This document shows positions 1-64,000 of a stretch of 64,000 nucleotides of DNA, one piece after another; position 1 is the first letter of the stretch; every line of letters starts with the position of its first letter. Made by a program: the position numbers and the translations under genes. The stretch covers positions 33,377 to 97,376 of the forward strand of contig JAMCWG010000006.1 in assembly GCA_023475235.1 (NCBI GenBank). The letters run 5' to 3'. The notes beneath the pieces are model-generated. The model was not told the DNA's origin, did no database searches, and saw only the letters and a list, made by a program, of their open reading frames with translations. This stretch comes from Chloroflexota bacterium. GTDB taxonomy: Bacteria; Chloroflexota; UBA6077; FW602-bin22; JAMCWG01.

Positions 1-209
1 GGCAATGAGTGTGCCGGGGCAGGTGCTGGAGGGGGCGTCGGCGGAGCGTCCGCCCCAATCCGAGCTCCACAACCCGTGCAGAAGGCGTTGCCGGGGACGA
101 GTGGCCTTCCACAGTTGGTGCAGAAGCGGGCTTCAGGCACCAGGGCGCCGCAGTTGGTGCAGAACTTCTGACCCGCGCCGACGTCGGCGCCACAGGCCGT
201 GCATTTCAT
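1..209 (-). CDS. zinc-ribbon domain protein, N-terminal part (gene runs off window start)
   Basis: Minus-strand ATG at 209-207 preceded by GAGGGA. Hand translation MKCTACGADVGAGQKFCTNCGALVPEARFCTNCGRPLVPGNAFCTGCGARIG... shows repeated CxxC / FCxxCG zinc-ribbon units. Absent from the ORF track because there is no stop inside the window. Confidence 0.5.
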   Translation of the reverse strand, partial: MKCTACGADVGAGQKFCTNCGALVPEARFCTNCGRPLVPGNAFCTGCGARIGADAPPTPPPAPAPAHSL

Positions 210-336
210 GGCGGATTCCCTCTGCTTGGAGAGTCAATTGGCCGTGCTAGCCGATCAGCCGGTCCCTTAATGGAGTTTTATGTGAGGCGCATTATATACG
301 AATTGCTGGCCAAGTCAATATGTTCCCCCGCTCTTC

Positions 337-2046
337 TCACCTTCGCCGTACTGACACACCTGGTGTAACGAGGGCCACACGGTACTTCGCGTCTGCTTTC
401 GGTCCTCTCCGCACCACGTAGCCCGTGTCTACCAGCTTCCCCAGCATATCGCGAGCTTGGTCGACGGCGATGTTCATTCCTTCGGCCAGTTGCTCGGCCG
501 TGGCCTCTCGCTGGGCCAGCAGCGCGTGCATCAGCGTCTCCTCCTGTGGGGAGAGGCCGGCGGTCATCGGCTGCGGCCCCAGCAGGGTACGCAGCGTGGG
601 GATGCCCGAGAGGACGCCGCTGTATTCCGTCAGGGGGCTTTCCACCACCACACCTTTCTCCGTAATGCGGAACTGGGTAATGGCTAACGAGTGATTGGAG
701 GTTCGCATCTTCACCACCATAAGGAATCTTCGCAACTGCGACTCTATTTCGGCATACCTCAGAATGATGACGTTGTCGGCCAGAAATGATACGTGGAGCG
801 GCGAAATGACGAAGTCCACGAAGACGTTGGGGATCTCGGTGGTCATCAGCGTCGTGATCCCCTCGGCGGAGAGCGTGGCGATGAGCCGGTACAGGGCCTC
901 GCGGAACTCCGGCTCGTCGGAGGGCGAGATACCCAGCTCGAAGCCCGAGATGGAGTTGATGACGACCCGCTTGGCCTTGACCTCCCGTGCCGTACGGTGG
1001 ACCCGGTACAGCACCTCGTCGACGGAGAGGTCCAGCGGCCGCAGGTAGATCATCCTCAGCAGGTCCTGCTCTTCCCATTTGGACAGGTCCCATCCGAAGC
1101 CCAGCGCCTTGCGCCTCTGCTCGCGAGGGTGCTCCTCGAAGGTAACCATCACGCCGGGCTCTCCCTGGCGCACGCCCTCGGCGATGAAGTGAAGGGACAG
1201 CAAAGTCTTGCCGGTGCCGGCGCTGCCGGCGATCAAGGTTGCCTCGCCGCGGGGTATGCCGCCGGCCATCATCTCATCCAGCCCCGACACTCCGAACTTC
1301 AAGCGGTCTAGCGTGGGGAGGGGGTCCGTCGGCTGGGCAATGGGCACCATCCGCGGAAATATCTCTATCCCATTCGAATTGATACGAAAGGTATGTTTGC
1401 CGCTGAGCGACGGCTGGCCGCGCAGCTTGACCACCTGTAGCTTGTGCACTACCGCGTTGCCCACCGGCTGCTGGCTCATCATGATGATGCCATCCACGGC
1501 CGAGAACTCTGGTTCTGTGAAAATCTCGTCCTCGGCGTACTCCCCCAGCAGGAAGGTGGTCACGTTCCAGGTGGCCAGCAGGGAGCTGATGTCGTGAACG
1601 AAGGAGCGGACGTTCTCGCCGCGCAATTCGCCAATCTCCTTGATACCTTTGAAGGAATCGATGGCCACGAAGGCCGGAGTGACCGCCGAGAGCCCTTCGG
1701 CGATGTGCTCCAGAGTCTTCGCCAGTCCTTCTTTGATGGCTATCGATCCAAGGTCCTCATAGAAGATGGCTGTCTCTATTCTGCTGGCATCATAGAAATC
1801 AAACTGTTGCTGGTACCGCAGCATCTTGATGGTGGGCTCGCCCAGTGCCGCGAAGTAGATGGCCTTGGCGGCGGGTGTGGCGTTGTGAAACAGGAACTGA
1901 TGGGCCAGCGTCGTCTTTCCTACGCCGGGGGCTCCCGCCAGTATATTTACGGAATAGGCCGGGACGCCGCCGCCAAGCACCGGGTCTAACTGGGGTATCC
2001 CAGAGGGAATCCTCTCGATTCCTATCCTGTCTGTCTGGCCTGCCAC
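337..2046 (-). CDS. KaiC-like double RecA-fold ATPase with C-terminal winged-helix-like domain
   Basis: 569 aa. Two tandem KaiC/RadA-like halves, each with a Walker A motif (GAPGVGKT, GSAGTGKT). The C-terminal ~70 aa (LSPQEETLMHALL...LVDTGYVVRR) resembles a MarR-type wHTH. Confidence 0.85.
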   Translation of the reverse strand: MAGQTDRIGIERIPSGIPQLDPVLGGGVPAYSVNILAGAPGVGKTTLAHQFLFHNATPAAKAIYFAALGEPTIKMLRYQQQFDFYDASRIETAIFYEDLGSIAIKEGLAKTLEHIAEGLSAVTPAFVAIDSFKGIKEIGELRGENVRSFVHDISSLLATWNVTTFLLGEYAEDEIFTEPEFSAVDGIIMMSQQPVGNAVVHKLQVVKLRGQPSLSGKHTFRINSNGIEIFPRMVPIAQPTDPLPTLDRLKFGVSGLDEMMAGGIPRGEATLIAGSAGTGKTLLSLHFIAEGVRQGEPGVMVTFEEHPREQRRKALGFGWDLSKWEEQDLLRMIYLRPLDLSVDEVLYRVHRTAREVKAKRVVINSISGFELGISPSDEPEFREALYRLIATLSAEGITTLMTTEIPNVFVDFVISPLHVSFLADNVIILRYAEIESQLRRFLMVVKMRTSNHSLAITQFRITEKGVVVESPLTEYSGVLSGIPTLRTLLGPQPMTAGLSPQEETLMHALLAQREATAEQLAEGMNIAVDQARDMLGKLVDTGYVVRRGPKADAKYRVALVTPGVSVRRR

Positions 2047-2185
2047 TGCTTTCCTCCTGTCCGTTGTGGCTCAGTGGTGGTCATTCCTATCATCCGTAAG
2101 CCGTGGCCACGCGAACTGCCGGGCAGCCCGGCTATTGACGGCCCGGGTATCGCAACAGTCAGCCGCTAACTGATTGGCTATATGC

Positions 2186-2410
2186 TCATAGTTGGCTGCC
2201 GTTGCGCGCAACGTAGTCGCACAGTTCGTTGAAGTCGGCGCCCGTATCCTGGAGCTTTATCTTCTGCACGAGCGGTACCCGCCTCGCCGCCAACTGGATG
2301 GACCGTCCGAGCGCGGCTTTCATAAGACTCCCATTTCTCAGGCAGCATGTCAAGCACTTTTTCAGGAGTTTGTTGCTTGTTGTTGAGTGATCGGCGCCGT
2401 TGCTCGGCAT
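2186..2410 (-). CDS. small hypothetical protein (start uncertain: ATG 2410 or ATG 2323)
   Basis: In this frame, third-codon positions over the 3' half are strongly G/C, unlike the overlapping frame 2178-2435. GGGAGG lies upstream of ATG 2410 and GGGAG upstream of ATG 2323. No recognisable family. Confidence 0.3.
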   Translation of the reverse strand: MPSNGADHSTTSNKLLKKCLTCCLRNGSLMKAALGRSIQLAARRVPLVQKIKLQDTGADFNELCDYVARNGSQL

Positions 2411-2640
2411 CACCTCCCGAAGTGGGATTCGCCACCTGATTTCACTCGCGAGCATTGTCAAGCTGCCCGCGGGCCGCTAAAATGACCGTGGCCAGCTTAT
2501 CCCGGCTTCCCAAAGGAAATGAGCGCCGGGCGCCGTAGCGCTTGGCAGCAGGCGGGCACCTTGTCAGGGGGCCCCTCGATTCGTTATAGTAAACATTACA
2601 GACCAACCGGCGCAAACCATCGTTAGGAGGACATATTCGC

Positions 2641-3357
2641 GTGGCCACATCTGAAGCGGGCCGGAAAGCAGTCAAGACGCCGCCCCGCCCCCTGCGTCGC
2701 CCGTTGCTGGAGGCCCTGCCCTACTTCACCGGGCTCAGCCCCCAGGCCCGGAGCGACGTGGAGGCGCGGCTGGTGCGGCTCACCCTGGAAAAGGGAGAGG
2801 CCGCGTTGTTGGAGGGCGAGCCTTCCGATCGGCTGTTCTTCGTCGCCAAGGGCCGGCTCAAGCTGCTCAGGACCTCCGAGGGTGGGCGGGAGCATATCCT
2901 ACGGCTGCTGCGGCCGGGCGACTCGTTCAATGAGGTGGCCGTTTTCGACGGCGGGCCCGCGCCGGCGACGGTGATGGCCCTGGAGCCCGTGACACTCTAT
3001 TATCTGCGGCGCAAAGACGTGCTGGAGCTGCTGTCGCGCTATCCGGTCGTGGCCGAGCAGGTCACGCGCTATCTGGCGCAGCAGTTGCGGGAGCTGGTCT
3101 CGATGGTTGAGGACCTGTCCTTCAAGCACGTCAGCGCCCGGCTGGCCAAGCTGCTGCTGACGCACGCCCAGCCTGCGGCGGGCAATGGCGCCGGCCTGCG
3201 GGAGCACCTTACCCAGCAGGATATGGCGGCGATGATCGGCACGGCGCGCGAGGTGGTGGCGCGCTCCCTGCGCGACCTCGAACAGTCCGGCGCCATCCGG
3301 ATCGACCGGCGGCGCATCATCATCACGAATCGCAAGCTCCTGGAGGAGCTGGCCTAG
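2641..3357 (+). CDS. Crp/Fnr family transcriptional regulator
   Basis: 238 aa with a GTG start after AGGAGG. It has an N-terminal cNMP-binding-type beta-roll (FFVAKGRLKLLRTSEGGRE) and a C-terminal HTH (QQDMAAMIGTAREVVARSLRDLEQSGAI). Confidence 0.85.
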   Translation: MATSEAGRKAVKTPPRPLRRPLLEALPYFTGLSPQARSDVEARLVRLTLEKGEAALLEGEPSDRLFFVAKGRLKLLRTSEGGREHILRLLRPGDSFNEVAVFDGGPAPATVMALEPVTLYYLRRKDVLELLSRYPVVAEQVTRYLAQQLRELVSMVEDLSFKHVSARLAKLLLTHAQPAAGNGAGLREHLTQQDMAAMIGTAREVVARSLRDLEQSGAIRIDRRRIIITNRKLLEELA

Positions 3358-3435
3358 TTTGCAACCAAAGTTACATAACCTACGAGCGATGTGGCTTATC
3401 TTGTTATTAGTATTCCAGGAATGGAGGCGATGGGT

Positions 3436-3684
3436 ATGGGCGAACAAGCGCCTCAAATCGACGAAGATCTGTGCAGTGGCTGTGGCGACTGCGCGCTGGT
3501 ATGCCCACTGGATGGTATCGTTATCGAAGGTGGCAAGGCCCATCTGTTAGACGATATTCCATGCGATGCTTGCGGCAATTGCGAAGCGGTGTGTCCCACT
3601 GGTGCGATGGGCGTTGCTTACGAAGTGGTATTCGACGATGAAGCGAGCGACGCCGACCAACCCGTGCTGGATGTGGTAGAATAA
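3436..3684 (+). CDS. 2x[4Fe-4S] ferredoxin
   Basis: Two CxxCxxCxxxCP motifs (CSGCGDCALVCP, CDACGNCEAVCP). GGAGG lies 8 nt upstream of ATG 3436, whereas the ORF track starts earlier at 3391. Confidence 0.8.
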   Translation: MGEQAPQIDEDLCSGCGDCALVCPLDGIVIEGGKAHLLDDIPCDACGNCEAVCPTGAMGVAYEVVFDDEASDADQPVLDVVE

Positions 3685-3744
3685 AGACGCTGGCATACTG
3701 AGATTCAACATAACAGCTACGAAAATACTGGGGAGGCTGAGGAT

Positions 3745-4047
3745 ATGGCGGTAACGAAAGATCAGGTGACAGAGGCCCTGAAGGAAGTTTACGATCCGGA
3801 GATCCCGATCAATGTGGTGGACTTGGGCTTGATATACGATGTGGATATACAGGACGGCACGGTCAACGTCAAGATGACGATGACGGCGCCGGGTTGCCCG
3901 ATGCACACCACGATCGCCGCAGATGTGCGACGGGTCATCCAGAACATCGAGGGTGTTGAGAAGGCGAACGTACAGGTGGTATGGGAGCCACGGTGGACGC
4001 CCGCCCGCCTGAGCGAAGACGCCAAGAAGAGGCTGGGCTTCGGATAG
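3745..4047 (+). CDS. DUF59 / SufT-like (MIP18 family) Fe-S cluster assembly protein
   Basis: 100 aa. Family-typical VYDPEIPINVVDLGLIYDV and TMTAPGCPM motifs. Confidence 0.8.
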   Translation: MAVTKDQVTEALKEVYDPEIPINVVDLGLIYDVDIQDGTVNVKMTMTAPGCPMHTTIAADVRRVIQNIEGVEKANVQVVWEPRWTPARLSEDAKKRLGFG

Positions 4048-4076
4048 TCTCGCCTTTAGCTTGAGGGCCCAGAATA

Positions 4077-4112
4077 AAAGAGACAGAGGCCATCTGCCAC
4101 TGTCTCTTTTTG
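4077..4112 (+). terminator. rho-independent terminator after the DUF59 gene
   Basis: 10-bp stem AAAGAGACAG (4077-4086) / CTGTCTCTTT (4100-4109), running into a T-tract. Confidence 0.55.
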
Positions 4113-4123
4113 CGTGCTGGTCT

Positions 4124-4159
4124 GCGGGGCTTGCCTGGCGTGCGCCAGGCAAGCCCCGC
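4124..4159. terminator. GC-rich hairpin between convergent genes
   Basis: Inverted repeat GCGGGGCTTGCCTGGC / GCCAGGCAAGCCCCGC with a short loop. It sits between the + strand operon end and the minus-strand flavodoxin gene end. No clear T-tract. Confidence 0.35.
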
Positions 4160-4174
4160 GTGGGCTAGGGGCAG

Positions 4175-4747
4175 TTACGGTCCCTTGAGCACCAGTTCGG
4201 CCGCTTGCCGCTCAACGTTCGCCAGGTCTTCGATGCTGGGCCGGCCCCGAATGTCTCCTAGCCTGCCCAGGGTACTCAGGTCCTCCCGCCCGTGAAACTC
4301 CCCCACGATGTACCATTCGTGCAGCACGTCGAAACCGATGTGTGCGAAGAACTGTCCCAGGTACTTGCCCACAGGGATAGCCTCGTCAATGCCGGTGTGG
4401 GGTCCCGAGTATGTCACGAACACGATTGCCCGCTTACCGGGCACCTTGGGGGCGCCGGGCTTGATGTCGCCTCGGTCTCGGTGATGCCTTATCTTCTCTT
4501 TTACGTACCGCAGTACCGGCTCGGGAGGAAGGAAGGAGTAGGACGGCGCTCCGAAGAAGACGAGGTCGTAGTCGTACAGGTCGATGCCGCCCGCCTCCGC
4601 CACCGTCCTTACCATAGGCTGCACGCTCGCGGACATCAATCCTCGCTGGACGGCCTCTGCCACTTTCTTCGTGTTGCCGGAAGCCGACCAGTAGACGATC
4701 ATCGCGCGCAGCCCAGGAGCATCGTGATGCTCGATTGTCCTAGCCAC
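4175..4747 (-). CDS. flavodoxin-like protein
   Basis: MIVYWSASGNTKKVAE matches the flavodoxin FMN-phosphate loop. GGAGGAGG lies 8 nt upstream of GTG 4747; the ORF track's longer form starts at 4792. Confidence 0.7.
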   Translation of the reverse strand: MARTIEHHDAPGLRAMIVYWSASGNTKKVAEAVQRGLMSASVQPMVRTVAEAGGIDLYDYDLVFFGAPSYSFLPPEPVLRYVKEKIRHHRDRGDIKPGAPKVPGKRAIVFVTYSGPHTGIDEAIPVGKYLGQFFAHIGFDVLHEWYIVGEFHGREDLSTLGRLGDIRGRPSIEDLANVERQAAELVLKGP

Positions 4748-4870
4748 AGGAGAAACCTCCTCCAGTGAGGTCCTTCGAAGACTTTCGATCAATTCGTCTT
4801 GGTGCCCATCTCCGCCTGCCGATAAACCCTGCGCGGGTCCAGAACCCGCGCAGGGTTCCCGGTATATTCC

Positions 4871-5953
4871 TTAGCCGACCGACGGCACCTTCACGCCCAG
4901 CTCGGCGGCGATTTTGGCGCTGTTCTCCCATACCTTCGGCAGCACCGGCACGCCGTTGGCCATATTGGTCTCGTACTTCTCCCACTCCGGCTCGCCCGGC
5001 ATATAGATCTTGCTCACGCCCTTCGCCAGCCGCGATGATTTCATCTGCTGCGCCAGCGTGTCCACGCGCTGCTTGAACTCATCCGGCGGCATCAGCACGC
5101 TTGGGTCCAGCGCGATGAAGAAGTGGCCGATATCCAGGGGGACGTTCTGGCCGCGCCGCTCGCCGCTGAGCAGCGTGCCGAAGCTGGAGTAGCTCATAAC
5201 GCCGCACAGGATCTCGGCGATGACGCTCAGACCGTAGCCCTTTGGCCCGGCGACGGGCACCAGCGAGCCCCCGTGGGCCAGCGCCCGGGCGTCGTGGGTG
5301 GGGTCGCCCTCGCTGTCGATGGCCCAGCCGAACGGGATATCTTCGCCCTTGTTGGCGGCGATATTCAGCTTGCCGGCAGCCACAACGGTGGTGGCCATAT
5401 CGAGCACTACCGGGTACTTGCCGCCGCTGGGAATGGCCCAGCACAGCGGATCGTTGCCCAGGCTCTTGGTGAGGCCGCCGAAGGGGGCCAGCGTGCACCC
5501 GGCATTGGTGGTCGAGTACCCGATAAGGCCCTCTTTCGCAGCCATAATCGCGTAGTAAGCCGCCGCGCCGTAGTGGTTGCTGTGGCCAACCGCGACGGTG
5601 GCGATGCCCGCGCCCTTGGCCTTCTTGATGCACAGCTCCATGCCCATCAGTCCGGCAAGCTGGCCCACGCCGTTCTTGGCGTCGATAAGGGCGGCGGAGG
5701 GAGTCTCGCGCACCACTTCCATCCTGGCCTTCCCGTCGATGAGGCCGGCCCTGAGGCGCGTGAGGTAATTGCCCAGGTTCTGAATGCCGTGGGAGTAGAC
5801 GCCGCGCAGGTCCGAGTTCACCAGCGTCTCGGCGACGCGCTCAGCATCGGGCCGCGGAACGCCCGCCTTCTCCAGCAGGTCGGTCTCGTAGGCTTTGAGA
5901 GTCTGCCAGGGGATGAGGATCGGTACAGCCTCGGATTCGACTTTAGCTTCCAC
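4871..5953 (-). CDS. Ldh_2 family oxidoreductase (type-2 malate/L-lactate dehydrogenase family)
   Basis: SHGIQNLGNYLTRLRAG, a central HSNHYGAAAYY segment and a C-terminal YMPGEPE are typical of the family. AAGGAGGAG lies upstream of GTG 5953. Confidence 0.8.
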   Translation of the reverse strand: MEAKVESEAVPILIPWQTLKAYETDLLEKAGVPRPDAERVAETLVNSDLRGVYSHGIQNLGNYLTRLRAGLIDGKARMEVVRETPSAALIDAKNGVGQLAGLMGMELCIKKAKGAGIATVAVGHSNHYGAAAYYAIMAAKEGLIGYSTTNAGCTLAPFGGLTKSLGNDPLCWAIPSGGKYPVVLDMATTVVAAGKLNIAANKGEDIPFGWAIDSEGDPTHDARALAHGGSLVPVAGPKGYGLSVIAEILCGVMSYSSFGTLLSGERRGQNVPLDIGHFFIALDPSVLMPPDEFKQRVDTLAQQMKSSRLAKGVSKIYMPGEPEWEKYETNMANGVPVLPKVWENSAKIAAELGVKVPSVG

Positions 5954-6152
5954 GTTGCTCCTCCTTTGGTGCATTCTTTAGTGCGCTATTATGGTGCGCT
6001 GTGACGTGTGCTCTAGCGGACGGTTTGACCCGCCAGCATCATAGGCTGCGGTGGCGACGATGTCAATTCGTCCGAGATGCGATGTAGATATAAACGGGCC
6101 GCGCACCCGCCGTGCGCGGCCTCGTCGGTGCACGAGGATGCGGGAACGCCGC

Positions 6153-6641
6153 CTACTTGTTGGAGCCGCTCCCAATCAAGACGGCGAGCTCGATGTTGTC
6201 GCCATCCTTCTTTGAGATAGTGATGGAGACGCTGCTATCACCCTTTGTGTAGGAGAGGACTCCGCCGTCGCCAGCAGTCATCGACATCTCCTCTTTGTAG
6301 CCCTGGTCGGTCAGCGTCTTCTTATAGAATGCGACTGTGTCTTCAACCTTGCCTTTCCCCTTCCAGCTAGCCACCGAGGTCTTGGCGCCGCCGGTGCTCA
6401 GCGTGCCTGCGCCGTCTTTCTGGGCAGTGAATCCTGGCGGGACCGGGAAGTTCTTCAGCTCGTCGGGGACGTTTGAGCTGACGGTCAACTGCTCGCCGTC
6501 TTTGCCCTTGATGGTGACGTTTTCACCCTTCTGGTCGACCTGAACGCCGGTGGCCTGCTCCACTGCCTTCTGGGCAGCTTGAGCGCAGCCGGTCAATAGC
6601 AATGCGAGGATAACGAGTGAGACGATCGCGACGCGGAACAA
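6153..6641 (-). CDS. lipoprotein of unknown function
   Basis: TTG start with AAGGAGG 9 nt upstream. Signal peptide with lipobox LLTGC. Confidence 0.6.
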   Translation of the reverse strand: MFRVAIVSLVILALLLTGCAQAAQKAVEQATGVQVDQKGENVTIKGKDGEQLTVSSNVPDELKNFPVPPGFTAQKDGAGTLSTGGAKTSVASWKGKGKVEDTVAFYKKTLTDQGYKEEMSMTAGDGGVLSYTKGDSSVSITISKKDGDNIELAVLIGSGSNK

Positions 6642-6785
6642 GCTCTCTTACCTCCTTGGCCGATTTTGAGTATCAACGATGAGTACTGCAGCCCTTCCGG
6701 CTGCGGGTCATAGGCCAGTATCTGCTCTTGGGTTGCCCCTGCGGGGTCACACCTCCTTTCCGTGCAAGCTCGGATTACTGGCCCA

Positions 6786-8483
6786 TCACTGCAAGGGTGG
6801 CTGCTCCGCCACCAGAGCTTCCTTGGGGAAAAGCCCCGCTTCCTTGCCCAAATCGCCGCCGTTAGCTACTGTCACGGTGCCGGCAGCAGCCCAGGGCACG
6901 TTCACCTTCCACAACTGAAGGACCGCCCGCTGCAGGCGGATGGCAAAGTGGGTGCCCATGTCCTGGACGCGCGAGTTGGGGAGGCCGAACTGGAGCATCG
7001 GCGCCAGCGAGGCGGCGTATCGGTCCCTGATGGCAGGGTAGGCGTCCATCAGCGCCAGGCGGCCCGCCACGACCTGGTCCCACGGTTTGCCGCGGTCGAA
7101 GTCGACGGGGAGCGGGTTCGGGGTGGAGCGCACGGTCCACAGCCAGGAATCCTTCTTCGCCAGGCTCAGCTCGTCGAGCACATTGGCGAAGTAGGCCTGG
7201 TTGACCTCCGGCCGCCATTGAAGCACTCCTTTCTGGAATGCCTGCACAGTGAAGTCCTTCCAGCGAAAGCGCCGGGAAATGGGATACCCCAGCGCGTCCA
7301 CGCCGCCCAGCCGCTGATACTCGTCCCAGAAGCGCACGCCGCCGTCGTTCGTGATGGCGAAGCCCTTGCGGCGGGTGCCCGTGGGGAGGCCGTTGGCCTG
7401 GGTGAAGAAGTGGCCCTTGGCGATATCCCAGTCCAGTGCGCCGATGTCGCGCGAGAACGAGGTCAGGGCGCTCCAAGCTTCCCGCCCCTCGTGGCCCAGC
7501 CGCCAGGTGGCATAGCCCCCGAGATCATATTTCGGAGCGAGGGCCACTTTGGCGGCGATGGACCGCTGGTTCTCGTACCATATCACGTGGTCCGATCCGC
7601 CGTCGGTGTATCTCATCCAGGCCGATTGGTCCACCTCGTCGTACCCGTAAGTCCCCCGGAACCTGGCCTGTAGATCGGCGATGGCCGGGTAATTTCGGGT
7701 TACCGCGGCGCCGCCTTTGGTCATGTCCCAATCGTAGCCCCACAGGGCGATGCCCAGCAGCACCTTGTTGGGAGGAATCCGTGAGGCGATATACGCGGCG
7801 GACCTGTCTACCCAGAGCAGCGGCGCTGTCGAGCCGGGGGCGGCACTGCGGGCGGTCCGAAAGCCGTAGGTCATCACCACCACCAGATCGCTGGACTGGC
7901 CGAGAGCGGCGTAATCGTAGGCGCCGGCCCAGCCGGTCGTCTTCTCCTCGGTCTTGGCGGCCACGGCGATGGTGGTCAGCTTGCCGCGGGGGCCGAGGGC
8001 GGCGGAAAGATCGGCCATAAACTGGCTGAGGCCCGCCCGGTCGGCCGCGCTGAGGTCCTCGAAGTCGATGTGGATGCCATCGTAATTGTTCTGCGCCACC
8101 AGGTTGACCAGGTTGCCGATGGCCTTCTGGCGCAGGGCAGGATCGTTCAGCACGGGGCTGAAGTCATCCTGCTTGGCGCTGTTGTGCACCAGCGGCACCA
8201 GCTTGGCCCCGTTGGCCCGCACGATGTTGCTCACCGCCGGCACGTCGGCGCCGGAAAGCTGGCCGCTGCCATCCATATTGAAGTACTCGGGGGAGACGTA
8301 GTCCAGCTCGCCGATATTGGCCTGCAGGGAGGCCAGCGAAGCCGGATCGTAAGCCACCCAGTAGGCCCAGCGAATGAGGGGCGGGCCGGCAGCCGACGCA
8401 GGAGATGTGTGCCAGAAAGAAATGAGCGTCGACGCTCCTGCAAGCAATGCGGCACAGAGTATGGGTATCAGCGAAAGCCTCAA
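6786..8483 (-). CDS. secreted GH18-family glycoside hydrolase with a 209-aa C-terminal domain of unknown function
   Basis: Signal peptide. The GH18 active-site strand YDGIHIDFEDL is a DxxDxDxE variant, as in YaaH/SleL-type members. The C-terminal domain (6789-7415) is paralogous to the C-terminus of ORF 43040-44569. Confidence 0.75.
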   Translation of the reverse strand: MRLSLIPILCAALLAGASTLISFWHTSPASAAGPPLIRWAYWVAYDPASLASLQANIGELDYVSPEYFNMDGSGQLSGADVPAVSNIVRANGAKLVPLVHNSAKQDDFSPVLNDPALRQKAIGNLVNLVAQNNYDGIHIDFEDLSAADRAGLSQFMADLSAALGPRGKLTTIAVAAKTEEKTTGWAGAYDYAALGQSSDLVVVMTYGFRTARSAAPGSTAPLLWVDRSAAYIASRIPPNKVLLGIALWGYDWDMTKGGAAVTRNYPAIADLQARFRGTYGYDEVDQSAWMRYTDGGSDHVIWYENQRSIAAKVALAPKYDLGGYATWRLGHEGREAWSALTSFSRDIGALDWDIAKGHFFTQANGLPTGTRRKGFAITNDGGVRFWDEYQRLGGVDALGYPISRRFRWKDFTVQAFQKGVLQWRPEVNQAYFANVLDELSLAKKDSWLWTVRSTPNPLPVDFDRGKPWDQVVAGRLALMDAYPAIRDRYAASLAPMLQFGLPNSRVQDMGTHFAIRLQRAVLQLWKVNVPWAAAGTVTVANGGDLGKEAGLFPKEALVAEQPPLQ

Positions 8484-8608
8484 ACCTCGTGCTCCATCAG
8501 CGGTTCGTTAAAGTATATCATCAGGCGTCAACCCCGCGAAGTTGACGCTGCCGGGCGGCGATGCTAGCATCCGCCTCGACGCTTACGTTATTAGTGTCGA
8601 CTGAGGGC

Positions 8609-8636
8609 AGCGACGACTAAAGTCGTTACTACGAGG
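8609..8636. repeat. 28-nt hairpin repeat, copy 1
   Basis: AGCGACGACTAAAGTCGTTACTACGAGG. It matches copy 2 at 24 of 28 positions, with a GACGAC/GTCGT stem. Confidence 0.5.
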
Positions 8637-8646
8637 TGCGGGCGGT

Positions 8647-8674
8647 AGTGACGACTTCGGTCGTTACTACGAGG
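8647..8674. repeat. 28-nt hairpin repeat, copy 2
   Basis: AGTGACGACTTCGGTCGTTACTACGAGG. The stem GTAGTGACGAC/GTCGTTACTAC closes a TTCG loop. Confidence 0.5.
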
Positions 8675-8720
8675 CATAGAGGGTCCTTGTCCGTCCCGAA
8701 GATGACCCGAGGAGAAGCAT

Positions 8721-9206
8721 ATGACGATAGACGCCGAGGGTGAGGTGCGCCGGATGGCCAGGCTTCAGGCCTTGCTTTACTACCTCTTCGCCAGGGAAAT
8801 CATCGAGAAGTATGGCGAAGAGGGGCGCGATCTGGTCCGCAAGGTGGTCTGGGAGTTCGGGCGCGTGCGTGGAGAAAAGGTGCGGGAGCAGGTGGAGGCG
8901 CAGGGCCTGCCGACCACGCCGGACAACTACGGCAAAGTGCCCGACTTGCCCTCCATCGGCTGGGAACGAGAGACCCTGCGGTCTGACGCCGAGCAGCACC
9001 GCACCAGAATAACCTACTGTCCCTTTGCGGAGATGTGGCGCGAGCTGGGGCCGCAGGCTGAAGAGCTGGGCATCGTCTTCTGCGAGGTGGACGAGGCCAA
9101 GTACAGGGCCTTCAACCCCGACCTCTGCTTCGCCCGCCCGGAGAGCATGCTGTGCGGCGGCACCTGCTGCGACATGATCGTCAGCGCGCCGGAAGAGCAG
9201 ACCTAG
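8721..9206 (+). CDS. L-2-amino-thiazoline-4-carboxylic acid hydrolase-like protein
   Basis: 161 aa. The pattern ...TYCPFAEMWRELG...VFCEVDEAKYRAFNP...CGGTCCDMIV recalls the ATC-hydrolase family. The assignment is from memory of the family and is not verified. Confidence 0.45.
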   Translation: MTIDAEGEVRRMARLQALLYYLFAREIIEKYGEEGRDLVRKVVWEFGRVRGEKVREQVEAQGLPTTPDNYGKVPDLPSIGWERETLRSDAEQHRTRITYCPFAEMWRELGPQAEELGIVFCEVDEAKYRAFNPDLCFARPESMLCGGTCCDMIVSAPEEQT

Positions 9207-9511
9207 CCCGTCTTGGGCTGCCCCGAGGCGTTGGTCTCACGCAACTGCCAGTTCTGCTGCAGGGCCACGATGATGCGGGGGAGCAGGTCCCGCGGCACCA
9301 GCACCCGGGCCACGACGGGGGCGTCGATGCTGGGCGCGTGTCCCGATGCGGCAGGGGGGACATCCACCGGCGGCGGCAATTGAGCGAAGTCGAGGATAAA
9401 GGCATGCTCGGTGTAGCTCACCCGCAGGTAATCCGCGTACACCCCCAGCCGGATCGCCTCGGGCACGCGCAGGTTGACCTGCACGGGGATGGGGCTCGTT
9501 GGCTCAGGCAC
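9203..9511 (-). CDS. DUF3467-like protein
   Basis: GTG start after GGAGG. YADYLRVSYTEHAFILDF resembles the DUF3467 core. Confidence 0.55.
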   Translation of the reverse strand: MPEPTSPIPVQVNLRVPEAIRLGVYADYLRVSYTEHAFILDFAQLPPPVDVPPAASGHAPSIDAPVVARVLVPRDLLPRIIVALQQNWQLRETNASGQPKTG

Positions 9512-9764
9512 AGCAAACCTCCTGATTGTCTATACCACATACATCAGCATATCAACAGCTTCTGGACGATGCTTTTCTCCGACACACCTGCCTCCCTACG
9601 CCAGCCCTGTTTCGCCGCTAAGCGGCCACGCTTTCTGTCTCGATTAGCATTATACCAAGTTGCCGGCAGCCACATATCGCCGGCAACCCGAACGCCGGGT
9701 TCCCGGGATACCCTTCACGTCGGCAGTGCGAAGATCGGCCGGTCTTCCGGGGCGTGTCCGCCCC

Positions 9765-10082
9765 TCACGAAGGCTCCACGACCACGGCCGTGCCGTAAGC
9801 CAGCACCTCGGTCATATTGTTGCCCAACTCCGTAGCGTCGTAGCGAATGCCGACGATCGCGTTGGCGCCCATTTGGTCCGCGTGCTCCAGCATAAGATCG
9901 AACCCTTCCGCACGCGTTTCCTCGCACAACTGAACGTATTCGTGGATCTTGCCGCCGCCCAGTGTCCGCAGGAACCCGGTAATCTGGCCACCCAATCCAC
10001 GCGAGCGCACGGTCACGCCGCGAACGACGCCCAGGTTACGCACAACCCGATATCCCGGCAGTTCAAAAGCGGTTGTCGTCAT
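9765..10082 (-). CDS. YbjQ/UPF0145 family protein
   Basis: 105 aa from ATG 10082: MTTTAFELPGYRVVRNLGVVRG...ANAIVGIRYD...AYGTAVVVE matches the family end to end. The upstream 134 codons of the track ORF are Arg/Pro-rich junk. Confidence 0.8.
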   Translation of the reverse strand: MTTTAFELPGYRVVRNLGVVRGVTVRSRGLGGQITGFLRTLGGGKIHEYVQLCEETRAEGFDLMLEHADQMGANAIVGIRYDATELGNNMTEVLAYGTAVVVEPS

Positions 10083-10730
10083 ACGATTGTCCACAGAAGC
10101 CCTCCTCAATGGTTGATGCGTAATTCGACGGGCAGAACCTTGCGGCGAGGCAGGGTACAATATCTGCCATTTTATGAGGTGCGTCGTCGCAAACGCCATG
10201 CCGGGTGGCGCGTATCCTACGTCGAGGCCGCCGATCAAACCTGACAGCAGCACCTCGAGGGCCGGGCGCCGCTGCTGATGCCGTGCCCGCTCTTCGAGCC
10301 TTCCCGCGATTTCGCCTGGCTCAGGCTCGGGTAGCCCGAGCGCAGACTCCTGCGACGACCTCGCTCCTGCTGGCGGGTTCGTCCTTCGGGCAAACCCCCG
10401 TGGTCTCTGCCGGTCGCCGTTCCGCCTGCCCGCCATCGTAGCCCCATCCTCAGAAGTTCGGACTCTTGAGACATACCCGGGCATTACGCTGGCCGGAACA
10501 GGTCACCAACGCGGTCCTACCCTTATTCTACCGCAATATGCCGAGGACGAACGTACCCGTCGGCCGACCGCATTTGCAGCACGGAAGAGCGCCTGTCGTT
10601 CCATGTGTTCCGTGTCCACGCGTCCTCTTTCGATTGTTCTGACGAAACTGATGGTTTGACAGGGGTGGTATGCTTGCTCCTAGCACGAGACATAACGATG
10701 AGGCTAGCCTTGCCGGGAATCACGGCATGA

Positions 10731-11435
10731 ATGCCAGGGAGATGCATGTCAGTTGCGCTTCTCATCGCTGCGTCAGTCATAGTCGCCCTCGGCCTTGCGT
10801 TGGCGATATTCGCCGTTGTCAGGGGACGTCCGTTGCTGCCTCGGGATCGCCTCGGCACGCCAACGCAGCCCGTGACCACTGGGAGCGGGGCGATAGACGG
10901 TCCAGTGCTTATCGCGTACGCCACCAAACACGGCTCGACTCTGGAGGTTGCCGAGGCGGTGGCCGCGACGCTCCGCGAGTGCGACATTCAAGCAGAAGTC
11001 AGACCGGCGCAGGAGGTTCGAGAACTAGGGGGATGGGGAGCCGTAGTGCTAGGGGCGCCGATCTACAGCGGCCGCTGGCACGGGGATGCCCGGAGATTCC
11101 TCAGCCGGCACAGAGAAGAGCTCTCGATCCGGCCGGTGGCTATCTTCGCCCTCGGGCCGCGTGAGGTCTCAGCGGAGAAGTGGCAGCGCTCCCGGGCTCA
11201 GCTCGACAGCGCGCTTGCCTCGGCCTCTTGGCTTGCACCGGTGAGCGTCGGATTGTTTGGGGGAGTCGATCCACCCAAGCGCAAGCAGGTGGAGAGACGC
11301 GACGCGCGAGATTGGACGGCGATCCGCTCCTGGGCTCGAGATCTCGCCTTTGTGCGCCGGCCCAGCCCCTTGGGTGCCGTGACGCCCGCGCCTGTCGACC
11401 AGCCTGCGCCGCAGGACCAGGTCGACGAAGACTAG
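10731..11435 (+). CDS. membrane-anchored flavodoxin-domain protein
   Basis: N-terminal TM helix, followed by VLIAYATKHGSTLEVAEAVA...VVLGAPIYSGRWHGDARRFL, a flavodoxin-like (HemG-like) fold signature. Confidence 0.65.
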   Translation: MPGRCMSVALLIAASVIVALGLALAIFAVVRGRPLLPRDRLGTPTQPVTTGSGAIDGPVLIAYATKHGSTLEVAEAVAATLRECDIQAEVRPAQEVRELGGWGAVVLGAPIYSGRWHGDARRFLSRHREELSIRPVAIFALGPREVSAEKWQRSRAQLDSALASASWLAPVSVGLFGGVDPPKRKQVERRDARDWTAIRSWARDLAFVRRPSPLGAVTPAPVDQPAPQDQVDED

Positions 11436-11448
11436 TTGTTCACCATGC

Positions 11449-11493
11449 AAAGAAAAGCCCTTGGTAGTTAGCCCCTAGCGCTACCAAGGGCTT
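11449..11493 (-). terminator. rho-independent terminator of ssrA
   Basis: 13-bp stem AAGCCCTTGGTAG (11455-11467) / CTACCAAGGGCTT (11481-11493). On the minus strand it is followed by TTTTCTTTG. Confidence 0.6.
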
Positions 11494-11502
11494 TGTCGCT
11501 TG

Positions 11503-11852
11503 GGTGGAGATGGGGGGAATTGAACCCCCGTCCAGAAGACTCCTCTAGCAACATCCTACAAGCTTAGTCGGCTCTTTGATTCCTCGCCGCTCCCGCCTCA
11601 ACCGACCGAGTCGTTCGCGGCCAGCCGATTAGTCTTAAGCTTCCCTTATCGACGTCTGAGAAGCAGCACCCCGGCATTGCGTCGCCCATTCATCCCCCAC
11701 CGGGACGAGGGTCTGATGGACGTAGTCGCCTAGATTAGGCGGCTAGAGCTGGTTCGTATGTGCCAGTTACTGGCTTGCCGCAGATTTACGAGGACACGGC
11801 ACCTCGGCTTGCAGTTACTAGCCTTCCTCCCCTGTCGAACCCTGACATCCCC
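11503..11852 (-). ncRNA. ssrA: tmRNA (SsrA)
   Basis: On the minus strand the 5' end is GGGGATGTCAGGGTTCGACAGGGGA. The 3' tRNA-like end is GGACGGGGGTTCAATTCCCCCCATCTCCACC, and GGGGATG pairs with CATCTCC including a G-U pair. An internal tag ORF at 11779-11735 reads GGC AAG CCA GTA ACT GGC ACA TAC GAA CCA GCT CTA GCC GCC TAA, giving GKPVTGTYEPALAA*. Confidence 0.9.
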
Positions 11853-11873
11853 TTAGATTTATTAACATAAGGT

Positions 11874-11902
11874 AATATAGCACTGCCGGCCGCGCCTGTC
11901 AA
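11874..11902 (-). promoter_or_regulatory. candidate sigma-70-type promoter of ssrA
   Basis: The minus strand reads TTGACA-17 nt-TATATT, with the -10 element ending 21 nt upstream of the mature tmRNA 5' end. Confidence 0.55.
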
Positions 11903-12006
11903 TAAGGAAATCGATGAGAATTGCCTGTTCGTGCGGTGGGCCGGGCAAGGCGCTATAATGCCGGAGGGCCGAACGGCCATCCCCACTCTAAACTTGGAGG
12001 TGCAGG

Positions 12007-13155
12007 GTGAAGATTATCGACGTCGTGACGTTCGTCGTGGGCAATCCATGGAAGAACTGGGTCTTTCTGCGCGTCCTCACCGACGAGGGCATTTCCGGCA
12101 TTGCCGAGGCGACAATGGGCCTCCAGACCAAGCCCATCGAGGTCGCCATCCACGAGCTGCGTCCGCTTTACATCGGGCTGGACCCGCGGCGCATCGAGCA
12201 TCTCCACGATGCCATCTACAAAGGCACCTTCCAGGGCGCCGGGCCGGTCGTGACCACGGCCATAAGCGCCCTGGACATCGCCTGCTTCGACATCCTGGGC
12301 AAGAGCCTGGGCGTGCCCTGCCATCAACTGCTGGGCGGTAAGATGTGGGACAAGCTGCGGGCTTATGCCAACGGCTGGTATCAAGGGCCGCGTGACCCCG
12401 CCTTCTTCGGCGAGAAGGCCCGCCAGGTGGCGGAGATGGGCTATACCGCCCTCAAGTTCGACCCCTTCGGCAACGCCTACCGCTTCCTGGAGCCGGCTGA
12501 GCTGCGTCTGTCCCTGGCCCTGGTCCGGGCGGTCCGGGACGCGGTCGGGCCGGACGTGGACATCCTCATCGAGGGGCACGACCGCTTCTCTGTTAGCACG
12601 GCCGTGACCATCGGGGATGCCCTGGCCGAGTTCCGGCCGATGTTCTTCGAGACGCCTGTCCTCTCCACCGATCTGGAGGCCACCGTGGAGGTGGCGCGCC
12701 GCATCAAGGTGCCGGTGGCCACCGGCGAGCGTCTGAACACCCTGGAGCAGTTCGCCAGGCTGCTGGCCCTGGGTGGCGTGGATATCGTCCAGCCGGAGAC
12801 GCTGCGCTGCGGCGGGTTCCTGGGGGTGAAGAAGGTGGCCGCCATCGCCGAGGCGCACAAGGCATTCGTCGCGCTGCACAACGCCCAGAGCCCGCTAACA
12901 ACGGCGATAAACGCCCATCTGGATGCCACGCTGCCGAACTTCCTCATCCAGGAATGCTTCGACGATGCCGCCGTCGCCTGGGCTGGGGACTTGATGCGGG
13001 GTGTGCCGCGCATGGTGGATGGCTATCTGCCGGTGCCCGAGGGTCCAGGACTGGGTGTGGAGCTGAACGACGAGGAGATGCTGAAGCACCCCTACAGCGA
13101 CCGCAACTTCCTGCGCCTCTTCGACGAGGGCTGGGAGCAGCGCCGCTCTTCGTAG
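12007..13155 (+). CDS. enolase-superfamily (mandelate racemase/muconate lactonizing enzyme family) sugar-acid dehydratase-like enzyme
   Basis: 382 aa with a GTG start after GGAGGTG. The N-terminal capping domain (KIIDVVTFVVGNPWKNWVFLRVLTDEGISGIAEAT) and the barrel with acidic ligand positions resemble galactonate-dehydratase-type members. Confidence 0.85.
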   Translation: MKIIDVVTFVVGNPWKNWVFLRVLTDEGISGIAEATMGLQTKPIEVAIHELRPLYIGLDPRRIEHLHDAIYKGTFQGAGPVVTTAISALDIACFDILGKSLGVPCHQLLGGKMWDKLRAYANGWYQGPRDPAFFGEKARQVAEMGYTALKFDPFGNAYRFLEPAELRLSLALVRAVRDAVGPDVDILIEGHDRFSVSTAVTIGDALAEFRPMFFETPVLSTDLEATVEVARRIKVPVATGERLNTLEQFARLLALGGVDIVQPETLRCGGFLGVKKVAAIAEAHKAFVALHNAQSPLTTAINAHLDATLPNFLIQECFDDAAVAWAGDLMRGVPRMVDGYLPVPEGPGLGVELNDEEMLKHPYSDRNFLRLFDEGWEQRRSS

Positions 13156-13447
13156 GGTGCGTTCGGACGGCCGCGGCGCGTGGACGGGCGTCGGCGCAGT
13201 CCAGCGCCACGGTACGTTTGTACCGGGCTGGCGGGCCTTTTGTCCGTTGATCCTTCGCCGCAACGTTCTGATAATAACAACGTGGCGGCGTGTAGCATGC
13301 GTGCCGGTGCGTCGTCAGCGGGCTTTGCTATTGGGTTGACAATACGCTATAATGCTGGCCGCTAGAATACGTTAAATGAAAACGCGCTACTTCATGGCCG
13401 ATATGGTGGGCGGTAGCCGCTCTGACGCAGATACAAAGGAGATAGCC

Positions 13448-13648
13448 GTGAAACTTGCCTTCGCCTTCATACTCGCGTTGCTGATCTTCGCCAGCTCGGT
13501 GTCTGTCGTTTGGGCCGGCGACGACGACGAAGAAGGCAGGGGCCGGAAAGCGCCCGAAGTCCCGCTGGCCCTCGTTTACCCGGCTGCCGGGCTGGTCGGC
13601 TACGGCCTCTATCGAGTTACGCACTGGTCCGAGCCACGCAAGCATTGA
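13448..13648 (+). CDS. 66-aa secreted mini-protein with PEP-CTERM-like sorting tail
   Basis: AAGGAG lies 6 nt upstream of GTG 13448. The product has a signal peptide (KLAFAFILALLIFASSVSVVWA), an acidic linker (GDDDEEGRGRKA), PEVP (13553-13564), a hydrophobic helix (LALVYPAAGLVGYGLY) and a basic end (RVTHWSEPRKH). Its stop TGA (13646-13648) overlaps a TTG at 13645 in the exosortase frame. Confidence 0.55.
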   Translation: MKLAFAFILALLIFASSVSVVWAGDDDEEGRGRKAPEVPLALVYPAAGLVGYGLYRVTHWSEPRKH

Positions 13649-15336
13649 ACCTCCAAAGCACCGAGCGGGCCGCGTGGACCAGGCCCTGGCAGGTGCTGAG
13701 ATGGTCCGCATGCGGAGTGCCGCTCTGGGTCTTTCTCTTCGTGCCGGCGGCGGGGTGGTACTCGCTGCTGCAGCTTGGCACCTTCGCGGCCAGCGACACG
13801 CCGCTGGCCTTCGTCATACTGGTGCCCATTCTGGCCGGTTACATCTTCGTTCACGACGGCCGCGCGCCGGCAGCCAGCCGTGAGCAAAGTGACCTGTTCT
13901 TCGACGGGGTGGTCTTCATCGCGCTGTTCGTCGTCTGCACTGCCTTGCTGTTCTTCATGCCGGCACGGCTGTCCTGGTACTACTGGCTCCTTCGACTGGA
14001 CTTGCTCGTCATACCGGTATTCGCCACGGCCCTCGTGGTCTTCTTCTGGGGCTTGGGCGGCGCCGGTGTCGTCCGGTGGGCGCTCCTGTACCTGCTGCTG
14101 GTATGGTCTTTCCCGCTGATCTGGCTGCACCAGGCCATCGCGCCGGCGCTCGTCGATCTCACGGCAGGCTTCGGGGCGCTGGTGGTCCAGGGTCTCTCGC
14201 TCCCGATTGCCGTGTCGGCGTCCGATCCCACGCGCTTCGTCAGCACAGGGCCGGAGAGGTTCACCATCGTCATCTCCGACACGTGCTCCGGGATGAACGC
14301 GCTGATCGGCTTTCTCCTCATCGGGCTGCCCCTCGCCATCACGGCTTCCGGTCGCACCCACAACAAGCTTGCCTGGCTGATGGCCGGTGCGCTGGCTGCT
14401 TTCTTCAGCAACCTCTTGCGGGTAGGGATTCTGCTCTACCTGGCGGCGACTGATGGCGTGGACTTCGCCCTTGGCACCGTGCACCCCGTCCTGGGCACCG
14501 TTCTGTTCGCCGCGGTCTTCATCAGCATGCTCTGGCTGGCCAGGTGCTTTGGCATCGATCTCGACGTCGGCCGGCATATGCCGGTCCTGGGGTCTCAACT
14601 GGCCGTCCGGCCGGACGGCTATCGGGGTCGCCTGTGCGTCGCCGGCCTTGCCGCCCTGGTGCTGGCAGCAGGCCAGACGACCCTGTATCAGTTTGGGCCG
14701 CTGAGCTCGGAGTCGCTGCCGGCAACGCCCGTTCACGAGGCGTGGGCGTTGCTGCCTGAGATACCCGGCTGGAACCGGGAGCTGCGTGGCGAAATCGACT
14801 GGCAGGACCTGTACGGGCGTGACTCTCAATCGCGGCTGGTCGCCTACCGCACGGACAAGGCGTCGGTAGTGGTGCAGTTCGTGGCCACCCCCGACAAGAG
14901 GTCGCTGGATACGTACACCCCGGAGCAGTGCAACTTGTTTCACGGCGAGCGGATCGTCGGCGTCTCCACGGTGAGCCTGGGACGCGGCATCGCCGCCCGT
15001 CTGGTAGAATCGCAGGTCAATCGCGGCAGGAAGCGACCCCACCTGAACGTTAATACGCTTTACTGGTATATGCCGCTGGTGGTGGGCGACCGGTTGTACC
15101 ACGCCCGAATCGCGCTGCTGGCCGACGCGGAGATGCTGCCCAATCAGCCAATTGCACCGGCACAGCCCTTTGCCAACCCCCTTATCCAGCTTCGCGACTT
15201 GCTGGATTCCACGCTGTCCCCCTATTCGCCGGCCGGCTCCACGCCCGACTTCGCCGAGCTCGATGCGTACACCATCGCGTTCGGGCACCAGATGGTCGAG
15301 GCCATCGTCGCCGGGTCCGCGGCTTCTTCGAACTGA
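13645..15336 (+). CDS. exosortase/archaeosortase-family protein fused to an EpsI-like C-terminal domain (start uncertain)
   Basis: Polytopic membrane N-terminal half carrying the family's Cys-Arg-His signature in the right order and spacing: DTCSGMNAL (Cys codon 14284-14286), SNLLRVGILL (Arg 14419-14421) and TVHPVLG (His 14482-14484). The C-terminal ~230 aa are soluble and resemble EpsI/DUF3485. Confidence 0.8.
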   Translation: MNLQSTERAAWTRPWQVLRWSACGVPLWVFLFVPAAGWYSLLQLGTFAASDTPLAFVILVPILAGYIFVHDGRAPAASREQSDLFFDGVVFIALFVVCTALLFFMPARLSWYYWLLRLDLLVIPVFATALVVFFWGLGGAGVVRWALLYLLLVWSFPLIWLHQAIAPALVDLTAGFGALVVQGLSLPIAVSASDPTRFVSTGPERFTIVISDTCSGMNALIGFLLIGLPLAITASGRTHNKLAWLMAGALAAFFSNLLRVGILLYLAATDGVDFALGTVHPVLGTVLFAAVFISMLWLARCFGIDLDVGRHMPVLGSQLAVRPDGYRGRLCVAGLAALVLAAGQTTLYQFGPLSSESLPATPVHEAWALLPEIPGWNRELRGEIDWQDLYGRDSQSRLVAYRTDKASVVVQFVATPDKRSLDTYTPEQCNLFHGERIVGVSTVSLGRGIAARLVESQVNRGRKRPHLNVNTLYWYMPLVVGDRLYHARIALLADAEMLPNQPIAPAQPFANPLIQLRDLLDSTLSPYSPAGSTPDFAELDAYTIAFGHQMVEAIVAGSAASSN

Positions 15337-15453
15337 GGGCCGCCCGCGGCCGTCCGGCGGCGATACGCAGGGTGCGCATTGACCCGCGGGAGACCTGAAT
15401 GCTAGGATGGTCTAGCGTTCTTCGCTATTACAACAATAGGCCAGGATCGAGAA

Positions 15454-16206
15454 ATGAGCTCCGATGATACACTGAAAGCCAGAATGGCGTTCGCGGCCAA
15501 CTGCGGGGTCTGCGGCGTCCCCCTGATCTACACAACCGATCCCGTTTCGCTGCGGTGCTCGTTCTGCGGCGCGGAATCGAGCACGCTCATCTATTGCCCG
15601 GAGGGGCACTACATCTGCGATGCCTGCCACGAGCGTGAGGCGCTCGATGTCTTGAGGAAGGTGCTCGAGTCCTCGACTTCCACTTCCCCGGCGGACATCC
15701 TTGAGCGGGTGATGTCACATCCGGCGGTGCCGATGCACGGCCCGGAGCATCACGCTGTTGTGCCGGCCGCCATCGTGGCGGCGGCGCGCAATGCCGGCTA
15801 TCCTATTCCCGCGGGAGCTGTCGAGGAGGCGGTGGCGCGTGGCGCCAAAGTGCCCGGCGGCTGGTGCGGCTTCTACGGGGCTTGCGGCGCCGGCATCGGC
15901 GTGGGCATCGCCGTCAGCGTTCTGACCCAGGCGACGCCTCTGAGGGGCGCGCCGCGCCGGCTGGCCAACGCGGCCACGGCGTTCGCTCTGAGTGAGATGC
16001 TGCACGAGCATCCGCGCTGCTGCAAGCGGGCCAGCCGGAAGGCGCTGAGAGCGGCCCTCAAGTTCTTGCGTGCCGAGATGGGCATTGAGCTTGAGTCGGG
16101 CCCGCGGCCTGCCTGCAGCTACACGGCGCGAAACCGGGAGTGCCCGCGAGGGGCGTGCGACTACTACCCGGGCTATCAGGTCGTAGTGCCCCGGCCATCA
16201 GACTAA
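15454..16206 (+). CDS. Cys-rich metal-binding protein of unknown function (possibly DUF5714-like)
   Basis: N-terminal zinc-ribbon pattern CGVCG...CSFCG...CPEGHYICDACH, followed by PMHGPEHH and GWCGFYGACGAG motifs. The family name is from memory and uncertain. Confidence 0.5.
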   Translation: MSSDDTLKARMAFAANCGVCGVPLIYTTDPVSLRCSFCGAESSTLIYCPEGHYICDACHEREALDVLRKVLESSTSTSPADILERVMSHPAVPMHGPEHHAVVPAAIVAAARNAGYPIPAGAVEEAVARGAKVPGGWCGFYGACGAGIGVGIAVSVLTQATPLRGAPRRLANAATAFALSEMLHEHPRCCKRASRKALRAALKFLRAEMGIELESGPRPACSYTARNRECPRGACDYYPGYQVVVPRPSD

Positions 16207-16220
16207 GGAGAGCTTGACCT

Positions 16221-18272
16221 ATGGGACGCCAACTGCTGCGGCTCGGACTGACCCTTCCCCTGCTGACCGGTATCGTTATGGTAATGTTTCCCCTGGTGCC
16301 GGTGTTGGAGCGCACGGATACGGTGCGCACACAGATGCGGCGCGTCGACCATAAGCGCCGGGCCGATTTCGCCGCCGGCCAGTACGAGGGCGGCCTGGTC
16401 CTGCAGGGAGACGAGGATTCCCCCGCCCTGACGCTGGCGTCGGCCGCCGAAGGCACTTACACCTCGCCGGTTATCGAGCTGCCCCTGGCCGCCAGCTCGC
16501 TGGCCGCCCACTGGGTACAGAGTCCCGCCAGCGGAGGCAAGCTCTCCTTCGCCGTTCGCAGCAGCCCCGAGGCCACGACTTGGGGGGAATGGCAGGAGCT
16601 GGAAGGCGAGGGCACCTACAACACGGCCGGCGGGCTCGAAGTGTACTACAGCACGCTGGCCGCGGCGAACGGCGCCCGCTATGCCCAGTATCGCGTTACC
16701 CTCGCCGCCGACGGCTCGGAGCCGCCGGCCCTCCACGCGGTCGGCCTGTTCGCCTTCGATTCGGCCAGTGCACCGCCGGGGTCCGAGCTGCACCTTCGGC
16801 TGGCGCCGAGAGACGAGGCGCAGGCCGCCATCAAGCCCCTGGGCATCGTGAGCCGCAAGCAGTGGGGCGCCGACGAGCGCCTTCGCTTCGAGGCGAGCGG
16901 GGGGCCGCAGCGGGGCCTGATCTGGCCCGAGGAGGTCACGAGCGTGGAGAAGATCGTCGTCCACCACACGGCCGGGCCGAATGTGTGCTCCTCGCCGGAA
17001 GCCTACTGCCAGCGACGCTCGGTGATCGCTATCAACGATATCTATTACTACCATACCGTAGTCAATGGCTGGGGTGACATCGGCTACAACAGCCTGGTGG
17101 GCTACGATGGCCGAATCTACGAGGGCCGGCACGGCCCGGAGCCCGACTACGGCAACGAGCCGCTGGACCGGGCGGTCGTGGCCGGACACGCCCTCGGCTA
17201 CAATCAGCGGACCCACGGCATCGCCCTGATGGGCAACTTCCAGCAGGATCCAGTGCCCGACCTCGAATACGATGCGCTGGTGAAAATGGTCGGTTGGATC
17301 GTCAAGTCGAAGCTGGCGGCAGGCGGCACGATCGATCCCCTCGGCTTCTCCGGCTACCGGCTGAGCAACGGACAGACGAGCCCTGCCGTGCCCAACATCG
17401 TGGGCCATCGCGACCTCAACGACACCGAATGCCCGGGCGAGTATCTCTATCAGAAGCTGGCCGATCTGCGGGAGCGGGCCAAGCGGATGACGGAATGGCC
17501 GCCGCTACAGGTGGAATTGCGGGCTCAGCCGAAGGGCGATACGGTGAGCTATCATATCTTCGTCGATAACCACGAGCCGGAGCTGGTACGGCGTATGATC
17601 ATAAAGGGGGCGGTCCCGGCGAACACCGAGTTTGTGGACTCCTGGGCCGGCTCGCCGGGCAGCAACCGCGGGGCCTTCGACGGCTCGGTGGTCACCTGGA
17701 TCGATCCCGACGCCAAGCTCACCCCCGGGCGCGACCGGCGGGAATACGTGTTCGTCGTGCGCCCGCGCCCCGGCGTGTCCCGCGCTGAGGTGAAGACCAC
17801 GGCCTGGGTCGAGTTCGCCGAGCCGGTGCGCGGCGTCGCTATGTCGGATGCGGTGAGCGCCAACCAGCCCGTCGAGGCCATCGCAGCCCCGAAGGTCGGC
17901 GGCCGGGAGAGCTGGAAGGGCGACTGGCCCGTCTCCCGCAACGTCTCCGATTACTACGGCGACGCCTACCAGGTACATCCGGCGGGAAGCGGCAGTGCCA
18001 GCTACACCTGGGAGGTGAATCTGTACGAGCCCGGCTCCTACGAGGTGTTCGCCTGGTGGACGGCGGCCCCCGATCGTGCGATGGATGCTCCGTTCGTCGT
18101 GCACGCGCGGGATGGCGCCCATCCGGTGCGGGTTAGCCAGCAGGAGCGCGGCGCGCGGTGGGTGAGCCTGGGGACTTACTCCTTCGACGCGGGCCCCGCG
18201 CGTGTGTCATTGAGCGACGATGCCAACGGCGTGGTAATCGCCGACGCCGTCCGGTTTCAAAAGAGGCCCTAG
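16221..18272 (+). CDS. N-acetylmuramoyl-L-alanine amidase (Amidase_2/PGRP type) with extra N- and C-terminal domains
   Basis: AAGGAG RBS. The amidase core includes VVHHTAGPN, GWGDIGYNSLVGYDGRIYEGR and VGHRDLNDTECPG. The C-terminal ~110 aa (YTWEVNL..GSYEVFAWW...RWVSLGTYSF) resemble a golvesin-C-like beta-sandwich. Confidence 0.8.
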   Translation: MGRQLLRLGLTLPLLTGIVMVMFPLVPVLERTDTVRTQMRRVDHKRRADFAAGQYEGGLVLQGDEDSPALTLASAAEGTYTSPVIELPLAASSLAAHWVQSPASGGKLSFAVRSSPEATTWGEWQELEGEGTYNTAGGLEVYYSTLAAANGARYAQYRVTLAADGSEPPALHAVGLFAFDSASAPPGSELHLRLAPRDEAQAAIKPLGIVSRKQWGADERLRFEASGGPQRGLIWPEEVTSVEKIVVHHTAGPNVCSSPEAYCQRRSVIAINDIYYYHTVVNGWGDIGYNSLVGYDGRIYEGRHGPEPDYGNEPLDRAVVAGHALGYNQRTHGIALMGNFQQDPVPDLEYDALVKMVGWIVKSKLAAGGTIDPLGFSGYRLSNGQTSPAVPNIVGHRDLNDTECPGEYLYQKLADLRERAKRMTEWPPLQVELRAQPKGDTVSYHIFVDNHEPELVRRMIIKGAVPANTEFVDSWAGSPGSNRGAFDGSVVTWIDPDAKLTPGRDRREYVFVVRPRPGVSRAEVKTTAWVEFAEPVRGVAMSDAVSANQPVEAIAAPKVGGRESWKGDWPVSRNVSDYYGDAYQVHPAGSGSASYTWEVNLYEPGSYEVFAWWTAAPDRAMDAPFVVHARDGAHPVRVSQQERGARWVSLGTYSFDAGPARVSLSDDANGVVIADAVRFQKRP

Positions 18273-18312
18273 CCGCGCCCTTTGGCCCGTTGCGGCCTCC
18301 GCGGCGCGGCTT

Positions 18313-18471
18313 CTATGGCTCCAGAACGCCCTCGGTCTGTCCCTCGACGGCGACGCGGACCTCCCGGACCGTCGAAAACTGCTTGAGGGTACTGACGATC
18401 TGGTCGTGGAGCAGCTTCACCATCAGCGGTCCGCCCTCGTAAGCCTGCATTTCCAGTGAAGTCATTTGCAT
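18313..18471 (-). pseudogene. orphan 52-codon ORF resembling the C-terminal end of a GerMN domain
   Basis: Hand translation gives MQMTSLEMQAYEGGPLMVKLLHDQIVSTLKQFSTVREVRVAVEGQTEGVLEP*. The pattern TLxQFxTVxxVxVxVxG....L.P is typical of GerMN ends. Stops occur immediately upstream, so it is probably a remnant. Confidence 0.25.
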
Positions 18472-18720
18472 TTGGGTCGATTCTGTAATTGATGGGCCGT
18501 GCTAGTCCTTGGTAACAACATGCACAATTACAGGCAGCAATACGTGCAATTCGACTGACAGATATGCTATATTGAAGTCTAGTATAGCACTATCGGGTTA
18601 TATAATGACCTACTTGGGTACCTACCCTACAGGGCGGCTGACCAAGTGAATGGCTGGACGGCCGATAGGCCGGTAGCGGGGGGCTGCTCGATGCGGCCGT
18701 CTCGGCAGCGGGAAGTGAAG

Positions 18721-19758
18721 ATGTCAGCGCTGGGACTGTTCTGGAATAGGGTGGAGGGCCGGCCGCGCGCCTTCTGGCGGCTCCTGGCGCAGTCCGTTAT
18801 GTTTCTGGTGGCCATTGTCGTGTTCGGAGTCCTTAGCTCCGCCTTTGCGCTGGCGTTTCTTACCCGGACTGGAGGCACTCCTCTAAGCATCGCCGACCCG
18901 GCTGCGCTAAGGGAAGTCGCTGGCAAGTCCCCCCTCTTCATGGCGCTGAACATCGTCGGCTCTCTCCTGGCGGCTGTCGTCAGTGTGGGCGTGGCTGTTC
19001 GCCTGCTGGACCGCCGGCCCTTCGCCGACCTGGGATTTCATTTTGACAGGGACTGGTGGCTGGACCTGGCGTTCGGCCTGGGTCTGGGCGCGCTGCTGAT
19101 GGTGATGATCTTCCTGGTCGAGTGGGCCCTGGGGTGGGTGAGCGTCACTAGCACCCTGGAGCCCGGCCCTTCCGGGCTGCCCTTCGGACTGGCCGTCCTG
19201 GGGGGCCTCGTCGGATTCGTGGGGGTAGGCATCTACGAGGAGCTGTTTTCCCGCGGCTATCAGTTGCGAAACCTGGCCGAGGGGCTGAACTTCGACGGCA
19301 TCGGCCCCGCGGGGGCGCTCGTGCTGGCCTGGCTGATATCCTCGGCCGTCTTCGGCCTGCTTCACGCCGGCAATCCCAATGCCACCCTCGTCAGCATACT
19401 CAATCTGCTGGTAGCTGGGCTGTTCCTGGGTCTCGGGTTTGTGCTGACCGGCGAGCTGGCGATCTCCATCGGGCTTCACATCACCTGGAACTTCTTTCAG
19501 GGATACGTGTTTGGCTTTCCGGTCAGTGGGCTCGCCCGCTCGGCCAGCTTCATTGCCATCGCCCAGGGCGGCCCCGAAGGGTGGACGGGGGGCGCCTTCG
19601 GGCCGGAAGCGGGGATCGTTGGTCTAGCCGCCACCGTTGTCGGCGGTCTGCTAACCGTTGCCTGGGTGCGCCGCCACTACGGCTGTGTCGGCTTGTATAC
19701 ATCTCTGGCCCGGTATTCGCGGGGGGCACCGCAAAAGGGCCCATCAGGTCTCGATTGA
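18721..19758 (+). CDS. CPBP family intramembrane glutamic endopeptidase (CAAX protease-like)
   Basis: Multi-TM protein with the EELFSRGY, FGLLH and HITWNF motifs. ATG 18721 is preferred over the track start at 18646. Confidence 0.8.
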   Translation: MSALGLFWNRVEGRPRAFWRLLAQSVMFLVAIVVFGVLSSAFALAFLTRTGGTPLSIADPAALREVAGKSPLFMALNIVGSLLAAVVSVGVAVRLLDRRPFADLGFHFDRDWWLDLAFGLGLGALLMVMIFLVEWALGWVSVTSTLEPGPSGLPFGLAVLGGLVGFVGVGIYEELFSRGYQLRNLAEGLNFDGIGPAGALVLAWLISSAVFGLLHAGNPNATLVSILNLLVAGLFLGLGFVLTGELAISIGLHITWNFFQGYVFGFPVSGLARSASFIAIAQGGPEGWTGGAFGPEAGIVGLAATVVGGLLTVAWVRRHYGCVGLYTSLARYSRGAPQKGPSGLD

Positions 19759-20069
19759 ATAGCTCTTTACCAAATCTTTTCCGAAAGAGTACGCGTTCTA
19801 CACGATCCTAGGCTTGGTTCTTATTCGTTGGGATAGTAATCTTGAGCCGGATCAAGCGAGGATGCACAAGTTGGGATAGGACCGTTGTTCTAATGAGCGG
19901 ACATACTACAGTTGGAAGGAATGAGGAACTGAGGTGACACCCTGTTGGCCGCGACCATGCGGCACACGTAGGGTGCAATCGAAGGAGCGGGCGTTGCACG
20001 CTCCGCGTGAGGGGCTGCCAGCCCTATTGTGTCTCGCCGGGCCAACAGTAGCCTAGAGAAGGGCTCGAA

Positions 20070-21086
20070 ATGGAACTATCCGATAGCAGCACAGACAACA
20101 ACGTGGACCCATCGAAGATTCTGCGGCTCGACTCCGTCTGGTACAAGGAGCCTGACCCTCAGTTCGAGCAGCTTACCGATAACATAATCTTCCGCGTCAG
20201 GGAGCTGCAGCGGAAGAACAGCGAATTGGTCGGGCTTGGCAAGAGAAACGCAGAACTGCTGCTAGCGCTTCAGCAGTCCCTCGAAAGAGTCGCCGAGGCC
20301 CAGCGCACGACCCTCGCCCATCGTGATATGGCGCAGATTGTCATTATGACGGTAGGGCAGATGCTGGAGAGGGCAGACGACGCAATCAGCCTGATGCAGG
20401 TCGCGATGAAGCACGAGTACGCCCACGGATACGGCGAAGTCATCCGCCGGACGACGGCGCTGCAGAAGGAGATCGATTCGCTGCTCGAAGGCGAGGGAGA
20501 CGAGGAGCTCGTCCAGGACGAAGGGGAGGTCCAGCGCAGGACTGCCGAGTTCTTCCGACAAGCCGGCAATTCTATTCTGTCCATCGCCGGCCTGCTGCAG
20601 GAGCTCCTCGCGGAGCGGGAGCACAGTCAGCGGCAGCAGCCGGTTGGGGAGAAGGTGGACGAGGCCCGCCGGACCGCTGCGCCGAGATCAGATGTTCCCA
20701 CCCCTGCTGACCAGCCCGCCGACGATGATCGGGTTACAGGCGCAGTCCGTCACAAGGGCGCGTCGGCTGGCGCTGCGTCCGTGCCGGAGCCTGCGGGCGA
20801 TGCCCAGGATATCGAGATCGTGGCATCTCCGCTGGGCAGCCTCGCCGCCCTGACGGCATTCTGCAAAGCGGTGCGGGAAGTTGCCGGCGTCATCGAGATG
20901 AAAACGGAAGACTTCGACAGGGATACGCTCCGGCTCAAAGTCCGGTACTCCGGCAGGGGCCCGCTGGCGAGCCTGTTGATGAAGCTGCCTGGGTTCAGCG
21001 TACGCCTCGTGCAATTGGGCGTGGGCCGGGTCGTGATCGGGATCGGGGCCAGGCGGCCGGTGGCAGCGGGTTGGAAGGCAAGCTGA
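20070..21086 (+). CDS. hypothetical protein: coiled-coil N-terminal region, disordered linker, ~85-aa C-terminal domain shared with the next gene
   Basis: 338 aa. The N-terminal half is heptad-like and helical, followed by a Pro/Ala/Asp linker. The C-terminal domain (about 20802-21060) aligns with the C-terminus of ORF 21103-22221. Confidence 0.55.
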   Translation: MELSDSSTDNNVDPSKILRLDSVWYKEPDPQFEQLTDNIIFRVRELQRKNSELVGLGKRNAELLLALQQSLERVAEAQRTTLAHRDMAQIVIMTVGQMLERADDAISLMQVAMKHEYAHGYGEVIRRTTALQKEIDSLLEGEGDEELVQDEGEVQRRTAEFFRQAGNSILSIAGLLQELLAEREHSQRQQPVGEKVDEARRTAAPRSDVPTPADQPADDDRVTGAVRHKGASAGAASVPEPAGDAQDIEIVASPLGSLAALTAFCKAVREVAGVIEMKTEDFDRDTLRLKVRYSGRGPLASLLMKLPGFSVRLVQLGVGRVVIGIGARRPVAAGWKAS

Positions 21087-21102
21087 GCCGCAACACAGAC
21101 GA

Positions 21103-22221
21103 TTGGAACGAATGGTCAAGGTGGTGATGGAAGACAAGTCAGCCTTGGACAGGGTGAGGGTCCTCATCGTCGGCGATGATGATGGAGCATGCCAATTGCT
21201 CCATCTCGTCCTGCACAAGGATGCCAGGATAGCGGTGGTCGGCCAGGCCTCGGGCACCAGAGATGTAACGCAACTCACCTCGGCCGTCTCGCCAGACGTC
21301 GCTCTGGTAGACCTGGATGCCACCGATCAGACGACGCTGGCGGCGCTCAAGTCGGCCAAGCAGCAGATGGGGTCGGTTATGTTGGTGGGGCTGGCCGGCA
21401 ATCTCAATTCTGCCAGGACATCGCCCGGTGAGTTTGATGCTATGCTGGACAAGCGAGAGCCTCTGGATAAGCTGCTGACGAGTCTCAGCGATATCGGCGC
21501 CAGGCACCGGCACGAGCCGGTGACGCCGGAGCGCCGGGCGGACCCTGCGCCCGAAGCGCCAGAGAACAATGACGGAGGACCCGTTCCCCTGGCGCCGCGT
21601 CCCGTCGCCGTGCATACGACGGCTACGCCGGAGGGGGAAAAAGCTGCGGACACGAAGGTCACAGGCGAGCCCCCGGCAGTCCGGGCCGGCGCGGTCATCA
21701 GGCCGGGCGATGGGACGGCCGCTTCACATACGGAAGGTCGTACAGAAGGTGGCCGCGCTGAACGCATCGAAGGGGTGACGTCCGCCCTGTTTACCGGCCC
21801 CGCCGCTCCGCAATCGAGCCAACCTCAGCCGGGGGCAGACCCGCACCTGACCGTCGCTGCCAGTCCGGCAGGGTCGGCCGAGCCGGCGCCGGTGGTTGCG
21901 GCCAATTCTGCCGCCGTGAACGGCCAGATAACGCCGATATTGGTGGAGCTCAGCGTCTCCCAGTTCGGGAGCTTCCGCACGCTGTCCGCCTTTCACGCCG
22001 CGCTCGAAGGGCTGAGCGATATCCTTATGGCCAAGATACGGCGGTTCCACCGGGGGACGCTGTACGAGGTCGTGCGATACGCCGGGACGGCCCCGCTGGA
22101 AGAGCGCCTGAAGGAGCTGACGCAGTACCAGCCGACGCTCGTCGCCAGCCGGCCGGGCAGCATTGAGCTGCGAATCAAGTCCAGCGACGACCGCACCCTA
22201 GAAGCGTCTACGCCTGATTGA
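21103..22221 (+). CDS. receiver (REC)-like domain protein with long disordered linker and the same ~85-aa C-terminal domain
   Basis: The N-terminus VRVLIVGDDDGACQ...PDVALVDLDATD has the acidic pocket and phospho-acceptor Asp positions of CheY-like receivers. The conserved T/S position is Gly (LVGLAG). No DNA-binding output domain is present. Confidence 0.6.
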   Translation: MERMVKVVMEDKSALDRVRVLIVGDDDGACQLLHLVLHKDARIAVVGQASGTRDVTQLTSAVSPDVALVDLDATDQTTLAALKSAKQQMGSVMLVGLAGNLNSARTSPGEFDAMLDKREPLDKLLTSLSDIGARHRHEPVTPERRADPAPEAPENNDGGPVPLAPRPVAVHTTATPEGEKAADTKVTGEPPAVRAGAVIRPGDGTAASHTEGRTEGGRAERIEGVTSALFTGPAAPQSSQPQPGADPHLTVAASPAGSAEPAPVVAANSAAVNGQITPILVELSVSQFGSFRTLSAFHAALEGLSDILMAKIRRFHRGTLYEVVRYAGTAPLEERLKELTQYQPTLVASRPGSIELRIKSSDDRTLEASTPD

Positions 22222-22674
22222 CTACCGGCAGCAGGCTGGCTCGGGCTCGAACTGCAGCCGGGTGACGATCTGTTCGTCATAGAGGGGTCCAACGGCACCG
22301 CACACGGGGGCAGGGTGTTTCGATTATCGAGATGAGAGTGTTGAATGGGAACCAATGAATCGCGGACTGTCCCCACTCGGCCCAAGTCATGCCCGACCTG
22401 TGGGGCGCATAGGGCTTGATTCGAGGCCAAAATAGGGATGGCCTTCGTCGTTCTCATTCTATTCAACACTCTCCGAGATCGGGCTTGCGTTTTCGTAGGG
22501 GCGCACCCGCGTGTGCGCCCTGGCGCCAATCGAGCCCAACTCTCCAGGGCCGACACGCGGGTCGGCCCCTACAGATTACTACAGATTACGTCGAATAATC
22601 GAAAGACCCTGCCACGGGAGGGCAGGCCTCTTGACCAAATTGTATGAGGGCCGACGCATTGAACAGCCGGATGG

Positions 22675-22926
22675 GTGAATAGTGGGGGTGTATGGTCCGT
22701 GGACGATGGGTTGGGCATTGTCAGTATCTTTCTTGTTCTTGCACGCGTCTTCGCCGTCATCGTCGTCTGGCTGCTTATGTTCATCGGTGTTTTCACAGGA
22801 TATCTGACCATACCGCTGGTGATGCTGGCCGTTTTTGTGGCCGTGCTGGCGTTGCCAGATATCCTCAAGCATTACCGAAAGCTCATCCCCAGGCGCTGGA
22901 GGACGCCGCCACGCAATGATCTCTAG
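22675..22926 (+). CDS. small 2-TM membrane protein (putative first gene of the EPS operon)
   Basis: 83 aa with two clear hydrophobic helices. Its end overlaps the ATG at 22916 of the synthase. No family recognised. Confidence 0.4.
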   Translation: MNSGGVWSVDDGLGIVSIFLVLARVFAVIVVWLLMFIGVFTGYLTIPLVMLAVFVAVLALPDILKHYRKLIPRRWRTPPRNDL

Positions 22927-25900
22927 CACTCCTACATTTGACCACATGGGAGCCGGAGCAGAGGAACCGGCTCAGCGACCCTACACGCCGATCGTCTACT
23001 GGCCGATCAACTACCGCCTGGCACGCCAGATACCCGAATCCTTCGCCCGAGCCCGGCGGTTGGTCCCGCTGGCGCGCCACGGGGATATGTTGAGTGTAGC
23101 CATGGCCGATCCTGACGATGCCGAGGCGCTGGCCGAGCTCCGCCGGATGATGCCACACGAAATCAGGCCCCTCCTGAGCAGCGAAGGCGAGATAGGGGTG
23201 CTGCTGGACCGCGTCTTTCGCCCTCAGGAGCCAGCCAACCTGTTGCCGGCGCTATCCCGTGTCCTGCTCGATACGGGTTTCTTGACCAGCCATCAGATCG
23301 CCACGCTGGAGAAGGAGAACGAGTCGCGCTGGCCGCCCAAGTCGGGCGATCAGTTGGGGATCGGTGGCCTTACCGAAGAGGACTATGCCGAAGCGCTCGC
23401 ATTTACCTTCAGTGTGCCCCACGTGCGCCTCGATAGCTATCGCATTAGCCCTGCATTCGCCGAGCTCTTGCCTCGTGAATTCGCCCAGCGGTGGCAGTTG
23501 GTCCCTATGTTTGCCATCGATGGGAAGCTGGTGGTGGCCAGCAAAGACCTGCTTCCCAACGATGTGCTGGCTACCGTCGCCAGGCTGACTGGCTTCGAGC
23601 CTCTCCCAGTGATCGGTACAGCATCGGCCGTGGCGCAGGCCATCGCGCGGGCTTATGGTCAGGTGCGCGGCAATTCCAAAGGAACCGAGAAGCCGTCCAA
23701 GCCGCTGTGGCAGCAGCTACTCGACAGCGGCTTCATCGAGGGTGCCCAAGTGGCCAGTGCGGAGACTATCGCGCGGCAGACGGGCGAATCGGTCGAGGGT
23801 GTGTTGTTACGGCTGGGCCAGGTCGGGGAAACCGAGATCCTCAAGGCCCGCGCCGAGCTGCATAACTCCCAACTGGTCCGGCTGGCCGATGTGCACATCG
23901 ATCGTTCCGTTGCAGCGATCGTCCCGGAACCCGTCGCCCGTCGCTACCGCTGTTTGGCGCTGCATCGAGCTGGGCCGAGGGTGCTCGTCGCCATGGCCGA
24001 TCTGGCTGACAGCAACACGAGGAATCTGCTGGAGGTCTTGTTCGCCCAACCCGTCCACGCTGTATTGTGTAGCGAGGCCGACCTGCAGTCGGCCTTCGAG
24101 ATGGTATACGGCGTATCCGACGGCGCACGGGGGTCGGTGAGGCCGATGCTGGGGGAATACCTGGTGCAGAGCGGCCGGCTGACCCCGAGTCAGGTAGCTA
24201 TGGGCTTGCAGCGCCAGCACCAAACGGGCCGGGTCTTTGGGAAATGCCTCATCGACCTTGGACTGCTGAGCGAGGCGGAGCTGGCCGAGGTGCAGGGGCT
24301 CCAGCTCCGGCTGCCGTGGGTGGACGTATCACGATATGTAGTGCCGGCCGAGACCTCCTTCCTCCTCCCGCAGGAGATCGCCCGCCAGTACGGCATTGCA
24401 CCGCTCTATCGAGAGGGTCGCCTGCTGACCGTGGCCACCAGCGATCCCCAGAACGAAGATACCCTGCAAGTGATTAGAGATCAAACGGGGCTGAATCTAC
24501 GGGTCGTGCTGGCCGGAGAGACCGAGATACAGGAGGCCATCGACCGCATCTATGGAACAGACCTCTCAGCCATCAGCCAGGAATTGCTCGAGCTTGGGGA
24601 ACAACTGACAAGGGCCGGGCTCCTGCGCCGAGATCAGATGGTCCAGGTCTGGCAACGGCAGCTCCAGGCGGAGATGCCCTTCGATACGGCGGTGACAACG
24701 CTCGGCTTCCTCTCCGAGGAACAACTGGCGAGCGCCATCGCTGTCTACTTGAAGGTACCGCAGGCGGACCTCCGCTACCGGAGGATCCCGGTGGAAATCA
24801 TCGACGGCCTGGGGGCGCGGCGCCAGGTCCTGCGATGGACGGAGCCGCTCGAAGTAGAGACTGCTCGCCTTCTGCCCGAACACGTTGCCCGGCGCTGCAG
24901 CGCCATCCCCGTGAGCCGCGCCGGCGACTCGATCACAGTGGCTTTCGTCAACCCCGTAGAGAGCGACACTGTTGCCACGGTACAACAGCAGCTCAGATGC
25001 CCAGTGTCGATAGTCATCGCCACCCGCGAGCAGCTAGCGGAGGCCATCCGGCGCGTCTACAATTGCCGGCTGCTGGGAGACATCCTCCTCGAAGCGGACG
25101 TCATCAACCGCCGGCAACTGGAGGAAGGGATGAAGCTGCACCGGCGCAGCGGCGTCCGTCTGGGGAAAGCGCTGATCAGCCTGGGATATCTCACGCAGGA
25201 CCAGTTGGTGGGCTGCCTTTCCGAGCAGCATAACTTCCCGTACTTCGACCTGCAGGGGGCGGACATCCCAGAAGACATCGCTCGCAGCGTCCCGGAGACC
25301 GTAGCGCGGAGCAACGAATTGATTCCCCTGTCACGCCGGGGCGATACCCTGACAGTGGCGATGGTCAATCCTTTGGATACGGTGGCCATCGAACAGATCG
25401 AGACGCTGACGGGCTGCCGGGTCGAGCCGGTGATAGCTACCGAGGAAGACATAGAAGATGCGCTGGAGCGGGTGTACAAGGGCGACTACCTGTGGCAGAG
25501 CGCCAATGATCTGGTGTTCCGGTATCCCGAAGAATCGGCCAGCAGAGTCCTCACCTCGCGTCAGAAGGTGCTTCTCCTGGGTTTCCTGGCCGTGTCGATT
25601 TTGCTGATGGCCCTCAAGCCGGTGTCGTATCTCACCGTGTTGATTTCCTTGAGCACACTGTTCTATGTCAGCTTCTCGAGCTACAAGTTCTATCTGATCT
25701 ACAAAGCCCTGTCGCACAGCCTGGAGATTCCCCTCCTGCCGGAGGAGATCGCCACCCTCGACGACCGTGACCTGCCGGTCTATACGGTGCTGGTGCCTGT
25801 GTATCGCGAGGCGGAGGTACTGCCCACCTTAATCCAGGCTATCGATAACATGGACTATCCCAAGACCAAGCTGGACGTGCAGATACTGCTCGAAGAGGAC

Positions 25901-26929
25901 GATAAGGAGACCATCGCCGCGGTCCGGCGACACCAGCTTCCGGCACACATCAAGCCGGTCGTCGTCCCCAACTCTCTGCCAAAGGGAAAGCCCAAGGCGT
26001 GTAACTACGGCCTGATCCATGCCCAGGGCGAGTACCTGGTTATCTACGACGCTGAGGACATACCAGAGCGAGACCAATTGAAGAAAGTGGTGGTGGCGTT
26101 CCGCAAAGCCCGCAGCAATGTTGAATGCATTCAAGCCAAGCTGAATTACTACAATCGAGACCAGAATCTGCTGACCCGCTGGTTCACCACCGAGTACTCG
26201 ATGTGGTTCGACCTGTTTATCCCCGGGCTGGACGCCAGCAACGCCCCGATTCCGCTGGGAGGCACATCCAACCATTTCCGCACCGCGCGCCTGCGGGAGC
26301 TGGGGGCATGGGACCCGTACAATGTCACCGAGGACGCCGACCTCGGCGTGCGCCTTTTCAAGCACGGCTGGAAGACGGCCGTCATCGACTCGACTACCTA
26401 CGAGGAGGCCAATAGCCAGTTGTACAATTGGCTCCGGCAGCGGTCCCGGTGGGTCAAAGGTTACATCCACACGTACCTGGTGCATATGCGGCACCCCTGG
26501 AAGCTGATGCGGGATATCGGCGTGTACCAGTTCTTCAGCTTCAACATGGTAGTTGGGGGCACCTTCTTCGGCTTCCTGCTGAACCCCGTCTACTGGCTGC
26601 TGACGGCCACGTGGTACATCACCCGGCTCAGCTTGATCGAGCAGATATTCCCGGCCCCGATCTATTACCTCGGCGCGCTCGGGCTTTATCTGGGCAATTT
26701 TGCTTTTATGTACACGAATGTGGCCGGTTGTATGCGCCGCCAGTACTACGATATGGTAAAGTACGCACTGTTGAGCCCGCTCTACTGGGCGCTGATGAGC
26801 ATGGGGGCCTGGAAGGGGTTCATCCAGCTCTTCTACCGTCCTTCCTATTGGGAAAAGACGGTCCATGGCCTGTACCGTGGTGAAGTGAAGGTAGGAGTCC
26901 AGGCAAGCGAAACGACGGAGACTCATTAA
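22916..26929 (+). CDS. processive family-2 glycosyltransferase (BcsA/NodC-like synthase) with six N-terminal T2SSE_N/MshEN-type modules
   Basis: About 880 aa contain six repeats of the GspE-N fold signature (each ending ...A..R.Y/F). Five are preceded by paired 24-aa MshEN-like helices, e.g. MLGEYLVQSGRLTPSQVAMGLQRQ-HQTGR-VFGKCLIDLGLLSEAELAEVQGLQ and RLGKALISLGYLTQDQLVGCLSEQ. These are followed by 2 TM helices, a GT2 core (DAED 26048-26059; QRSRW 26438-26452) and about 4 further TM helices. There is no PilZ domain. Confidence 0.85.
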   Translation: MISSTPTFDHMGAGAEEPAQRPYTPIVYWPINYRLARQIPESFARARRLVPLARHGDMLSVAMADPDDAEALAELRRMMPHEIRPLLSSEGEIGVLLDRVFRPQEPANLLPALSRVLLDTGFLTSHQIATLEKENESRWPPKSGDQLGIGGLTEEDYAEALAFTFSVPHVRLDSYRISPAFAELLPREFAQRWQLVPMFAIDGKLVVASKDLLPNDVLATVARLTGFEPLPVIGTASAVAQAIARAYGQVRGNSKGTEKPSKPLWQQLLDSGFIEGAQVASAETIARQTGESVEGVLLRLGQVGETEILKARAELHNSQLVRLADVHIDRSVAAIVPEPVARRYRCLALHRAGPRVLVAMADLADSNTRNLLEVLFAQPVHAVLCSEADLQSAFEMVYGVSDGARGSVRPMLGEYLVQSGRLTPSQVAMGLQRQHQTGRVFGKCLIDLGLLSEAELAEVQGLQLRLPWVDVSRYVVPAETSFLLPQEIARQYGIAPLYREGRLLTVATSDPQNEDTLQVIRDQTGLNLRVVLAGETEIQEAIDRIYGTDLSAISQELLELGEQLTRAGLLRRDQMVQVWQRQLQAEMPFDTAVTTLGFLSEEQLASAIAVYLKVPQADLRYRRIPVEIIDGLGARRQVLRWTEPLEVETARLLPEHVARRCSAIPVSRAGDSITVAFVNPVESDTVATVQQQLRCPVSIVIATREQLAEAIRRVYNCRLLGDILLEADVINRRQLEEGMKLHRRSGVRLGKALISLGYLTQDQLVGCLSEQHNFPYFDLQGADIPEDIARSVPETVARSNELIPLSRRGDTLTVAMVNPLDTVAIEQIETLTGCRVEPVIATEEDIEDALERVYKGDYLWQSANDLVFRYPEESASRVLTSRQKVLLLGFLAVSILLMALKPVSYLTVLISLSTLFYVSFSSYKFYLIYKALSHSLEIPLLPEEIATLDDRDLPVYTVLVPVYREAEVLPTLIQAIDNMDYPKTKLDVQILLEEDDKETIAAVRRHQLPAHIKPVVVPNSLPKGKPKACNYGLIHAQGEYLVIYDAEDIPERDQLKKVVVAFRKARSNVECIQAKLNYYNRDQNLLTRWFTTEYSMWFDLFIPGLDASNAPIPLGGTSNHFRTARLRELGAWDPYNVTEDADLGVRLFKHGWKTAVIDSTTYEEANSQLYNWLRQRSRWVKGYIHTYLVHMRHPWKLMRDIGVYQFFSFNMVVGGTFFGFLLNPVYWLLTATWYITRLSLIEQIFPAPIYYLGALGLYLGNFAFMYTNVAGCMRRQYYDMVKYALLSPLYWALMSMGAWKGFIQLFYRPSYWEKTVHGLYRGEVKVGVQASETTETH

Positions 26930-26938
26930 GGCAGGCAA

Positions 26939-28642
26939 TTGCGCACGCTGGAAATAGCTGACAGGCCAGTGGCTCTATCTCAGGAAGCACCACGGGGAGC
27001 GGACGCCGAGCCGTCGTTGCGCGCTCAGGTGCTGCTGTTCGCGGTGACATTCCTCGTGCTGGCCGCAGTCGCCGCTGGACTGACCTTCCACTACCGCCTC
27101 TACGACGGCGATGCCCTGTCGCGGACCTATAACGCGGTGGCGGTGCTATACGACGCGCACCCGCGCCTGGCCAATCTCGGCTTCGCCTGGGCGCCGCTGC
27201 CCGGGCTCCTGCAGGTGCCGCTGGTGCTGTTCCGTCCGCTGGCGACCGCGGGCTTTGCCGGCACGCTGGTGACGGCTTTTGCCAGCGCCTTGGGCCTGGT
27301 GCTGATGGATCGAATTCTGGCCTGGTACGTGCCATCGAGTCTGGCGCGATGGCTGCTTCTACTCGCCTATCAGACCAATGTTATGATCCTGTACTACTCG
27401 ATCAACGGAATGAGCGAGGCTATTCTGATTACGCTGGCCCTGCTCTGCTGGTACGAGTTTCAACGACTGTACGAGGATTTGCCGCTGCGGAAGGGTGTCT
27501 CGCACGTGACCGTTATGGGTGCGGCCGCTGGGCTGACCTTTCTCACCCGCTTCGATGGGGCCTCCTTTGGATCGGCAATGCTTGTGGCACTGCTGTTAGT
27601 CCTGAAGCTCGGGAGGCGAGGCCAAACGCATCCAGGGGGAGCCCCGACCGAGCGACCAGCGCCGAGCGAGAGCGTCAGGGCAGTCGCGGGTGGCTATTCT
27701 ATCGCCTACGTGGCGCCCTTCGCCTATACGATCATTCTGTGGCTATTCTTCAACTGGCAAATCATGGGGAATCCGTTCGAGTTCATGTTTGGCAAGGGCT
27801 CGAACGTCCAGTGGCTGTCGGCGAGCATGCAATCCAGTGACCTGCTCTACGGGATGAAGGGCAACATCGTTGCCTCGGCCGCCTACGCAGCCAAAGTCTC
27901 AGGCCTACTGTTCCCCAGCTTCTATCTGGCACTGGCCCTTTTGGCCCTCGTGGCCCTTAGAGAAGCCGATGCGATGGCCCTCTGTATGGGTCTGGTGGCG
28001 GCGTCTTTCCCGGCATTCCAGGCTGGAATGCATTTCCTCGGCCAGAGCGCCGGCTGGGCGCGCTTCTATATGTATGTCATTCCATTCTCGATAATCGCCC
28101 TGGCTTATGCTGTGCACAGAATAACAGGCAATTATCGTGCTGGTGCTCGCTTGTGGCAGGCTACCCTGGTCATCGTGGTGGCAGCCTCATCGGTGTTCAC
28201 TTTTCTTGGCGTGACCCGGTCTGACATACCGAAGTCCAACGAGCTAGCTTTCGCCAGGATCATTGCGTCGAACGAGATAGCAGATAACCTAGCCTTCGAG
28301 AGGCGCGTTGCGGAAGCCCTGACACAGCTCCCGCAAGGAAAGACAATTCTGGCGGATGAGCTCCAGGCCGACCACATCATCCTATTTACGCTGCAGTTCG
28401 AGCGCTTCGTGACCAGCCGAGACCCTAATTTCTCTGGCATTGCCGCCGATCCCGTTGGCAAAACGGACTACATACTGGTGCCCCGCACCGACGAGGCGTT
28501 GAACGAGATCGTTAGACAGCAGCCAAACATATTCACCGACCCGGCTCCTTTTCTCCGGCTTGAGCAGGAGTTCGATGGTAGGCCATCCAACTACGAGTGG
28601 AGGCTGTACAGGGTTGTCGATCCCAAGGATACTTCCAGCTAA
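26939..28642 (+). CDS. polytopic GT-C-like (ArnT/PMT-like) membrane protein, paralog 1
   Basis: 567 aa with about 11-13 TM helices. The first loop carries an Asp motif (YDGDALSR). The soluble C-terminal ~130 aa end in ...DYILVPRTDE...EWRLYRVV. It is a paralog of the next ORF. Confidence 0.6.
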   Translation: MRTLEIADRPVALSQEAPRGADAEPSLRAQVLLFAVTFLVLAAVAAGLTFHYRLYDGDALSRTYNAVAVLYDAHPRLANLGFAWAPLPGLLQVPLVLFRPLATAGFAGTLVTAFASALGLVLMDRILAWYVPSSLARWLLLLAYQTNVMILYYSINGMSEAILITLALLCWYEFQRLYEDLPLRKGVSHVTVMGAAAGLTFLTRFDGASFGSAMLVALLLVLKLGRRGQTHPGGAPTERPAPSESVRAVAGGYSIAYVAPFAYTIILWLFFNWQIMGNPFEFMFGKGSNVQWLSASMQSSDLLYGMKGNIVASAAYAAKVSGLLFPSFYLALALLALVALREADAMALCMGLVAASFPAFQAGMHFLGQSAGWARFYMYVIPFSIIALAYAVHRITGNYRAGARLWQATLVIVVAASSVFTFLGVTRSDIPKSNELAFARIIASNEIADNLAFERRVAEALTQLPQGKTILADELQADHIILFTLQFERFVTSRDPNFSGIAADPVGKTDYILVPRTDEALNEIVRQQPNIFTDPAPFLRLEQEFDGRPSNYEWRLYRVVDPKDTSS

Positions 28643-28672
28643 GGTGAGGGCTTGCTTGAACGAGGAGAGCAC

Positions 28673-30373
28673 ATGGCGTCGAGCCTGACCTTACCGGCGG
28701 GGCCCGTTGTCGCTTCGACACCGAAGGCATCGGTGGGAGCTGTCTCGCGACAGGAGCCCTGGATCATCTTCGGGGCCAGCTTCCTGGTGTACGCCTTCAT
28801 CGGCTGGGTCGCTGCATATGTCATCCAGACCTACAACTGGGACGGCGTCACGCGCATCGCGCAAGCCCACGGCGTCTTCTTCAGCAGACAGCCTCATCTT
28901 TCCGCCATAGGATTTGTCTGGATGCCGCTGCCGGTGCTGACCGACCTTCCGCTGGTCTTGTTGCTCAAGCCACTCGGGCTGGTGTTGCTGGCCGGGCCGG
29001 TAATGAGTGCCTTGTATGGTGCTCTTGCCTTGACCCAGCTTTCCGAGCTGCTGCGGCGCTTAGAGGTGCCCGCGTTCTGGCGGTGGACCTGGGTAGCTGG
29101 CTTTGCAGCGCATCCACTCATCGTTCAGAACGCGGCTATGGGCCTCTCGGAAGCACCGTTTCTGGCATTTCTGTTGATGTCGATCAACGGTTTCGCCAGA
29201 TGGGACCGAGACCGCGAGCCTGGCGGACTGGTGTGGGCAGCAGTCGGTTCGGCGCTGGCCCTGTACTGCCGTTACGAAGCGCTGGCTTTGGCCGGGGCAA
29301 TGACGCTGGCCATCGTCTGGCGGCTGAGGCTCGATTCGGTCAGCATCTGGCGTAGGACGACAGGCGGAAGCGTTCTGGCGTTCATTACCCCTTCCATTTG
29401 GGCTTTGATCCTGTGGATTCTCGTGAACTGGGACATAATGCATAACCCGATATACTTTCTGGTAGGCCCTGGCTCAACTTCGACCACTCCCGACACAGCG
29501 CAAGCGGTAGGACCGAGCCACCCGTTTGCCTTCGCACAGGGCTCTGTGGAGGGCTCGCTTCGCCTCTTGCTCACGCAGATTGTCGACCTCGCACCGTTGG
29601 TGTTGCCAGCTAGCGCGCTCCTCGTCATCTGCGGGATATGGCGACGTCGCCTGGCCGATTTTGCATTTCTGGCGCTGGGCTGGTCGATTCTGGGCTTCGT
29701 TTTCCTCATCGCCCTCCGTGGACTCCTGCCGCCGTTTACGCGCTATTTTTTCTGGGTGGTACCGGCGGGCATAGTCATCGCGGGAGCAGCCTATCGAGCG
29801 ATCGCGCCCGGCTGGCCTCGGCATTGTGTGGCTTTTTGTACAGCGCTACTGCTGATCTTGGCATCCGTGTCGCTGTCGCTACAATCGTGGGCCCGGCTGG
29901 CAGACCCATTTCCACAACGTGTGGCAGGCGCTTTGCTCCTGCCACGGGAGGCGCTCTATCCGGAGCAGCTACGGGGCATGCTGGACGAGTTCAAAGAAGT
30001 GGCCAAGTACCTGAACAACGAGACGCCGGAGACACTGATCTTGTCGGACGCGGCCATTGCCTCTCCACTGGTATTTTTCTTGGATCGGCCAAACGAAATG
30101 GTGCTGACCACCGACACGGATTTCCTGCCCATTCTGCGCGATCCTGTCGGCCAGGTGGACCAGATCCTGGTGCCGTACCCGTCTTTCGATGCGAAGGGCC
30201 GCTCGGATATCCTGAAGCAGTATCCCGATTTGTACGATGGCGGCAAGCCCTGGGCGCAGCTTGTCCACGAGTTTCCCGGCCCCAGCGCCTGGCGCCTGTA
30301 CCAGGTGCAGAGGCCGGATACCGACGACTACGATGATCTCGACGATGTGGAGAATTATGCCGGCCGGCCCTAA
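28673..30373 (+). CDS. polytopic GT-C-like (ArnT/PMT-like) membrane protein, paralog 2
   Basis: GAGGAGAG lies upstream of ATG 28673. The layout matches the previous ORF (first-loop YNWDGVTR; C-terminal ...DQILVPYPSFD...AWRLYQV). The tail is acidic. Confidence 0.6.
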   Translation: MASSLTLPAGPVVASTPKASVGAVSRQEPWIIFGASFLVYAFIGWVAAYVIQTYNWDGVTRIAQAHGVFFSRQPHLSAIGFVWMPLPVLTDLPLVLLLKPLGLVLLAGPVMSALYGALALTQLSELLRRLEVPAFWRWTWVAGFAAHPLIVQNAAMGLSEAPFLAFLLMSINGFARWDRDREPGGLVWAAVGSALALYCRYEALALAGAMTLAIVWRLRLDSVSIWRRTTGGSVLAFITPSIWALILWILVNWDIMHNPIYFLVGPGSTSTTPDTAQAVGPSHPFAFAQGSVEGSLRLLLTQIVDLAPLVLPASALLVICGIWRRRLADFAFLALGWSILGFVFLIALRGLLPPFTRYFFWVVPAGIVIAGAAYRAIAPGWPRHCVAFCTALLLILASVSLSLQSWARLADPFPQRVAGALLLPREALYPEQLRGMLDEFKEVAKYLNNETPETLILSDAAIASPLVFFLDRPNEMVLTTDTDFLPILRDPVGQVDQILVPYPSFDAKGRSDILKQYPDLYDGGKPWAQLVHEFPGPSAWRLYQVQRPDTDDYDDLDDVENYAGRP

Positions 30374-30496
30374 GGGTACCGATCGAATACGATCCACACT
30401 AGCATGGCACGAACGGGAGGTGAACCCTTGGTACGCAGGTGCTTGAGGTGGCCGATGATACTGGTCGAATCGCACTGTGCGGCGCTCAACAGGATA

Positions 30497-32629
30497 ATGC
30501 TGGCGCTGCTGACAATAATCGGCTTGTTGCTCAATGTGTCCGCTGCCCTGGCTGATCGAGGGGCTCCCGAGCCCGACATCAGTCTGAAGCAGCTCAAGAT
30601 GGGGAACATCACCGTTCAGGGATATCAGCCTACTATGAGCCTCTGGTTCCCGGGATACGGCGACTACCAGGTGACCGATGGCAACTACCTGCATCTGGAG
30701 TACAGCCGCTCGGAGCTTATCAACCCCAAGTTCTCGTCGGTCACTGTGTATCTGAACGGTTTGCCTCTGGCCAGCACGCTGCTGACGGAGCAGACCGCCA
30801 AGCGGACTACCTGGGAAATCGCCCTGCCCAGGGACAAGCTGAACCGTGACCTCAACCTCGTCGAGCTTAAGTACAATATGTTCATCTATGAAGGGAACTG
30901 CGGTGCGGAGGGGGACGGGCCCAAGTATAGCACCGTCTACGAGGAATCCTTTATCCATTATCAGTACGCATCGCCGCTCAAGTTCATTCCCTTCCGCCAG
31001 CCTGATCTGGGCCGCTTCCCGGAGCCGTTCATACGGCCGACTCTCCCGGATGGAGAGGTCGCCATCATCCTGCCAGACAACCCCTCGTCCGGCGATTACA
31101 GCGCGGCGGCCAGCGTTGCGGCGCGGTTCGGTCAGGTTGCCGGCGGCAAGCCCTTCACCGCGACCTTACACTTTGCCGGCGAGGCGCCAGGGCTGCGCAG
31201 CGCTGGCGATCTGGTGGTCGTCGGCACGCCGGACGCCAATCCCTTCCTCGAAGAGCTAACGCCGTCGCTGCCCCTCAAGTACAAGCGCCAGGACGGCCAG
31301 GCCGTGTACATCGACCCCGCCGGGCAGCCTATCGCCCCGGACACGGGTGTGATTCAGGTGATGAAGTCCCCCTGGGACGAGCGATTCGCTGTCCTGGTGG
31401 TCAGCGGGGGAAACGAGGAGGGCTTGAGCCGGGCGATGCGCGCCCTCAGCAGTCGCTTGGGAGTGAAGGCGATGCAGGGTCCGTACGCGACGATAACCAG
31501 GGCCTCCGAGGAGCTGACGAAGGCCGCGAAGCCCGAGGGCGGCGACGGGGGCGCCATCGAGATCAGCTTGCAGCAGCTCGGGCTCAGCGATTCGGTCTTC
31601 GACGGTGCCGGCTCGCACGCGACCGGATTCTCTTTCGATGTGCCTCCCCTCGACCGCACGCAGGAGGCCTACTTCGAGCTGGATATGAGCTATTCTCCGA
31701 TACTCAGCCCCTGGGTATCCTCAGTCAGATTTTCGGTAAATGGGGTCCCGGTGTGGACCCGGCTGCTTGATGAAGAACATAGCAATCGGTCAAAGCATCG
31801 CATTCTGGTGCCTACGACAGCTTTGCGGCCTGGTGTCAACTCAGCCAAGGTGCAGTTCGACCTTTACACCCGCTACGTTCCGGAATGCTCGCCCCTGGCG
31901 CTCGAGCGGGCCTGGGCCGTGCTCCACGCCGATTCGGCGTTCAGCATACCCGTCGGCACGGCACGGCCGCCACTGGATTTGCTAAACTTACCGTACCCGT
32001 TTGTGCGTGACGGCACGCCTTCGGGCACATATCTGGTGTTGCCCGACGACCGTTCGCTGTTGCGGGACAGCCTGCAGGTGGCGGTGGCCCTGGGCCGGCA
32101 GTCGCTCGGCGCCAGCACCGAGCTGAAGGCTGGCGTAGCTTCCCAGATAAGCGACGAAGCCAAGCGCAGCTACGACCTGATCGGGTACGGCCTGCCCGAG
32201 AGCAACACGCTCATCGCGGAGGCCCAGTCAAAGCTGCCGTTGTCGCAGGAGGGGCGCACAGAGCGGCTGCTCCAGAAGCCCCAGAGCGTGCTGGTAGGGG
32301 TACAGGACCAGGCCGAGCTGGGCTTCATCCAGCTAGTCCCGTCGCCCTGGAATGACGATAAGGGGCTGCTGGTGGTCTCCGGCACGTCGCCGGATCTGGC
32401 GCGGCAAGCGGGTCAGGCGCTGCAGAGCGCGCTTCCCTCAGGCAACGTGGCCGTTGTCGGCGGCGCTCCCAGCAGGGTGGCTGGAATGAAGATTAGTGGT
32501 GAGGCCGAACGCCCTGCTGCCCGTGTCCCGACATACCGCAGGGTGTACTCGGCGGCGGGTATTCCGGTAGCCATCGTTGTCCTGGGCCTGGTAGGGCTGA
32601 TGCTATACCGTGCCGAACGGCAGGACTGA
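30497..32629 (+). CDS. BcsB-like periplasmic synthase subunit with C-terminal TM anchor
   Basis: Signal peptide from ATG 30497. An internal two-fold repeat has the BcsB-type pattern (ISLKQLKMGN...LHLEYSRSELINPKFSSVTVYLNGLPLAS and IEISLQQLGLSD...FELDMSYSPILSPWVSSVRFSVNGVPVWT). The C-terminal helix is AAGIPVAIVVLGLVGLMLY. Confidence 0.65.
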   Translation: MLALLTIIGLLLNVSAALADRGAPEPDISLKQLKMGNITVQGYQPTMSLWFPGYGDYQVTDGNYLHLEYSRSELINPKFSSVTVYLNGLPLASTLLTEQTAKRTTWEIALPRDKLNRDLNLVELKYNMFIYEGNCGAEGDGPKYSTVYEESFIHYQYASPLKFIPFRQPDLGRFPEPFIRPTLPDGEVAIILPDNPSSGDYSAAASVAARFGQVAGGKPFTATLHFAGEAPGLRSAGDLVVVGTPDANPFLEELTPSLPLKYKRQDGQAVYIDPAGQPIAPDTGVIQVMKSPWDERFAVLVVSGGNEEGLSRAMRALSSRLGVKAMQGPYATITRASEELTKAAKPEGGDGGAIEISLQQLGLSDSVFDGAGSHATGFSFDVPPLDRTQEAYFELDMSYSPILSPWVSSVRFSVNGVPVWTRLLDEEHSNRSKHRILVPTTALRPGVNSAKVQFDLYTRYVPECSPLALERAWAVLHADSAFSIPVGTARPPLDLLNLPYPFVRDGTPSGTYLVLPDDRSLLRDSLQVAVALGRQSLGASTELKAGVASQISDEAKRSYDLIGYGLPESNTLIAEAQSKLPLSQEGRTERLLQKPQSVLVGVQDQAELGFIQLVPSPWNDDKGLLVVSGTSPDLARQAGQALQSALPSGNVAVVGGAPSRVAGMKISGEAERPAARVPTYRRVYSAAGIPVAIVVLGLVGLMLYRAERQD

Positions 32630-32659
32630 GCTGCTTCCCAAGATTGCTTCTATCGATAA

Positions 32660-33589
32660 GTGGCGGGAGGAAAGACCTTGGACGTGAGACAGAGTACTAC
32701 CACGAATCTGCTGATTGTCCTGCTGATACTGTGCGGCTACATAACGGCCGCCGTTCTGGCGGCGGTTGATTCTGGCGACACGGCGCTGCTGATAGGAGCG
32801 CTGGCCGGGGTTATCGTGGCGGTCTCTTTCGCCTGGCCGTTCACCAGGGCGTGGAGAATAGGTACCCTCGCCGCTATCGTGTACTACATTGGGCTGCAGG
32901 TCTACCGGATGGCCGGCACCGGCAGCATAATGGTGGGTCTGGACAGGGCACGACCGGTGCTCGGCTACGCTCCATCGGCCGTGAACTACGCACTGCCCGT
33001 GGCTGCTGGCGTGCTGTGCCTCGGAGTGGCCGGCCTGTTAGGAAATGGCGTCGCCCGCCGGCTCTTCAAAGCCGAAGCGCAACTGGAGCGTGATGCTACG
33101 GTGATCCGCGAGCTGACCATCCACGACGGCGACACCGGGGCGCTCAAGATGGTCTATGCGGACACGCTGCTCACTGACGAAATTGAGCGGTCGCGCCGTT
33201 ACAAGCACACGCTTTCGCTCGTGTTGCTGGGTCCGGATGACTGGCAGGCGATAGTCCGCGAGCGGGGGGATAATGAAGCAACGGAAGCGCTCAAGCTGGC
33301 CGGGCAGGTGATCAAAGAGAGCCTGCGGAACGTGGACATTGTGTCTTACCGCGAGCAAGCCCGCTTCGCCGTGATCCTGCCCGAGACAGCGGTGGCGGGA
33401 GCGTGCGTCGCCGCCGAGCGGCTGTGTCACTCCCTGGCGTCGAGGACTTCGATACTGTTCCGGGCCGGGGTGGCGGAGTTTCCGAGCGATGCGGTCAGCA
33501 AGGCCGAGCTGATAAACGAGGCCGATGCGGCGCTGAAATTCGCCCGCAGTGCCAGCCTCAACGTGGCCAGCCGCGTCTTGCTGACGTAG
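32660..33589 (+). CDS. 4-TM membrane protein with degenerate GGDEF domain retaining the RxxD I-site
   Basis: GGDEF-fold landmarks are present (DGDTGAL..., RSRRYKHTLSLVLLGPDDW, ...ADAALKFARSAS). The GG(D/E)EF position reads EQARF (33353-33367). RNVD (33326-33337) sits exactly 5 residues upstream, as in canonical I-sites. The start could instead be TTG 32678. Confidence 0.7.
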   Translation: MAGGKTLDVRQSTTTNLLIVLLILCGYITAAVLAAVDSGDTALLIGALAGVIVAVSFAWPFTRAWRIGTLAAIVYYIGLQVYRMAGTGSIMVGLDRARPVLGYAPSAVNYALPVAAGVLCLGVAGLLGNGVARRLFKAEAQLERDATVIRELTIHDGDTGALKMVYADTLLTDEIERSRRYKHTLSLVLLGPDDWQAIVRERGDNEATEALKLAGQVIKESLRNVDIVSYREQARFAVILPETAVAGACVAAERLCHSLASRTSILFRAGVAEFPSDAVSKAELINEADAALKFARSASLNVASRVLLT

Positions 33590-34127
33590 CCCGCGCCGGC
33601 GAGGCCCGATCGTTGCTGTAGCCTCGCATCGCAGTTTCACTAACAGTCGGGGGTTCGTGATTTTGGCCTTTCAGCGGCTCGGACTCATCGACTAGGCCGG
33701 CTGCATTTCCCGGCTGGGGCAACCTCACCCTCGGCCTTCGGCCACCCCTCGCCACGGCCCGCCAAAGGCGGGTCCGCCTCTGGTAGACGAGTCGTGCCCG
33801 AAGGGTATCCTGCGCCGGGCCGTGACGGCCCAGCGCTACGGACCTTCGGCGACCTCTCCGTGCACGGAGAGGGTGACAAAGGGGGTGAGGTATGCCCAAG
33901 CTGGCCGTGTCGCAGTCAACAAAAATTATGAGGAGCCCCCGGTAGTTGGTGGTTCCTCGCATCGCCTCCTGCTTCCCCTTTCTTTAACTGGCCCCTATAA
34001 TGTGTATCGGCGGGGTGCGGATTCGCCCCGCGATGGCCCTTCCGCCTGCGGCAAGCCGGGCGTCCACGGCGATGCGGGCTTGGCGCAGCGCCGAGCAGCA
34101 CGTTCGCAGGATGACAGGAGGCACAGT

Positions 34128-35264
34128 ATGCTGTTCTCCCCGTTCAGGGTAAAGGGGCTGGAGCTAAAGAACCGGTTGGTTATGCCGCCCATCGTGACCA
34201 TTTATTGCGGGCCCAACGGCGAGGTCACCGACCGATTGGTCGCGTACCTGGCGGAGCGGGCCGCGTCCGGCATCGGCCTGGTCATCGCGGAAGCGGCCTT
34301 CGTCGAGATGCGGGGCCGCGGCTTCCCCGGCGAGCTGGGCATCCACGACGATGCGCTGCTGCCCGGACTGAGACGCCTGGTCTCTACCCTCAAGGCCTGC
34401 GGCGCCAGGACGGCCATTCAACTGATGCACGCGGGCCGGCGGACCAGCACCCAGGCTGCCCAGGAGCGGCCGGTCGCGCCCTCCGCCATTCCCACTGTCA
34501 ACGGCGAGAAGCCGCGCGCCCTCCGCGTGGAGGAGATCGAGGCCCTGCCCGAGGCCTACGGCGCGGCGGCACGGCGGGCCGCCGCGGCCGGCTTCGACGC
34601 CGTGGAGGTCCACATGGCCCACGGCTACCTGCTGAACGAGTTCATCTCGCCTATCTCTAACCGGCGCCGGGACCGGTACGGCGGCAGCCTGGAGAACCGG
34701 CTGCGATTGCCGCTGGCCGTTCTGCGCAGGGTGCGCGAGGTGCTGGGACCCGAGTACCCGCTGTTCGTCCGTATCAGCGCCGATGAGTTCGTAGAAGGTG
34801 GTATGCGACTGCCCGACTGGCAGCGCGTCGCTCCCATCCTGGTCGCCAACGGCGCCGATCTCATCGACGTGTCGTCGGGCATACCCGAGTCGACCGTGAT
34901 GGGCAGTGCGGGCCTCCTCTCCGCGCCGCCCCGCACGCAGCCCGGCTACATGCTGCATCTGGCAGAGGGCATCAAGAGGGCCGTCTCGGTGCCGGTCATC
35001 GCCGCCGGCCGCATTCACGACCCGGCGCTGGCCGAGCGGGCCCTGGAGGAAGGGAAGGCCGACCTCATCGGCGTCGCCCGCGGGCTGCTGGCCGATCCCG
35101 CCTGGGCGAAGAAGGCCGCTGAGGGGCGGGCCGGCGAAATCGTGATGTGTACGATGTGCGGCAGGTGCCATCGCGACCTGCGTTCCTACAAGCCCATCAC
35201 CTGCCCCATCAATCCGCGCCTCGGCCTGGAGTACCAGGCGCCCGCCGAGCCGGCAAAGGCATGA
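34128..35264 (+). CDS. NADH:flavin oxidoreductase (Old Yellow Enzyme family)
   Basis: AGGAGG lies 7 nt upstream of ATG 34128. MLFSPFRVKGLELKNRLVMPP, HMAHGYLLNEF and RRRDRYGGSLENR are OYE signatures. Confidence 0.85.
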   Translation: MLFSPFRVKGLELKNRLVMPPIVTIYCGPNGEVTDRLVAYLAERAASGIGLVIAEAAFVEMRGRGFPGELGIHDDALLPGLRRLVSTLKACGARTAIQLMHAGRRTSTQAAQERPVAPSAIPTVNGEKPRALRVEEIEALPEAYGAAARRAAAAGFDAVEVHMAHGYLLNEFISPISNRRRDRYGGSLENRLRLPLAVLRRVREVLGPEYPLFVRISADEFVEGGMRLPDWQRVAPILVANGADLIDVSSGIPESTVMGSAGLLSAPPRTQPGYMLHLAEGIKRAVSVPVIAAGRIHDPALAERALEEGKADLIGVARGLLADPAWAKKAAEGRAGEIVMCTMCGRCHRDLRSYKPITCPINPRLGLEYQAPAEPAKA

Positions 35265-35374
35265 CATGAAAGGGTAGGCCCCGCCCAGCCAGCGCGTGGC
35301 CGGGCCCACACATGGCCGAATGCCCGGCATCGTCGCACGATGGACTGGCCGGGTACTGACGAGGAGGTAGACAG

Positions 35375-37312
35375 GTGAGCCAGCCGTCACTGTCGGTGCT
35401 TTACTATGGGGTAGACGAGCCGTTGCCGGAGCAGAGGGTGCTCCGGGCCGGGCCGCTGAGGGCCGTGTACGAAGCCGGCAAGCTGCGCAACATCCGGTTG
35501 GGGGGAAGCGAGATCCTCCGCCAGATCTATGTCGGGGTCCGCGATCCCAACTGGGACACCCCGCAGCCGGTGCTGAGCAACCTTGCCGTCGACGAAGGGG
35601 CGGCCTCGTTCCGCATCACCTTCGACGCCGAGCACAAAGAAGGGGACATCGATTTCTTCTGGAGGGGCACCCTCACCGGCGACGAGGACGGGACGATTAC
35701 GTTCACGATGGACGGCGAGGCCCGCTCGACCTTCATGCGAAATCGCATCGGCCTCTGCATCCTTCACCCCATCAAGGAGTGCGCCGGCCTGCCCTTCACG
35801 GCGGAGAAAGTCGACGGGTCCCTCGAGCACGGGACTTTCCCCAGGTACATTGCCCCGCACCAGCCGGTGCAGGACATGCGGGCCATATCATACGAAGTGC
35901 TGCCGGGGGTGCTGGCAGAGGTGCGGTTCGAGGGCGATGTCTTCGAGATGGAGGACCAGCGGAACTGGAGCGACGCCTCGTTCAAGACCTACTCCACACC
36001 GCTGCGGCTCCCCATCCCGATGGAAGTCAGGCCGGGCACCAGGATCAGGCAGTCGGTCGCCGTCGGCAGCAGAGGCGAGCTTCCGGAGCTATCGACGGAG
36101 CCATCACCCATCATCCTGAGCGTCGGCCCGGGGCTGGTGGCGAAGGTCCCGCGCCTGGGACTTAGCGTGGCCGATCAGGGCGAGCCGCTCACCGAGCGGG
36201 AGGCGGCCCGCCTCAGGGCGCTCAACCTCTCGCACCTGCGCGTCGACCTCAGGCTTTCCGCTCCTGACTACCCACGGCGGCTCCGGCAGGCTGCGGATCA
36301 AGCGAGGGCCCTGGACCTGCCCCTGGAGGTCGCCCTGTTCCTGTCCGACGCCGCCGACGCTGAGCTAATGGCCCTGGCCGGCCGGCTCGTAGAGATGAGG
36401 CCGGCTGTATGCACGTGGCTGGTCTTCCATACTAAGGAGGCCTCGACCGGTGCTGCATGGGTGGACCTGGCCCGGCGACATCTGGCGGGCTACGACCCGG
36501 CGGCGAAGATCGGCGCCGGTGCCAGCGGGGATTTCGTCGGGCTGAACCGCGGCCGGCCGCAGCAGGCGGCGGACCTCATTTGCTATTCCGTCAATCCCCA
36601 GGTGCACACCTTCGATAATATGTCGATGGTAGAGAATCTGCAGGGGCAGGGGTGGCAGATTGCGACGGCACAGCAGATCGCGCCCGGCGTGCCCGTCGCC
36701 GTCACGCCGGTAACGCTGAAGCCACGCTCCGGTCCCGGCGCCGACGGGCCCGCATCCTCCGGCGAATTGCCCTCATCGGTCGACCCGCGGCAGATGTCGC
36801 TGTTCGGAGCGGCCTGGACGGCGGGAAGTCTGAAGTACATCGCGGAGCGGGGCGCCTACAGCGCCACATACTACGAGACCATCGGCTGGCGCGGCGTGAT
36901 GGAGACCGAGGCCGGCTCGCCCCTGCCGGAGCGATTCCCATCGCTGCCGGGCGTGGCCTTCCCGCTCTACCACGTGCTCGCCGACGTCGGCGAATTTGCC
37001 GGGGGCGACGTCGTGCCTCTCGTCAGCAGCAGCCCGCTGCGGGTCAACGGTCTGGCCCTGCGCAAGGATGGCCGCATGCGTATGATCGTGGCGAACATGG
37101 GACCCGGCCGGCAGGAGATCGGCGTCCGGGGCCTCGACGAGAACGTGCGGGTGAAGCTGCTGGACGAGGTCACTGCTATGCAGGCGATGACCTCGCCGGA
37201 GGAGTTTCGAGCGGCCGAAGGGGCGCGGCTGCCGACCGTTGACGGGTTGCTGGAGATCGAGATGCTGCCGTACGCCATGCTGCGGATCGATTGTGCCGAA
37301 CCCCTGCGGTGA
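35375..37312 (+). CDS. conserved hypothetical protein (645 aa; possible glycan-active enzyme, unassigned)
   Basis: Long ORF with consistent codon bias. No motif I can name. Its stop TGA (37310-37312) overlaps the ATG at 37312 of the next gene. Confidence 0.5.
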   Translation: MSQPSLSVLYYGVDEPLPEQRVLRAGPLRAVYEAGKLRNIRLGGSEILRQIYVGVRDPNWDTPQPVLSNLAVDEGAASFRITFDAEHKEGDIDFFWRGTLTGDEDGTITFTMDGEARSTFMRNRIGLCILHPIKECAGLPFTAEKVDGSLEHGTFPRYIAPHQPVQDMRAISYEVLPGVLAEVRFEGDVFEMEDQRNWSDASFKTYSTPLRLPIPMEVRPGTRIRQSVAVGSRGELPELSTEPSPIILSVGPGLVAKVPRLGLSVADQGEPLTEREAARLRALNLSHLRVDLRLSAPDYPRRLRQAADQARALDLPLEVALFLSDAADAELMALAGRLVEMRPAVCTWLVFHTKEASTGAAWVDLARRHLAGYDPAAKIGAGASGDFVGLNRGRPQQAADLICYSVNPQVHTFDNMSMVENLQGQGWQIATAQQIAPGVPVAVTPVTLKPRSGPGADGPASSGELPSSVDPRQMSLFGAAWTAGSLKYIAERGAYSATYYETIGWRGVMETEAGSPLPERFPSLPGVAFPLYHVLADVGEFAGGDVVPLVSSSPLRVNGLALRKDGRMRMIVANMGPGRQEIGVRGLDENVRVKLLDEVTAMQAMTSPEEFRAAEGARLPTVDGLLEIEMLPYAMLRIDCAEPLR

Positions 37313-38910
37313 TGGCGATGTGTGCCGGCAACGTGCCCGATACTCGTGAGACGGCGAAGCCTGCCGGTGGCCGGCGCGTTGCCCTGCTACCGATTTCAGC
37401 CGGGCGGGGAGCGCCCCTGGCCATCCTGGTCTTCATCCTGTCGCTGGCACTCTACACCCTGACGCTGCCGCCGGGGCTGTTGTGGGGCGGCGGCGACTTC
37501 GCCACTTTCCAGACGCGCATCTATCTTGGCGACTTCGCCAGCGACCTGGGCATCTTCGGCCATCCGCTCTGGGTCATCGTGGCCCACCCCTTTAGCTGGC
37601 TGCCCATCCGCGATGTGGCGTGGCGCGCCAATTTCGCGACCGCCGTGTTCGCCGCCGCGGCCCTGACTCTTGTGTTCCTGTCCGCCCGCATCCTCACCCG
37701 CTCCAATGTCGCCTCGCTGCTGGCGGCCGGCGCGCTGGCGGTATCCCACACCTTCTGGACCTACGCCGTGATGCCCAAGGTGTACTCCCTCGACGCCCTG
37801 CTTCTGGCGGCGTGCATTTATCTGCTACTGCGCTGGCGGGATGGAGCGGGGGAGCGATACCTGTACCCTTTCGCCTTCCTGTATGGCCTCAGCTTCCTCA
37901 ACCATCTGATAATGGTGACGGCTGCCGCCGGCTTCGCCGCCCTCGTCGTCAGCGCCCTCTGGTCGCGGCCCGAGCTGCGGAACGGCTGGCGTCCCATCCC
38001 ATTGGCAGGCGTTGCCTTCGGCCTGGGGATCGCACCGTACCTGTACCTGGCATCGTGGGCAGGCACCGACGCGTCCACTGCCGGCACCGCGGCGAGCTTT
38101 CTGGGGGGCCTGCTGTACGTCTTCTCCCATCCTCGGGCGCTGCTTGTAGGGCTGGGTTGGGGCGCGCTGCTAGGCGCTTACCAGTACCCGATAACGGTGC
38201 TCATCGGCCTGCTGGGCATTTACTACATGTGGCAGAGGGACCGGGGCGCGGCCGCGCTTGTCGGCCTGGGGGTGCTCGGCACCCTGCTCTTTATGTTTGC
38301 CGCCCTCGACCCCCGGGCGGGCAGCGTGTACGTGTGGAACCTGCACTACTACCTCCAGGCCTACGTCGTGTTCGCCCTGGCGCTGGCAGCCGGCTTCGCG
38401 GGCCTCTGGAGCGGACCCCTTGCTGCCGGTGGCAAGCGACGGTTGGGCCTCGTCGCCCTGTCGCTGGTCTTTCCTGTGCTGCTTTACGCGGCCGCACCTA
38501 CCGTGGCCCAGGCCTTCTGGCGGGATGTGCCCGACTTCCGTCCCCTGCCCGGGCGCGACAACCTGACCTACGTCCTGTCGCCGTGGAAGCAGGGGGACAC
38601 CGGCGCCCGGGAGCTGGGCGAGAATATGCTGGGGGCGCTGCCCCCTGGCAGCACCCTCCTCGCCGACTATAGCCTGTGGGCGGTCGTCCGCTACCTGCAG
38701 GTGGTGGAGAAGGCCAGGCCGGACGTGCGGCTGGTGCGGCTGCCGGACAAGGAGCAGCAGATGCCGGTCGTGCTGCAGTACCGGCAGGCGGCCGACCTGT
38801 ACCTGAGCGACGTATACCGCTACTACGATGTCGAGGGCATCCAGCAATACTTCGAGATCGTCCCTGCGGGGCCTGTGTACCGCCTGGTCGCCAGGCGGGA
38901 CGCGCCGTAG
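37312..38910 (+). CDS. DUF2723-type (TMEM260/PMT-like) GT-C membrane protein
   Basis: Polytopic, with the N-terminal loop LPPGLLWGGGDFATFQ, many TM helices and a soluble C-terminal domain ending ...YFEIVPAGPVYRLV. Confidence 0.65.
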   Translation: MAMCAGNVPDTRETAKPAGGRRVALLPISAGRGAPLAILVFILSLALYTLTLPPGLLWGGGDFATFQTRIYLGDFASDLGIFGHPLWVIVAHPFSWLPIRDVAWRANFATAVFAAAALTLVFLSARILTRSNVASLLAAGALAVSHTFWTYAVMPKVYSLDALLLAACIYLLLRWRDGAGERYLYPFAFLYGLSFLNHLIMVTAAAGFAALVVSALWSRPELRNGWRPIPLAGVAFGLGIAPYLYLASWAGTDASTAGTAASFLGGLLYVFSHPRALLVGLGWGALLGAYQYPITVLIGLLGIYYMWQRDRGAAALVGLGVLGTLLFMFAALDPRAGSVYVWNLHYYLQAYVVFALALAAGFAGLWSGPLAAGGKRRLGLVALSLVFPVLLYAAAPTVAQAFWRDVPDFRPLPGRDNLTYVLSPWKQGDTGARELGENMLGALPPGSTLLADYSLWAVVRYLQVVEKARPDVRLVRLPDKEQQMPVVLQYRQAADLYLSDVYRYYDVEGIQQYFEIVPAGPVYRLVARRDAP

Positions 38911-39109
38911 CGCCGTGTCCGACTGCTGGATGTCCGCCGTCGATGGCTGCGGCGACGCGCGTGGCCCCGGCCACCGGTGCTGCGCTGACCGCTTGCGAAT
39001 GGCACTGTGACTTCTTTCTTCACTAATCGATTCTTGATTGATTTTACGATTTAGAAGTGATAGTCTTGCAGCCACAGCGTTACCCAATTAGAGAACGGAG
39101 GTTAAGCTC

Positions 39110-40780
39110 GTGAAAGTCAAAGCAGCAAACGGACTGGCACGGATCCTCAAGGCGGAGGGCGTCCCCTGGGTATCGACCTTCCCCACCTGCGGTGTGAACA
39201 ATTCCCTGGGCGAAGAAAAAGTTCCCATCGTGATGATGCGGGAGGAGCGATTTGCCGCCGCTATTGCCGATGGCTTCTCCCGGGTAACCGGTGGAAAGAA
39301 CATAGGCGTGTTCACCGTTATGGGCGGGGTAAACGCCGCCGGCCTCCAGATGGCCTACGGCGCTATCGCTCAGGCCTTCGAAGATTCGTCGCCACTGCTG
39401 TGCCTCACCGATGGCATACCAGTGGGCGGCAGCGGCAACACCCACTACGACATCAACCTGGGCCTGCACGCGGTCACCAAGTGGATCGGCAACATCGACC
39501 AGGCGCATCGCGTGCCCGAGATTATGCGCCGGGCCTTCACCAACCTGCGGACGGGCCGGCCGGGCCCGGTCCTGGTCACCGTACCCCGCGGCCTGGGCGA
39601 GTACGACGAGGACGAGTTCCCCTACACGCCGGTGAAGGGCTGGAAATCCGGTCCCGACCCGGACGATGTGAAGGCGGCGGTCAAGGCACTGCTGGCGGCG
39701 AAGAACCCCCTGCTGTACGTTGGTGAAGGCGTCTTCTATGCCGATGCCACGGCGGAGCTGCTGAAGTTCGCCGAGATGGCCCAGGTGCCCGTCCTGACCA
39801 CCCTGAAGGCGAAGAGCGCCTTCCCGGAGAACAACCCGCTGTCAGTGGGCGTGCGCGGCGAGCTGGCGGCCAACTACCTGCGCAAGTGCGACCTGCTCTT
39901 CGCCATCGGCTCCAGCCTCTCCCCCGGCCGGTTCAGCCACGCCATCCCGGACGCCAAGGACAAGACAATCGTCCAGTGCACCGTGGACACGCTGGACATC
40001 AACAAGAGTTACGAGACGGACTACGCCGTCATCGGCGATGCGAAGCTGACGCTGCAGGCCCTTATCAGCGAGCTGGCCTCGCAGACGGGCGGCGGCGTCA
40101 AGAAGAACCAGGCGCTGTTGGACGAGATCAAGGCGGTGAGAGAGCAGTTCATGGCCAAGTACCGGCCGCTGTTGGAATCCAACGACAAGCCGATCAACCC
40201 ATACCGGGTCTACGGCGACCTGATGAAGACCATCGATCTGAACAACTCATTCGTCAGCCCCGACTCCGGCAACACCAGAGACCAGACCAGCACCATCTAC
40301 GAAGCGGTGATCCCGCACGGCTTCCTGGGCTGGGGCAATGTGTCCACCCTGGGCTTCGGCCTGGCGGCGGCGGCAGCGGCCAAGCTAGCCTATCCGGAGC
40401 GGCAGTGCGTCAACGTCAGCGGTGACGCCGGCGTGGGCTATATGCTGGGCAACTTCGAGTCGCTGGTGCGGAACAAGATCGGCATCACTACCATCCACAT
40501 CAACAACGGCGGCTTCGCCGGCTACGGGCCGGGCTTCTGGGGTGGCGGTCACGATCCGTACACCTGCGTGGTGTCGGACTACACCGTTGCCAAGATGGCG
40601 CAGGCCGTCGGCAACCTGGGCGAATACGCCGAGCGGATCGAAGAGCCGTCCGACATCATTCCGGCGCTGAAGCGGGCCTTCACCGAGAACGAGGCTGGCC
40701 GGCCGGCGTACCTGGAGTTCATCTGCTCCCAGTACCCGGTCCACGGCGGCTGGGTGACGGCTGGAGCGGTACCGCACTAA
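39110..40780 (+). CDS. thiamine-pyrophosphate-dependent enzyme (acetolactate synthase / sulfoacetaldehyde acetyltransferase-like)
   Basis: 556 aa with a GTG start after GGAGG. The TPP-binding motif is GDAGVGYMLGNFESLVRNKIGITTIHINNGG (GDG-X24-27-NN). Confidence 0.8.
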   Translation: MKVKAANGLARILKAEGVPWVSTFPTCGVNNSLGEEKVPIVMMREERFAAAIADGFSRVTGGKNIGVFTVMGGVNAAGLQMAYGAIAQAFEDSSPLLCLTDGIPVGGSGNTHYDINLGLHAVTKWIGNIDQAHRVPEIMRRAFTNLRTGRPGPVLVTVPRGLGEYDEDEFPYTPVKGWKSGPDPDDVKAAVKALLAAKNPLLYVGEGVFYADATAELLKFAEMAQVPVLTTLKAKSAFPENNPLSVGVRGELAANYLRKCDLLFAIGSSLSPGRFSHAIPDAKDKTIVQCTVDTLDINKSYETDYAVIGDAKLTLQALISELASQTGGGVKKNQALLDEIKAVREQFMAKYRPLLESNDKPINPYRVYGDLMKTIDLNNSFVSPDSGNTRDQTSTIYEAVIPHGFLGWGNVSTLGFGLAAAAAAKLAYPERQCVNVSGDAGVGYMLGNFESLVRNKIGITTIHINNGGFAGYGPGFWGGGHDPYTCVVSDYTVAKMAQAVGNLGEYAERIEEPSDIIPALKRAFTENEAGRPAYLEFICSQYPVHGGWVTAGAVPH

Positions 40781-40907
40781 GCGCCAGCCGCGCCCTAGTT
40801 ATCAGAACGAGATACCAAGCACCGCCGCAGGGGATATCCCCGGCGGCGGTCCCACGTGTTGCTCCGTGCCGCGCAATGGATGTTTCATTGAAAGTAAGGA
40901 CAAACTA

Positions 40908-40935
40908 TTGACAAATGCAGCGGGGGGGGTAGTAT
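40908..40935 (+). promoter_or_regulatory. candidate promoter of the 41.0-44.6 kb operon
   Basis: TTGACA (40908-40913), a 16-nt spacer, then TAGTAT (40930-35). Confidence 0.35.
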
Positions 40936-41004
40936 TATCCGACACAAGCCCAGATAGTGCCCAGACAGCCGGCCCGCCGCCGACCATCACAGGAGCAATG
41001 CGTT

Positions 41005-41238
41005 ATGGCAGAAGGTGCACACCCGGAACAATCGGGATCGGCTAGCACTGACCAGGCCCCACCTCCCGGCCCTCCGATGGGACCGGCCATCCCGCCCCTC
41101 AACGTCAGCGGCCTGGTGGTTACCAAGAGTGACCTGATTACGGCCCTCCGCATTTATGTCCCGCAACTGACCGACCTTGCGCCCTTGAGTGAAGATACTT
41201 TCCTGCTAAGCTTGAGGCCAATTGCCGAAAGGCAGTAG
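41005..41238 (+). CDS. small Pro-rich hypothetical protein
   Basis: AGGAG lies 9 nt upstream of ATG 41005. 77 aa with no recognisable family. Confidence 0.3.
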   Translation: MAEGAHPEQSGSASTDQAPPPGPPMGPAIPPLNVSGLVVTKSDLITALRIYVPQLTDLAPLSEDTFLLSLRPIAERQ

Positions 41239-41264
41239 ATGATCTGCTGGTGAGGAGGTAGGTT

Positions 41265-41690
41265 GTGACCGACTGTAACTGCGACCACTTCACGACAAAT
41301 GTTGTCTTTGACGGCAGCGTAGCCATCGGAACACTGAGCCCGGGCTTCAGGCTCCACGTGGAACATCCGGACGGTGTCGCTTCGGGCGAGCATATTATTG
41401 CCGTATTCCGTCGAGATTCGTCAGGTGGAGGGGTGGTGGCAACCTACCAGGCCGACGGGACCTCGGTCACCGCCAGCAGGGTACGCAGCAGCGGGCCAAC
41501 CGACCTGCGTATCGGCACAGCGACTCGCCTGGACGTGATAGCAATCCTCAACTCCAATGGCAACGTTGGGGTTGGTAAAATGGATCCATCTGAAAAGCTG
41601 GATGTAAGCGGCAACATCAAAGCAAGCGGCAGCATCTTTATGGGCACTCGCAAGGTAGCCGATACTGCCGGCTGCTACTACGCTGACTAG
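41265..41690 (+). CDS. hypothetical protein with tail-fibre-like IGT..P...L.V motifs
   Basis: GAGGAGG lies upstream of GTG 41265. VAIGTLSPGFRLHV and VGVGKMDPSEKLDVSGNIKASG resemble the repeated motif of phage tail-fibre / endosialidase-chaperone-type proteins. Confidence 0.5.
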   Translation: MTDCNCDHFTTNVVFDGSVAIGTLSPGFRLHVEHPDGVASGEHIIAVFRRDSSGGGVVATYQADGTSVTASRVRSSGPTDLRIGTATRLDVIAILNSNGNVGVGKMDPSEKLDVSGNIKASGSIFMGTRKVADTAGCYYAD

Positions 41691-41695
41691 CAACT

Positions 41696-43036
41696 ATGCC
41701 TACAATCTGGACCGATCATCCGGCAACCAGCAGTACTCGAATTCGGGCGGTGCATGTGAACGAACTGCGCTCAGCGGTAGGGAACGCGGGCTATACCCCA
41801 CCTGGGGGATGGACAGATCATCCCGTCGCTAGCAGTACACGCATTCGAGCGGCTCATTTCACCCAATTAAGAGACAGCATCCAGCAGTTGTGGAATCAGG
41901 CGAGGATGGGCAACTTGCCCGGCTGGACCAAGCGCGGTGGGAGTCCATCGTCGGGCAGTCCAATCTATGCCGACGATATTAATGACCTCCGTCGGTGGCT
42001 TAATATGTGGGAGTCCCGTAGATACGGCGTGGATTCCGTGGCCTACGATCCCTCGTCTGGCTTCCAGATAACCGCTAACTGGGCAGATGATGTCAAGCAC
42101 CTCGGGGCGCCAGTTGTTAGATTCAAGATCGACTCTCGACCTACTGACGATAGCATCGAGGCTGTACTCCCCACTTATCTTTCTTTGGCATCTCTGTATA
42201 GACAACGCGGCATTCTGCCTTTTGCGGTGCTTACTGGAGAAACGCTACGTACCGGGTATGATGAACGCAACGCTCCACTCGATGGATCCAACAACAATGC
42301 CTATATTGAGGCCTTTAGTCACCGCGCCGCTCGCATTGCTCAATTCCTGAAGGGGGTAGTCGACGTCTTCGAGACCTGGAACGAACCGAACAACTGGGAT
42401 CCCGTGTGCCCAAACCTGTCATCGAACCATTTCGGCTCTATGTTGTACTATTCCGCCCACTACATCAAGCACGATCCGACCATCAACCCTGATGCAAAGA
42501 TCATCTCTGGCGGCCTGTTTTACCACGAGAACCTACCTGGGGATGGTGTCACTCCCGGGTGGGACTACATTTATCTGAATGGTGGGCAAAGCGGGCAGGG
42601 TGGAGTATGCACAGAAGTTGGCGTTTACAACTCAGCCGGCGCCACGTTTTGGCATAGCACCTATGGAGGCTATCCTTGGGACTACCTTGGAGTCCACCCT
42701 TACCACAGCCCGAAAACCGTTGCAGGACCAGCACTTGATGCGACACGGAACTATCAACTCTCCAAGGATGACCCAGGCGATATCTGGGTTAGCGAATTCG
42801 GTGTGAGACTGGACAACAATCAACCACAACAAGCTACGGAATTGGCCGAATGGTATAATCTGGTCCTTGGTAGGGCGTACGTTGGGGCTGCCGTGTGGCA
42901 CAAGCACGAGATGTTCCCGAAAGATGATTTCGTCAATGCATTTGGTCTGACAAACTATAACTCTGACGGCACCATAGATCCGTCTCAACACTTCGACTCG
43001 TGGCGAACTTGTCAGGGGCGAACGGGTGGGTTCTAG
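41696..43036 (+). CDS. clan GH-A (GH5-like) glycoside hydrolase with duplicated N-terminal 34-aa motif
   Basis: FETWNEPNN matches the acid/base strand and IWVSEFG the nucleophile strand. The N-terminus carries two copies of WTDHP..SSTRIRA.H...LR. Confidence 0.65.
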   Translation: MPTIWTDHPATSSTRIRAVHVNELRSAVGNAGYTPPGGWTDHPVASSTRIRAAHFTQLRDSIQQLWNQARMGNLPGWTKRGGSPSSGSPIYADDINDLRRWLNMWESRRYGVDSVAYDPSSGFQITANWADDVKHLGAPVVRFKIDSRPTDDSIEAVLPTYLSLASLYRQRGILPFAVLTGETLRTGYDERNAPLDGSNNNAYIEAFSHRAARIAQFLKGVVDVFETWNEPNNWDPVCPNLSSNHFGSMLYYSAHYIKHDPTINPDAKIISGGLFYHENLPGDGVTPGWDYIYLNGGQSGQGGVCTEVGVYNSAGATFWHSTYGGYPWDYLGVHPYHSPKTVAGPALDATRNYQLSKDDPGDIWVSEFGVRLDNNQPQQATELAEWYNLVLGRAYVGAAVWHKHEMFPKDDFVNAFGLTNYNSDGTIDPSQHFDSWRTCQGRTGGF

Positions 43037-43039
43037 GTC

Positions 43040-44569
43040 ATGCTGAGCAGTGTGTTCCCTCGATGGCTGGTGTCTCGTTGGATGGAACGGCCCACAGGAT
43101 CGGGCAAACCCATCAACTACCAGTGGTTCTCTCAGAATAGCGGATGGGGACTGGCGACCCTCGGCCTACTAGTATGCCTCACCGCCCTGTCAGTCGGCCG
43201 GAACCAGGTGGCCGCCTATGCCGCCGAAGGCACTGGCAGAATTGCCGGCAGTATCTGGCTAGACGTGAATGGCAACAACGCCAGAGACCCTGCGGAGCCA
43301 GGCATACCTGGTGCCCGATTCAGCCTTAGTGCTCGCGGCGTGGGCATTGGTCAGACTGAAAGCGACGGGCAGGGTAACTTCCAATTTGTAGACGTCCAGC
43401 CTGGAACATATTTCGTCTCGGTGACAGCTGTTATGCCTGACCCCACCCAGCCTGGTTTTGGGCGCAGCGCTGAGTTGACGGTGGTGGCTGGGCAGACCAC
43501 CACCGTCAACTTCCCCGTACCGCCGCGCGCTCCGATGTTCGCGGTGGTTCGCGGCGCCGTCTGGTATGATACTAACGGCAACGGGGTTCGCGACCCGGAG
43601 GAGGTACTTCTCAACGGGTTATCGTACCCCCGCACGGTGATGTTCCAGATTGGTCACTTTTCATCAAGTGGGGCCCAAGTGCGCGCAACGCTGTCACATG
43701 AGCCGGCCGCGGGCCAATACCAAGTAACGGTGCCAGGTTCCCAAGGCACGGTCGATATCCCGCCCGGCCTGCGATGGATTTCGGTTATGTACGGCGTCCA
43801 AGGGGCGACGGGCTTCGCCACGGCTTTCTTCACCTTGACTGTGAGCGCCGGAACGGCGGTCACTCGAGACATTGGTCTTGTTCCTGCCACTCCAGTGCCC
43901 GTGGACTACGATGTGCCGAGTTTTTCATTCAGCGAAATTCCGCCAGGGCACTTCTACACTCAGGCTAACGGGTTCAGCGGGATAGGGAGGGCTGGCTACC
44001 TCATCGTCAACGACCTGCCCGCCCGCTTCTGGGACGAGTTCCAGCGCCTGGGCGGCGTCGACGAGCTGGGCTACCCCGCCTCCCGTCGCTTCGTCTGGGA
44101 TGGCTTCATTTCGCAGGCTACCCAGAAGCAGGCCCTCCAGTGGCGACCGGAAAGGGGTCAGGTCGCTTTCGTCAACGTCTTCGACCAGCTGAGCAAGGCG
44201 GGCAAGGACGATTATCTTCTCACCGTGCGCCAGGTGCCCAAGCCCTTCGACAACTCGCCGGATACGGGCCTGCCCTGGGACCAGGTGGTGGCCCGCCACC
44301 TCGCCTACCTCGACCAGGACCCGGCCATCAAAGCACGCTACTTCGCCGACCCCGCCTGGCTTGACCACTACGGCCTGCCCCAGTCCTATGGCGACTTCGG
44401 CAATGTCTTTGTAGTGCGAGCGCAGCGGGCGGTGTTCCAGCGGTGGAAAGTCGATGTGCCGTGGGCGAAGGCGGGGGATGTGACCATCGCCAACGGCGGG
44501 GACATCGCCAAGGAGCTGGGGCTGGTGCCGCCGGAGGCCGCCGCGCCCGAGCCGCCGCCGGCAAGCTAG
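43040..44569 (+). CDS. secreted protein with SdrD-B/Cna-B-like domains and the 207-aa C-terminal domain shared with the GH18 protein
   Basis: Signal/anchor helix. SIWLDVNGNNARDPAEPGIPGARFSL...SDGQGNFQFVDVQPGTYFV and VWYDTNGNGVRDPEE match SdrD-B-type repeats. The C-terminal domain spans 43946-44569. Confidence 0.65.
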   Translation: MLSSVFPRWLVSRWMERPTGSGKPINYQWFSQNSGWGLATLGLLVCLTALSVGRNQVAAYAAEGTGRIAGSIWLDVNGNNARDPAEPGIPGARFSLSARGVGIGQTESDGQGNFQFVDVQPGTYFVSVTAVMPDPTQPGFGRSAELTVVAGQTTTVNFPVPPRAPMFAVVRGAVWYDTNGNGVRDPEEVLLNGLSYPRTVMFQIGHFSSSGAQVRATLSHEPAAGQYQVTVPGSQGTVDIPPGLRWISVMYGVQGATGFATAFFTLTVSAGTAVTRDIGLVPATPVPVDYDVPSFSFSEIPPGHFYTQANGFSGIGRAGYLIVNDLPARFWDEFQRLGGVDELGYPASRRFVWDGFISQATQKQALQWRPERGQVAFVNVFDQLSKAGKDDYLLTVRQVPKPFDNSPDTGLPWDQVVARHLAYLDQDPAIKARYFADPAWLDHYGLPQSYGDFGNVFVVRAQRAVFQRWKVDVPWAKAGDVTIANGGDIAKELGLVPPEAAAPEPPPAS

Positions 44570-44581
44570 ACCGTCCGCCCC

Positions 44582-44812
44582 TTATTCCGGCGCCACCTGC
44601 TCATCCACCTCCTGCTCCTCCATCGTGATGGCGGCGGTGGGGCAGGCCTCCTCGCAGGCCCGCAGCACCTGGCAGGCCAGCGGCTTCACCACTACGGCCA
44701 GGCCGTCCTCCATTTCCAGCACCTCGTAAGGGCAGGCCGCCACACATAGTCCGCAGCCGATGCACAGGTCGGGATCGACCTTGGGCAGCATTCGCTTCGG
44801 CGACATATTCAC
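44582..44812 (-). CDS. 4Fe-4S ferredoxin
   Basis: 76 aa with CIGCGLCVAACP and a second cluster motif C..C..ACEEACP. Confidence 0.8.
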   Translation of the reverse strand: MNMSPKRMLPKVDPDLCIGCGLCVAACPYEVLEMEDGLAVVVKPLACQVLRACEEACPTAAITMEEQEVDEQVAPE

Positions 44813-44950
44813 TCCATCTCAAATCGTAGTAGCTGGGCTGGGCCTGCGTTGTCTGCGCGGGCGGTCTACTCAAGACCGAAATGCTAGCGCTGAGTGCCCA
44901 GGTAATCGCCTTCGAAGATCAGGACAGGCCCGATCATTATAAGCCTGGCG

Positions 44951-46291
44951 CTACCTCTGCGTCGAATTGGGGGGTGCGGACGGGCCGTTCCCCTCGCCGC
45001 TGATCGGCTTCCCTCCGTTCGCTTCCGGCTTCCCTTCGGCCCCCGCCGAGTCCGGACGCTGTACCATGACCCTCACGCGGCGGATGCGCCGGCCGGTGGT
45101 GGAGAGGACTGTGATGCTCGCGCCGTCAGCGGTCACGGTATCGCCGGGCACGGGAATCTGGCCCAGCCGCTCGTAGACCAGCCCGCCGATGGTGTCCACG
45201 TTCTCCACCTGGAGATGCAGGCCCAGGGTCTCGTTCACGTCGTCCACGCTGACTGTGGCGTCGAAGGCGGCCTCGCCGTCGCCGAGGATCTGTATCTTCG
45301 GCTCCTCACGGTCGTGCTCGTCCTGAATTTCGCCCACGATCTCCTCCAGCATATCCTCGATGGTCACTAGGCCGGCAATGCTGCCGTACTCGTCCACCAC
45401 CAGCGCGATGTGCACCTTGCGTCGTTGCAGCTCCTGGAGCAGCTCGTTCGCCTTCTTCGATTCGGGCACGAAATAGGCCGGGCGGACCAGGTCCTTCACC
45501 GGCCTGTCGACGCGGCCCTCGCGCAGCTCGCGCAGCAGGTCCTTGGCGTACAGTATTCCGAGGATGTTGTCGATGGCGTCCTGGTACACAGGGAAGCGGG
45601 AGTAGCCGTAGCGGATCACCAGATCGGCCGCCTGGGAGACCGGCGTATCGCCGGGAGTGGCGACGATGTCGGGCCGCGGCACCATAATCTCGTGAAGGGT
45701 CGTCTCCTCCATCTCGAGGATGCTGTCGATCATCTCGCGCTCTTCTTCTTCCAGTATGCCGGCTTCCTCGCCGGCATCCACCCAGGCGCGCAGCTCATCT
45801 TCGGTGACCATCGGGGCCTCACCGACCTCGCGGGCCCGAAATAGCCGGTGCCACAGTCTACTGGCGAGCGAGAGCACCGCCGTCAAGGGAGACAGCAGCG
45901 TCGCCACGATGTTGAACGGCAGCGCGATGGCCAGCGCCGTCGGCTCCGGGCTATGGTGGGCCAGGGTGCGCGTGGCAGTCAGCACGAGGAGCAGCGCTAT
46001 GGCTACCGCGACTGCCCCGGCGAGGACGGAGAATGCCTGGGTCAGCAGGATAGCCATCGCAGCCGCCAACACCGTGCCCACGATGCCGACAACCGACGTA
46101 GCGGTGAAGAAGTATTCGGACCGCTCTATCCATCTCTCAAGAATGGCAGCGCGGTTGTCGCCGTTCTCGGCGAGATGTTGGAGGCGTGGTCGAGGTAGGG
46201 ATCGCAGGGATGTCTCTGCGGCCAGGGCCAGGGCTGAGAGGATCAGCCCGAGCACCAGGAACGCTAATTCAATCGAACTATCAGGGTCCAA
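44951..46291 (-). CDS. hemolysin-family / CNNM (DUF21-CBS pair-CorC_HlyC) membrane protein
   Basis: N-terminal 4-TM DUF21, a CBS pair (IMVPRPDIV..., RFPVY) and a C-terminal CorC/HlyC domain (GGLVYERLGQIPVPGD). Confidence 0.85.
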   Translation of the reverse strand: MDPDSSIELAFLVLGLILSALALAAETSLRSLPRPRLQHLAENGDNRAAILERWIERSEYFFTATSVVGIVGTVLAAAMAILLTQAFSVLAGAVAVAIALLLVLTATRTLAHHSPEPTALAIALPFNIVATLLSPLTAVLSLASRLWHRLFRAREVGEAPMVTEDELRAWVDAGEEAGILEEEEREMIDSILEMEETTLHEIMVPRPDIVATPGDTPVSQAADLVIRYGYSRFPVYQDAIDNILGILYAKDLLRELREGRVDRPVKDLVRPAYFVPESKKANELLQELQRRKVHIALVVDEYGSIAGLVTIEDMLEEIVGEIQDEHDREEPKIQILGDGEAAFDATVSVDDVNETLGLHLQVENVDTIGGLVYERLGQIPVPGDTVTADGASITVLSTTGRRIRRVRVMVQRPDSAGAEGKPEANGGKPISGEGNGPSAPPNSTQR

Positions 46292-46293
46292 CC

Positions 46294-47679
46294 CTAACTT
46301 AGCCCCTTTGAGGCCGACGAGGCTGAGGACCGCCGCGGCCTCACCCGACGGACGGCTTCGGCGGGCACCCCGCGCACTACGGTCTCCGGAGGCACATCGT
46401 GTGTCACCACCGAGCCGGCGCCGGTCACAGCACCCCGTCCCACCAGCACGGGTGCGACCAGCATCGTATCGCTGCCCAGCGCAACGCCGTCCTCGATGTC
46501 AGTGGGGTATTTCTCCTGAGTCTCGGAGTTGAAGTTGCAGGTAATGACGCCGGCAGCGATGTTTACGTTGGCCCCTACCCTTGCATCGCCGATGTAGCTG
46601 AAATGATGCATCTGTGTGCCCGGCCCCAGGCGCGAGTTCTTGACCTCTGCGTAGTTGCCGAGGTAGGCGCCGGAGCACAGGTGAGCCCCCGCTCGCAGGT
46701 GAGAGAATGGGCCAACTCGCACGTTCTCCTCCAAAGTGGCCTCTTCCAAGACCGAGAAGACGATGTGGCATCCCTGGCCGATAGTCGAGTCGACGACGCG
46801 GGTGTTGGGCCCGATGATGCAGCCCTCTCCAATGCTGGTGCGCCCCTCGATGAAGGTGTTCGGGTGGACCACGGTGTCGGCGGCGATGACAGCAGTGTCG
46901 TCGATGAAGGCCGACGAGGGGTCCAGCAGGGTTACGCCTGCCAGCATCAGCCGCTCGCGGATGCGCTGACGAAGCACGGCGTCGGTGCGCGCCAGTTGCA
47001 CCCGGTTGTTGATGCCCGAAGCCTCATCAGGGTCGCCGACCGGCACGCCCACCACCGGCGTGCCCTGCTCGGCGGCCAGCGCAATGACATCGGTAAGGTA
47101 GTACTCGGCGTCGGCGTGGCGCGGTAATCCGGGCAAGATGTCCCAGAGCCGCGCCGCCTGAAAGCAGTAGATGCCGCAGTTCACTTCCGTAATGACCTTT
47201 TCCTCGGAGGTAGCCTCCGCTTCCTCCACGATGCCGCGCAGATTACCGGCCCCGTCCCGGAGTATGCGGCCGTAGCCCGTCGGGTCCGGGAGCCGCGCCG
47301 TGAGGACACTCGCCGGCCCGTTCTGCCGTGCCGAGATCAGCGCCCGCAGGGTCCCGGCGCGCAGCAGCGGCATATCCCCATAGAGCACCAGTATCTCGTC
47401 GCACGCGTCGCCGAGGACGGCTCTGGCCTGGCCCAGGGCGTGGCCCGTGCCGAGCTGGGGCTCCTGGAGCACCGCCTCCGCGCCGGGGGGGAGCACCGAC
47501 CGCACCCGGTCCGCCTGGTGACCGAGCACCACCAGGGTGCGCGCCGCGCCCAGTGCGGCGGCTGCCTGAAGGGAATACTCCAGCATGGGCCGGCCGGCGA
47601 CCGGGTGAAGCACCTTGGGCAGCCGCGATTTCATACGGGTGCCCTGTCCCGCCGCCAGTATGACCACGGCCAGACTCAA
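46294..47679 (-). CDS. glmU: bifunctional UDP-N-acetylglucosamine pyrophosphorylase / glucosamine-1-phosphate N-acetyltransferase
   Basis: N-terminal VILAAGQGTRMKSRLPKVLHPVAGRPML, plus a C-terminal left-handed beta-helix of hexapeptide repeats. Confidence 0.9.
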   Translation of the reverse strand: MSLAVVILAAGQGTRMKSRLPKVLHPVAGRPMLEYSLQAAAALGAARTLVVLGHQADRVRSVLPPGAEAVLQEPQLGTGHALGQARAVLGDACDEILVLYGDMPLLRAGTLRALISARQNGPASVLTARLPDPTGYGRILRDGAGNLRGIVEEAEATSEEKVITEVNCGIYCFQAARLWDILPGLPRHADAEYYLTDVIALAAEQGTPVVGVPVGDPDEASGINNRVQLARTDAVLRQRIRERLMLAGVTLLDPSSAFIDDTAVIAADTVVHPNTFIEGRTSIGEGCIIGPNTRVVDSTIGQGCHIVFSVLEEATLEENVRVGPFSHLRAGAHLCSGAYLGNYAEVKNSRLGPGTQMHHFSYIGDARVGANVNIAAGVITCNFNSETQEKYPTDIEDGVALGSDTMLVAPVLVGRGAVTGAGSVVTHDVPPETVVRGVPAEAVRRVRPRRSSASSASKGLS

Positions 47680-47894
47680 GGCGAAAGCCTCCTATGATGG
47701 ACTGAGTGTGCCATCGTTAAGATATTATAACATAACGGGGCCCTTGACCCTTAACCTGAGTGATGGTATGCTTTTTCTGTTGTCAATGGCGCTGCCGGGG
47801 CGCGACGGTCGTCTCTCTCCAGGGGGCGGCTGCTCGGCGCCTGCAGCGTGGACAGTGAGGTGATGATGTTCACCACCAAACAAGGAGCTGAACG

Positions 47895-48218
47895 ATGAGC
47901 AAGCCCGTGGCCGTTACCGATGCGACTTTTGAGCAGGAAGTGCTGCAATCCTCTACACCAGTCCTGGTCGATTTCTGGGCGGAGTGGTGTGGGCCGTGCC
48001 GGATGGTAGCCCCAGTGGTAGAACAGATTTCGGAGGAGCAGGGAGAAAAGCTGAAAGTCGCCAAGCTGGATGTAGACCATAACCCTGAAAAGGCGCAAGA
48101 GTATGGCGTGATGAGCATCCCCACCCTCATTCTGTTCAAGGGCGGCCAGCCGGCAGAGCGGCTGGTCGGCTACATGCCCAAAGAGCAAATCACCCGCAGG
48201 ATCTCGCCGCATCTATAG
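47895..48218 (+). CDS. trxA: thioredoxin
   Basis: 107 aa with the WAEWCGPCR active site. Confidence 0.9.
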
Positions 48219-48264
48219 ACAACTGTTCCTCTGACAGCACCACCGCGACTGATAGCCGCGTGAC

Positions 48265-48287
48265 AGGGGCCACCTCGTGTGGCCCCT
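48265..48287. terminator. hairpin between convergent trxA and the MFS gene
   Basis: 9-bp stem AGGGGCCAC / GTGGCCCCT with a 5-nt loop. No strong T-tract. Confidence 0.35.
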
Positions 48288-48309
48288 CACCAGTTTGCCC
48301 GCTATTGCT

Positions 48310-49662
48310 TCAAGCGCCCTCGGCGCGGGCGATGCGCCGCACCTTGCGGGGCCCGGTCAGCCAGACGGCGATGACGGAAGCGACGAGGGCCACCAGCGTG
48401 CCCCAAATGGCGGCCTGGTAATCGCCGGTCAGATCGAAGGAGTAGCCTCCCAGCCACGGCCCGAGGGCGGTGCCGAGGCCCACCCCGATGAACGACACGC
48501 CCCAGATGCTGCCGAAGTTGCGTCCCTGGAAGATGTCGGCGGACACGCCGGAGAACAGCGGGGCGATGGTGCCCTGACCGATGCCGAAGAGGGCGGCGAA
48601 GGCCAGCAGCATCCACGACTCCGGCGTCATGGTGAGCCACAACAGCACGAATATGCCGGCGCCGGTGGCGGCGCTGCCGATGGTGTACGACCACTCGCGG
48701 TTCAGCATGTCGGACACGACGCCCCAGATGATCTTGCCCACGGAGGCGAAAACCCCCATCAGACCGAAGACCGAAGCGGCGAGCAGTGCGTCGAAGCCCG
48801 CATCCACCATCAGTGCCACCTGATGCACCATCCAGGTCTGAGTCGCGATGGAGGCCAGGACCAGGGTGGCGAAGAGCAGCCAGAAGCGGTGGGTGCGGAG
48901 GGCCGTCGCCACCGTCCATTCCCGCTCAGCCCACGCGCGGTCGACCACGACTACCCGGCGCTGGCGGGGGCGGGGCTGCTGGCCGGCGGCGGTGGCCTCG
49001 CCGTCCGGCAGCAGGCCTTTCTCCTGCGGGCGCAGGCGCTGGAAGACGGCGTTCAGCGTCGGCTGAACGGCCAGCACCAGTCCCGCCAGGGCTATGTAGG
49101 AGAGCCGCCAGCCGAAGTTCGAGATGAGATACTGTGCGCCGGGCACGATCAGGAACATCCCCGCGCCGACGCCGGCGAAGGAGAGGCCCACGGCGGTGCC
49201 GCGCCAGCGCTGAAACCAGTGCGTGAGAATGGTGGTGTTTGGAATCATACCGGTGCAGGTGATGCCCAGCGCGACGATTACCCCATAGTAAATGTAATAC
49301 TGCCAGAGTGCCTGCAACTGGCTGGTCAGGAACAGGCCGATGGCGAGAATCAGGGCTCCCAGAGGTATCAGCCGGCGCGGCCCCCAGCGGTCCACCAGTA
49401 TGCCGCCTAACGGCGAGGTGAAGCCGTTGACGATCCGGTTGAGCGAGTAGGCGGCGGCGGTGTCGGCCCGCGTCCAGCCGAATTCCTGGAGGATGGCGAC
49501 ATAGAAGACCGAGAAGCCGTGGGAGATGGCGTAGGTGACGGCCAGCGTCAGGAAACACACGCCGACGACCACCCACCCGTAGAAGAAACGGGGTGCTGTA
49601 CGCGAGAGCCTCATTGCCTGCATATCACGGACCAGTATACGCCGATGAACAGCGAAGGACAA
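48310..49662 (-). CDS. MFS transporter
   Basis: 450 aa with about 12 TM helices and an MFS loop motif (GGILVDRWGPRR). Confidence 0.8.
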   Translation of the reverse strand: MSFAVHRRILVRDMQAMRLSRTAPRFFYGWVVVGVCFLTLAVTYAISHGFSVFYVAILQEFGWTRADTAAAYSLNRIVNGFTSPLGGILVDRWGPRRLIPLGALILAIGLFLTSQLQALWQYYIYYGVIVALGITCTGMIPNTTILTHWFQRWRGTAVGLSFAGVGAGMFLIVPGAQYLISNFGWRLSYIALAGLVLAVQPTLNAVFQRLRPQEKGLLPDGEATAAGQQPRPRQRRVVVVDRAWAEREWTVATALRTHRFWLLFATLVLASIATQTWMVHQVALMVDAGFDALLAASVFGLMGVFASVGKIIWGVVSDMLNREWSYTIGSAATGAGIFVLLWLTMTPESWMLLAFAALFGIGQGTIAPLFSGVSADIFQGRNFGSIWGVSFIGVGLGTALGPWLGGYSFDLTGDYQAAIWGTLVALVASVIAVWLTGPRKVRRIARAEGA

Positions 49663-49689
49663 ACCGAAGGGAAGCGGCCGGCAAATGAC

Positions 49690-49717
49690 TTGATTGGAAT
49701 CCAGGACCGGGTATAAT
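49690..49717 (+). promoter_or_regulatory. candidate sigma-70-type promoter of the two-component operon
   Basis: TTGATT (49690-95), a 16-nt spacer, then TATAAT (49712-17). ATG 49736 follows closely. Confidence 0.5.
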
Positions 49718-49735
49718 CTTATTGGGAAAATCTAT

Positions 49736-51205
49736 ATGGAAAGTATTCATAATCTGTTTCAGGCGATCAATACCCTGGTATACCTGATCTATGGCCAGGT
49801 CTTCCTGTTTATGGGCCTGGCGATCGCTATGCAGCCGCGGGGGCGAAGCCGCCTCGAGCTGCGAAGGCACCTGCTGCTGCTGGCGGGGTTCGGACTGGCG
49901 CACGGCACGGTCGAGCTTGGCTACATCGTGATCCCGCTGGAAAGGTCCTATCTGCCGGACAACGTAATCTCGCTGATGCGGTTCGCGCAGTCTTCCCTGC
50001 AGGCGCTCTCGTTTTACTTCCTGCTGCAGTTGGGCGTCCGGCTGATGGCGGCGAGGTCGCCACGCTGGAAGCTGGTGGATCGTGTGCCAGGCCTCGTCCT
50101 GGCGGCCTGGGCCTTGTGGTTCGGCCTTTCGCTGTCGGTCGGCTCTTCTGAGGAAACCCTGGTGCGCTCGGCCGACATTCTGGGCCGCTATACGATGGCG
50201 CTGCCGGGCGCATTCTTGATCGCTTTGGGGCTGCTCCGCCAGACGCAGATGATTGGGCAGCAGGGGCTGGCCCAGTTTCGGACCTGCCTTCGTGATGCGG
50301 CCTTCGCCTTCTTCGGGTATGCCGTGTTCGGAGGCCTGGTGGTGGCCGAGCCGCTTCCGACCGCCCACCCCGGTGACCTGGCCGCCCTACCGGGGGCCTT
50401 CCCGCTGGCCCTGTTGATCAACGCCGGGCGGGTCGAGCACGAGCTGGGCATACCCGTGCCGATTTATCGGTCTCTGGCTGGGATCGCGATGGCCTACTTT
50501 GTCGTGCGCGCCCTGCAGGTGTTCGAGGGTGAGACCGACCAGTTGATCGAGGCAATGGAAAAGGAGCGAATCCTCTCCCTTGAGCGGGAGCGCATCGCCA
50601 GGGAGCTGCATGACGGCATCATTCAATCGATCTACGCCGCCGGCCTGGTGCTGGAAGACGCGCACTACACGATGGCCGAGGACCTGCCGGTGGGACAAAG
50701 CAAGGTGGAGGCCGCGATGATGGCCCTGGACAAAGTGGTGGGGGATATCCGGGCCTACATCTTCGACTTGCATGCCCCTGCCGAACAGGATACCTTGGAG
50801 TCGAGTCTGGCCGGGCTGGCGGCCGGGCTCGGCCAGGGACCCACCCGGGTGGGTCTGCAGATAACCGGCCAGCCGGAGGGAGACGTCTCGGCCATACAGC
50901 GCTTCCACCTGCTGCAGGTGGCCCGAGAGGCGCTGAGCAACGCGTCCCGACACGCCGACGCCAGCCAGGTGACCATCAATCTGGAGTACCAGCCTCAGGG
51001 CGTACGGCTGCTGATCAGCGACGACGGCCGGGGCTTCGACACGGCGCATTCACCGCCTGACGACGGACACCATCAGCTCGGGCTGTCGAACATCGCCGAA
51101 AGGGCTCGGCAGATCGCCGGCACCCTGAGAGTAGACAGCGCACCGGGTAAAGGGACCCGGGTCGATATGGAGATCCCGTACTCGGAGCTGAGGAAGAAGC
51201 CATAG
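49736..51205 (+). CDS. membrane sensor histidine kinase (HisKA_3 / NarX-DesK type)
   Basis: Multi-TM N-terminus. The H-box is [18 protein letters not shown]. The HATPase_c domain includes LSNASRHA and DDGRGF. The track start at 49694 lies upstream of the putative -10 element. Confidence 0.8.
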
Positions 51206-51210
51206 CGACG

Positions 51211-51870
51211 GTGAACGAAAAACTGAGTATCCTTCTGGTCGACGACCATGAGGTGGTCCGAATAGGCTTGCGCGCGCTGCTGAGCCGGCATCCGAACTTC
51301 CAGATAGTAGGGGAGGTGGGCTCGGGCGATGAGGCCGTGGCGATGGCTCGCGAGCTGGAGCCGGACGTCGTGGTGATGGACGTGCGTATGCCCGGCGGCA
51401 GCGGGATCGAGGCGTGCCGGCAGATCGTGGCCGAGCATCCGGAGACGCGAGTAATCATGCTCACTTCGTATACCGAGGATGAGCTGTTGTTCGAGGCCAT
51501 CACCGCCGGGGCAGCCGGCTACGTCCTCAAGCAGATCGGCAGCGATGCCCTGGTGAAGGCGATCGAGGCAGTGGGGCGCGGCGAATCGCTTCTTGACCCC
51601 GCGCTGACCGGGCGCGTGTTCGGAAAGCTGCGCGAAGCGGCCCAATCGAGAAAGCAGGCCGCCTTCAACGGGCTGAGCCCCCAGGAGCTGCGCATACTGG
51701 CCCTCATCAGCAAGGGACACACCAACCGCGAGATTGCCGCCGAGGTGTTCCTGAGCGAGAAGACGGTCCGCAACTACGTGAGCAGCATCTTCGACAAGCT
51801 GGGCCTGGCCCACCGGGTGGAAGCCGCGGCCTATGCGCTCAGACACGGTATCGATGACTACGTAGAATAG
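51211..51870 (+). CDS. NarL/LuxR-family response regulator
   Basis: REC domain ([21 protein letters not shown]) plus a C-terminal LuxR HTH ([44 protein letters not shown]). Confidence 0.9.
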
Positions 51871-52035
51871 CCAACGTACGTTTGTCATACTGTCCCAAGG
51901 AGGAGGGACAGTATTCCGGACACGTCAGGACGCTTACACATTCCTCCCGGCGCGCCGCAAACCTATCATAACAATGCAGATCATATTACTCGACAATATG
52001 GTCTGCTGAGGATTGACCTCGGATAATGTGGTGGT

Positions 52036-52674
52036 ATGGGAGGAAGACACATGATGTTGTATGCTGAGAGCAAGCGCGCCCCCGTCCTGTCCGATCCGCC
52101 TCTGCTGAAAGCCCTGTTCAACAACCCGGTCCTTTCGGTCGTCTGGGTGATCGTCCGGCTCTTCGTCGGCTACGAATGGCTGGAAGCGGGTGTGCACAAG
52201 CTGGAGAACCCGGCCTGGACCAGCACAGGGCTGGCGCTGAAGGGCTTCTGGACGGCGGCAGTGGCGATACCTGCACAGGGCAAGCCCGCGATAACCTACG
52301 ACTGGTATCGCGGCTTCCTGAGCGCTATGCTGGAGGGAGGGCACTACACCTGGTTCGCCAAGCTGGTCGTCGCCGGCGAGCTTGCCATCGGGATTGCGCT
52401 CATCATAGGTGCGGCTGTGGGCGTGGCTGCGTTCTTTGGCGCCCTGATGAACTTCAACTTCATGCTGGCCGGCTCGGCGAGCACCAACCCGGTGTTGCTG
52501 GTGTTGGCGGTACTGCTTATCATCGCCTGGAAGACCGCTGGCTATTGGGGAGTGGACCGGTGGCTGCTGCCTCTCCTGGCAAGACTGGCGAACCGGCAGG
52601 GAGAAGCGGCTGAGGCCGAGCCTCAACAGGCCCTGTCCCGGCAGGGCAGCAGAGTGGAGGTAACTGCGGACTGA
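52036..52674 (+). CDS. DoxX/DoxD-like membrane protein
   Basis: Four TM helices. RLFVGYEWLEAGVHKL is typical of the DoxX family. Confidence 0.7.
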   Translation: MGGRHMMLYAESKRAPVLSDPPLLKALFNNPVLSVVWVIVRLFVGYEWLEAGVHKLENPAWTSTGLALKGFWTAAVAIPAQGKPAITYDWYRGFLSAMLEGGHYTWFAKLVVAGELAIGIALIIGAAVGVAAFFGALMNFNFMLAGSASTNPVLLVLAVLLIIAWKTAGYWGVDRWLLPLLARLANRQGEAAEAEPQQALSRQGSRVEVTAD

Positions 52675-52713
52675 CCATTCTGGCGCCGAGCGGATACGCC
52701 GACAGAGAAGGCT

Positions 52714-52770
52714 GGTCCCTCATCCTTCACCCCCACGCGCGTAGGGGTGAAGGATGAGGGACCTTTTCAT
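52714..52770 (+). terminator. rho-independent terminator
   Basis: Perfect ~19-bp stem GGTCCCTCATCCTTCACCC / GGGTGAAGGATGAGGGACC followed by TTTTCATTT. Confidence 0.7.
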
Positions 52771-53577
52771 TTGGATTGGCGAATGATTCTCTAGCCTTCC
52801 TGACCAAAAAACTCTATCCGCGCTCATATGTTACTCATAGTGAATTTTGATTGACCACGGTACGGGCAGGCCATAGCATGAGGATGAGAAAAGACATCCA
52901 GGATGTTCGCCTGAGCAGGGTCGGACGGGGACACAGGGTCCAAAAGGACAGGGCAAAAGGGGACGAACAGCGGCACTCAAGCCACTTGCCGAAGCGCGAC
53001 CACCTCTTTGCGGTTGTCCAGCACCCTTTTCGTTAGGGCAGTCGGTGGAGATATCCGGTCTGCTATCCCCACCGACTGCCCTTCGCAATTCGACGCCACG
53101 ACGCGAGAACGCAGCCGGCAGTGTCACCAGTGGTCCAATGTATTTGCCCCGGCCCTCTGTCCGTAAAGCCTTCAGCGAAGGAAGCACCGGACCCGAGACC
53201 CCTTCAGCCCACCCGGGTTGACGCTGGCAGCAATCGGGCGTAGTATGGTGTATAGAGGAACTGTATCCTAAATGGTGGGTTAGGAGAGATATCGACATCA
53301 AGACCCGGGGACGCAGACGTCCCGAGGATGCCCCCGAGGCAGGTACACTCCCGTGAATTCACCACAAGGACTTACCGCCCACGCACTGCCGGTCTCTTCC
53401 CGTTCCTCCCTTCCCTGAGAGTGACATACTTTGAGGGTATTTGCAGGCGCGAAAGAAAAGCGGGGGTCGCAGCGATTCTAGATTGAGGTGATGTGTCCGT
53501 AGCGTTAGGTCGCAATTCGTTACGCAGGAAGCCCTTATGCAGAAGGGCGGCAGTTCCAAGATGTGGAGGTAACGGTT

Positions 53578-54231
53578 ATGGAAAGCGGACCAAACTACCC
53601 GCCGGGAGGCGAGCAGCCAGGCGGGGTCCGAAGCGAGCCGATGACCAGCCAGCCCCGGCGCGAGACGATGGAGCCGACTGTCACCCGCGCCGACATCTAC
53701 GGAGTGATGGCGCCAGGCATGGCGGCTTGGCCCCGAGATATCACCCGGTGGGGGCCGATCTTCGCGGGCCTCTTCGTGGCGTTCAGCGTCGTCGTTCTGT
53801 TGGGTGCGCTGGGGGCGGCCTTCGGCCTTCAGGTTGGCGGTGACCTAACAACGACAGGCGCCGCCATTTGGGGCGCGATTATGCTGATTGTAGGCTTCTT
53901 CGTCGGCGGCTGGATCGCCGGCCGGGCGTCTGCCGTCTCGGGACCAGCCTGGGGCTGGCTACAGGGAGTGGTCGTCTGGGCCATAACGATGTCGGCTTTC
54001 GTTTTCCTCGGAGGCTTCGGCCTTGCCGGGGTGATCGGCGCGACCATCGGCTTGGGCGCCGGTGCGCCTGGTGCCCTGGCCACCCCGACCGGGATTCAGG
54101 CCGCGGCCTGGGGCACCTTCATCGCGATGATACTCGGCTTGATCTTCGCCGCAATCGGCGGCTGGGTAGGAGGAATGATGGCCGAAACCGGCCAGATGAC
54201 TCCCCCCCCTCCTGGGGGGCAGATGCGGTAG
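53578..54231 (+). CDS. Gly-rich multi-TM membrane protein of unknown function
   Basis: GGAGG lies 8 nt upstream of ATG 53578. A Pro/Gly-rich N-terminus is followed by 4-5 Gly/Ala-rich helices. Confidence 0.5.
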   Translation: MESGPNYPPGGEQPGGVRSEPMTSQPRRETMEPTVTRADIYGVMAPGMAAWPRDITRWGPIFAGLFVAFSVVVLLGALGAAFGLQVGGDLTTTGAAIWGAIMLIVGFFVGGWIAGRASAVSGPAWGWLQGVVVWAITMSAFVFLGGFGLAGVIGATIGLGAGAPGALATPTGIQAAAWGTFIAMILGLIFAAIGGWVGGMMAETGQMTPPPPGGQMR

Positions 54232-54436
54232 CAGGGCAACGCAGGGTATCACGCCGGTGATGCTTCCAGGTGATTGAGGAGGGGAGTCACAGCATCCGTC
54301 GCCCTCGCGAAGCACAGGGTGCGGGGGCGACACCAGGAATCATAAGGCCTAGTGGTCCTTCGATCATCGGTCGCTCATCGCGGCGGCCCGGGTGAGGGCC
54401 GCCGAGACGCTGCTACGGACACATTATTTCGATAGA

Positions 54437-54468
54437 GAGGACACCCCGCCGACCGGCGGGGTGTCCTC
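54437..54468 (+). terminator. strong hairpin downstream of the membrane-protein gene
   Basis: 14-bp stem GAGGACACCCCGCC / GGCGGGGTGTCCTC with a GACC loop. No T-tract. Confidence 0.4.
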
Positions 54469-54531
54469 GACTATACATAACATAGCTCGCCACGCGCGAC
54501 GAGGTTGGTGGGCCCGCCGAAGCGCGAAAGC

Positions 54532-54560
54532 TTGAAGCTCCGCGACCGTTCTGGTACAAT
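54532..54560 (+). promoter_or_regulatory. candidate promoter of tRNA-Val
   Basis: TTGAAG (54532-37), a 17-nt spacer, then TACAAT (54555-60) preceded by a TG. The -10 element ends 10 nt before the tRNA 5' end. Confidence 0.55.
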
Positions 54561-54570
54561 ACTAGCGCCG

Positions 54571-54644
<74 letters not shown>

Positions 54645-54826
54645 CTATTTGTTGGGGTTTTTGGACGGGTCAGGAAGCAGCGTCGCTGGAAGCATAACGT
54701 GGCCCAAGGGTCGCGGGATGCTTCCAGTTCGCGTCTGCGGAGGGGCTCACTTTCGCTACAGTCAGGGGTCTCTTCCAGTGTGGCCCCTCGAAAGTCCCTT
54801 CTGTCCAGAGGTATACCTGCGAGTCA

Positions 54827-55924
54827 ATGGAAATTGGGATTATGGGTCTGCCCGGTGCCGGGAAGACCGTAGTGTTCAACGCGTTGAGCCTGGCCAAGGT
54901 GCCGGTGGCCACCTATTCGGCGCCCTCCACCGTGCCGAACCAGGCCGTCGTCAAGGTCCCCGATGCGCGGCTGGCGGCGCTGGCCGAGCTGTTTCACCCC
55001 CGCAAAGTCACGCCGGCCGAAGTGCGTTACGTGGATGTCGCCGGCCTGACGCAGGGCGCCGGCAGAGACGGCCAGGCCGGTCAGCACCTCGCCTACCTGC
55101 GTAACAGCGACGCGCTCCTCATCGTCGTGCGCGCGTTCGCCAGCGACGTAGTCGCCCATCCTCTGGGTCCCCTCGACCCCCAGCGCGACCTGGAAGTGAT
55201 CTCCACCGAGCTGCTCCTGGCCGATCTGGGCGTGGTGGAAAAGCGGCTGGAGCGGCTCGAGAAAGAGGTGCGCCTGCGAAAGGGAACCGATGCCGAGCAG
55301 AAGGTGCGGGCGCGAGAGTACGCCCTGCTCCAAGCGATGCAGCGCGCCCTTATCGACGGCAAGCCCGCCCGATCGGTGGCCCTCGACCCCGACGACGAAA
55401 CGTTGCTGCGGGGTTACTGCCTGTTGACGCAGAAGCCCTGGCTGGTCCTGCTAAACGCCGGCGACGGCGGCGCCGGCCGCGACCTGGTGGAGCGCGTGCG
55501 GGCCCGCTGGGAGGACGAAAGAGCACAGGTGGCGGCCATCTCCGGCCGGCTGGAGATGGAGCTGGCCGAGCTTCCGCCGCAGGAAGCAGACGAGTTCCGG
55601 GCAGAATTGGAGCTGACCGAGCCCGCTCTTGAAGGCGTCATTCAGGCGTCTTACCGGCTGCTCGACCTGATCTCGTACTTCACCGTAGGCGAGGATGAGG
55701 TCCGCGCCTGGACGTTGAAACGCGGGGCGAACGCCGTAGAGGCTGCATCGGTTATCCATACCAGCATCGCCAGGGCCTTCATCCGGGCGGAGGTCATCGG
55801 CCACGACGAGCTCCTCGCCTGCGGCAGCCTGGCCGAGGCGCGCAAGCGGGGGCTGCTTCGGTCCGAAGGACGCAACTACGTCTTCCGTGACGGCGATGTG
55901 GCGCAGTTTCTGCACAATGGATAA
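54827..55924 (+). CDS. ychF: redox-regulated ATPase YchF
   Basis: 365 aa. P-loop GIMGLPGAGKTVVFNAL, a coiled-coil insert and a C-terminal TGS-like domain (YVFRDGDVAQF). Confidence 0.85.
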   Translation: MEIGIMGLPGAGKTVVFNALSLAKVPVATYSAPSTVPNQAVVKVPDARLAALAELFHPRKVTPAEVRYVDVAGLTQGAGRDGQAGQHLAYLRNSDALLIVVRAFASDVVAHPLGPLDPQRDLEVISTELLLADLGVVEKRLERLEKEVRLRKGTDAEQKVRAREYALLQAMQRALIDGKPARSVALDPDDETLLRGYCLLTQKPWLVLLNAGDGGAGRDLVERVRARWEDERAQVAAISGRLEMELAELPPQEADEFRAELELTEPALEGVIQASYRLLDLISYFTVGEDEVRAWTLKRGANAVEAASVIHTSIARAFIRAEVIGHDELLACGSLAEARKRGLLRSEGRNYVFRDGDVAQFLHNG

Positions 55925-56045
55925 CTGGAAGGACAGCGGGCCTTGCCCGCAGCGGCCATTTGGCCGATGATGTTAGTGGGGACTCTGAGGGTGACGACAG
56001 CCTCGCTCGAGGAGTAGTGCTGCAGCATTGTGTTGGGGACGGGTG

Positions 56046-57434
56046 ATGAAGAGTCAGGTAAGCAGGGAAGTCACGGCCGATAAGGGCTCGATTCTGTTCA
56101 TAACCACTCTGGTGGTCTTTCTCACTCCATTCATGTCCGCTTCGGTCAATATCGCGCTGCCTTCAATCGGACGGGAGTTCGCCGCGGATGCCGTCGAGTT
56201 GAGCTGGGTGGCCACCTCGTTCATTCTGGCCGCGGCCATTTTTCTCGTGCCCCTGGGAAGGATCGCCGATATTCACGGCCGGAGGCGGGTCTTCACCTAC
56301 GGCATCTTCGTCTACATGCTGGCCTCGTTGCTGTCGGCGATGTCGAACTCGGCACTCACGCTGATCGCCTTCCGGGTCGTGCAGGGCATCGGCAGCGCGA
56401 TGATAGCCGGCACGTCCGTGGCAATCTTGACTTCGGTGTTTCCAGCGGGGGAGCGAGGCCGGGCATTAGGGATAAACGTGGCCGCCGTTTACTCCGGCCT
56501 CTCGCTGGGGCCATTCCTGGGGGGGCTGCTGACCCAGTATCTCGGCTGGCGCAGCATTTTTCTGATCAACGTTCCGCTCGGGCTGGTGATAATTCCCCTC
56601 ACCTTCTTGAAGCTGAAGGGTGAATGGGCCGAGGCCCGCGGCGAAAAGTTCGACCTGGCCGGCTCCGCGGTGTACAGCTTGACGCTGATAGCAGTGATGT
56701 ACGGCTTCACCCTGTTGCCCGACCTGGCGGGCGCGTGGCTGTTCCTGGCGGGCGTGCTAGGGGTTTTCGTGTTCATCAAATGGGAGACGGCGACGAAAAG
56801 CCCCGTCTTCGACTTGACCCTGTTCCGGCATAATGTGGTGTTCGCTCTCTCCAATGTGGCGGCGCTGGTCAACTACAGCGCAACGGCGGGCGTGGGCTTT
56901 CTGCTCAGCCTCTACCTGCAGTACGCCAAGGGGCTCGACCCGGAGGGTGCCGGCCTGGTCCTGGTGTCGCAGCCGATAATGATGGCCATCTTCTCTCCCC
57001 TCGCCGGCCGGCTGTCGGACCGCATCGAGCCGAGAATTGTGGCTTCGCTGGGGATGGCATTCACGGCGATAGGGCTTTTTATGTTCGTGGTCCTGGACGC
57101 GTCGACCAGTCTGGCCTATATCATCGCCAGCCTGGTAATCCTGGGCTTCGGCTTCGCACTGTTCTCCTCCCCCAACACCAATGCCGTGATGAGCTCGGTA
57201 GAGCGACGATACTATGGCGTGGCCTCGGGAACACTGGCGACGATGAGGTCCATCGGTCAGATGCTCAGCATGGGCATCGTGATGCTGATACTCACCCTCT
57301 ATGTCGGCAGGGTAGAGATCACGCCCGAATTCTATCCGCAGTTCATGGCCAGCACGCGGACGGCGTTCACTGTATTCGCCGTCCTCTGCTGCGGAGGCAT
57401 TTTCGCCTCGCTGGCCAGGGGAAAGCTGCGGTAA
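56046..57434 (+). CDS. MFS transporter (14-TM drug:H+ antiporter-like)
   Basis: GRIADIHGRRRVF (motif A) and about 14 TM helices. ATG 56046 is preferred over the track start. Confidence 0.85.
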   Translation: MKSQVSREVTADKGSILFITTLVVFLTPFMSASVNIALPSIGREFAADAVELSWVATSFILAAAIFLVPLGRIADIHGRRRVFTYGIFVYMLASLLSAMSNSALTLIAFRVVQGIGSAMIAGTSVAILTSVFPAGERGRALGINVAAVYSGLSLGPFLGGLLTQYLGWRSIFLINVPLGLVIIPLTFLKLKGEWAEARGEKFDLAGSAVYSLTLIAVMYGFTLLPDLAGAWLFLAGVLGVFVFIKWETATKSPVFDLTLFRHNVVFALSNVAALVNYSATAGVGFLLSLYLQYAKGLDPEGAGLVLVSQPIMMAIFSPLAGRLSDRIEPRIVASLGMAFTAIGLFMFVVLDASTSLAYIIASLVILGFGFALFSSPNTNAVMSSVERRYYGVASGTLATMRSIGQMLSMGIVMLILTLYVGRVEITPEFYPQFMASTRTAFTVFAVLCCGGIFASLARGKLR

Positions 57435-57529
57435 GTCCTCCTGGGCGAACAGCCCTGCTCCACGCGCTGGAGCCGGCGGCGCTACGGCACCCGGCTTCAG
57501 ATCCGTTCGCAGGTCTCGTGTGACCAAAG

Positions 57530-57562
57530 CTGAGGGCCCGTGGCGTCGCCACGGGCCCTCAG
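57530..57562. terminator. bidirectional hairpin between convergent genes
   Basis: 15-bp perfect stem CTGAGGGCCCGTGGC / GCCACGGGCCCTCAG with a 3-nt loop. Confidence 0.5.
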
Positions 57563-57611
57563 GCTGTGAGGCTTCATCCGACCGGTTGACGGCCGAAGGC
57601 TGCGATGGACG

Positions 57612-60600
57612 CTAGTTGCAGGGTGTGGAGCCCTCACACAGCGAGACATCGTCGATCCAGGCTACATCCCCCGAGTTCAGCTCCCACTGGACGTCCAGCC
57701 TTCCGCTGGAGTAGCTGGACGGCGTGGTGAAGGTGGTGGTGATCCTGGTCCAATCTCGCGTCCCGTTGATGAACGCGGACTGGCCCAGGACGTCCGTCGG
57801 CGCGTTGAGCTGCGGATAGCGCATCGCTACGCCTTTCCCCGATACACCCTGCGTCTTGACCCAGAACGAGAAGGTGTACTGCTTGTTGGGGCTGAGGTCC
57901 AGCGACTGGTATGAATAGTAATCGGCCGACCCGGTCACCTTCAACGACGCCTTGCCGGAATGGGCGACCGTGGAATCCCAGGAGCCGGTCGGCCGGCTGA
58001 CCCAGCTTGCCGGATAGCCGCCGGCATTCGCTTCGAACGAAGGGTTCTGGACCCGATTGGTGCGATTGACGGTCGGTGTGAGGCTGGGCGCGAAGGTCGG
58101 CACGGGCGTCGGCGTGGGCGAGGGTACCGCGGTCGGAACCGGCGTCGAGGTTGGCGAGGGCACCACGGCCGGAACAGGCGTCGGCGGCGGGGGAGTGCTT
58201 CCTGCATCGCAGGGCACAGGCCCTTCGCACAGGGAGACGTCGTCGATCCAGGCCGCGTCTCCCGCGTTCAGTTGCCACTGGATATCGACCCGCCCACTGC
58301 TGTAGCTCGACGGCGTGTTGAAGGTCGTGACAACCTGCGTCCAGTCGTTCGTCCCGTTGGTATAGGCGGATTGGCCCAGGACGTCCGCCGGCGCGTTGAG
58401 CTGCGGATAGCGCATCGCCACGCCCGGCCCTGATATGCCCTGCGTCTTGACCCAGAACGAGAGGGTGTACTGCTTGTTGGGGCTGAGGTCCAGCGACTGG
58501 TACGAGTAGTAATCGGCCGGCCCGGTCATCTGTAGCGACGCGCCGCCGGAATGGGCGACCGTCGTGTCACGCGAGGCAGTTGGCCGGCTGATCCAGTTCG
58601 CCGGATAGCCGCCGGCATCGACCTCAAAGGACGGGTCCTGTATCAGATTGACGCCGGTGCTGGTGCCGGTGACGGTCGGGCTGGGGCTGGAGATGGGACT
58701 GGGCGTGGTGGTGACCGCTCCAGTGCCGACGAACTCGAATATCTTGCCGTCGCCCGGCGGGAAAGCGATGGGCGAGTCGAGGGCGTAGACCTGGTTCGTC
58801 TCCAGGTCTCTCAACTGTCCCTGAAGGCCGCTCGTGGAGCTGACCGACAGGCTCTGGTCGCTGGCGCAGCTACCCTTGTTAACGACGACGGCATAAGTCT
58901 TCGTCCCGTCCTTGCTGGTCAGGGTGCTGATATACGGATTGGGGCCGCCGGACACGGAGAACTGATCGCTCGTCCGGCGCAGGCCCAGCAGCGTGCCTCG
59001 GAGCGGGGCCACCCGGTTCGCCAGCGAGGCGACTTCCTGGAACAGGGTGGGATTGTCCTTGAGGCCCGTCCAGCCCTGCTCGCTGCTGTAGATGAACCAG
59101 AATATGCCGGTTGCCCCTTCGCCGATGGCCATCCAGTTCTGCGCCCGCACTTCCGGCACGGACGGCTGACGCAGCGAGTAAAGCGGATCGGTGCCGAAGT
59201 TATGCGTCTGCAGGATGATCCATAGTGGCGTGTCCGCCGGCTTGTTCTTGGTCATTGCTCTGACGTAGCCTGAGAAGTCCAGGTTGGTGTAGCCGAACCC
59301 GGTCATCGTGTAGTCGCAGGCTGGATTGGCGTAGCCGATGGGGTAGACATCGATCAGCATCGGGCTGGGATTGGCGGCCGCGTCGATGACATCGCCGCGA
59401 TTGATGCCGATCAAGACGGGCGAAATAGCATTGCCCGGGGCGCGCTCTTTGAAAGCTTGAACGGCCAGGACTACTTTGTCTTGCAGGTCGTTGGTCGGCT
59501 CATCGGCGACGTTGTAGCCCTTGACGCTCGCGTGGCCCTTGACTAGGTCGACCAGGGGATAGATCGCCGACCGCGCGTTGTCGAGCGTCGCGGCCACGCT
59601 GGAGGGCCACCAGTTGCGGTCAAGCTCGTAGTGGGGGGCGAAGAAGACATTGAAGTTCAGGCTGTCAGATACTGACAGCATCGGCTCATCGCGTGTAGCC
59701 GAGTTGTTGGTGAACAGGACCGAGTCGAGGCCGTGGGCCTTCGCGTTGTTGATCATCGCCTGGAAATCAGAGACAACGCCGTAGGTCATATTTCCGTCCT
59801 CGAATATGCCGAGGGGGAAGCCGGCACCGCCGCCGCTGGGGGCCGGCAGGACAGGGGTGCCCGGAGTAGCCGTCGGGGTGGGAGGCGCCGGCGTCTGCGT
59901 GGCGGCCGGGGTCGGCGTGGTCCCGGATGCGCAGTTGGAGCCGAAGCAGTTGTTGGACACCACGTTCGGCCCCTGGATGGTGGCGCAGGAGGTGTTGATC
60001 TCGTTCACCGGCTGGCCGGAAGGGTCCTGGCTGTTGTTGTCCCGGATCTGATATTGGCCTGACTGCGCGATATTGGTCTGCCCGGCCGGGCAGGTGGCGG
60101 CGGTGATCTCCATGAAGGAATTGACCGACGCTGCCCGGTTGCCCACGATCCGGTTGCCGAAGTACCGGTAGACAAAAGTGTCGTTGACCAGCGCTGTCTT
60201 CGAATCGAAGCTGCCGAGGGTCGTCACCCTGTTCTGGATGGTATTGTTCTTGACCAGGTTGTCTCTTCCGGTCACGCTGACGACATCGTATGTGCCGCCC
60301 GCGAACGTGTTACCGTAGACAACGTTGTGCTGGGCGCTTCTTATCTCCCAGGGGTCCAGAGTGCCATTCGAGTTGTAGTCTTTCGTAAAGTCGTCGTTGG
60401 TTAGAAAGAGCAGAGCCCCGCGGCGGAAATTGCCGTCGATCGTGGAGTTGATGACTCCACCGCCGTGCAAGCCGTCCAGATACAGGGCAAAGGCTTCGCT
60501 GCCGACGAAATGGCTGTTTCTGACCCATATATTGTCCAGCACCGCGGAGCCGCTTATCAGGCCGCGGTGATACTCGTCGCCCGGGTCTCGGTAGTTCTGA

Positions 60601-61271
60601 AAGGTGACATTATCGAAGACGACGTCCATAGCGGCGTTGAGGGTGACTGCTATCAAGCTCGAGCCAGTCCCGTCGAACGTCAGGTTCTTGAAATAGATGT
60701 TGCTGATCCGATTGGTGGTGGCGCAAGCTACGGCGCTGGGGTCCTTGCTGGCGACGGCCAGATTGAAGCTCGTGTAATCGGTTGCGAGCTGGCAGCCAGC
60801 CACCTGGCTTGTGCCGCCAGTCCGTATGACCGCACCCCCATCGGAGATGATGTGAACGTTGCTCTTGCCGATTATGTTGAAGGCTGAGGTGTAAGTGCCG
60901 GCCGGCAGATACACGGTGCCGCCGCTGGCGGGCAGGGAATCGATGGCGGCCTGTATGTTTCCCCCGAACTGGGTCTGGGCGTTGACCTGATTGCTGGGAG
61001 ACTGGATGTCGGGGCGGTAATTAGAGGACTGGGGATTGAAGGGGTGCTGTGACCACCAGGTCTCGACGTCCTGGTTATAGTCTACAGTTAAGTGAGGAAC
61101 ACCATTCCACGGTGCGGCTTGGACCTGGGCAGATGCTCCCTGCCCGGCTAGGACAGATGTTGTCAAGAATAGGATAGCCAATAATGTTGCGAGTCTCTTC
61201 AAATTCCTTACCTTTCTTACGACTCTTTTCGTTCGTAGCGAGAATCTTGATGGTAAGGTTGTGATGGGCAA
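57612..61271 (-). CDS. 1219-aa secreted multidomain glycan-active protein: right-handed beta-helix, TIM-barrel-like domain, two CBM-like modules
   Basis: Signal peptide. The N-terminal pectate-lyase-superfamily pattern (IQAAIDSLPASGGTVYLPAGTY) is followed by repeated beta-helix turns. Pro/Thr linkers flank a central ~330-aa hydrolase-like region. Two C-terminal ~147-aa modules each end in WIDDVSLCEG. Confidence 0.75.
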   Translation of the reverse strand: MPITTLPSRFSLRTKRVVRKVRNLKRLATLLAILFLTTSVLAGQGASAQVQAAPWNGVPHLTVDYNQDVETWWSQHPFNPQSSNYRPDIQSPSNQVNAQTQFGGNIQAAIDSLPASGGTVYLPAGTYTSAFNIIGKSNVHIISDGGAVIRTGGTSQVAGCQLATDYTSFNLAVASKDPSAVACATTNRISNIYFKNLTFDGTGSSLIAVTLNAAMDVVFDNVTFQNYRDPGDEYHRGLISGSAVLDNIWVRNSHFVGSEAFALYLDGLHGGGVINSTIDGNFRRGALLFLTNDDFTKDYNSNGTLDPWEIRSAQHNVVYGNTFAGGTYDVVSVTGRDNLVKNNTIQNRVTTLGSFDSKTALVNDTFVYRYFGNRIVGNRAASVNSFMEITAATCPAGQTNIAQSGQYQIRDNNSQDPSGQPVNEINTSCATIQGPNVVSNNCFGSNCASGTTPTPAATQTPAPPTPTATPGTPVLPAPSGGGAGFPLGIFEDGNMTYGVVSDFQAMINNAKAHGLDSVLFTNNSATRDEPMLSVSDSLNFNVFFAPHYELDRNWWPSSVAATLDNARSAIYPLVDLVKGHASVKGYNVADEPTNDLQDKVVLAVQAFKERAPGNAISPVLIGINRGDVIDAAANPSPMLIDVYPIGYANPACDYTMTGFGYTNLDFSGYVRAMTKNKPADTPLWIILQTHNFGTDPLYSLRQPSVPEVRAQNWMAIGEGATGIFWFIYSSEQGWTGLKDNPTLFQEVASLANRVAPLRGTLLGLRRTSDQFSVSGGPNPYISTLTSKDGTKTYAVVVNKGSCASDQSLSVSSTSGLQGQLRDLETNQVYALDSPIAFPPGDGKIFEFVGTGAVTTTPSPISSPSPTVTGTSTGVNLIQDPSFEVDAGGYPANWISRPTASRDTTVAHSGGASLQMTGPADYYSYQSLDLSPNKQYTLSFWVKTQGISGPGVAMRYPQLNAPADVLGQSAYTNGTNDWTQVVTTFNTPSSYSSGRVDIQWQLNAGDAAWIDDVSLCEGPVPCDAGSTPPPPTPVPAVVPSPTSTPVPTAVPSPTPTPVPTFAPSLTPTVNRTNRVQNPSFEANAGGYPASWVSRPTGSWDSTVAHSGKASLKVTGSADYYSYQSLDLSPNKQYTFSFWVKTQGVSGKGVAMRYPQLNAPTDVLGQSAFINGTRDWTRITTTFTTPSSYSSGRLDVQWELNSGDVAWIDDVSLCEGSTPCN
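57615..58649 (-). repeat. tandem duplication of a ~147-codon CBM-like module (57615-58058 and 58209-58649)
   Basis: The two modules are about three-quarters identical at protein level by hand alignment. Long identical DNA runs occur, e.g. CTGCTTGTTGGGGCTGAGGTCCAGCGACTGGTA in both copies. A 50-aa Pro/Thr/Val linker separates them. Confidence 0.7.
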
Positions 61272-61544
61272 CTAGTATTATTTCCACGACGTATCACACC
61301 CCACGCACCTTGGTTTCCCAAGGAGTGCTTCTTTGTTACACGCGAGTTCCTCAGGAGGGTCACCCGCGACCGGCCGGTCTTCGATGTTTACCTTCGTCGG
61401 CCAGCCGCGCCTTGTCTGGATGATCGAGTTCGATCTGCGCTTTCACCTCCTTTCCTCACCTGGGTCTCTTAATGCACGACAGCTTGGCATTCTAATTGCA
61501 TTGCCAGCATTTGTCAAGAGCAAAAGCAAGAATGTTGCAGCCAA

Positions 61545-61572
61545 AGCAATTGCTTTTTGACAAGCAATTGCT
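61545..61572. promoter_or_regulatory. pair of identical 10-bp palindromes (candidate operator)
   Basis: AGCAATTGCT occurs at 61545-61554 and again at 61563-61572 (18 bp centre to centre). A TTGACA hexamer lies between them. Confidence 0.3.
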
Positions 61573-61732
61573 CACTCTGGCGCATGAGCGCATGCATTTC
61601 GGGCGGTCAGGGCGCGGCGGCCGGCTTGGCCAACCTCTCCGCCCTGTGATAGTGTTTGACCGCCAGTCGTCACCACAATAGAATGCAGCCGTAATCAGCA
61701 ACTGCTCTCAGGAGGACCTGCGTCACACGTCG

Positions 61733-62086
61733 ATGTTTTCGGCAGATCTGCTGCGTCAGGTGGGCGCGGCGCTTTTCGAGGCGGCCGGCGCGCCGCCGTC
61801 CATCGCGACCCAGGTGGCCGCATCTATGGTGGAGAACAACTTGGTAGGCCGCGATTCGCACGGCGTTATCCGCATCCCGCCCTATGTCGCCCGTGTGAAG
61901 AGCGGGCGCATCAAGGGGGTGCCGCCGGCCCCCGGCTTCGATGAGGTGATGGTCCCCGGTGAGCCCGAGCTGCGCACCCGCCAGCAGCGGTTGAGGGAGG
62001 GGATTCCCCTGGCCGACGATACCTAGCTGGCCCTGGTAGACCTGGGGAAGGAGCTGGGGGTGTGCGTCGATGCCGGAGCTCGGTAG
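61733..62086 (+). pseudogene. remnant of an Ldh_2-family dehydrogenase gene (internal deletion plus in-frame TAG)
   Basis: About 62 aa of family N-terminus (..NNLVGRDSHGVIRIPPYVARVKSGRI) are joined directly to the family C-terminal tail (VMVPGEPE...GIPLADDT). After TAG at 62024-62026 the same frame continues LALVDLGKELGV, matching the family end; compare the intact paralog at 4871-5953. Confidence 0.6.
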
Positions 62087-62290
62087 GGACTTTCCTCTGC
62101 CTGCGGCTGCACCTCGCCAACCTGACCCCTGGCCCCCCTTCCCCATTGGGTAAGGGGGACGTAAACTGGCAAGTACGTCCTCCTCTCCCGCCGGGAAAGG
62201 AGACAGGTGAGTTTGGGAAGCTTGCCCGCCTCCGATCCAGGGCGCGTGCTATAATAGGCTTCGCTACCTGACGCGGTTGGAGGTCCCTTC

Positions 62291-63451
62291 TTGCAGTTCG
62301 AGATCGTGGCGCGCTGCCCTGATACCGGCGCCCGGGCAGGGCGCCTTACGCTACCTCACGGCGAGGTGCTCACGCCCCTGTTCATGCCGGTTGGCACGCA
62401 GGCCACCGTGAAGTCGCTGGCCCCGGCCGAACTGGAGGCCCTTGGCGCCCATGTCGTGCTGGCCAACACCTATCATCTGGCCCTGCGGCCGGGCCCCGAC
62501 GTCGTGGCAGCCCTGGGCGGTCTACATAAGTTCATGGGCTGGCCCCACAATCTGCTGACCGACAGCGGCGGCTTCCAGGTCTTCAGCCTGGGTCACCTGC
62601 GACGGGTGGATGCCGACGGCGTCTCCTTCCGTTCCCACATCGATGGCTCGGAGCAGCGCCTCACGCCGGAGTCGGCCGTCGCCATCCAGGAGCAACTAGG
62701 GGCCGACATCATCATGGCCTTCGACGAATGCGCCCCTTCCGACGCCGACGAGGAGCACCATCGCCAGGCGATGGTGCGGACCAGCCGCTGGGCGGCCCGC
62801 TGCCGGCAGGCCCAGACCCGCCGGGACCAGAGCCTCTTCGGCATCGTCCAGGGCGGGCTGTTCCCGTACCTGCGACGCCAGAGCGCCGAGACGCTGGTGG
62901 CAATGGACTTCCCCGGCTACGCCGTCGGCGGGCTCAGCCTGGGGGAGCCCAAGGCCCAGATGTGGCGTGTGCTGGAGGCGACCACCTGCCATCTGCCCCT
63001 CGATAAGCCGCGTTACCTGATGGGGGTCGGCTCGCCGGAGGACCTGTTCGAGGCGGTGGCCAGGGGTGTGGATATGATGGACGCCGTGCTGCCCACCCGC
63101 GTGGCCCGCAACGGCGCCTTCTTCACCCGCCGGGGCCGGCGCAACATCCGCAACGCCGCCTTCCGAACGATGGATGCGCCGGTGGAAGAAGGATGCGACT
63201 GCTACACCTGCACCCACTTCTCCGCCGCCTACGTGCACCATCTCTTCCGCTGTGAGGAGCTGCTGGCCTATCGGCTGGCCAGCATCCACAACCTGCGCTT
63301 CGCCGTCTCGCTGATGGAGGAGGTCCGCCGGGCCATCGTGGCCGGGCGCTTCGCCCAGTTGCGGGAGGAGTTCCTGGCGGGCTATCAGGCCACCGACGAG
63401 GGGGTGCGCCTGGAGCAGAAGCGTCGCTGGGAAGCGTCCCATGGGCGGTGA
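62291..63451 (+). CDS. tgt: queuine tRNA-ribosyltransferase (tRNA-guanine transglycosylase)
   Basis: 386 aa with a TTG start. LLTDSGGFQVFSL, GGLSLGEP and the Zn site CDCYTCTHFSAAYVHHL. Confidence 0.9.
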   Translation: MQFEIVARCPDTGARAGRLTLPHGEVLTPLFMPVGTQATVKSLAPAELEALGAHVVLANTYHLALRPGPDVVAALGGLHKFMGWPHNLLTDSGGFQVFSLGHLRRVDADGVSFRSHIDGSEQRLTPESAVAIQEQLGADIIMAFDECAPSDADEEHHRQAMVRTSRWAARCRQAQTRRDQSLFGIVQGGLFPYLRRQSAETLVAMDFPGYAVGGLSLGEPKAQMWRVLEATTCHLPLDKPRYLMGVGSPEDLFEAVARGVDMMDAVLPTRVARNGAFFTRRGRRNIRNAAFRTMDAPVEEGCDCYTCTHFSAAYVHHLFRCEELLAYRLASIHNLRFAVSLMEEVRRAIVAGRFAQLREEFLAGYQATDEGVRLEQKRRWEASHGR

Positions 63452-63457
63452 CCACGT

Positions 63458-63478
63458 AGTGGCGACTTAAGTCGTCAC
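63458..63478. repeat. third copy of the hairpin repeat seen at 8609-8674
   Basis: AGTGGCGACTTAAGTCGTCAC matches AGTGACGACTTCGGTCGTTAC at 17 of 21 positions, preceded by the same GT. It lies just after the tgt stop. Confidence 0.35.
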
Positions 63479-63521
63479 CGCACCCGCATCGCCGGAGAAA
63501 GACGGCGCCAACCTACCACCG

Positions 63522-64000
63522 CTATCCCAGCTCCGGGTCGAGCTCCAGGCCAGCCATTGCATAGATGCGCTTGACCTCGATGATGGTCGGCGGCCCTATG
63601 AGCACACCATCCAGCGTGATCTCGCCATAGCGCTTCTCGCGCCCCTCCTCGATGGCGGCCACTACCCGCTTGGCCCACTCCACCTTTTCAGGCGATGGTC
63701 CGAAGACCCTGTTTACCGGGTCTACCTGCTTGGGGTGGAGGCAGGCGCGACCCACAAAGCCCATAGACCTTGCCCACTCGCTATCCTTTATCAGGCCCTC
63801 GACGTCATGAATCGCGGGGTAGATAGTATAAGCAGGGTGAATGCCGCAGGCATAGCACACGTGCAAGATCACCGAGTAGAGGTAAAGGCACTCCATACCG
63901 TCCGGCCTTTTTTCCGAATGCATCTCCGCGTGGTAGTCCAGGCCGCCACCGCCCATCGAGATTACGCGTGGGCTGGCATTGGCTATGCCCCAAGCATTCA
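63522..64000 (-). CDS. HpcH/HpaI aldolase / citrate-lyase beta subunit (CitE)-like protein, C-terminal part (gene runs off window end)
   Basis: FVGRACLHPKQVDPVNRVFGPSPEKVEWAKRVV matches the CitE-family C-terminal region. The reading frame stays open upstream of Met 63956 to the window edge (..NAWGIANASPRVISMGGGG). Confidence 0.7.
   Translation of the reverse strand, partial: NAWGIANASPRVISMGGGGLDYHAEMHSEKRPDGMECLYLYSVILHVCYACGIHPAYTIYPAIHDVEGLIKDSEWARSMGFVGRACLHPKQVDPVNRVFGPSPEKVEWAKRVVAAIEEGREKRYGEITLDGVLIGPPTIIEVKRIYAMAGLELDPELG

Follow-up and report, generated by a model that had tools for sequence, protein, structure and literature searches.

MshEN ranks among the principal receptor domains for c-di-GMP. 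Outside the secretion and pilus ATPases, most proteins that carry it are uncharacterized. In VcMshE, the backbone amides of the third-position glycines of the binding motifs hydrogen-bond the guanines, and the substitutions G11L and G40I abolish binding. The Arg at the first position of the motif is dispensable, and non-canonical first residues are tolerated. A section title of Wang et al. 2016 states that an MshEN domain can also bind cGAMP, and the MshEN-Glyco_trans_2_3 architecture appears in Supplementary Table 4 of that study. A described synthase of this kind is E. coli NfrB, a c-di-GMP-activated exopolysaccharide synthase whose MshEN domain binds the ligand with a Kd of ~1 μM; binding is required for glycosyltransferase function, and the Gly at the position equivalent to G11 is critical.

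Tandem MshEN arrays have been described on ATPases, with a published maximum of four copies, as in (MshEN)4-T2SSE, an architecture that we also observe here (P0134, P0138). In Thermus thermophilus PilF, two of the three GSPII domains bind c-di-GMP (domain B with 6 nM and domain C with ~500 nM affinity), while GSPII-A does not bind in spite of a near-perfect motif I; even minor departures from the motif can thus prevent binding. The PilF domains showed no extensive cooperativity, and the copies are functionally specialized. Domains of this type also engage proteins: GSPII/N1E domains mediate the binding of XpsE to XpsL and of EpsE to EpsL, and deletion of the PilF GSPII domains alters complex stability.

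Six MshEN units on a BcsA-like synthase

The window (the whole 64,000-nucleotide stretch of Chloroflexota DNA that was analyzed) encodes a 1337-residue protein (22916..26929, + strand) in which six MshEN units (residues 1-867) precede a GT2 synthase resembling BcsA and hyaluronan synthases; its catalytic motifs are intact, and it has no PilZ domain. The enclosing open reading frame spans 22835..26929 (+) and begins mechanically at TTG 22835; translation likely starts at ATG 22916, as an earlier sequence-only reading had assumed, in agreement with an identical 1337-aa NCBI protein (P0001) and with the N-termini of the orthologs. That reading had also proposed six tandem modules on one glycosyltransferase, to be counted by profile search, and both the count and the fusion were borne out. 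Six PF05157 (MshEN) stretches sum to 340.6 bits, each unit scanned singly scores between 53.6 and 85.5 bits (gathering cut-off 23.1), and PF13641 (1.7e-26) and PF13632 (2.5e-23) match the same protein. The terminal helix A(I/L)xR(V/I/A)(Y/F), proposed as the signature closing every unit, is exact in U2 (AIARAY), U4 (AIDRIY), U5 (AIRRVY) and U6 (ALERVY) and only approximate in U1 (LLDRVF) and U3 (AFEMVY). No DNA repeat longer than 28 nt was found across the array, and those present are imperfect and at most 28 nt long; the repetition is therefore an ancient one, seen in the protein sequence. Recent tandem duplication can be ruled out on this ground, and likewise by the positional orthology of U5 and U6 across members that are 33-63% identical to the query.

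The catalytic part (25517..26926, +) comprises a linker helix, transmembrane helices and a processive GT2 domain. Its DAED, VTEDAD and QRSRW motifs align with BcsA (5ej1), are invariant in 72 relatives and correspond to the DxD, TED and QxxRW signatures of processive GT2 enzymes. BcsA 5ej1 is the best sequence match of solved structure (3.4e-13, at an identity of ~20%), and a model of U6 plus GT2 (pLDDT 90.7, pTM 0.90) places a GT-A domain on a transmembrane channel, with BcsA (4p00, 5ej1), hyaluronan synthases and Chs1 as the top Foldseek matches (E 4e-13 to 5e-8, TMq 0.36-0.49). BcsA-BcsB is thus the nearest solved structure of the catalytic and transmembrane part by both sequence and fold, retains TED and QxxRW in common with the window protein, and has its BcsB counterpart in the operon described below. 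Unlike BcsA, the window protein gave no PilZ match at E≤1 in the profile search, and its matches to the cellulose synthase models lie far under the equivalog cut-offs (CelA, 3.1e-23 with 81.7 vs 699.1 bits; second BcsA model, 51.8 vs 992 bits; TIGR03030 / NF008558). Nor is the protein a traffic ATPase, as the T2SSE ATPase domain PF00437 found no match in the synthase and TIGR02538 (PilB/PilF/GspE) matches are limited to model positions 2-146.

NfrB resembles the window protein in being a membrane GT2 synthase fused to MshEN in place of PilZ. It differs in carrying a single MshEN domain at its C-terminus (GT2 then MshEN) rather than six units at the N-terminus, and in its partners, which are NfrA/YbcH for NfrB and BcsB, GT-C enzymes and a degenerate GGDEF protein for the window protein. 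The NfrB equivalog NF008411 reaches 195 bits where 1170 are required, and only its MshEN part is matched. Single- and double-MshEN-GT2 proteins such as Rhodobacter sphaeroides Rsph17029_0522 belong to the same GT2 clade, are 59-82% identical in the catalytic part, share the order MshEN then TM/GT2 and conserve the motif in the proximal MshEN; they differ in that their distal units lack the helical subdomain, and the window protein has four additional full-length units, U2-U5. JGI names given to these single- and double-unit proteins are 'XagB' or cellulose/PNAG-synthase-like. PilF and the (MshEN)2-4-T2SSE proteins likewise carry a tandem array, in PilF one with both binding and non-binding copies, and differ in their output, a secretion or pilus ATPase instead of a glycosyltransferase, and in a maximum of four instead of six copies.

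Status of the c-di-GMP motif in the six units

Motif status was assessed with NF053729 (NCBIfam), a 53-residue c-di-GMP motif model of two 24-residue motifs 5 residues apart with a cut-off of 38 bits, and by counting mismatches of each 24-mer to the relaxed motif of Wang et al. 2016. Scores descend from 60.8 bits (U6) and 47.2 bits (U4), both above the cut-off, through 26.5 bits (U5) and 18.3 bits (U3), both below it, to no match for U1 and U2, confirming that motif quality differs from unit to unit. Paired 24-residue MshEN helices had been read ahead of each of units 2-6. This description holds only in part: U6 and U4 pass the curated model, U5 and U3 fall under the cut-off with key glycines replaced, and U2 is short of one helix. 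When the ten helices were aligned to the motif as that reading had suggested, just one 24-mer, motif 2 of U6, was free of mismatches, and no unit is perfect in both half-motifs against the relaxed motif.

Unit 6 (25070-25516, +; motif pair 25070-25228; PF05157 85.5 bits), the membrane-proximal and conserved MshEN unit, is the predicted c-di-GMP sensor. It matches VcMshEN 5htl with a phmmer E-value of 1.9e-21, and in the model, in which U6 is the sole unit included, it adopts the MshEN fold and superimposes on c-di-GMP-bound 5htl with a target-normalized TM of 0.82, an rmsd of 2.4 Å and 36% identity. Both G11 and G40 are kept. Three mismatches in motif 1 (R9 to L, G18 to D and Q32 to H) weigh against a sensor role, the R9 change being mitigated by the dispensability of the Arg; in the close-ortholog subclade G18 is D in 6/6 and Q32 is H in 5/6 sequences. 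Unit 4 (24146-24589, +; motif pair 24146-24304; PF05157 74.3 bits), a candidate second site, matches 18 of 22 consensus positions, has 2+2 mismatches to the relaxed motif and keeps both glycines.

The remaining units are degenerate to different degrees. Unit 1 (22916-23248, +) consists of the MshEN_C / T2SSE_N1-type alpha/beta subdomain alone, without the helical c-di-GMP subdomain: PF05157 matches at 63.0 bits over profile positions 10-88, GSPE_N1E matches weakly, and just HMM positions 60-139 of a custom unit profile are covered. Unit 2 (23249-23701, +; PF05157 60.4 bits) is full-length with a degenerate helical subdomain in which the first helix of motif 2 (helix 3) is lost and replaced by a linker that varies among the orthologs; it carries S at G11 and has 3+4 mismatches. 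Both third-position glycines of Unit 3 (23702-24145, +; PF05157 53.6 bits; 3+5 mismatches) are replaced, G11 by W and G40 by E, in all six close orthologs.

Unit 5 (24590-25069, +; PF05157 53.8 bits; 2+2 mismatches) is positionally orthologous throughout the family, its best match being the U5 of other members in 27 of 28 cases. R38-L39-G40 has become P-(F/L)-D, with D replacing G40 in 28/29 members and P replacing R38 in 23/29, and a family-specific insertion of ~20 aa, (I/V)D-x-(L/V)G...DP(V/I)D, is present in 28/29. An acidic residue at G40 was considered as disqualifying for binding and then dropped as a criterion, as PilF GSPII-C binds with E at the aligned position in one of its three motif copies. 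Because there are three copies, this E neither confirms nor excludes binding; it does lessen the certainty that U5 and U3 are non-binding, and these calls, made from motif comparison, could be wrong.

Copy number and conservation across the family

The six-fold array had been judged unusual, and six is indeed the highest credible count among the top matches from 1.84 billion representatives, above the published maximum of four. It is not singular, however, as the layout belongs to a conserved family of ~30 clusters at 50% identity. A full-length search had returned seven proteins and suggested near-uniqueness, which was rejected since an exhaustive profile search recovered the ~30 clusters, all uncharacterized and from metagenomes; no characterization of the (MshEN)6-GT2 family was found in the literature searched. 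One apparent eight-copy protein (P0181; 914 aa, without GT2) was set aside: eight stretches are listed for it, the unit HMM resolves six over residues 12-883, and the protein most probably represents an N-terminal fragment whose matches were split. Among the 120 closest relatives, 50 proteins have one unit, 50 have two and three have three, and the global search returned a few GT2 proteins with four. For the genome scan, a 16-sequence U5 alignment proved too divergent as seed and was replaced by a six-ortholog U5+U6 alignment, which reaches close relatives only; the closest genome matches are Chloroflexota MAGs.

Across 29 aligned family members, which share 33-63% identity with the query, the motif is kept by U6 alone. 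G11, L14 and Q61 of U6 occur in 29/29 and R38 and G40 in 28/29 members, while U2-U5 are degenerate; the U4 motif has at most two mismatches in both halves in only 8/29 and thus lacks family-wide conservation. A corresponding pattern is seen in one-, two- and three-copy relatives of the same GT2 clade: the motif survives only in the GT2-proximal unit, at a median of 18-20 of 21 positions, and most distal units consist of the C-subdomain alone. Conservation drops with distance from the enzyme, from 59-78% in TM+GT2 through 34-67% in U6 and 21-57% in U5 to ~20% in U1-U4 (distant members).

Neighboring genes

Two proteins with a related C-terminal domain are encoded upstream of the synthase. The nearer (21103..22221, +) combines a weak REC-like N-terminus (17.9 bits, under the cut-off) with a C-terminal domain of ~95 aa (21928-22218) that recurs just upstream of the synthase in syntenic loci (53% identity in L001, 42% in L004), and a paralogous neighbor at 20070-21086 has the same C-terminal domain (unkA vs unkB, 30% over 118 aa). 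A c-di-GMP riboswitch in the upstream gap of 614-695 nt was ruled out, as Rfam detects no such riboswitch in the window at gathering thresholds.

Downstream lies memC (26939..28642, +), a candidate GT-C-fold membrane glycosyltransferase by predicted structure. A Pfam search of memC gave no family; its model (pLDDT 78, pTM 0.79) matches ArnT, STT3, DPY19, ALG9/12 and Pmt4 with E of 1e-5 to 3e-4, and one relative is annotated as ArnT-like by JGI. Its paralogue memD (28652..30373, +) is 25% identical to memC, and both match one and the same gene in L001 and in L002. These are followed by a BcsB-like subunit (30404..32629, +; PF03170 3.2e-48), syntenic in L001 (52% identity) and L004/L005, and by a membrane-anchored degenerate GGDEF protein (32660..33589, +; PF00990 6.6e-13) with EQARF at the A-site and a retained RNVD I-site. 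The operon, including the BcsB-like and GGDEF genes, is conserved in the Chloroflexota MAG locus L001 and on the contig of P0004.

In the Pel system, c-di-GMP is received by PelD, a membrane-anchored GGDEF protein whose A-site is degenerate and whose RxxD I-site is retained. The GGDEF protein of the window resembles it in its membrane anchor, in the state of both sites and in its place in an exopolysaccharide operon; unlike in PelD, no GAF domain was detected. The possibility that this gene encodes a local diguanylate cyclase, comparable to DgcJ for NfrB, was also considered. Comparison with three orthologs shows an invariant RxxD and a degenerate A-site (EQARF, QESRF, NESRF), and the cyclase reading is rejected because the A-site is degenerate with RxxD conserved.

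Proposed mechanism and alternative readings

We consider it probable that one conserved c-di-GMP sensor, U6, possibly joined by a second, U4, gates the synthase and that the distal units are repurposed scaffold modules. The enzyme would be an inner-membrane processive BcsA/hyaluronan-synthase-like GT2 synthase controlled by a cytoplasmic N-terminal MshEN module instead of PilZ, with U6, located right before the first transmembrane helices, as the sensor. By analogy to NfrB, c-di-GMP at U6 would most likely switch on the glycosyltransferase allosterically, and U4 is a plausible second site in the subclade of the query, perhaps with a different affinity. U1, U2, U3 and U5 are presumably ancient MshEN duplicates that lost the c-di-GMP signature and kept the fold. 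Their alpha/beta subdomain is of the type by which T2SS ATPases bind partner proteins, and from this analogy together with the conservation pattern we infer that their most likely role is to provide a spacer or scaffold arm, used in oligomerization or in docking of partners encoded nearby. The enzyme probably acts together with the BcsB-like subunit, modification of the polymer outside the membrane may fall to the GT-C-fold enzymes, and the degenerate GGDEF protein may, through its intact I-site, serve as a second receptor for c-di-GMP. The sequence-only reading had offered two possibilities, a graded or cooperative response built on several c-di-GMP sites, or conversion of some units into interaction scaffolds. 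The former survives for U6 and U4 at most, the other four units failing the curated motif test. The latter fits the data better, with four of six units failing that test and U6 alone keeping the motif in the 29 members, and it also fits the relatives with one to three copies, in which the motif is restricted to the GT2-proximal unit.

A multi-site graded or cooperative switch is quite unlikely in our estimation. Five units have a recognizable helical N-subdomain that aligns over its full length to MshEN/PilB models, U5 deviates little from the relaxed motif, non-canonical first residues are tolerated, and the PilF domains show how widely tandem copies can differ in affinity (6 nM vs ~500 nM). 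Yet the curated cut-off is passed by U6 and U4 only, the critical third-position glycines are W/E in U3, D in U5 and S or absent in U2, the motifs of U2-U5 are not conserved family-wide, and PilF itself lacks extensive cooperativity. The opposite extreme, an array that no longer binds c-di-GMP in this subclade, with all units serving structure or interaction and control, if any, passing through the I-site of the GGDEF protein in a PelD-like manner, also strikes us as unlikely. It would account for the G18 and Q32 changes in U6 and for the want of any unit perfect in both half-motifs, would have a precedent in PilF GSPII-A, and could draw on the invariant RxxD and degenerate A-site of the operon's GGDEF protein. 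Against it stand the NF053729 score of U6 and its perfect motif 2, the strong purifying selection on its G11, L14, L25, L29, G40 and Q61 equivalents, the agreement of its modeled fold with ligand-bound MshEN, and the conservation of U6_N (67% among orthologs), the highest of any part outside the enzyme.

The family-wide signature of U5 (D, P and insertion in 28, 23 and 28 of 29 members) looks unlike random decay and, together with its positional orthology, would be explained if some degenerate units, chiefly U5, had gained a site for another ligand or partner so that the array integrates c-di-GMP with another input; the cGAMP binding named in the section title of Wang et al. 2016 would offer a parallel. 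We regard this as very unlikely; the conserved motif may just as well serve as a structural contact to U6 or to the membrane domain. A broader and similarly speculative idea, which we hold to be rather improbable, is that the six-unit arm is a multivalent signaling and assembly platform instead of a sensor with inert spacers: the P-F-D motif and insertion of U5 would form a new ligand or partner site, and the distal T2SSE_N1-type subdomains would recruit the conserved upstream protein or link neighboring synthases. If true, polymer synthesis would be spatially organized and tuned stepwise in Chloroflexota-like organisms, a regulatory logic without description for any exopolysaccharide synthase.

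Biological implications

Nothing is overturned by these results, because every component belongs to a known kind. The array is the largest tandem MshEN expansion found, and it sits on a BcsA-like synthase in which MshEN replaces PilZ, in a phylum, Chloroflexota (the apparent hosts), where c-di-GMP effectors are poorly known. The gradient along the array parallels PilF, for which biochemistry shows a mixture of binding and non-binding copies, and the operon, with its GT2 synthase, BcsB, GT-C enzymes and I-site-only GGDEF protein, suggests an exopolysaccharide system that has not been described before. The family, in which the proximal sensor is conserved and the distal copies evolve fast but can still be counted, constitutes a natural experiment in the repurposing of a ligand-binding domain after duplication.

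Six MshEN units precede a BcsA-like synthase

The feature lies within a single long ORF (22835..26929, + strand), and the probable start of the synthase is the ATG at 22916, the gene start proposed in the sequence-only reading, from whose methionine five full-length orthologs also align. An identical 1337-aa protein derived from a metagenome-assembled genome (MAG) is present in NCBI, named just "glycosyltransferase". Pfam analysis of the ORF revealed six MshEN (PF05157) stretches followed by GT2 domains at ORF residues 983-1261. When the N-terminal part was cut into six pieces and each was scanned alone, units U1-U6 (U6 adjoining the membrane part) scored 63.0, 60.4, 53.6, 74.3, 53.8 and 85.5 bits, all above the PF05157 gathering score of 23.1 bits; thus the count of six tandem T2SSE_N/MshEN units, reached earlier by hand segmentation, is solid. 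The A(I/L).R(V/I/A)Y/F helix said to end every unit is exact in four of them and approximate in two. No long DNA repeats were found in the array, and the repetition is therefore ancient and visible at the protein level only.

Among solved structures, BcsA matches the catalytic part best (3.4e-13), and its TED and QxxRW motifs align. An AlphaFold2 model that covers U6 and the TM/GT2 part and draws on 72 sequences (mean pLDDT 90.7, pTM 0.90) gave BcsA, hyaluronan synthases and chitin synthases as top Foldseek matches, and its U6 portion matches c-di-GMP-bound MshEN (5htl) with a TM score of 0.82 and an rmsd of 2.4 Å. No PilZ domain was found in the Pfam scan of the ORF, and the CelA, PgaC and NfrB equivalog models all scored far beneath their cut-offs on the synthase.

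Copy number across the GT2 family

In the published architectures (Wang 2016 Supplementary Table 4), T2SSE ATPases carry (MshEN)1-4, and GT2 is joined to one MshEN, which may precede or follow it. Used alone as query, the GT2/TM part retrieved 8000 or more candidates (E≤1e-20), a very large family in which some sources' names are XagB or cellulose/PNAG-synthase-like and labelled members include Chloroflexota, Solirubrobacterales and others. Among the 120 closest of these relatives, a unit HMM registered no unit in 18 proteins (mostly fragments), one in 50, two in 50 and three in 2, the three-unit total becoming 3 once P0007, a relative found by full-length search, is pooled in.

A profile of 30 units was then run against 1.84 billion representatives, matching 45,770 proteins at E≤1e-3, at the top of which rank the multi-copy proteins, having the highest scores. 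A closer look at the best 150 of the 45,770 revealed 19 representatives with six units and GT2 (1028-1345 aa, a number of them truncated), roughly eight further full-length proteins that register four or five units owing to thresholds alone, two GT2 proteins with four units, and no GT2-domain protein with more than six. The other multi-copy architectures in this set were (MshEN)4-T2SSE and (MshEN)4-REC, and the MshEN-only proteins, whose ends coincide with unit boundaries, are probably N-terminal fragments. Six is the top of the copy-number range seen in the best 150 and is essentially specific to the six-unit GT2 family, which forms about 30 clusters at 50% identity, a lower bound because weak-scoring six-copy proteins could rank beneath the best 150. 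The array had been called unusual, which holds for its copy number and for the literature searched, where no description of a multi-MshEN glycosyltransferase was found, but not for its occurrence: the architecture is recurrent and assembled from known parts.

The four-unit synthases P0154 (1003 aa) and P0162 (953 aa) belong to the same clade and are possible intermediates between the common one- to two-copy forms and the six-copy family. The protein P0141 (765 aa) carries four MshEN units and then a receiver (REC) domain, an arrangement absent from the published table, where MshEN-REC alone appears. The source MAG (P0001, the protein identical to the synthase, and P0278) is labelled 'Bacteroidetes bacterium' in NCBI. 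The sole close matches in species-representative genomes are the Chloroflexota MAGs carrying loci L001 and L002, and the nearest labelled GT2 relatives are also Chloroflexota; the bin's label may be wrong.

Ligand motifs and their conservation

The ligand of MshEN is bound, according to Wang et al. (2016), by an N-terminal four-helix bundle in which two 24-residue motifs are combined; PF05157 covers chiefly the C-terminal alpha/beta subdomain. The helical part was assessed with NCBIfam NF053729, a dedicated 53-residue model (cut-off 38 bits), and 22 consensus positions were tabulated in a register set by phmmer alignment of U6 to VcMshE (5htl). U6 scored 60.8 bits with 3+0 mismatches to the relaxed motif of Wang (R9→L, G18→D and Q32→H in half 1), its motif 2 being the only one of ten 24-mers with zero mismatches. 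U4 scored 47.2 bits (2+2 mismatches, both third-position glycines retained), U5 26.5 bits (2+2, with G40→D) and U3 18.3 bits (3+5, with G11→W and G40→E in 6/6 orthologs). U2 gave no match (3+4, the first helix of motif 2 having become a variable linker), nor did U1, which is without the helical subdomain and to which a mismatch count is not applicable. The paired consensus-fitting helices ascribed to U2-U6 are thus borne out above the cut-off in U6 and U4, but not in U5, U3 or U2.

In an alignment of 29 full-length members of the family, which share 33-63% identity with the query, U6 keeps G11, L14 and Q61 in 29/29 and R38, G40 and L25 in 28/29, and U2-U4 vary at these positions. At most two relaxed-motif mismatches in each of the two half-motifs were found for U6 in 21 members, U4 in eight, U5 in five, and U3 and U2 in none of the 29. 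Best-match positional orthology is 28/28 for U6, 27/28 for U5 and blurred for U1-U4, and mean identity declines away from the enzyme, from 59-78% (TM+GT2) through 42-67% (U6 N-subdomain), 34-60% (U6 C-subdomain) and 21-57% (U5) to ~20% among distant members (U1-U4). U5 (24590-25069) has a near-invariant signature of its own, with P at R38 in 23/29, D at G40 in 28/29 and P-(F/L)-D replacing R-L-G of motif 2 family-wide, and in 28/29 members a family-specific insertion of ~20 aa, (I/V)D-x-(L/V)G...DP(V/I)D, separates its two subdomains; this has the look of a conserved new site rather than of decay. Where relatives have fewer copies, it is the GT2-proximal unit that retains the motif (at a median of 18-20 out of 21 positions), and in 48/50 two-copy proteins the distal unit, as U1 here, is without the helical subdomain. 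The array probably arose from an ancestor of the form [C-subdomain-only]-[full MshEN]-GT2, to which four full-length units were added long ago, these since losing the ligand signature.

Genomic context

Two paralogous ~570-aa multi-pass membrane proteins (26939-28642 and 28652-30373, + strand; 25% identical, no Pfam or NCBIfam family) lie beyond the synthase, and a model of the first (AF2, pLDDT 78, pTM 0.79, moderate confidence) matches the GT-C proteins ArnT, STT3, DPY19, ALG9/12 and Pmt4. In every syntenic locus examined, the genes for the GT2 synthase and BcsB are separated by one to three GT-C-like genes; such a pairing is unusual for a processive GT2 synthase. The BcsB homologue (PF03170, 3.2e-48) is on the same + strand, and the order GT2, GT-C-like genes, BcsB, GGDEF is kept in the Chloroflexota MAG of L001 and on the contig of the relative P0004.

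The membrane-anchored GGDEF protein (32660-33589, + strand, N-terminal membrane helices) has a degenerate A-site, EQARF, and an intact RxxD I-site. Its orthologs at L001:16758-17642 and the homologous locus L004:21541-22452 are likewise degenerate with RxxD kept, the three reading EQARF, QESRF or NESRF, with RxxD invariant precisely five residues N-terminal to the A-site. A cyclase is implausible given the A-site in all three; its motifs suggest a c-di-GMP receptor of the PelD-like, I-site kind.

Upstream, two adjacent proteins without a Pfam family (20070-21086 and 21103-22221, + strand) have a common C-terminal domain (30% over 118 aa). The second (372 aa) has a weakly REC-like, sub-threshold N-terminus, and counterparts of its last ~95 aa lie directly upstream of the synthase in L001 (53% identity) and L004 (42%); it is a candidate to partner the MshEN array. 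Further upstream are a 683-aa protein with an N-acetylmuramoyl-L-alanine amidase domain (Amidase_2) and a C-terminal Golvesin_C (16221-18272, + strand) and, after it, a CAAX-protease-like membrane protein (18646-19758). At Rfam gathering thresholds the window holds no riboswitch near the synthase gene and nothing besides a full-length tmRNA gene (11502-11852, - strand, 174.6 bits) and a tRNA gene (54571-54644, + strand).

Proposed role of the array

Known proteins set limits on how far binding is readable from sequence: G11L and G40I each abolish binding by VcMshE, PilF GSPII-B binds at 6 nM with K and L at the first position, where Arg is dispensable, and PilF GSPII-A does not bind although its motif I is nearly perfect. 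For the array we infer binding, activation and scaffolding alike. U6 probably binds c-di-GMP; U4 might, with the odds somewhat against it, and could plausibly be a second site within the subclade of this protein; U5 is unlikely to bind, and binding by U3, U2 or U1 would in each case be very surprising. The closest precedent is PilF, whose array mixes binding and non-binding copies and in which extensive cooperativity was not seen.

A switch with many c-di-GMP sites, one of two roles suggested earlier, fits poorly with the absence of the ligand signature from most units; the other, that some became protein-interaction scaffolds, fits better. The units other than U6 and U4 retain the fold without the signature and contain a T2SSE_N1-type subdomain, and because this subdomain of XpsE and EpsE binds XpsL and EpsL and deletion of GSPII domains alters PilF complex stability, a role in which they would act as scaffold or spacer is favoured by analogy. 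The best-supported mechanism, with NfrB as analogy, is that U6, directly ahead of the first transmembrane helices, would be the one conserved c-di-GMP sensor and would gate a PilZ-less BcsA-like synthase, much as NfrB's MshEN domain, which binds c-di-GMP at about 1 µM, is required for glycosyltransferase function.

Follow-up and report, generated by a model that had tools for sequence, protein, structure and literature searches.

Directly behind the gene of a BcsB-like subunit, at the end of a cellulose-synthase-like polysaccharide operon of the Chloroflexota, lies a gene for a membrane protein with a GGDEF domain in which the GG(D/E)EF motif itself is absent. The locus raises the question of what such a protein does for the synthase encoded beside it: whether it makes c-di-GMP, as its public name says, whether it reads c-di-GMP, or whether it serves without any nucleotide. 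The whole stretch of DNA analysed, hereafter called the window, is 64 kb in length, and the features discussed are listed in Table 1.

Gene, start codon and operon

The open reading frame called earlier at 32660–33589 on the forward strand was found to exist as a public protein, NCBI P0001, with 100% identity to its product, but the start of that call is probably not the true one: P0001 is 301 aa long and begins at GTG 32684. Translation probably starts at this GTG or at TTG 32678. The GGAGG, a candidate Shine-Dalgarno-like sequence, is located 7 nt before the TTG and 13 nt before the GTG, and falls within the reading frame as listed. Promoter and terminator scans were uninformative, the terminator-like matches falling within genes, as was the folding of the spacer downstream of the gene (z-score 0.55).

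Table 1. Positions in the window of the operon genes and of the features of the degenerate GGDEF protein.
Feature	Position	Strand	Basis
Synthase, six MshEN repeats then processive GT2, 1364 aa as listed	22835..26929	+	Pfam, NCBIfam
Membrane protein, about 570 aa, first of two paralogues	26939-28642	+	Paralogy by tblastn
Membrane protein, about 570 aa, second of two paralogues	28652-30373	+	Paralogy by tblastn
BcsB-like subunit, 741 aa	30404..32629	+	Pfam BcsB, E = 3.2e-48
ORF, degenerate-GGDEF membrane protein	32660..33589	+	309 aa from GTG as listed
GGAGG, Shine-Dalgarno-like (candidate)	32666..32670	+	Inferred from direct sequence reading only
Membrane anchor, four hydrophobic helices	32705..33052	+	Kyte-Doolittle on query and 10 orthologues; loop charges
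Juxtamembrane stalk helix, aa 132-154, continuing TM4	33053..33121	+	AF2 helix H2-20, soluble-domain model
GGDEF-fold domain, aa 155-298, catalytically degenerate	33122..33553	+	Pfam PF00990, AF2, Foldseek
Alpha-1 motif E174-x-x-R177-x-R179-R180	33179..33199	+	WspR alignment; YdaK comparison
Primary I-site R223-N-V-D226 (RxxD)	33326..33337	+	Aligned to RxxD of solved cyclases
Degenerate active-site pentapeptide E232-Q-A-R-F236	33353..33367	+	In GG(D/E)EF position, alignments to cyclases
R254	33419..33421	+	Aligned to conserved AERxR of active cyclases

The genes of the operon are closely packed, with successive intergenic gaps of 9, 9, 30 and 30–54 nt, the last being the distance from the BcsB stop codon to the start of the GGDEF gene. 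In the synthase, Pfam MshEN was matched in six stretches (E = 6.3e-104), together with GT2 families, and there is no PilZ domain. Against NCBIfam it matched NfrB (E = 2.2e-57) and CelA (E = 3.1e-23), and the c-di-GMP_motif model scored 110.5 bits in three stretches, so that three of the six MshEN repeats pass. A strict regular expression for the 24-residue motif had given one half-motif (aa 775–798), and an inert array was considered on this basis; it was rejected when the NCBIfam model matched three repeats. The two paralogous membrane proteins of the window gave no match in a Pfam search, but their orthologues match PMT_2 or Glyco_transf_22 (GT-C/PMT_2-like), and a weak match to the LA_3751/3752 glycosyltransferase family was obtained. 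No further GGDEF domain was found in the 64-kb window, and any cyclase partner must therefore be encoded elsewhere.

Anchor, fold and motifs of the protein

Hydropathy alone places four hydrophobic segments at about residues 16–36, 41–59, 67–86 and 108–131, and segments at equivalent positions were seen in 10 orthologues on the Kyte-Doolittle scale, which bears out the four N-terminal transmembrane helices of the preliminary description. Four helices are also visible, at low confidence (pLDDT 52), in a full-length AF2 model that was computed from a six-sequence alignment and otherwise left unused. An N-in/C-in topology is predicted from the charge distribution and the hydropathy. The fourth helix is connected to the GGDEF domain by a linker of about 23 residues, in which the stalk motif I-x-E-L-T (aa 149–153) does not vary among 11 orthologues.

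The GGDEF domain is the sole Pfam match in the protein (PF00990, aa 155–298, E = 6.6e-13, 49.2 bits with a cutoff of 23.8), and TIGR00254 was matched as well (E = 1.3e-11, 44.4 bits with a cutoff of 37.4). An AF2 model of the soluble domain, made from 24 sequences (pLDDT 94), predicts the alpha/beta fold of diguanylate cyclases. With this model, Foldseek returned WspR, PleD, GcbC and DgcR at TM-scores of 0.76–0.89 (E = 1e-13 to 1e-10), those to WspR, PleD and GcbC being 0.8–0.89, and the matches take in the stalk helices of WspR and a phytochrome-DGC.

The two motifs were placed by HMMER alignments to solved cyclases. With 6d9m, 'SVREVDIVIRYGGDEF' of the cyclase stands against 'SLRNVDIVSYREQARF' of the query, by which RNVD falls at the RxxD I-site and EQARF at GGDEF, and the family profile alignment gave the same registration. 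The spacer between them, IVSYR, has five residues. Both readings made earlier from the letters, EQARF as occupant of the GG(D/E)EF position and RNVD exactly five residues before it, were thus confirmed, and the comparison with the GGDEF model and the solved cyclases puts RNVD at the I-site position.

In an alignment with seven active cyclases, the metal-binding Asp is replaced by G191, the guanine-binding Asn by V199, the guanine-binding Asp by T208 and the phosphate-binding Lys by R296, while GGEEF has become EQARF, GRN has become SLN and NRR has become KMV. We take the four single positions to be D327, N335, D344 and K442 in PleD numbering. Because the metal-, guanine- and phosphate-binding residues are all replaced, the protein is, judging by its sequence, not a cyclase; binding of GTP and Mg2+ would be lost, and hence no c-di-GMP would be made. 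In Caulobacter PdeA, a degenerate GGDEF domain senses GTP through its A-site. A GTP sensor of this type was considered and rejected here, both guanine-binding positions being lost.

The same alignment shows R177, R180, R223, D226 and R254 all kept. R180 is aligned with R198 of WspR, which belongs to the secondary I-site, and R254 is presumably the equivalent of PleD R390, an additional I-site arginine. One RxxD in one GGDEF domain is unsurprising. The profile of the family also retrieved 19 active cyclases, each of which has it, and RxxD is therefore ancestral; an argument for function comes solely from its having been kept after catalysis decayed, and what exceeds chance is its invariance throughout the family.

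Conservation of the I-site and gene order in the family

Word-index searches gave only about 12 members and the impression of a very rare family, which was dropped when an exhaustive profile search yielded 186 representatives at E<1e-30. The architecture of the query, defined as a length of at most 330 aa, an aligned TM region and no GG[DE]EF, is shared by 97 of them; the median identity of these cluster representatives to the query is 32%. R223, D226, E174 and R177 are present in all 97 (100%) and R180 in 96 (99%), and the exact five-residue spacing of the RxxD was found in 93. E174, R177, R223, D226 and R180 are the five most conserved columns in the whole protein, above the glycines and prolines of the core. 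At the position of R254, 64 representatives have an arginine and 28 a lysine, and the remaining five have some other residue or a gap. The A-site pentapeptide takes more than 60 forms among the same 97, none of them GG[DE]EF, the absence of which is part of the definition, and variation is likewise seen at the metal and guanine positions. This pattern suggests that the I-site residues are under purifying selection while the A-site decays. Conservation alone cannot tell ligand binding from docking, as I-site residues may also mediate protein-protein contacts.

The GGDEF gene directly follows BcsB in ten distinct orthologous loci (35–69% identity), and at locus L019 its start overlaps the BcsB stop codon. 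Where the contig reaches far enough, the order is MshEN-GT2, one or more GT-C-like membrane proteins, BcsB and, as last gene, GGDEF. The genes downstream of it differ between orthologous loci. Three distant family members (P0083, P0111 and P0129) do not adjoin BcsB, so that membership of the family does not imply a link to this one synthase.

Probable role and comparison with known systems

The protein is probably an I-site receptor of the PssE/YdaK type, in which a dead cytoplasmic GGDEF domain on four TM helices would activate the co-encoded synthase; this reading draws on the sequence and on analogy with characterised proteins. It is strengthened by the replacement of the catalytic positions next to a retained I-site, by the rank of the I-site columns as the most conserved ones and by the synteny in ten orthologues. 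From these data we infer c-di-GMP binding, an activating sign and the synthase as physical partner. By analogy with PleD, WspR and PssE, the intact allosteric I-site R223xxD226, together with R177, R180 and R254, would bind c-di-GMP, the ligand probably being an intercalated dimer. With c-di-GMP bound, the protein would then activate the BcsA-like GT2/BcsB synthase, an effect expected to pass through contacts of the TM helices and the stalk inside the membrane complex. The protein may in addition have a diguanylate cyclase of its own as docking partner, as YdaK has in DgcK.

The closest known counterparts are PssE of Listeria and YdaK of B. subtilis, not PelD, a likeness seen in the published descriptions of their architecture; NCBIfam models for PssE or YdaK were not among the matches to the query. 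In Listeria monocytogenes, PssE (Lmo0531) is the product of the last gene of pssA-E, which follows that of the BcsB orthologue PssD. The A-site of PssE is DKDDA, an RxxD stands five residues before it, each protein takes up two c-di-GMP with a Kd of 0.79 uM, and PssE is essential for EPS (PMC4125290). The protein of the window is likewise membrane-anchored, with a C-terminal degenerate GGDEF domain and an RxxD five residues upstream of the A-site, and shares its operon with a GT2 and a BcsB homologue, in a monoderm-type organism without BcsC. The two differ in that the synthase PssC has no c-di-GMP-binding domain of its own, PssE being the sole receptor, whereas the synthase here has six MshEN repeats, and in that PssE belongs to Firmicutes and the present protein to MAGs of Chloroflexota.

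YdaK has four TM helices, an A-site SDERI, R202xxD205 five residues upstream and R157xxR160, and its R202A and D205A mutants abolish EPS (PMC5422440). HDX-MS located c-di-GMP binding at its I-site, and the interaction with DgcK depends on this binding (PMC7064775). In the ydaJKLMN operon as in the present one, a protein with four predicted TM helices and a degenerate GGDEF domain accompanies a GT2 (there YdaM) and a BcsB-like protein (there YdaN). R177xxR180 matches the spacing of YdaK R157xxR160, an RxxR about 45 residues upstream of the primary I-site of YdaK. In contrast to the present locus, ydaK precedes the synthase genes, YdaM is without MshEN, and YdaK has a known cognate cyclase in DgcK.

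PelD of Pseudomonas aeruginosa, which the preliminary description had taken as paradigm, is likewise anchored in the inner membrane by TM helices; its GGDEF domain is degenerate, and through the RxxD I-site of this domain it binds c-di-GMP and turns on polysaccharide synthesis. The paradigm stands for the kind of protein, a degenerate-GGDEF I-site receptor, but not as the closest model, for which PssE and YdaK fit better: PelD has a GAF domain between anchor and GGDEF, and in the Pel system, which lacks BcsB, the glycosyltransferase is the GT4 enzyme PelF. Assignment to the PelD family was rejected, since the protein has no GAF domain, its neighbours are GT2, GT-C-like and BcsB genes and not pel genes, and PelD appeared neither in the sequence matches nor among the 50 best fold matches.

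What is new here is that a predicted I-site receptor is paired with a synthase that bears MshEN c-di-GMP domains of its own. No description of a Chloroflexi system of MshEN-GT2, BcsB and GGDEF was found in the literature searched. In E. coli, BcsE (GIL) and BcsA-PilZ are two c-di-GMP receptors in one BcsA/BcsB machine, one of them derived from a degenerate GGDEF I-site (PMC7439463). Unlike the protein of the window, with its RNVD within a complete GGDEF fold, BcsE is soluble and multi-domain with an RxGD motif, and no Pfam match to GIL was obtained in our protein at E<=10. NfrB is a GT2 controlled via an MshEN domain (PMC8669469); it differs in having one C-terminal MshEN domain and a system without BcsB or GGDEF-receptor partner.

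The MshEN repeats of the synthase would form a second, independent c-di-GMP input. Two inputs, the MshEN array and the GGDEF receptor, are plausible because three of the six repeats pass the NCBIfam c-di-GMP-motif model. It counts against the receptor role that the synthase already bears probable c-di-GMP receptors, the need for a second one not being obvious. A more far-reaching idea, which we regard as doubtful, is a two-receptor device in which the I-site receptor and the six-fold MshEN array work in series or as a coincidence gate, with the family of dead GGDEF domains on four TM helices as a general, undescribed class of plug-in adaptors. The GGDEF receptor might for example capture a cyclase or c-di-GMP and pass the signal to the MshEN repeats; alternatively, two affinities might set two thresholds. 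A plug-in adaptor class for membrane machines fits the distant members in other gene contexts.

The alternative nearest to the receptor reading is that of a scaffold rather than a switch, in which the I-site surface recruits an active cyclase through a c-di-GMP-bridged GGDEF-GGDEF heterodimer and the MshEN repeats read the c-di-GMP made locally. The two overlap, an intact I-site being required by both. In favour are the repeats predicted to bind c-di-GMP in the synthase itself and the resemblance of the synthase to NfrB, which has a dedicated cyclase supplying it locally. The YdaK-DgcK interaction, moreover, requires the I-site of YdaK (PMC7064775). Nevertheless we consider pure docking unlikely: the search of the window named no partner cyclase, ligand clamping would account equally well for the conservation of R180 and R254, and the isolated PssE domain binds c-di-GMP alone and is the only predicted receptor in its system, where a receptor role is sufficient (PMC4125290).

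Quite unlikely is a structural, non-signalling subunit, whose GGDEF fold would be a scaffold for the GT2/BcsB/GT-C assembly and whose arginines and aspartate would serve folding or contacts without any nucleotide. Synteny indeed shows a functional link only, not ligand binding, and degenerate GGDEF domains independent of c-di-GMP are known, a staphylococcal example being cited as reference 33 in PMC4125290. Such a subunit would leave it unaccounted for that the five most conserved columns are exactly the c-di-GMP-contacting residues of characterised I-sites. In many GGDEF domains there is free variation at these positions, and hence they are not required for the fold.

A negative regulator or c-di-GMP sink, which would sequester c-di-GMP from the MshEN repeats or inhibit the synthase and so impose an upper limit or threshold, is highly improbable, even though the I-site is inhibitory in active cyclases and two receptors that differ in affinity could together act as a threshold device. 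PssE and YdaK, the characterised operon-encoded I-site receptors with a degenerate GGDEF domain that were retrieved, are both positive factors required for synthesis (PMC4125290, PMC5422440). PelD, too, is a positive factor. An active diguanylate cyclase with a non-canonical motif has a negligible chance, since against the cyclase fold and the NCBI name stands the loss of both glycines and both acidic residues of GG(D/E)EF, of the metal Asp, of both guanine-binding residues and of the phosphate-binding Lys and Arg, with GG[DE]EF in 0 of the 97 family representatives.

The name 'diguanylate cyclase' that NCBI gives to P0001 and that its relatives carry as well is wrong on this evidence, and would inflate cyclase counts in the host genomes. 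The protein stands for a family of about 100 sequence clusters with the I-site as its single most conserved feature, which, if the receptor role is confirmed, would form a clean natural data set on the requirements of an I-site receptor. Confirmation would also extend the PssE/YdaK mode of control of BcsA/BcsB-type synthases beyond the Firmicutes to uncultured Chloroflexota, and the presence of MshEN and I-site receptors on one polysaccharide machine would make the question of why two receptors are used directly testable.

Catalytic decay of a membrane-anchored GGDEF domain

The ORF encoding the degenerate-GGDEF protein was confirmed, with a likely start at GTG 32684 or TTG 32678 rather than GTG 32660, because the 100% identical NCBI protein P0001 is 301 residues long and a GGAGG was read from the window sequence at 32666-32670. 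P0001 carries the public name 'diguanylate cyclase' and is attributed to a Bacteroidetes MAG. This taxon label may reflect mis-binning, as the orthologues of named source are all from Chloroflexota MAGs and the G+C content of the window is 63%. Hydropathy analysis revealed four hydrophobic segments (approximately aa 16-36, 41-59, 67-86 and 108-131), which reappeared at matching positions in all ten orthologues scanned, bearing out the four N-terminal TM helices of the preliminary description. An N-in/C-in topology, which puts the GGDEF domain in the cytoplasm, is consistent with the charges of the loops.

This domain spans aa 155-298 (Pfam, E=6.6e-13, 49.2 bits against a cutoff of 23.8) and is also matched by NCBIfam TIGR00254. 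Alignment to solved cyclases with HMMER placed 'SLRNVDIVSYREQARF' on 'SVREVDIVIRYGGDEF' of 6d9m. The same registration was obtained on WspR and other cyclases, and with a profile of 11 orthologues that also matches PleD (1w25, E=6.3e-13). RNVD thus lies at the I-site and EQARF at the A-site, the former GG(D/E)EF active site, with a spacer of five residues between D226 and E232, all as described earlier. An AF2 model of aa 135-309 was confident (pLDDT 94, pTM 0.86), and its fold matches the GGDEF domains of WspR, PleD, GcbC and DgcR, as well as a phytochrome-linked cyclase with the stalk helix included (TM-scores 0.76-0.89).

Upon alignment with seven active homologues, all positions which these share for catalysis or substrate binding were found to be replaced. 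The metal-binding Asp (D327 of PleD) is G191, the guanine-binding Asn and Asp (PleD N335 and D344) are V199 and T208, and the Lys (PleD K442) is R296; NRR, GG(D/E)EF and GRN read KMV, EQARF and SLN. Kept are R177, R180, R223, D226 and R254. R180 aligns with WspR R198 (HMMER), the secondary I-site, and R254 sits in an AERxR segment, presumably equivalent to PleD R390. Judged from its sequence, which excludes cyclase activity, the protein is not a cyclase.

Conservation of the I-site across the family

Word-index searches returned only about a dozen relatives; an exhaustive profile search yielded 186 cluster representatives at E<1e-30. After family-HMM alignment, 97 were kept (length up to 330 aa, an aligned TM region and GG[DE]EF absent), with a median identity of 32% to the protein. 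R177, R223 and D226 are present in all 97, the exact five-residue spacing in 93 and R180 in 96, while R254 is Arg in 64, Lys in 28 and another residue or a gap in five. More than 60 different A-site pentapeptides were counted, and the former metal and guanine positions are variable. Over the whole protein the top five columns are E174, R177, R223 and D226 (100%) and R180 (99%), outranking every core glycine and proline. A lone RxxD is unremarkable, since 19 out of 19 active cyclases retrieved by the family profile carry one; its perfect retention after full decay of the catalytic site indicates selection on the I-site itself.

Two family-specific conserved features outside the I-site have no obvious counterpart in active cyclases, I149-x-E-L-T153 in the stalk helix and R268, an arginine where the cyclase 'S-x-G-x-A' strand has its Ser. 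R268 occurs without exception in 11 orthologues and in 67 of the 97 representatives.

Operon structure and related loci

The gene is the fifth and last of five co-directional genes, separated by gaps of 9, 9, 30 and 30-54 nt. The first gene product resembles NfrB (NCBIfam, E=2.2e-57) and contains no PilZ domain according to Pfam. Three of its six MshEN repeats pass the 53-residue NCBIfam model c-di-GMP_motif (110.5 bits, best aa 747-798), which together with the NfrB resemblance makes it credible that the synthase provides a second c-di-GMP input. The remaining repeats are divergent in their binding motifs, and some of them may therefore not bind c-di-GMP; a stricter regular expression recovered only one canonical half-motif. 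The two membrane proteins are 26-29% identical to each other and without Pfam match in the window. Their orthologues, present in one or two copies per operon, match PMT_2 or Glyco_transf_22 (GT22) and are GT-C-like.

Features in the window and in related loci (orthologous: L001, L019; with further degenerate-GGDEF proteins: L015, L021, L022)
Feature	Coordinates	Strand	Residues	Remarks
Rce1-like CAAX-type membrane protease	18646-19758	+		upstream flank
~80-aa C-terminal domain	20070-21086 (gene)		248-309	upstream of operon
~80-aa C-terminal domain	21103-22221 (gene)		281-372	upstream of operon
MshEN-GT2 synthase	22835-26929	+	1364 aa	gene 1; six MshEN repeats N-terminal of processive GT2; Pfam MshEN E=6.3e-104
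Paralogous membrane proteins, ~570 aa	26939-28642, 28652-30373	+		genes 2 and 3
BcsB homologue				gene 4, directly before gene 5; Pfam E=3.2e-48
Degenerate-GGDEF protein	32660-33589	+		gene 5
I149-x-E-L-T153	33104-33118		149-153	stalk helix
RNVD	33326-33337	+	223-226	I-site; translated ORF
EQARF	33353-33367	+	232-236	A-site; translated ORF
R268	33461-33463		268	
Old Yellow Enzyme-type NADH:flavin oxidoreductase	33822-35264	+		downstream flank
~80-aa domain, further loci	L001 1424-1699; L019 151-348; L022 3161-3334			
Shorter degenerate GGDEF protein	L015 4734-5376			Cytophagia MAG; RACD + five residues + VTNDY
P0083 and second GGDEF-domain gene	L021 720-3077			318 aa and 397 aa

In ten out of ten distinct orthologues (35-69% identity; those of named source all Chloroflexota MAGs) the gene directly follows BcsB, and in L019 its start overlaps the BcsB stop. 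The MshEN-GT2 and GT-C-like genes are present wherever the contig is long enough (the window and orthologous loci L001, L004, L014 and L019). Downstream genes differ between these loci, and the flanking oxidoreductase is not kept. The distant family members P0083, P0111 and P0129 have other gene contexts, so the BcsB linkage is a property of the subfamily and not of the whole family.

The uncharacterised ~80-aa domain, without Pfam match, was found again in orthologous loci, shortly before the MshEN-GT2 gene. In L022 it closes a 534-aa protein whose gene is separated by 4 nt from that of a distant family member downstream. The N-terminus of the 372-aa protein carrying it in the window weakly resembles a receiver domain (E=0.0037). 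In L021, P0083 is followed by a second GGDEF protein, about as similar as P0083 to the domain studied here, and the opposite strand carries a GH113 glycoside hydrolase gene close by. BcsB was not detectable at this locus, pointing to a different partner system. In L015 the genes immediately preceding that of the shorter GGDEF protein encode a Wza-like export protein, a Wzz/GNVR chain-length determinant and a ParA/BY-kinase-like ATPase, which suggests that Wzx/Wzy-type polysaccharide loci, too, have I-site receptors attached to them.

Counterparts and predicted role

PelD, the paradigm put forward in the preliminary description, holds for the class of mechanism but not for membership: GAF domain and pel genes are lacking, and PelD was found neither among the sequence matches nor among the top 50 fold matches, so assignment to the PelD family was rejected. 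The protein's precise analogues are Listeria PssE and B. subtilis YdaK. PssE, essential for EPS, is encoded by the final gene of pssA-E, behind the GT2 PssC and the BcsB orthologue PssD; its A-site is DKDDA with RxxD five residues upstream, and its GGDEF domain binds about two c-di-GMP molecules per protein with a Kd of 0.79 uM (PMC4125290). YdaK combines four TM helices with an SDERI A-site, the I-site R202xxD205 five residues before it and R157xxR160 further upstream; R202A and D205A abolish EPS (PMC5422440). HDX-MS located c-di-GMP binding at its I-site, and the interaction with the cyclase DgcK depends on this binding (PMC7064775). The Chloroflexota protein agrees with the published descriptions of both in its operon partners, its architecture, the geometry of its motifs and the spacing of the secondary site, and it is classified as a predicted PssE/YdaK-type I-site receptor.

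Its I-site thus probably binds c-di-GMP, and the protein would activate the GT2/BcsB machine through its membrane anchor and stalk, possibly docking a cyclase as well. That it is mainly a cyclase-docking adaptor, in the manner of the YdaK-DgcK contact, is unlikely, and a non-signalling structural subunit, compatible with the constant BcsB neighbour, is slightly less likely still given the invariant I-site. A negative regulator or c-di-GMP sink would also use that site and is improbable next to the EPS requirement for PssE and YdaK. An active cyclase, despite the retained fold, is scarcely conceivable with every catalytic position replaced. The preliminary finding is correct and its interpretation good.

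The protein differs from PssE and YdaK in phylum and in a partner synthase with its own MshEN array. This co-occurrence of the predicted receptor and a MshEN-array synthase is a new operon-level feature; a known precedent for two receptors in one system is BcsA-PilZ with BcsE of E. coli. While a dead-GGDEF receptor here would be unsurprising to a c-di-GMP specialist, the family is a clean comparative data set and the operon a testable two-receptor system.
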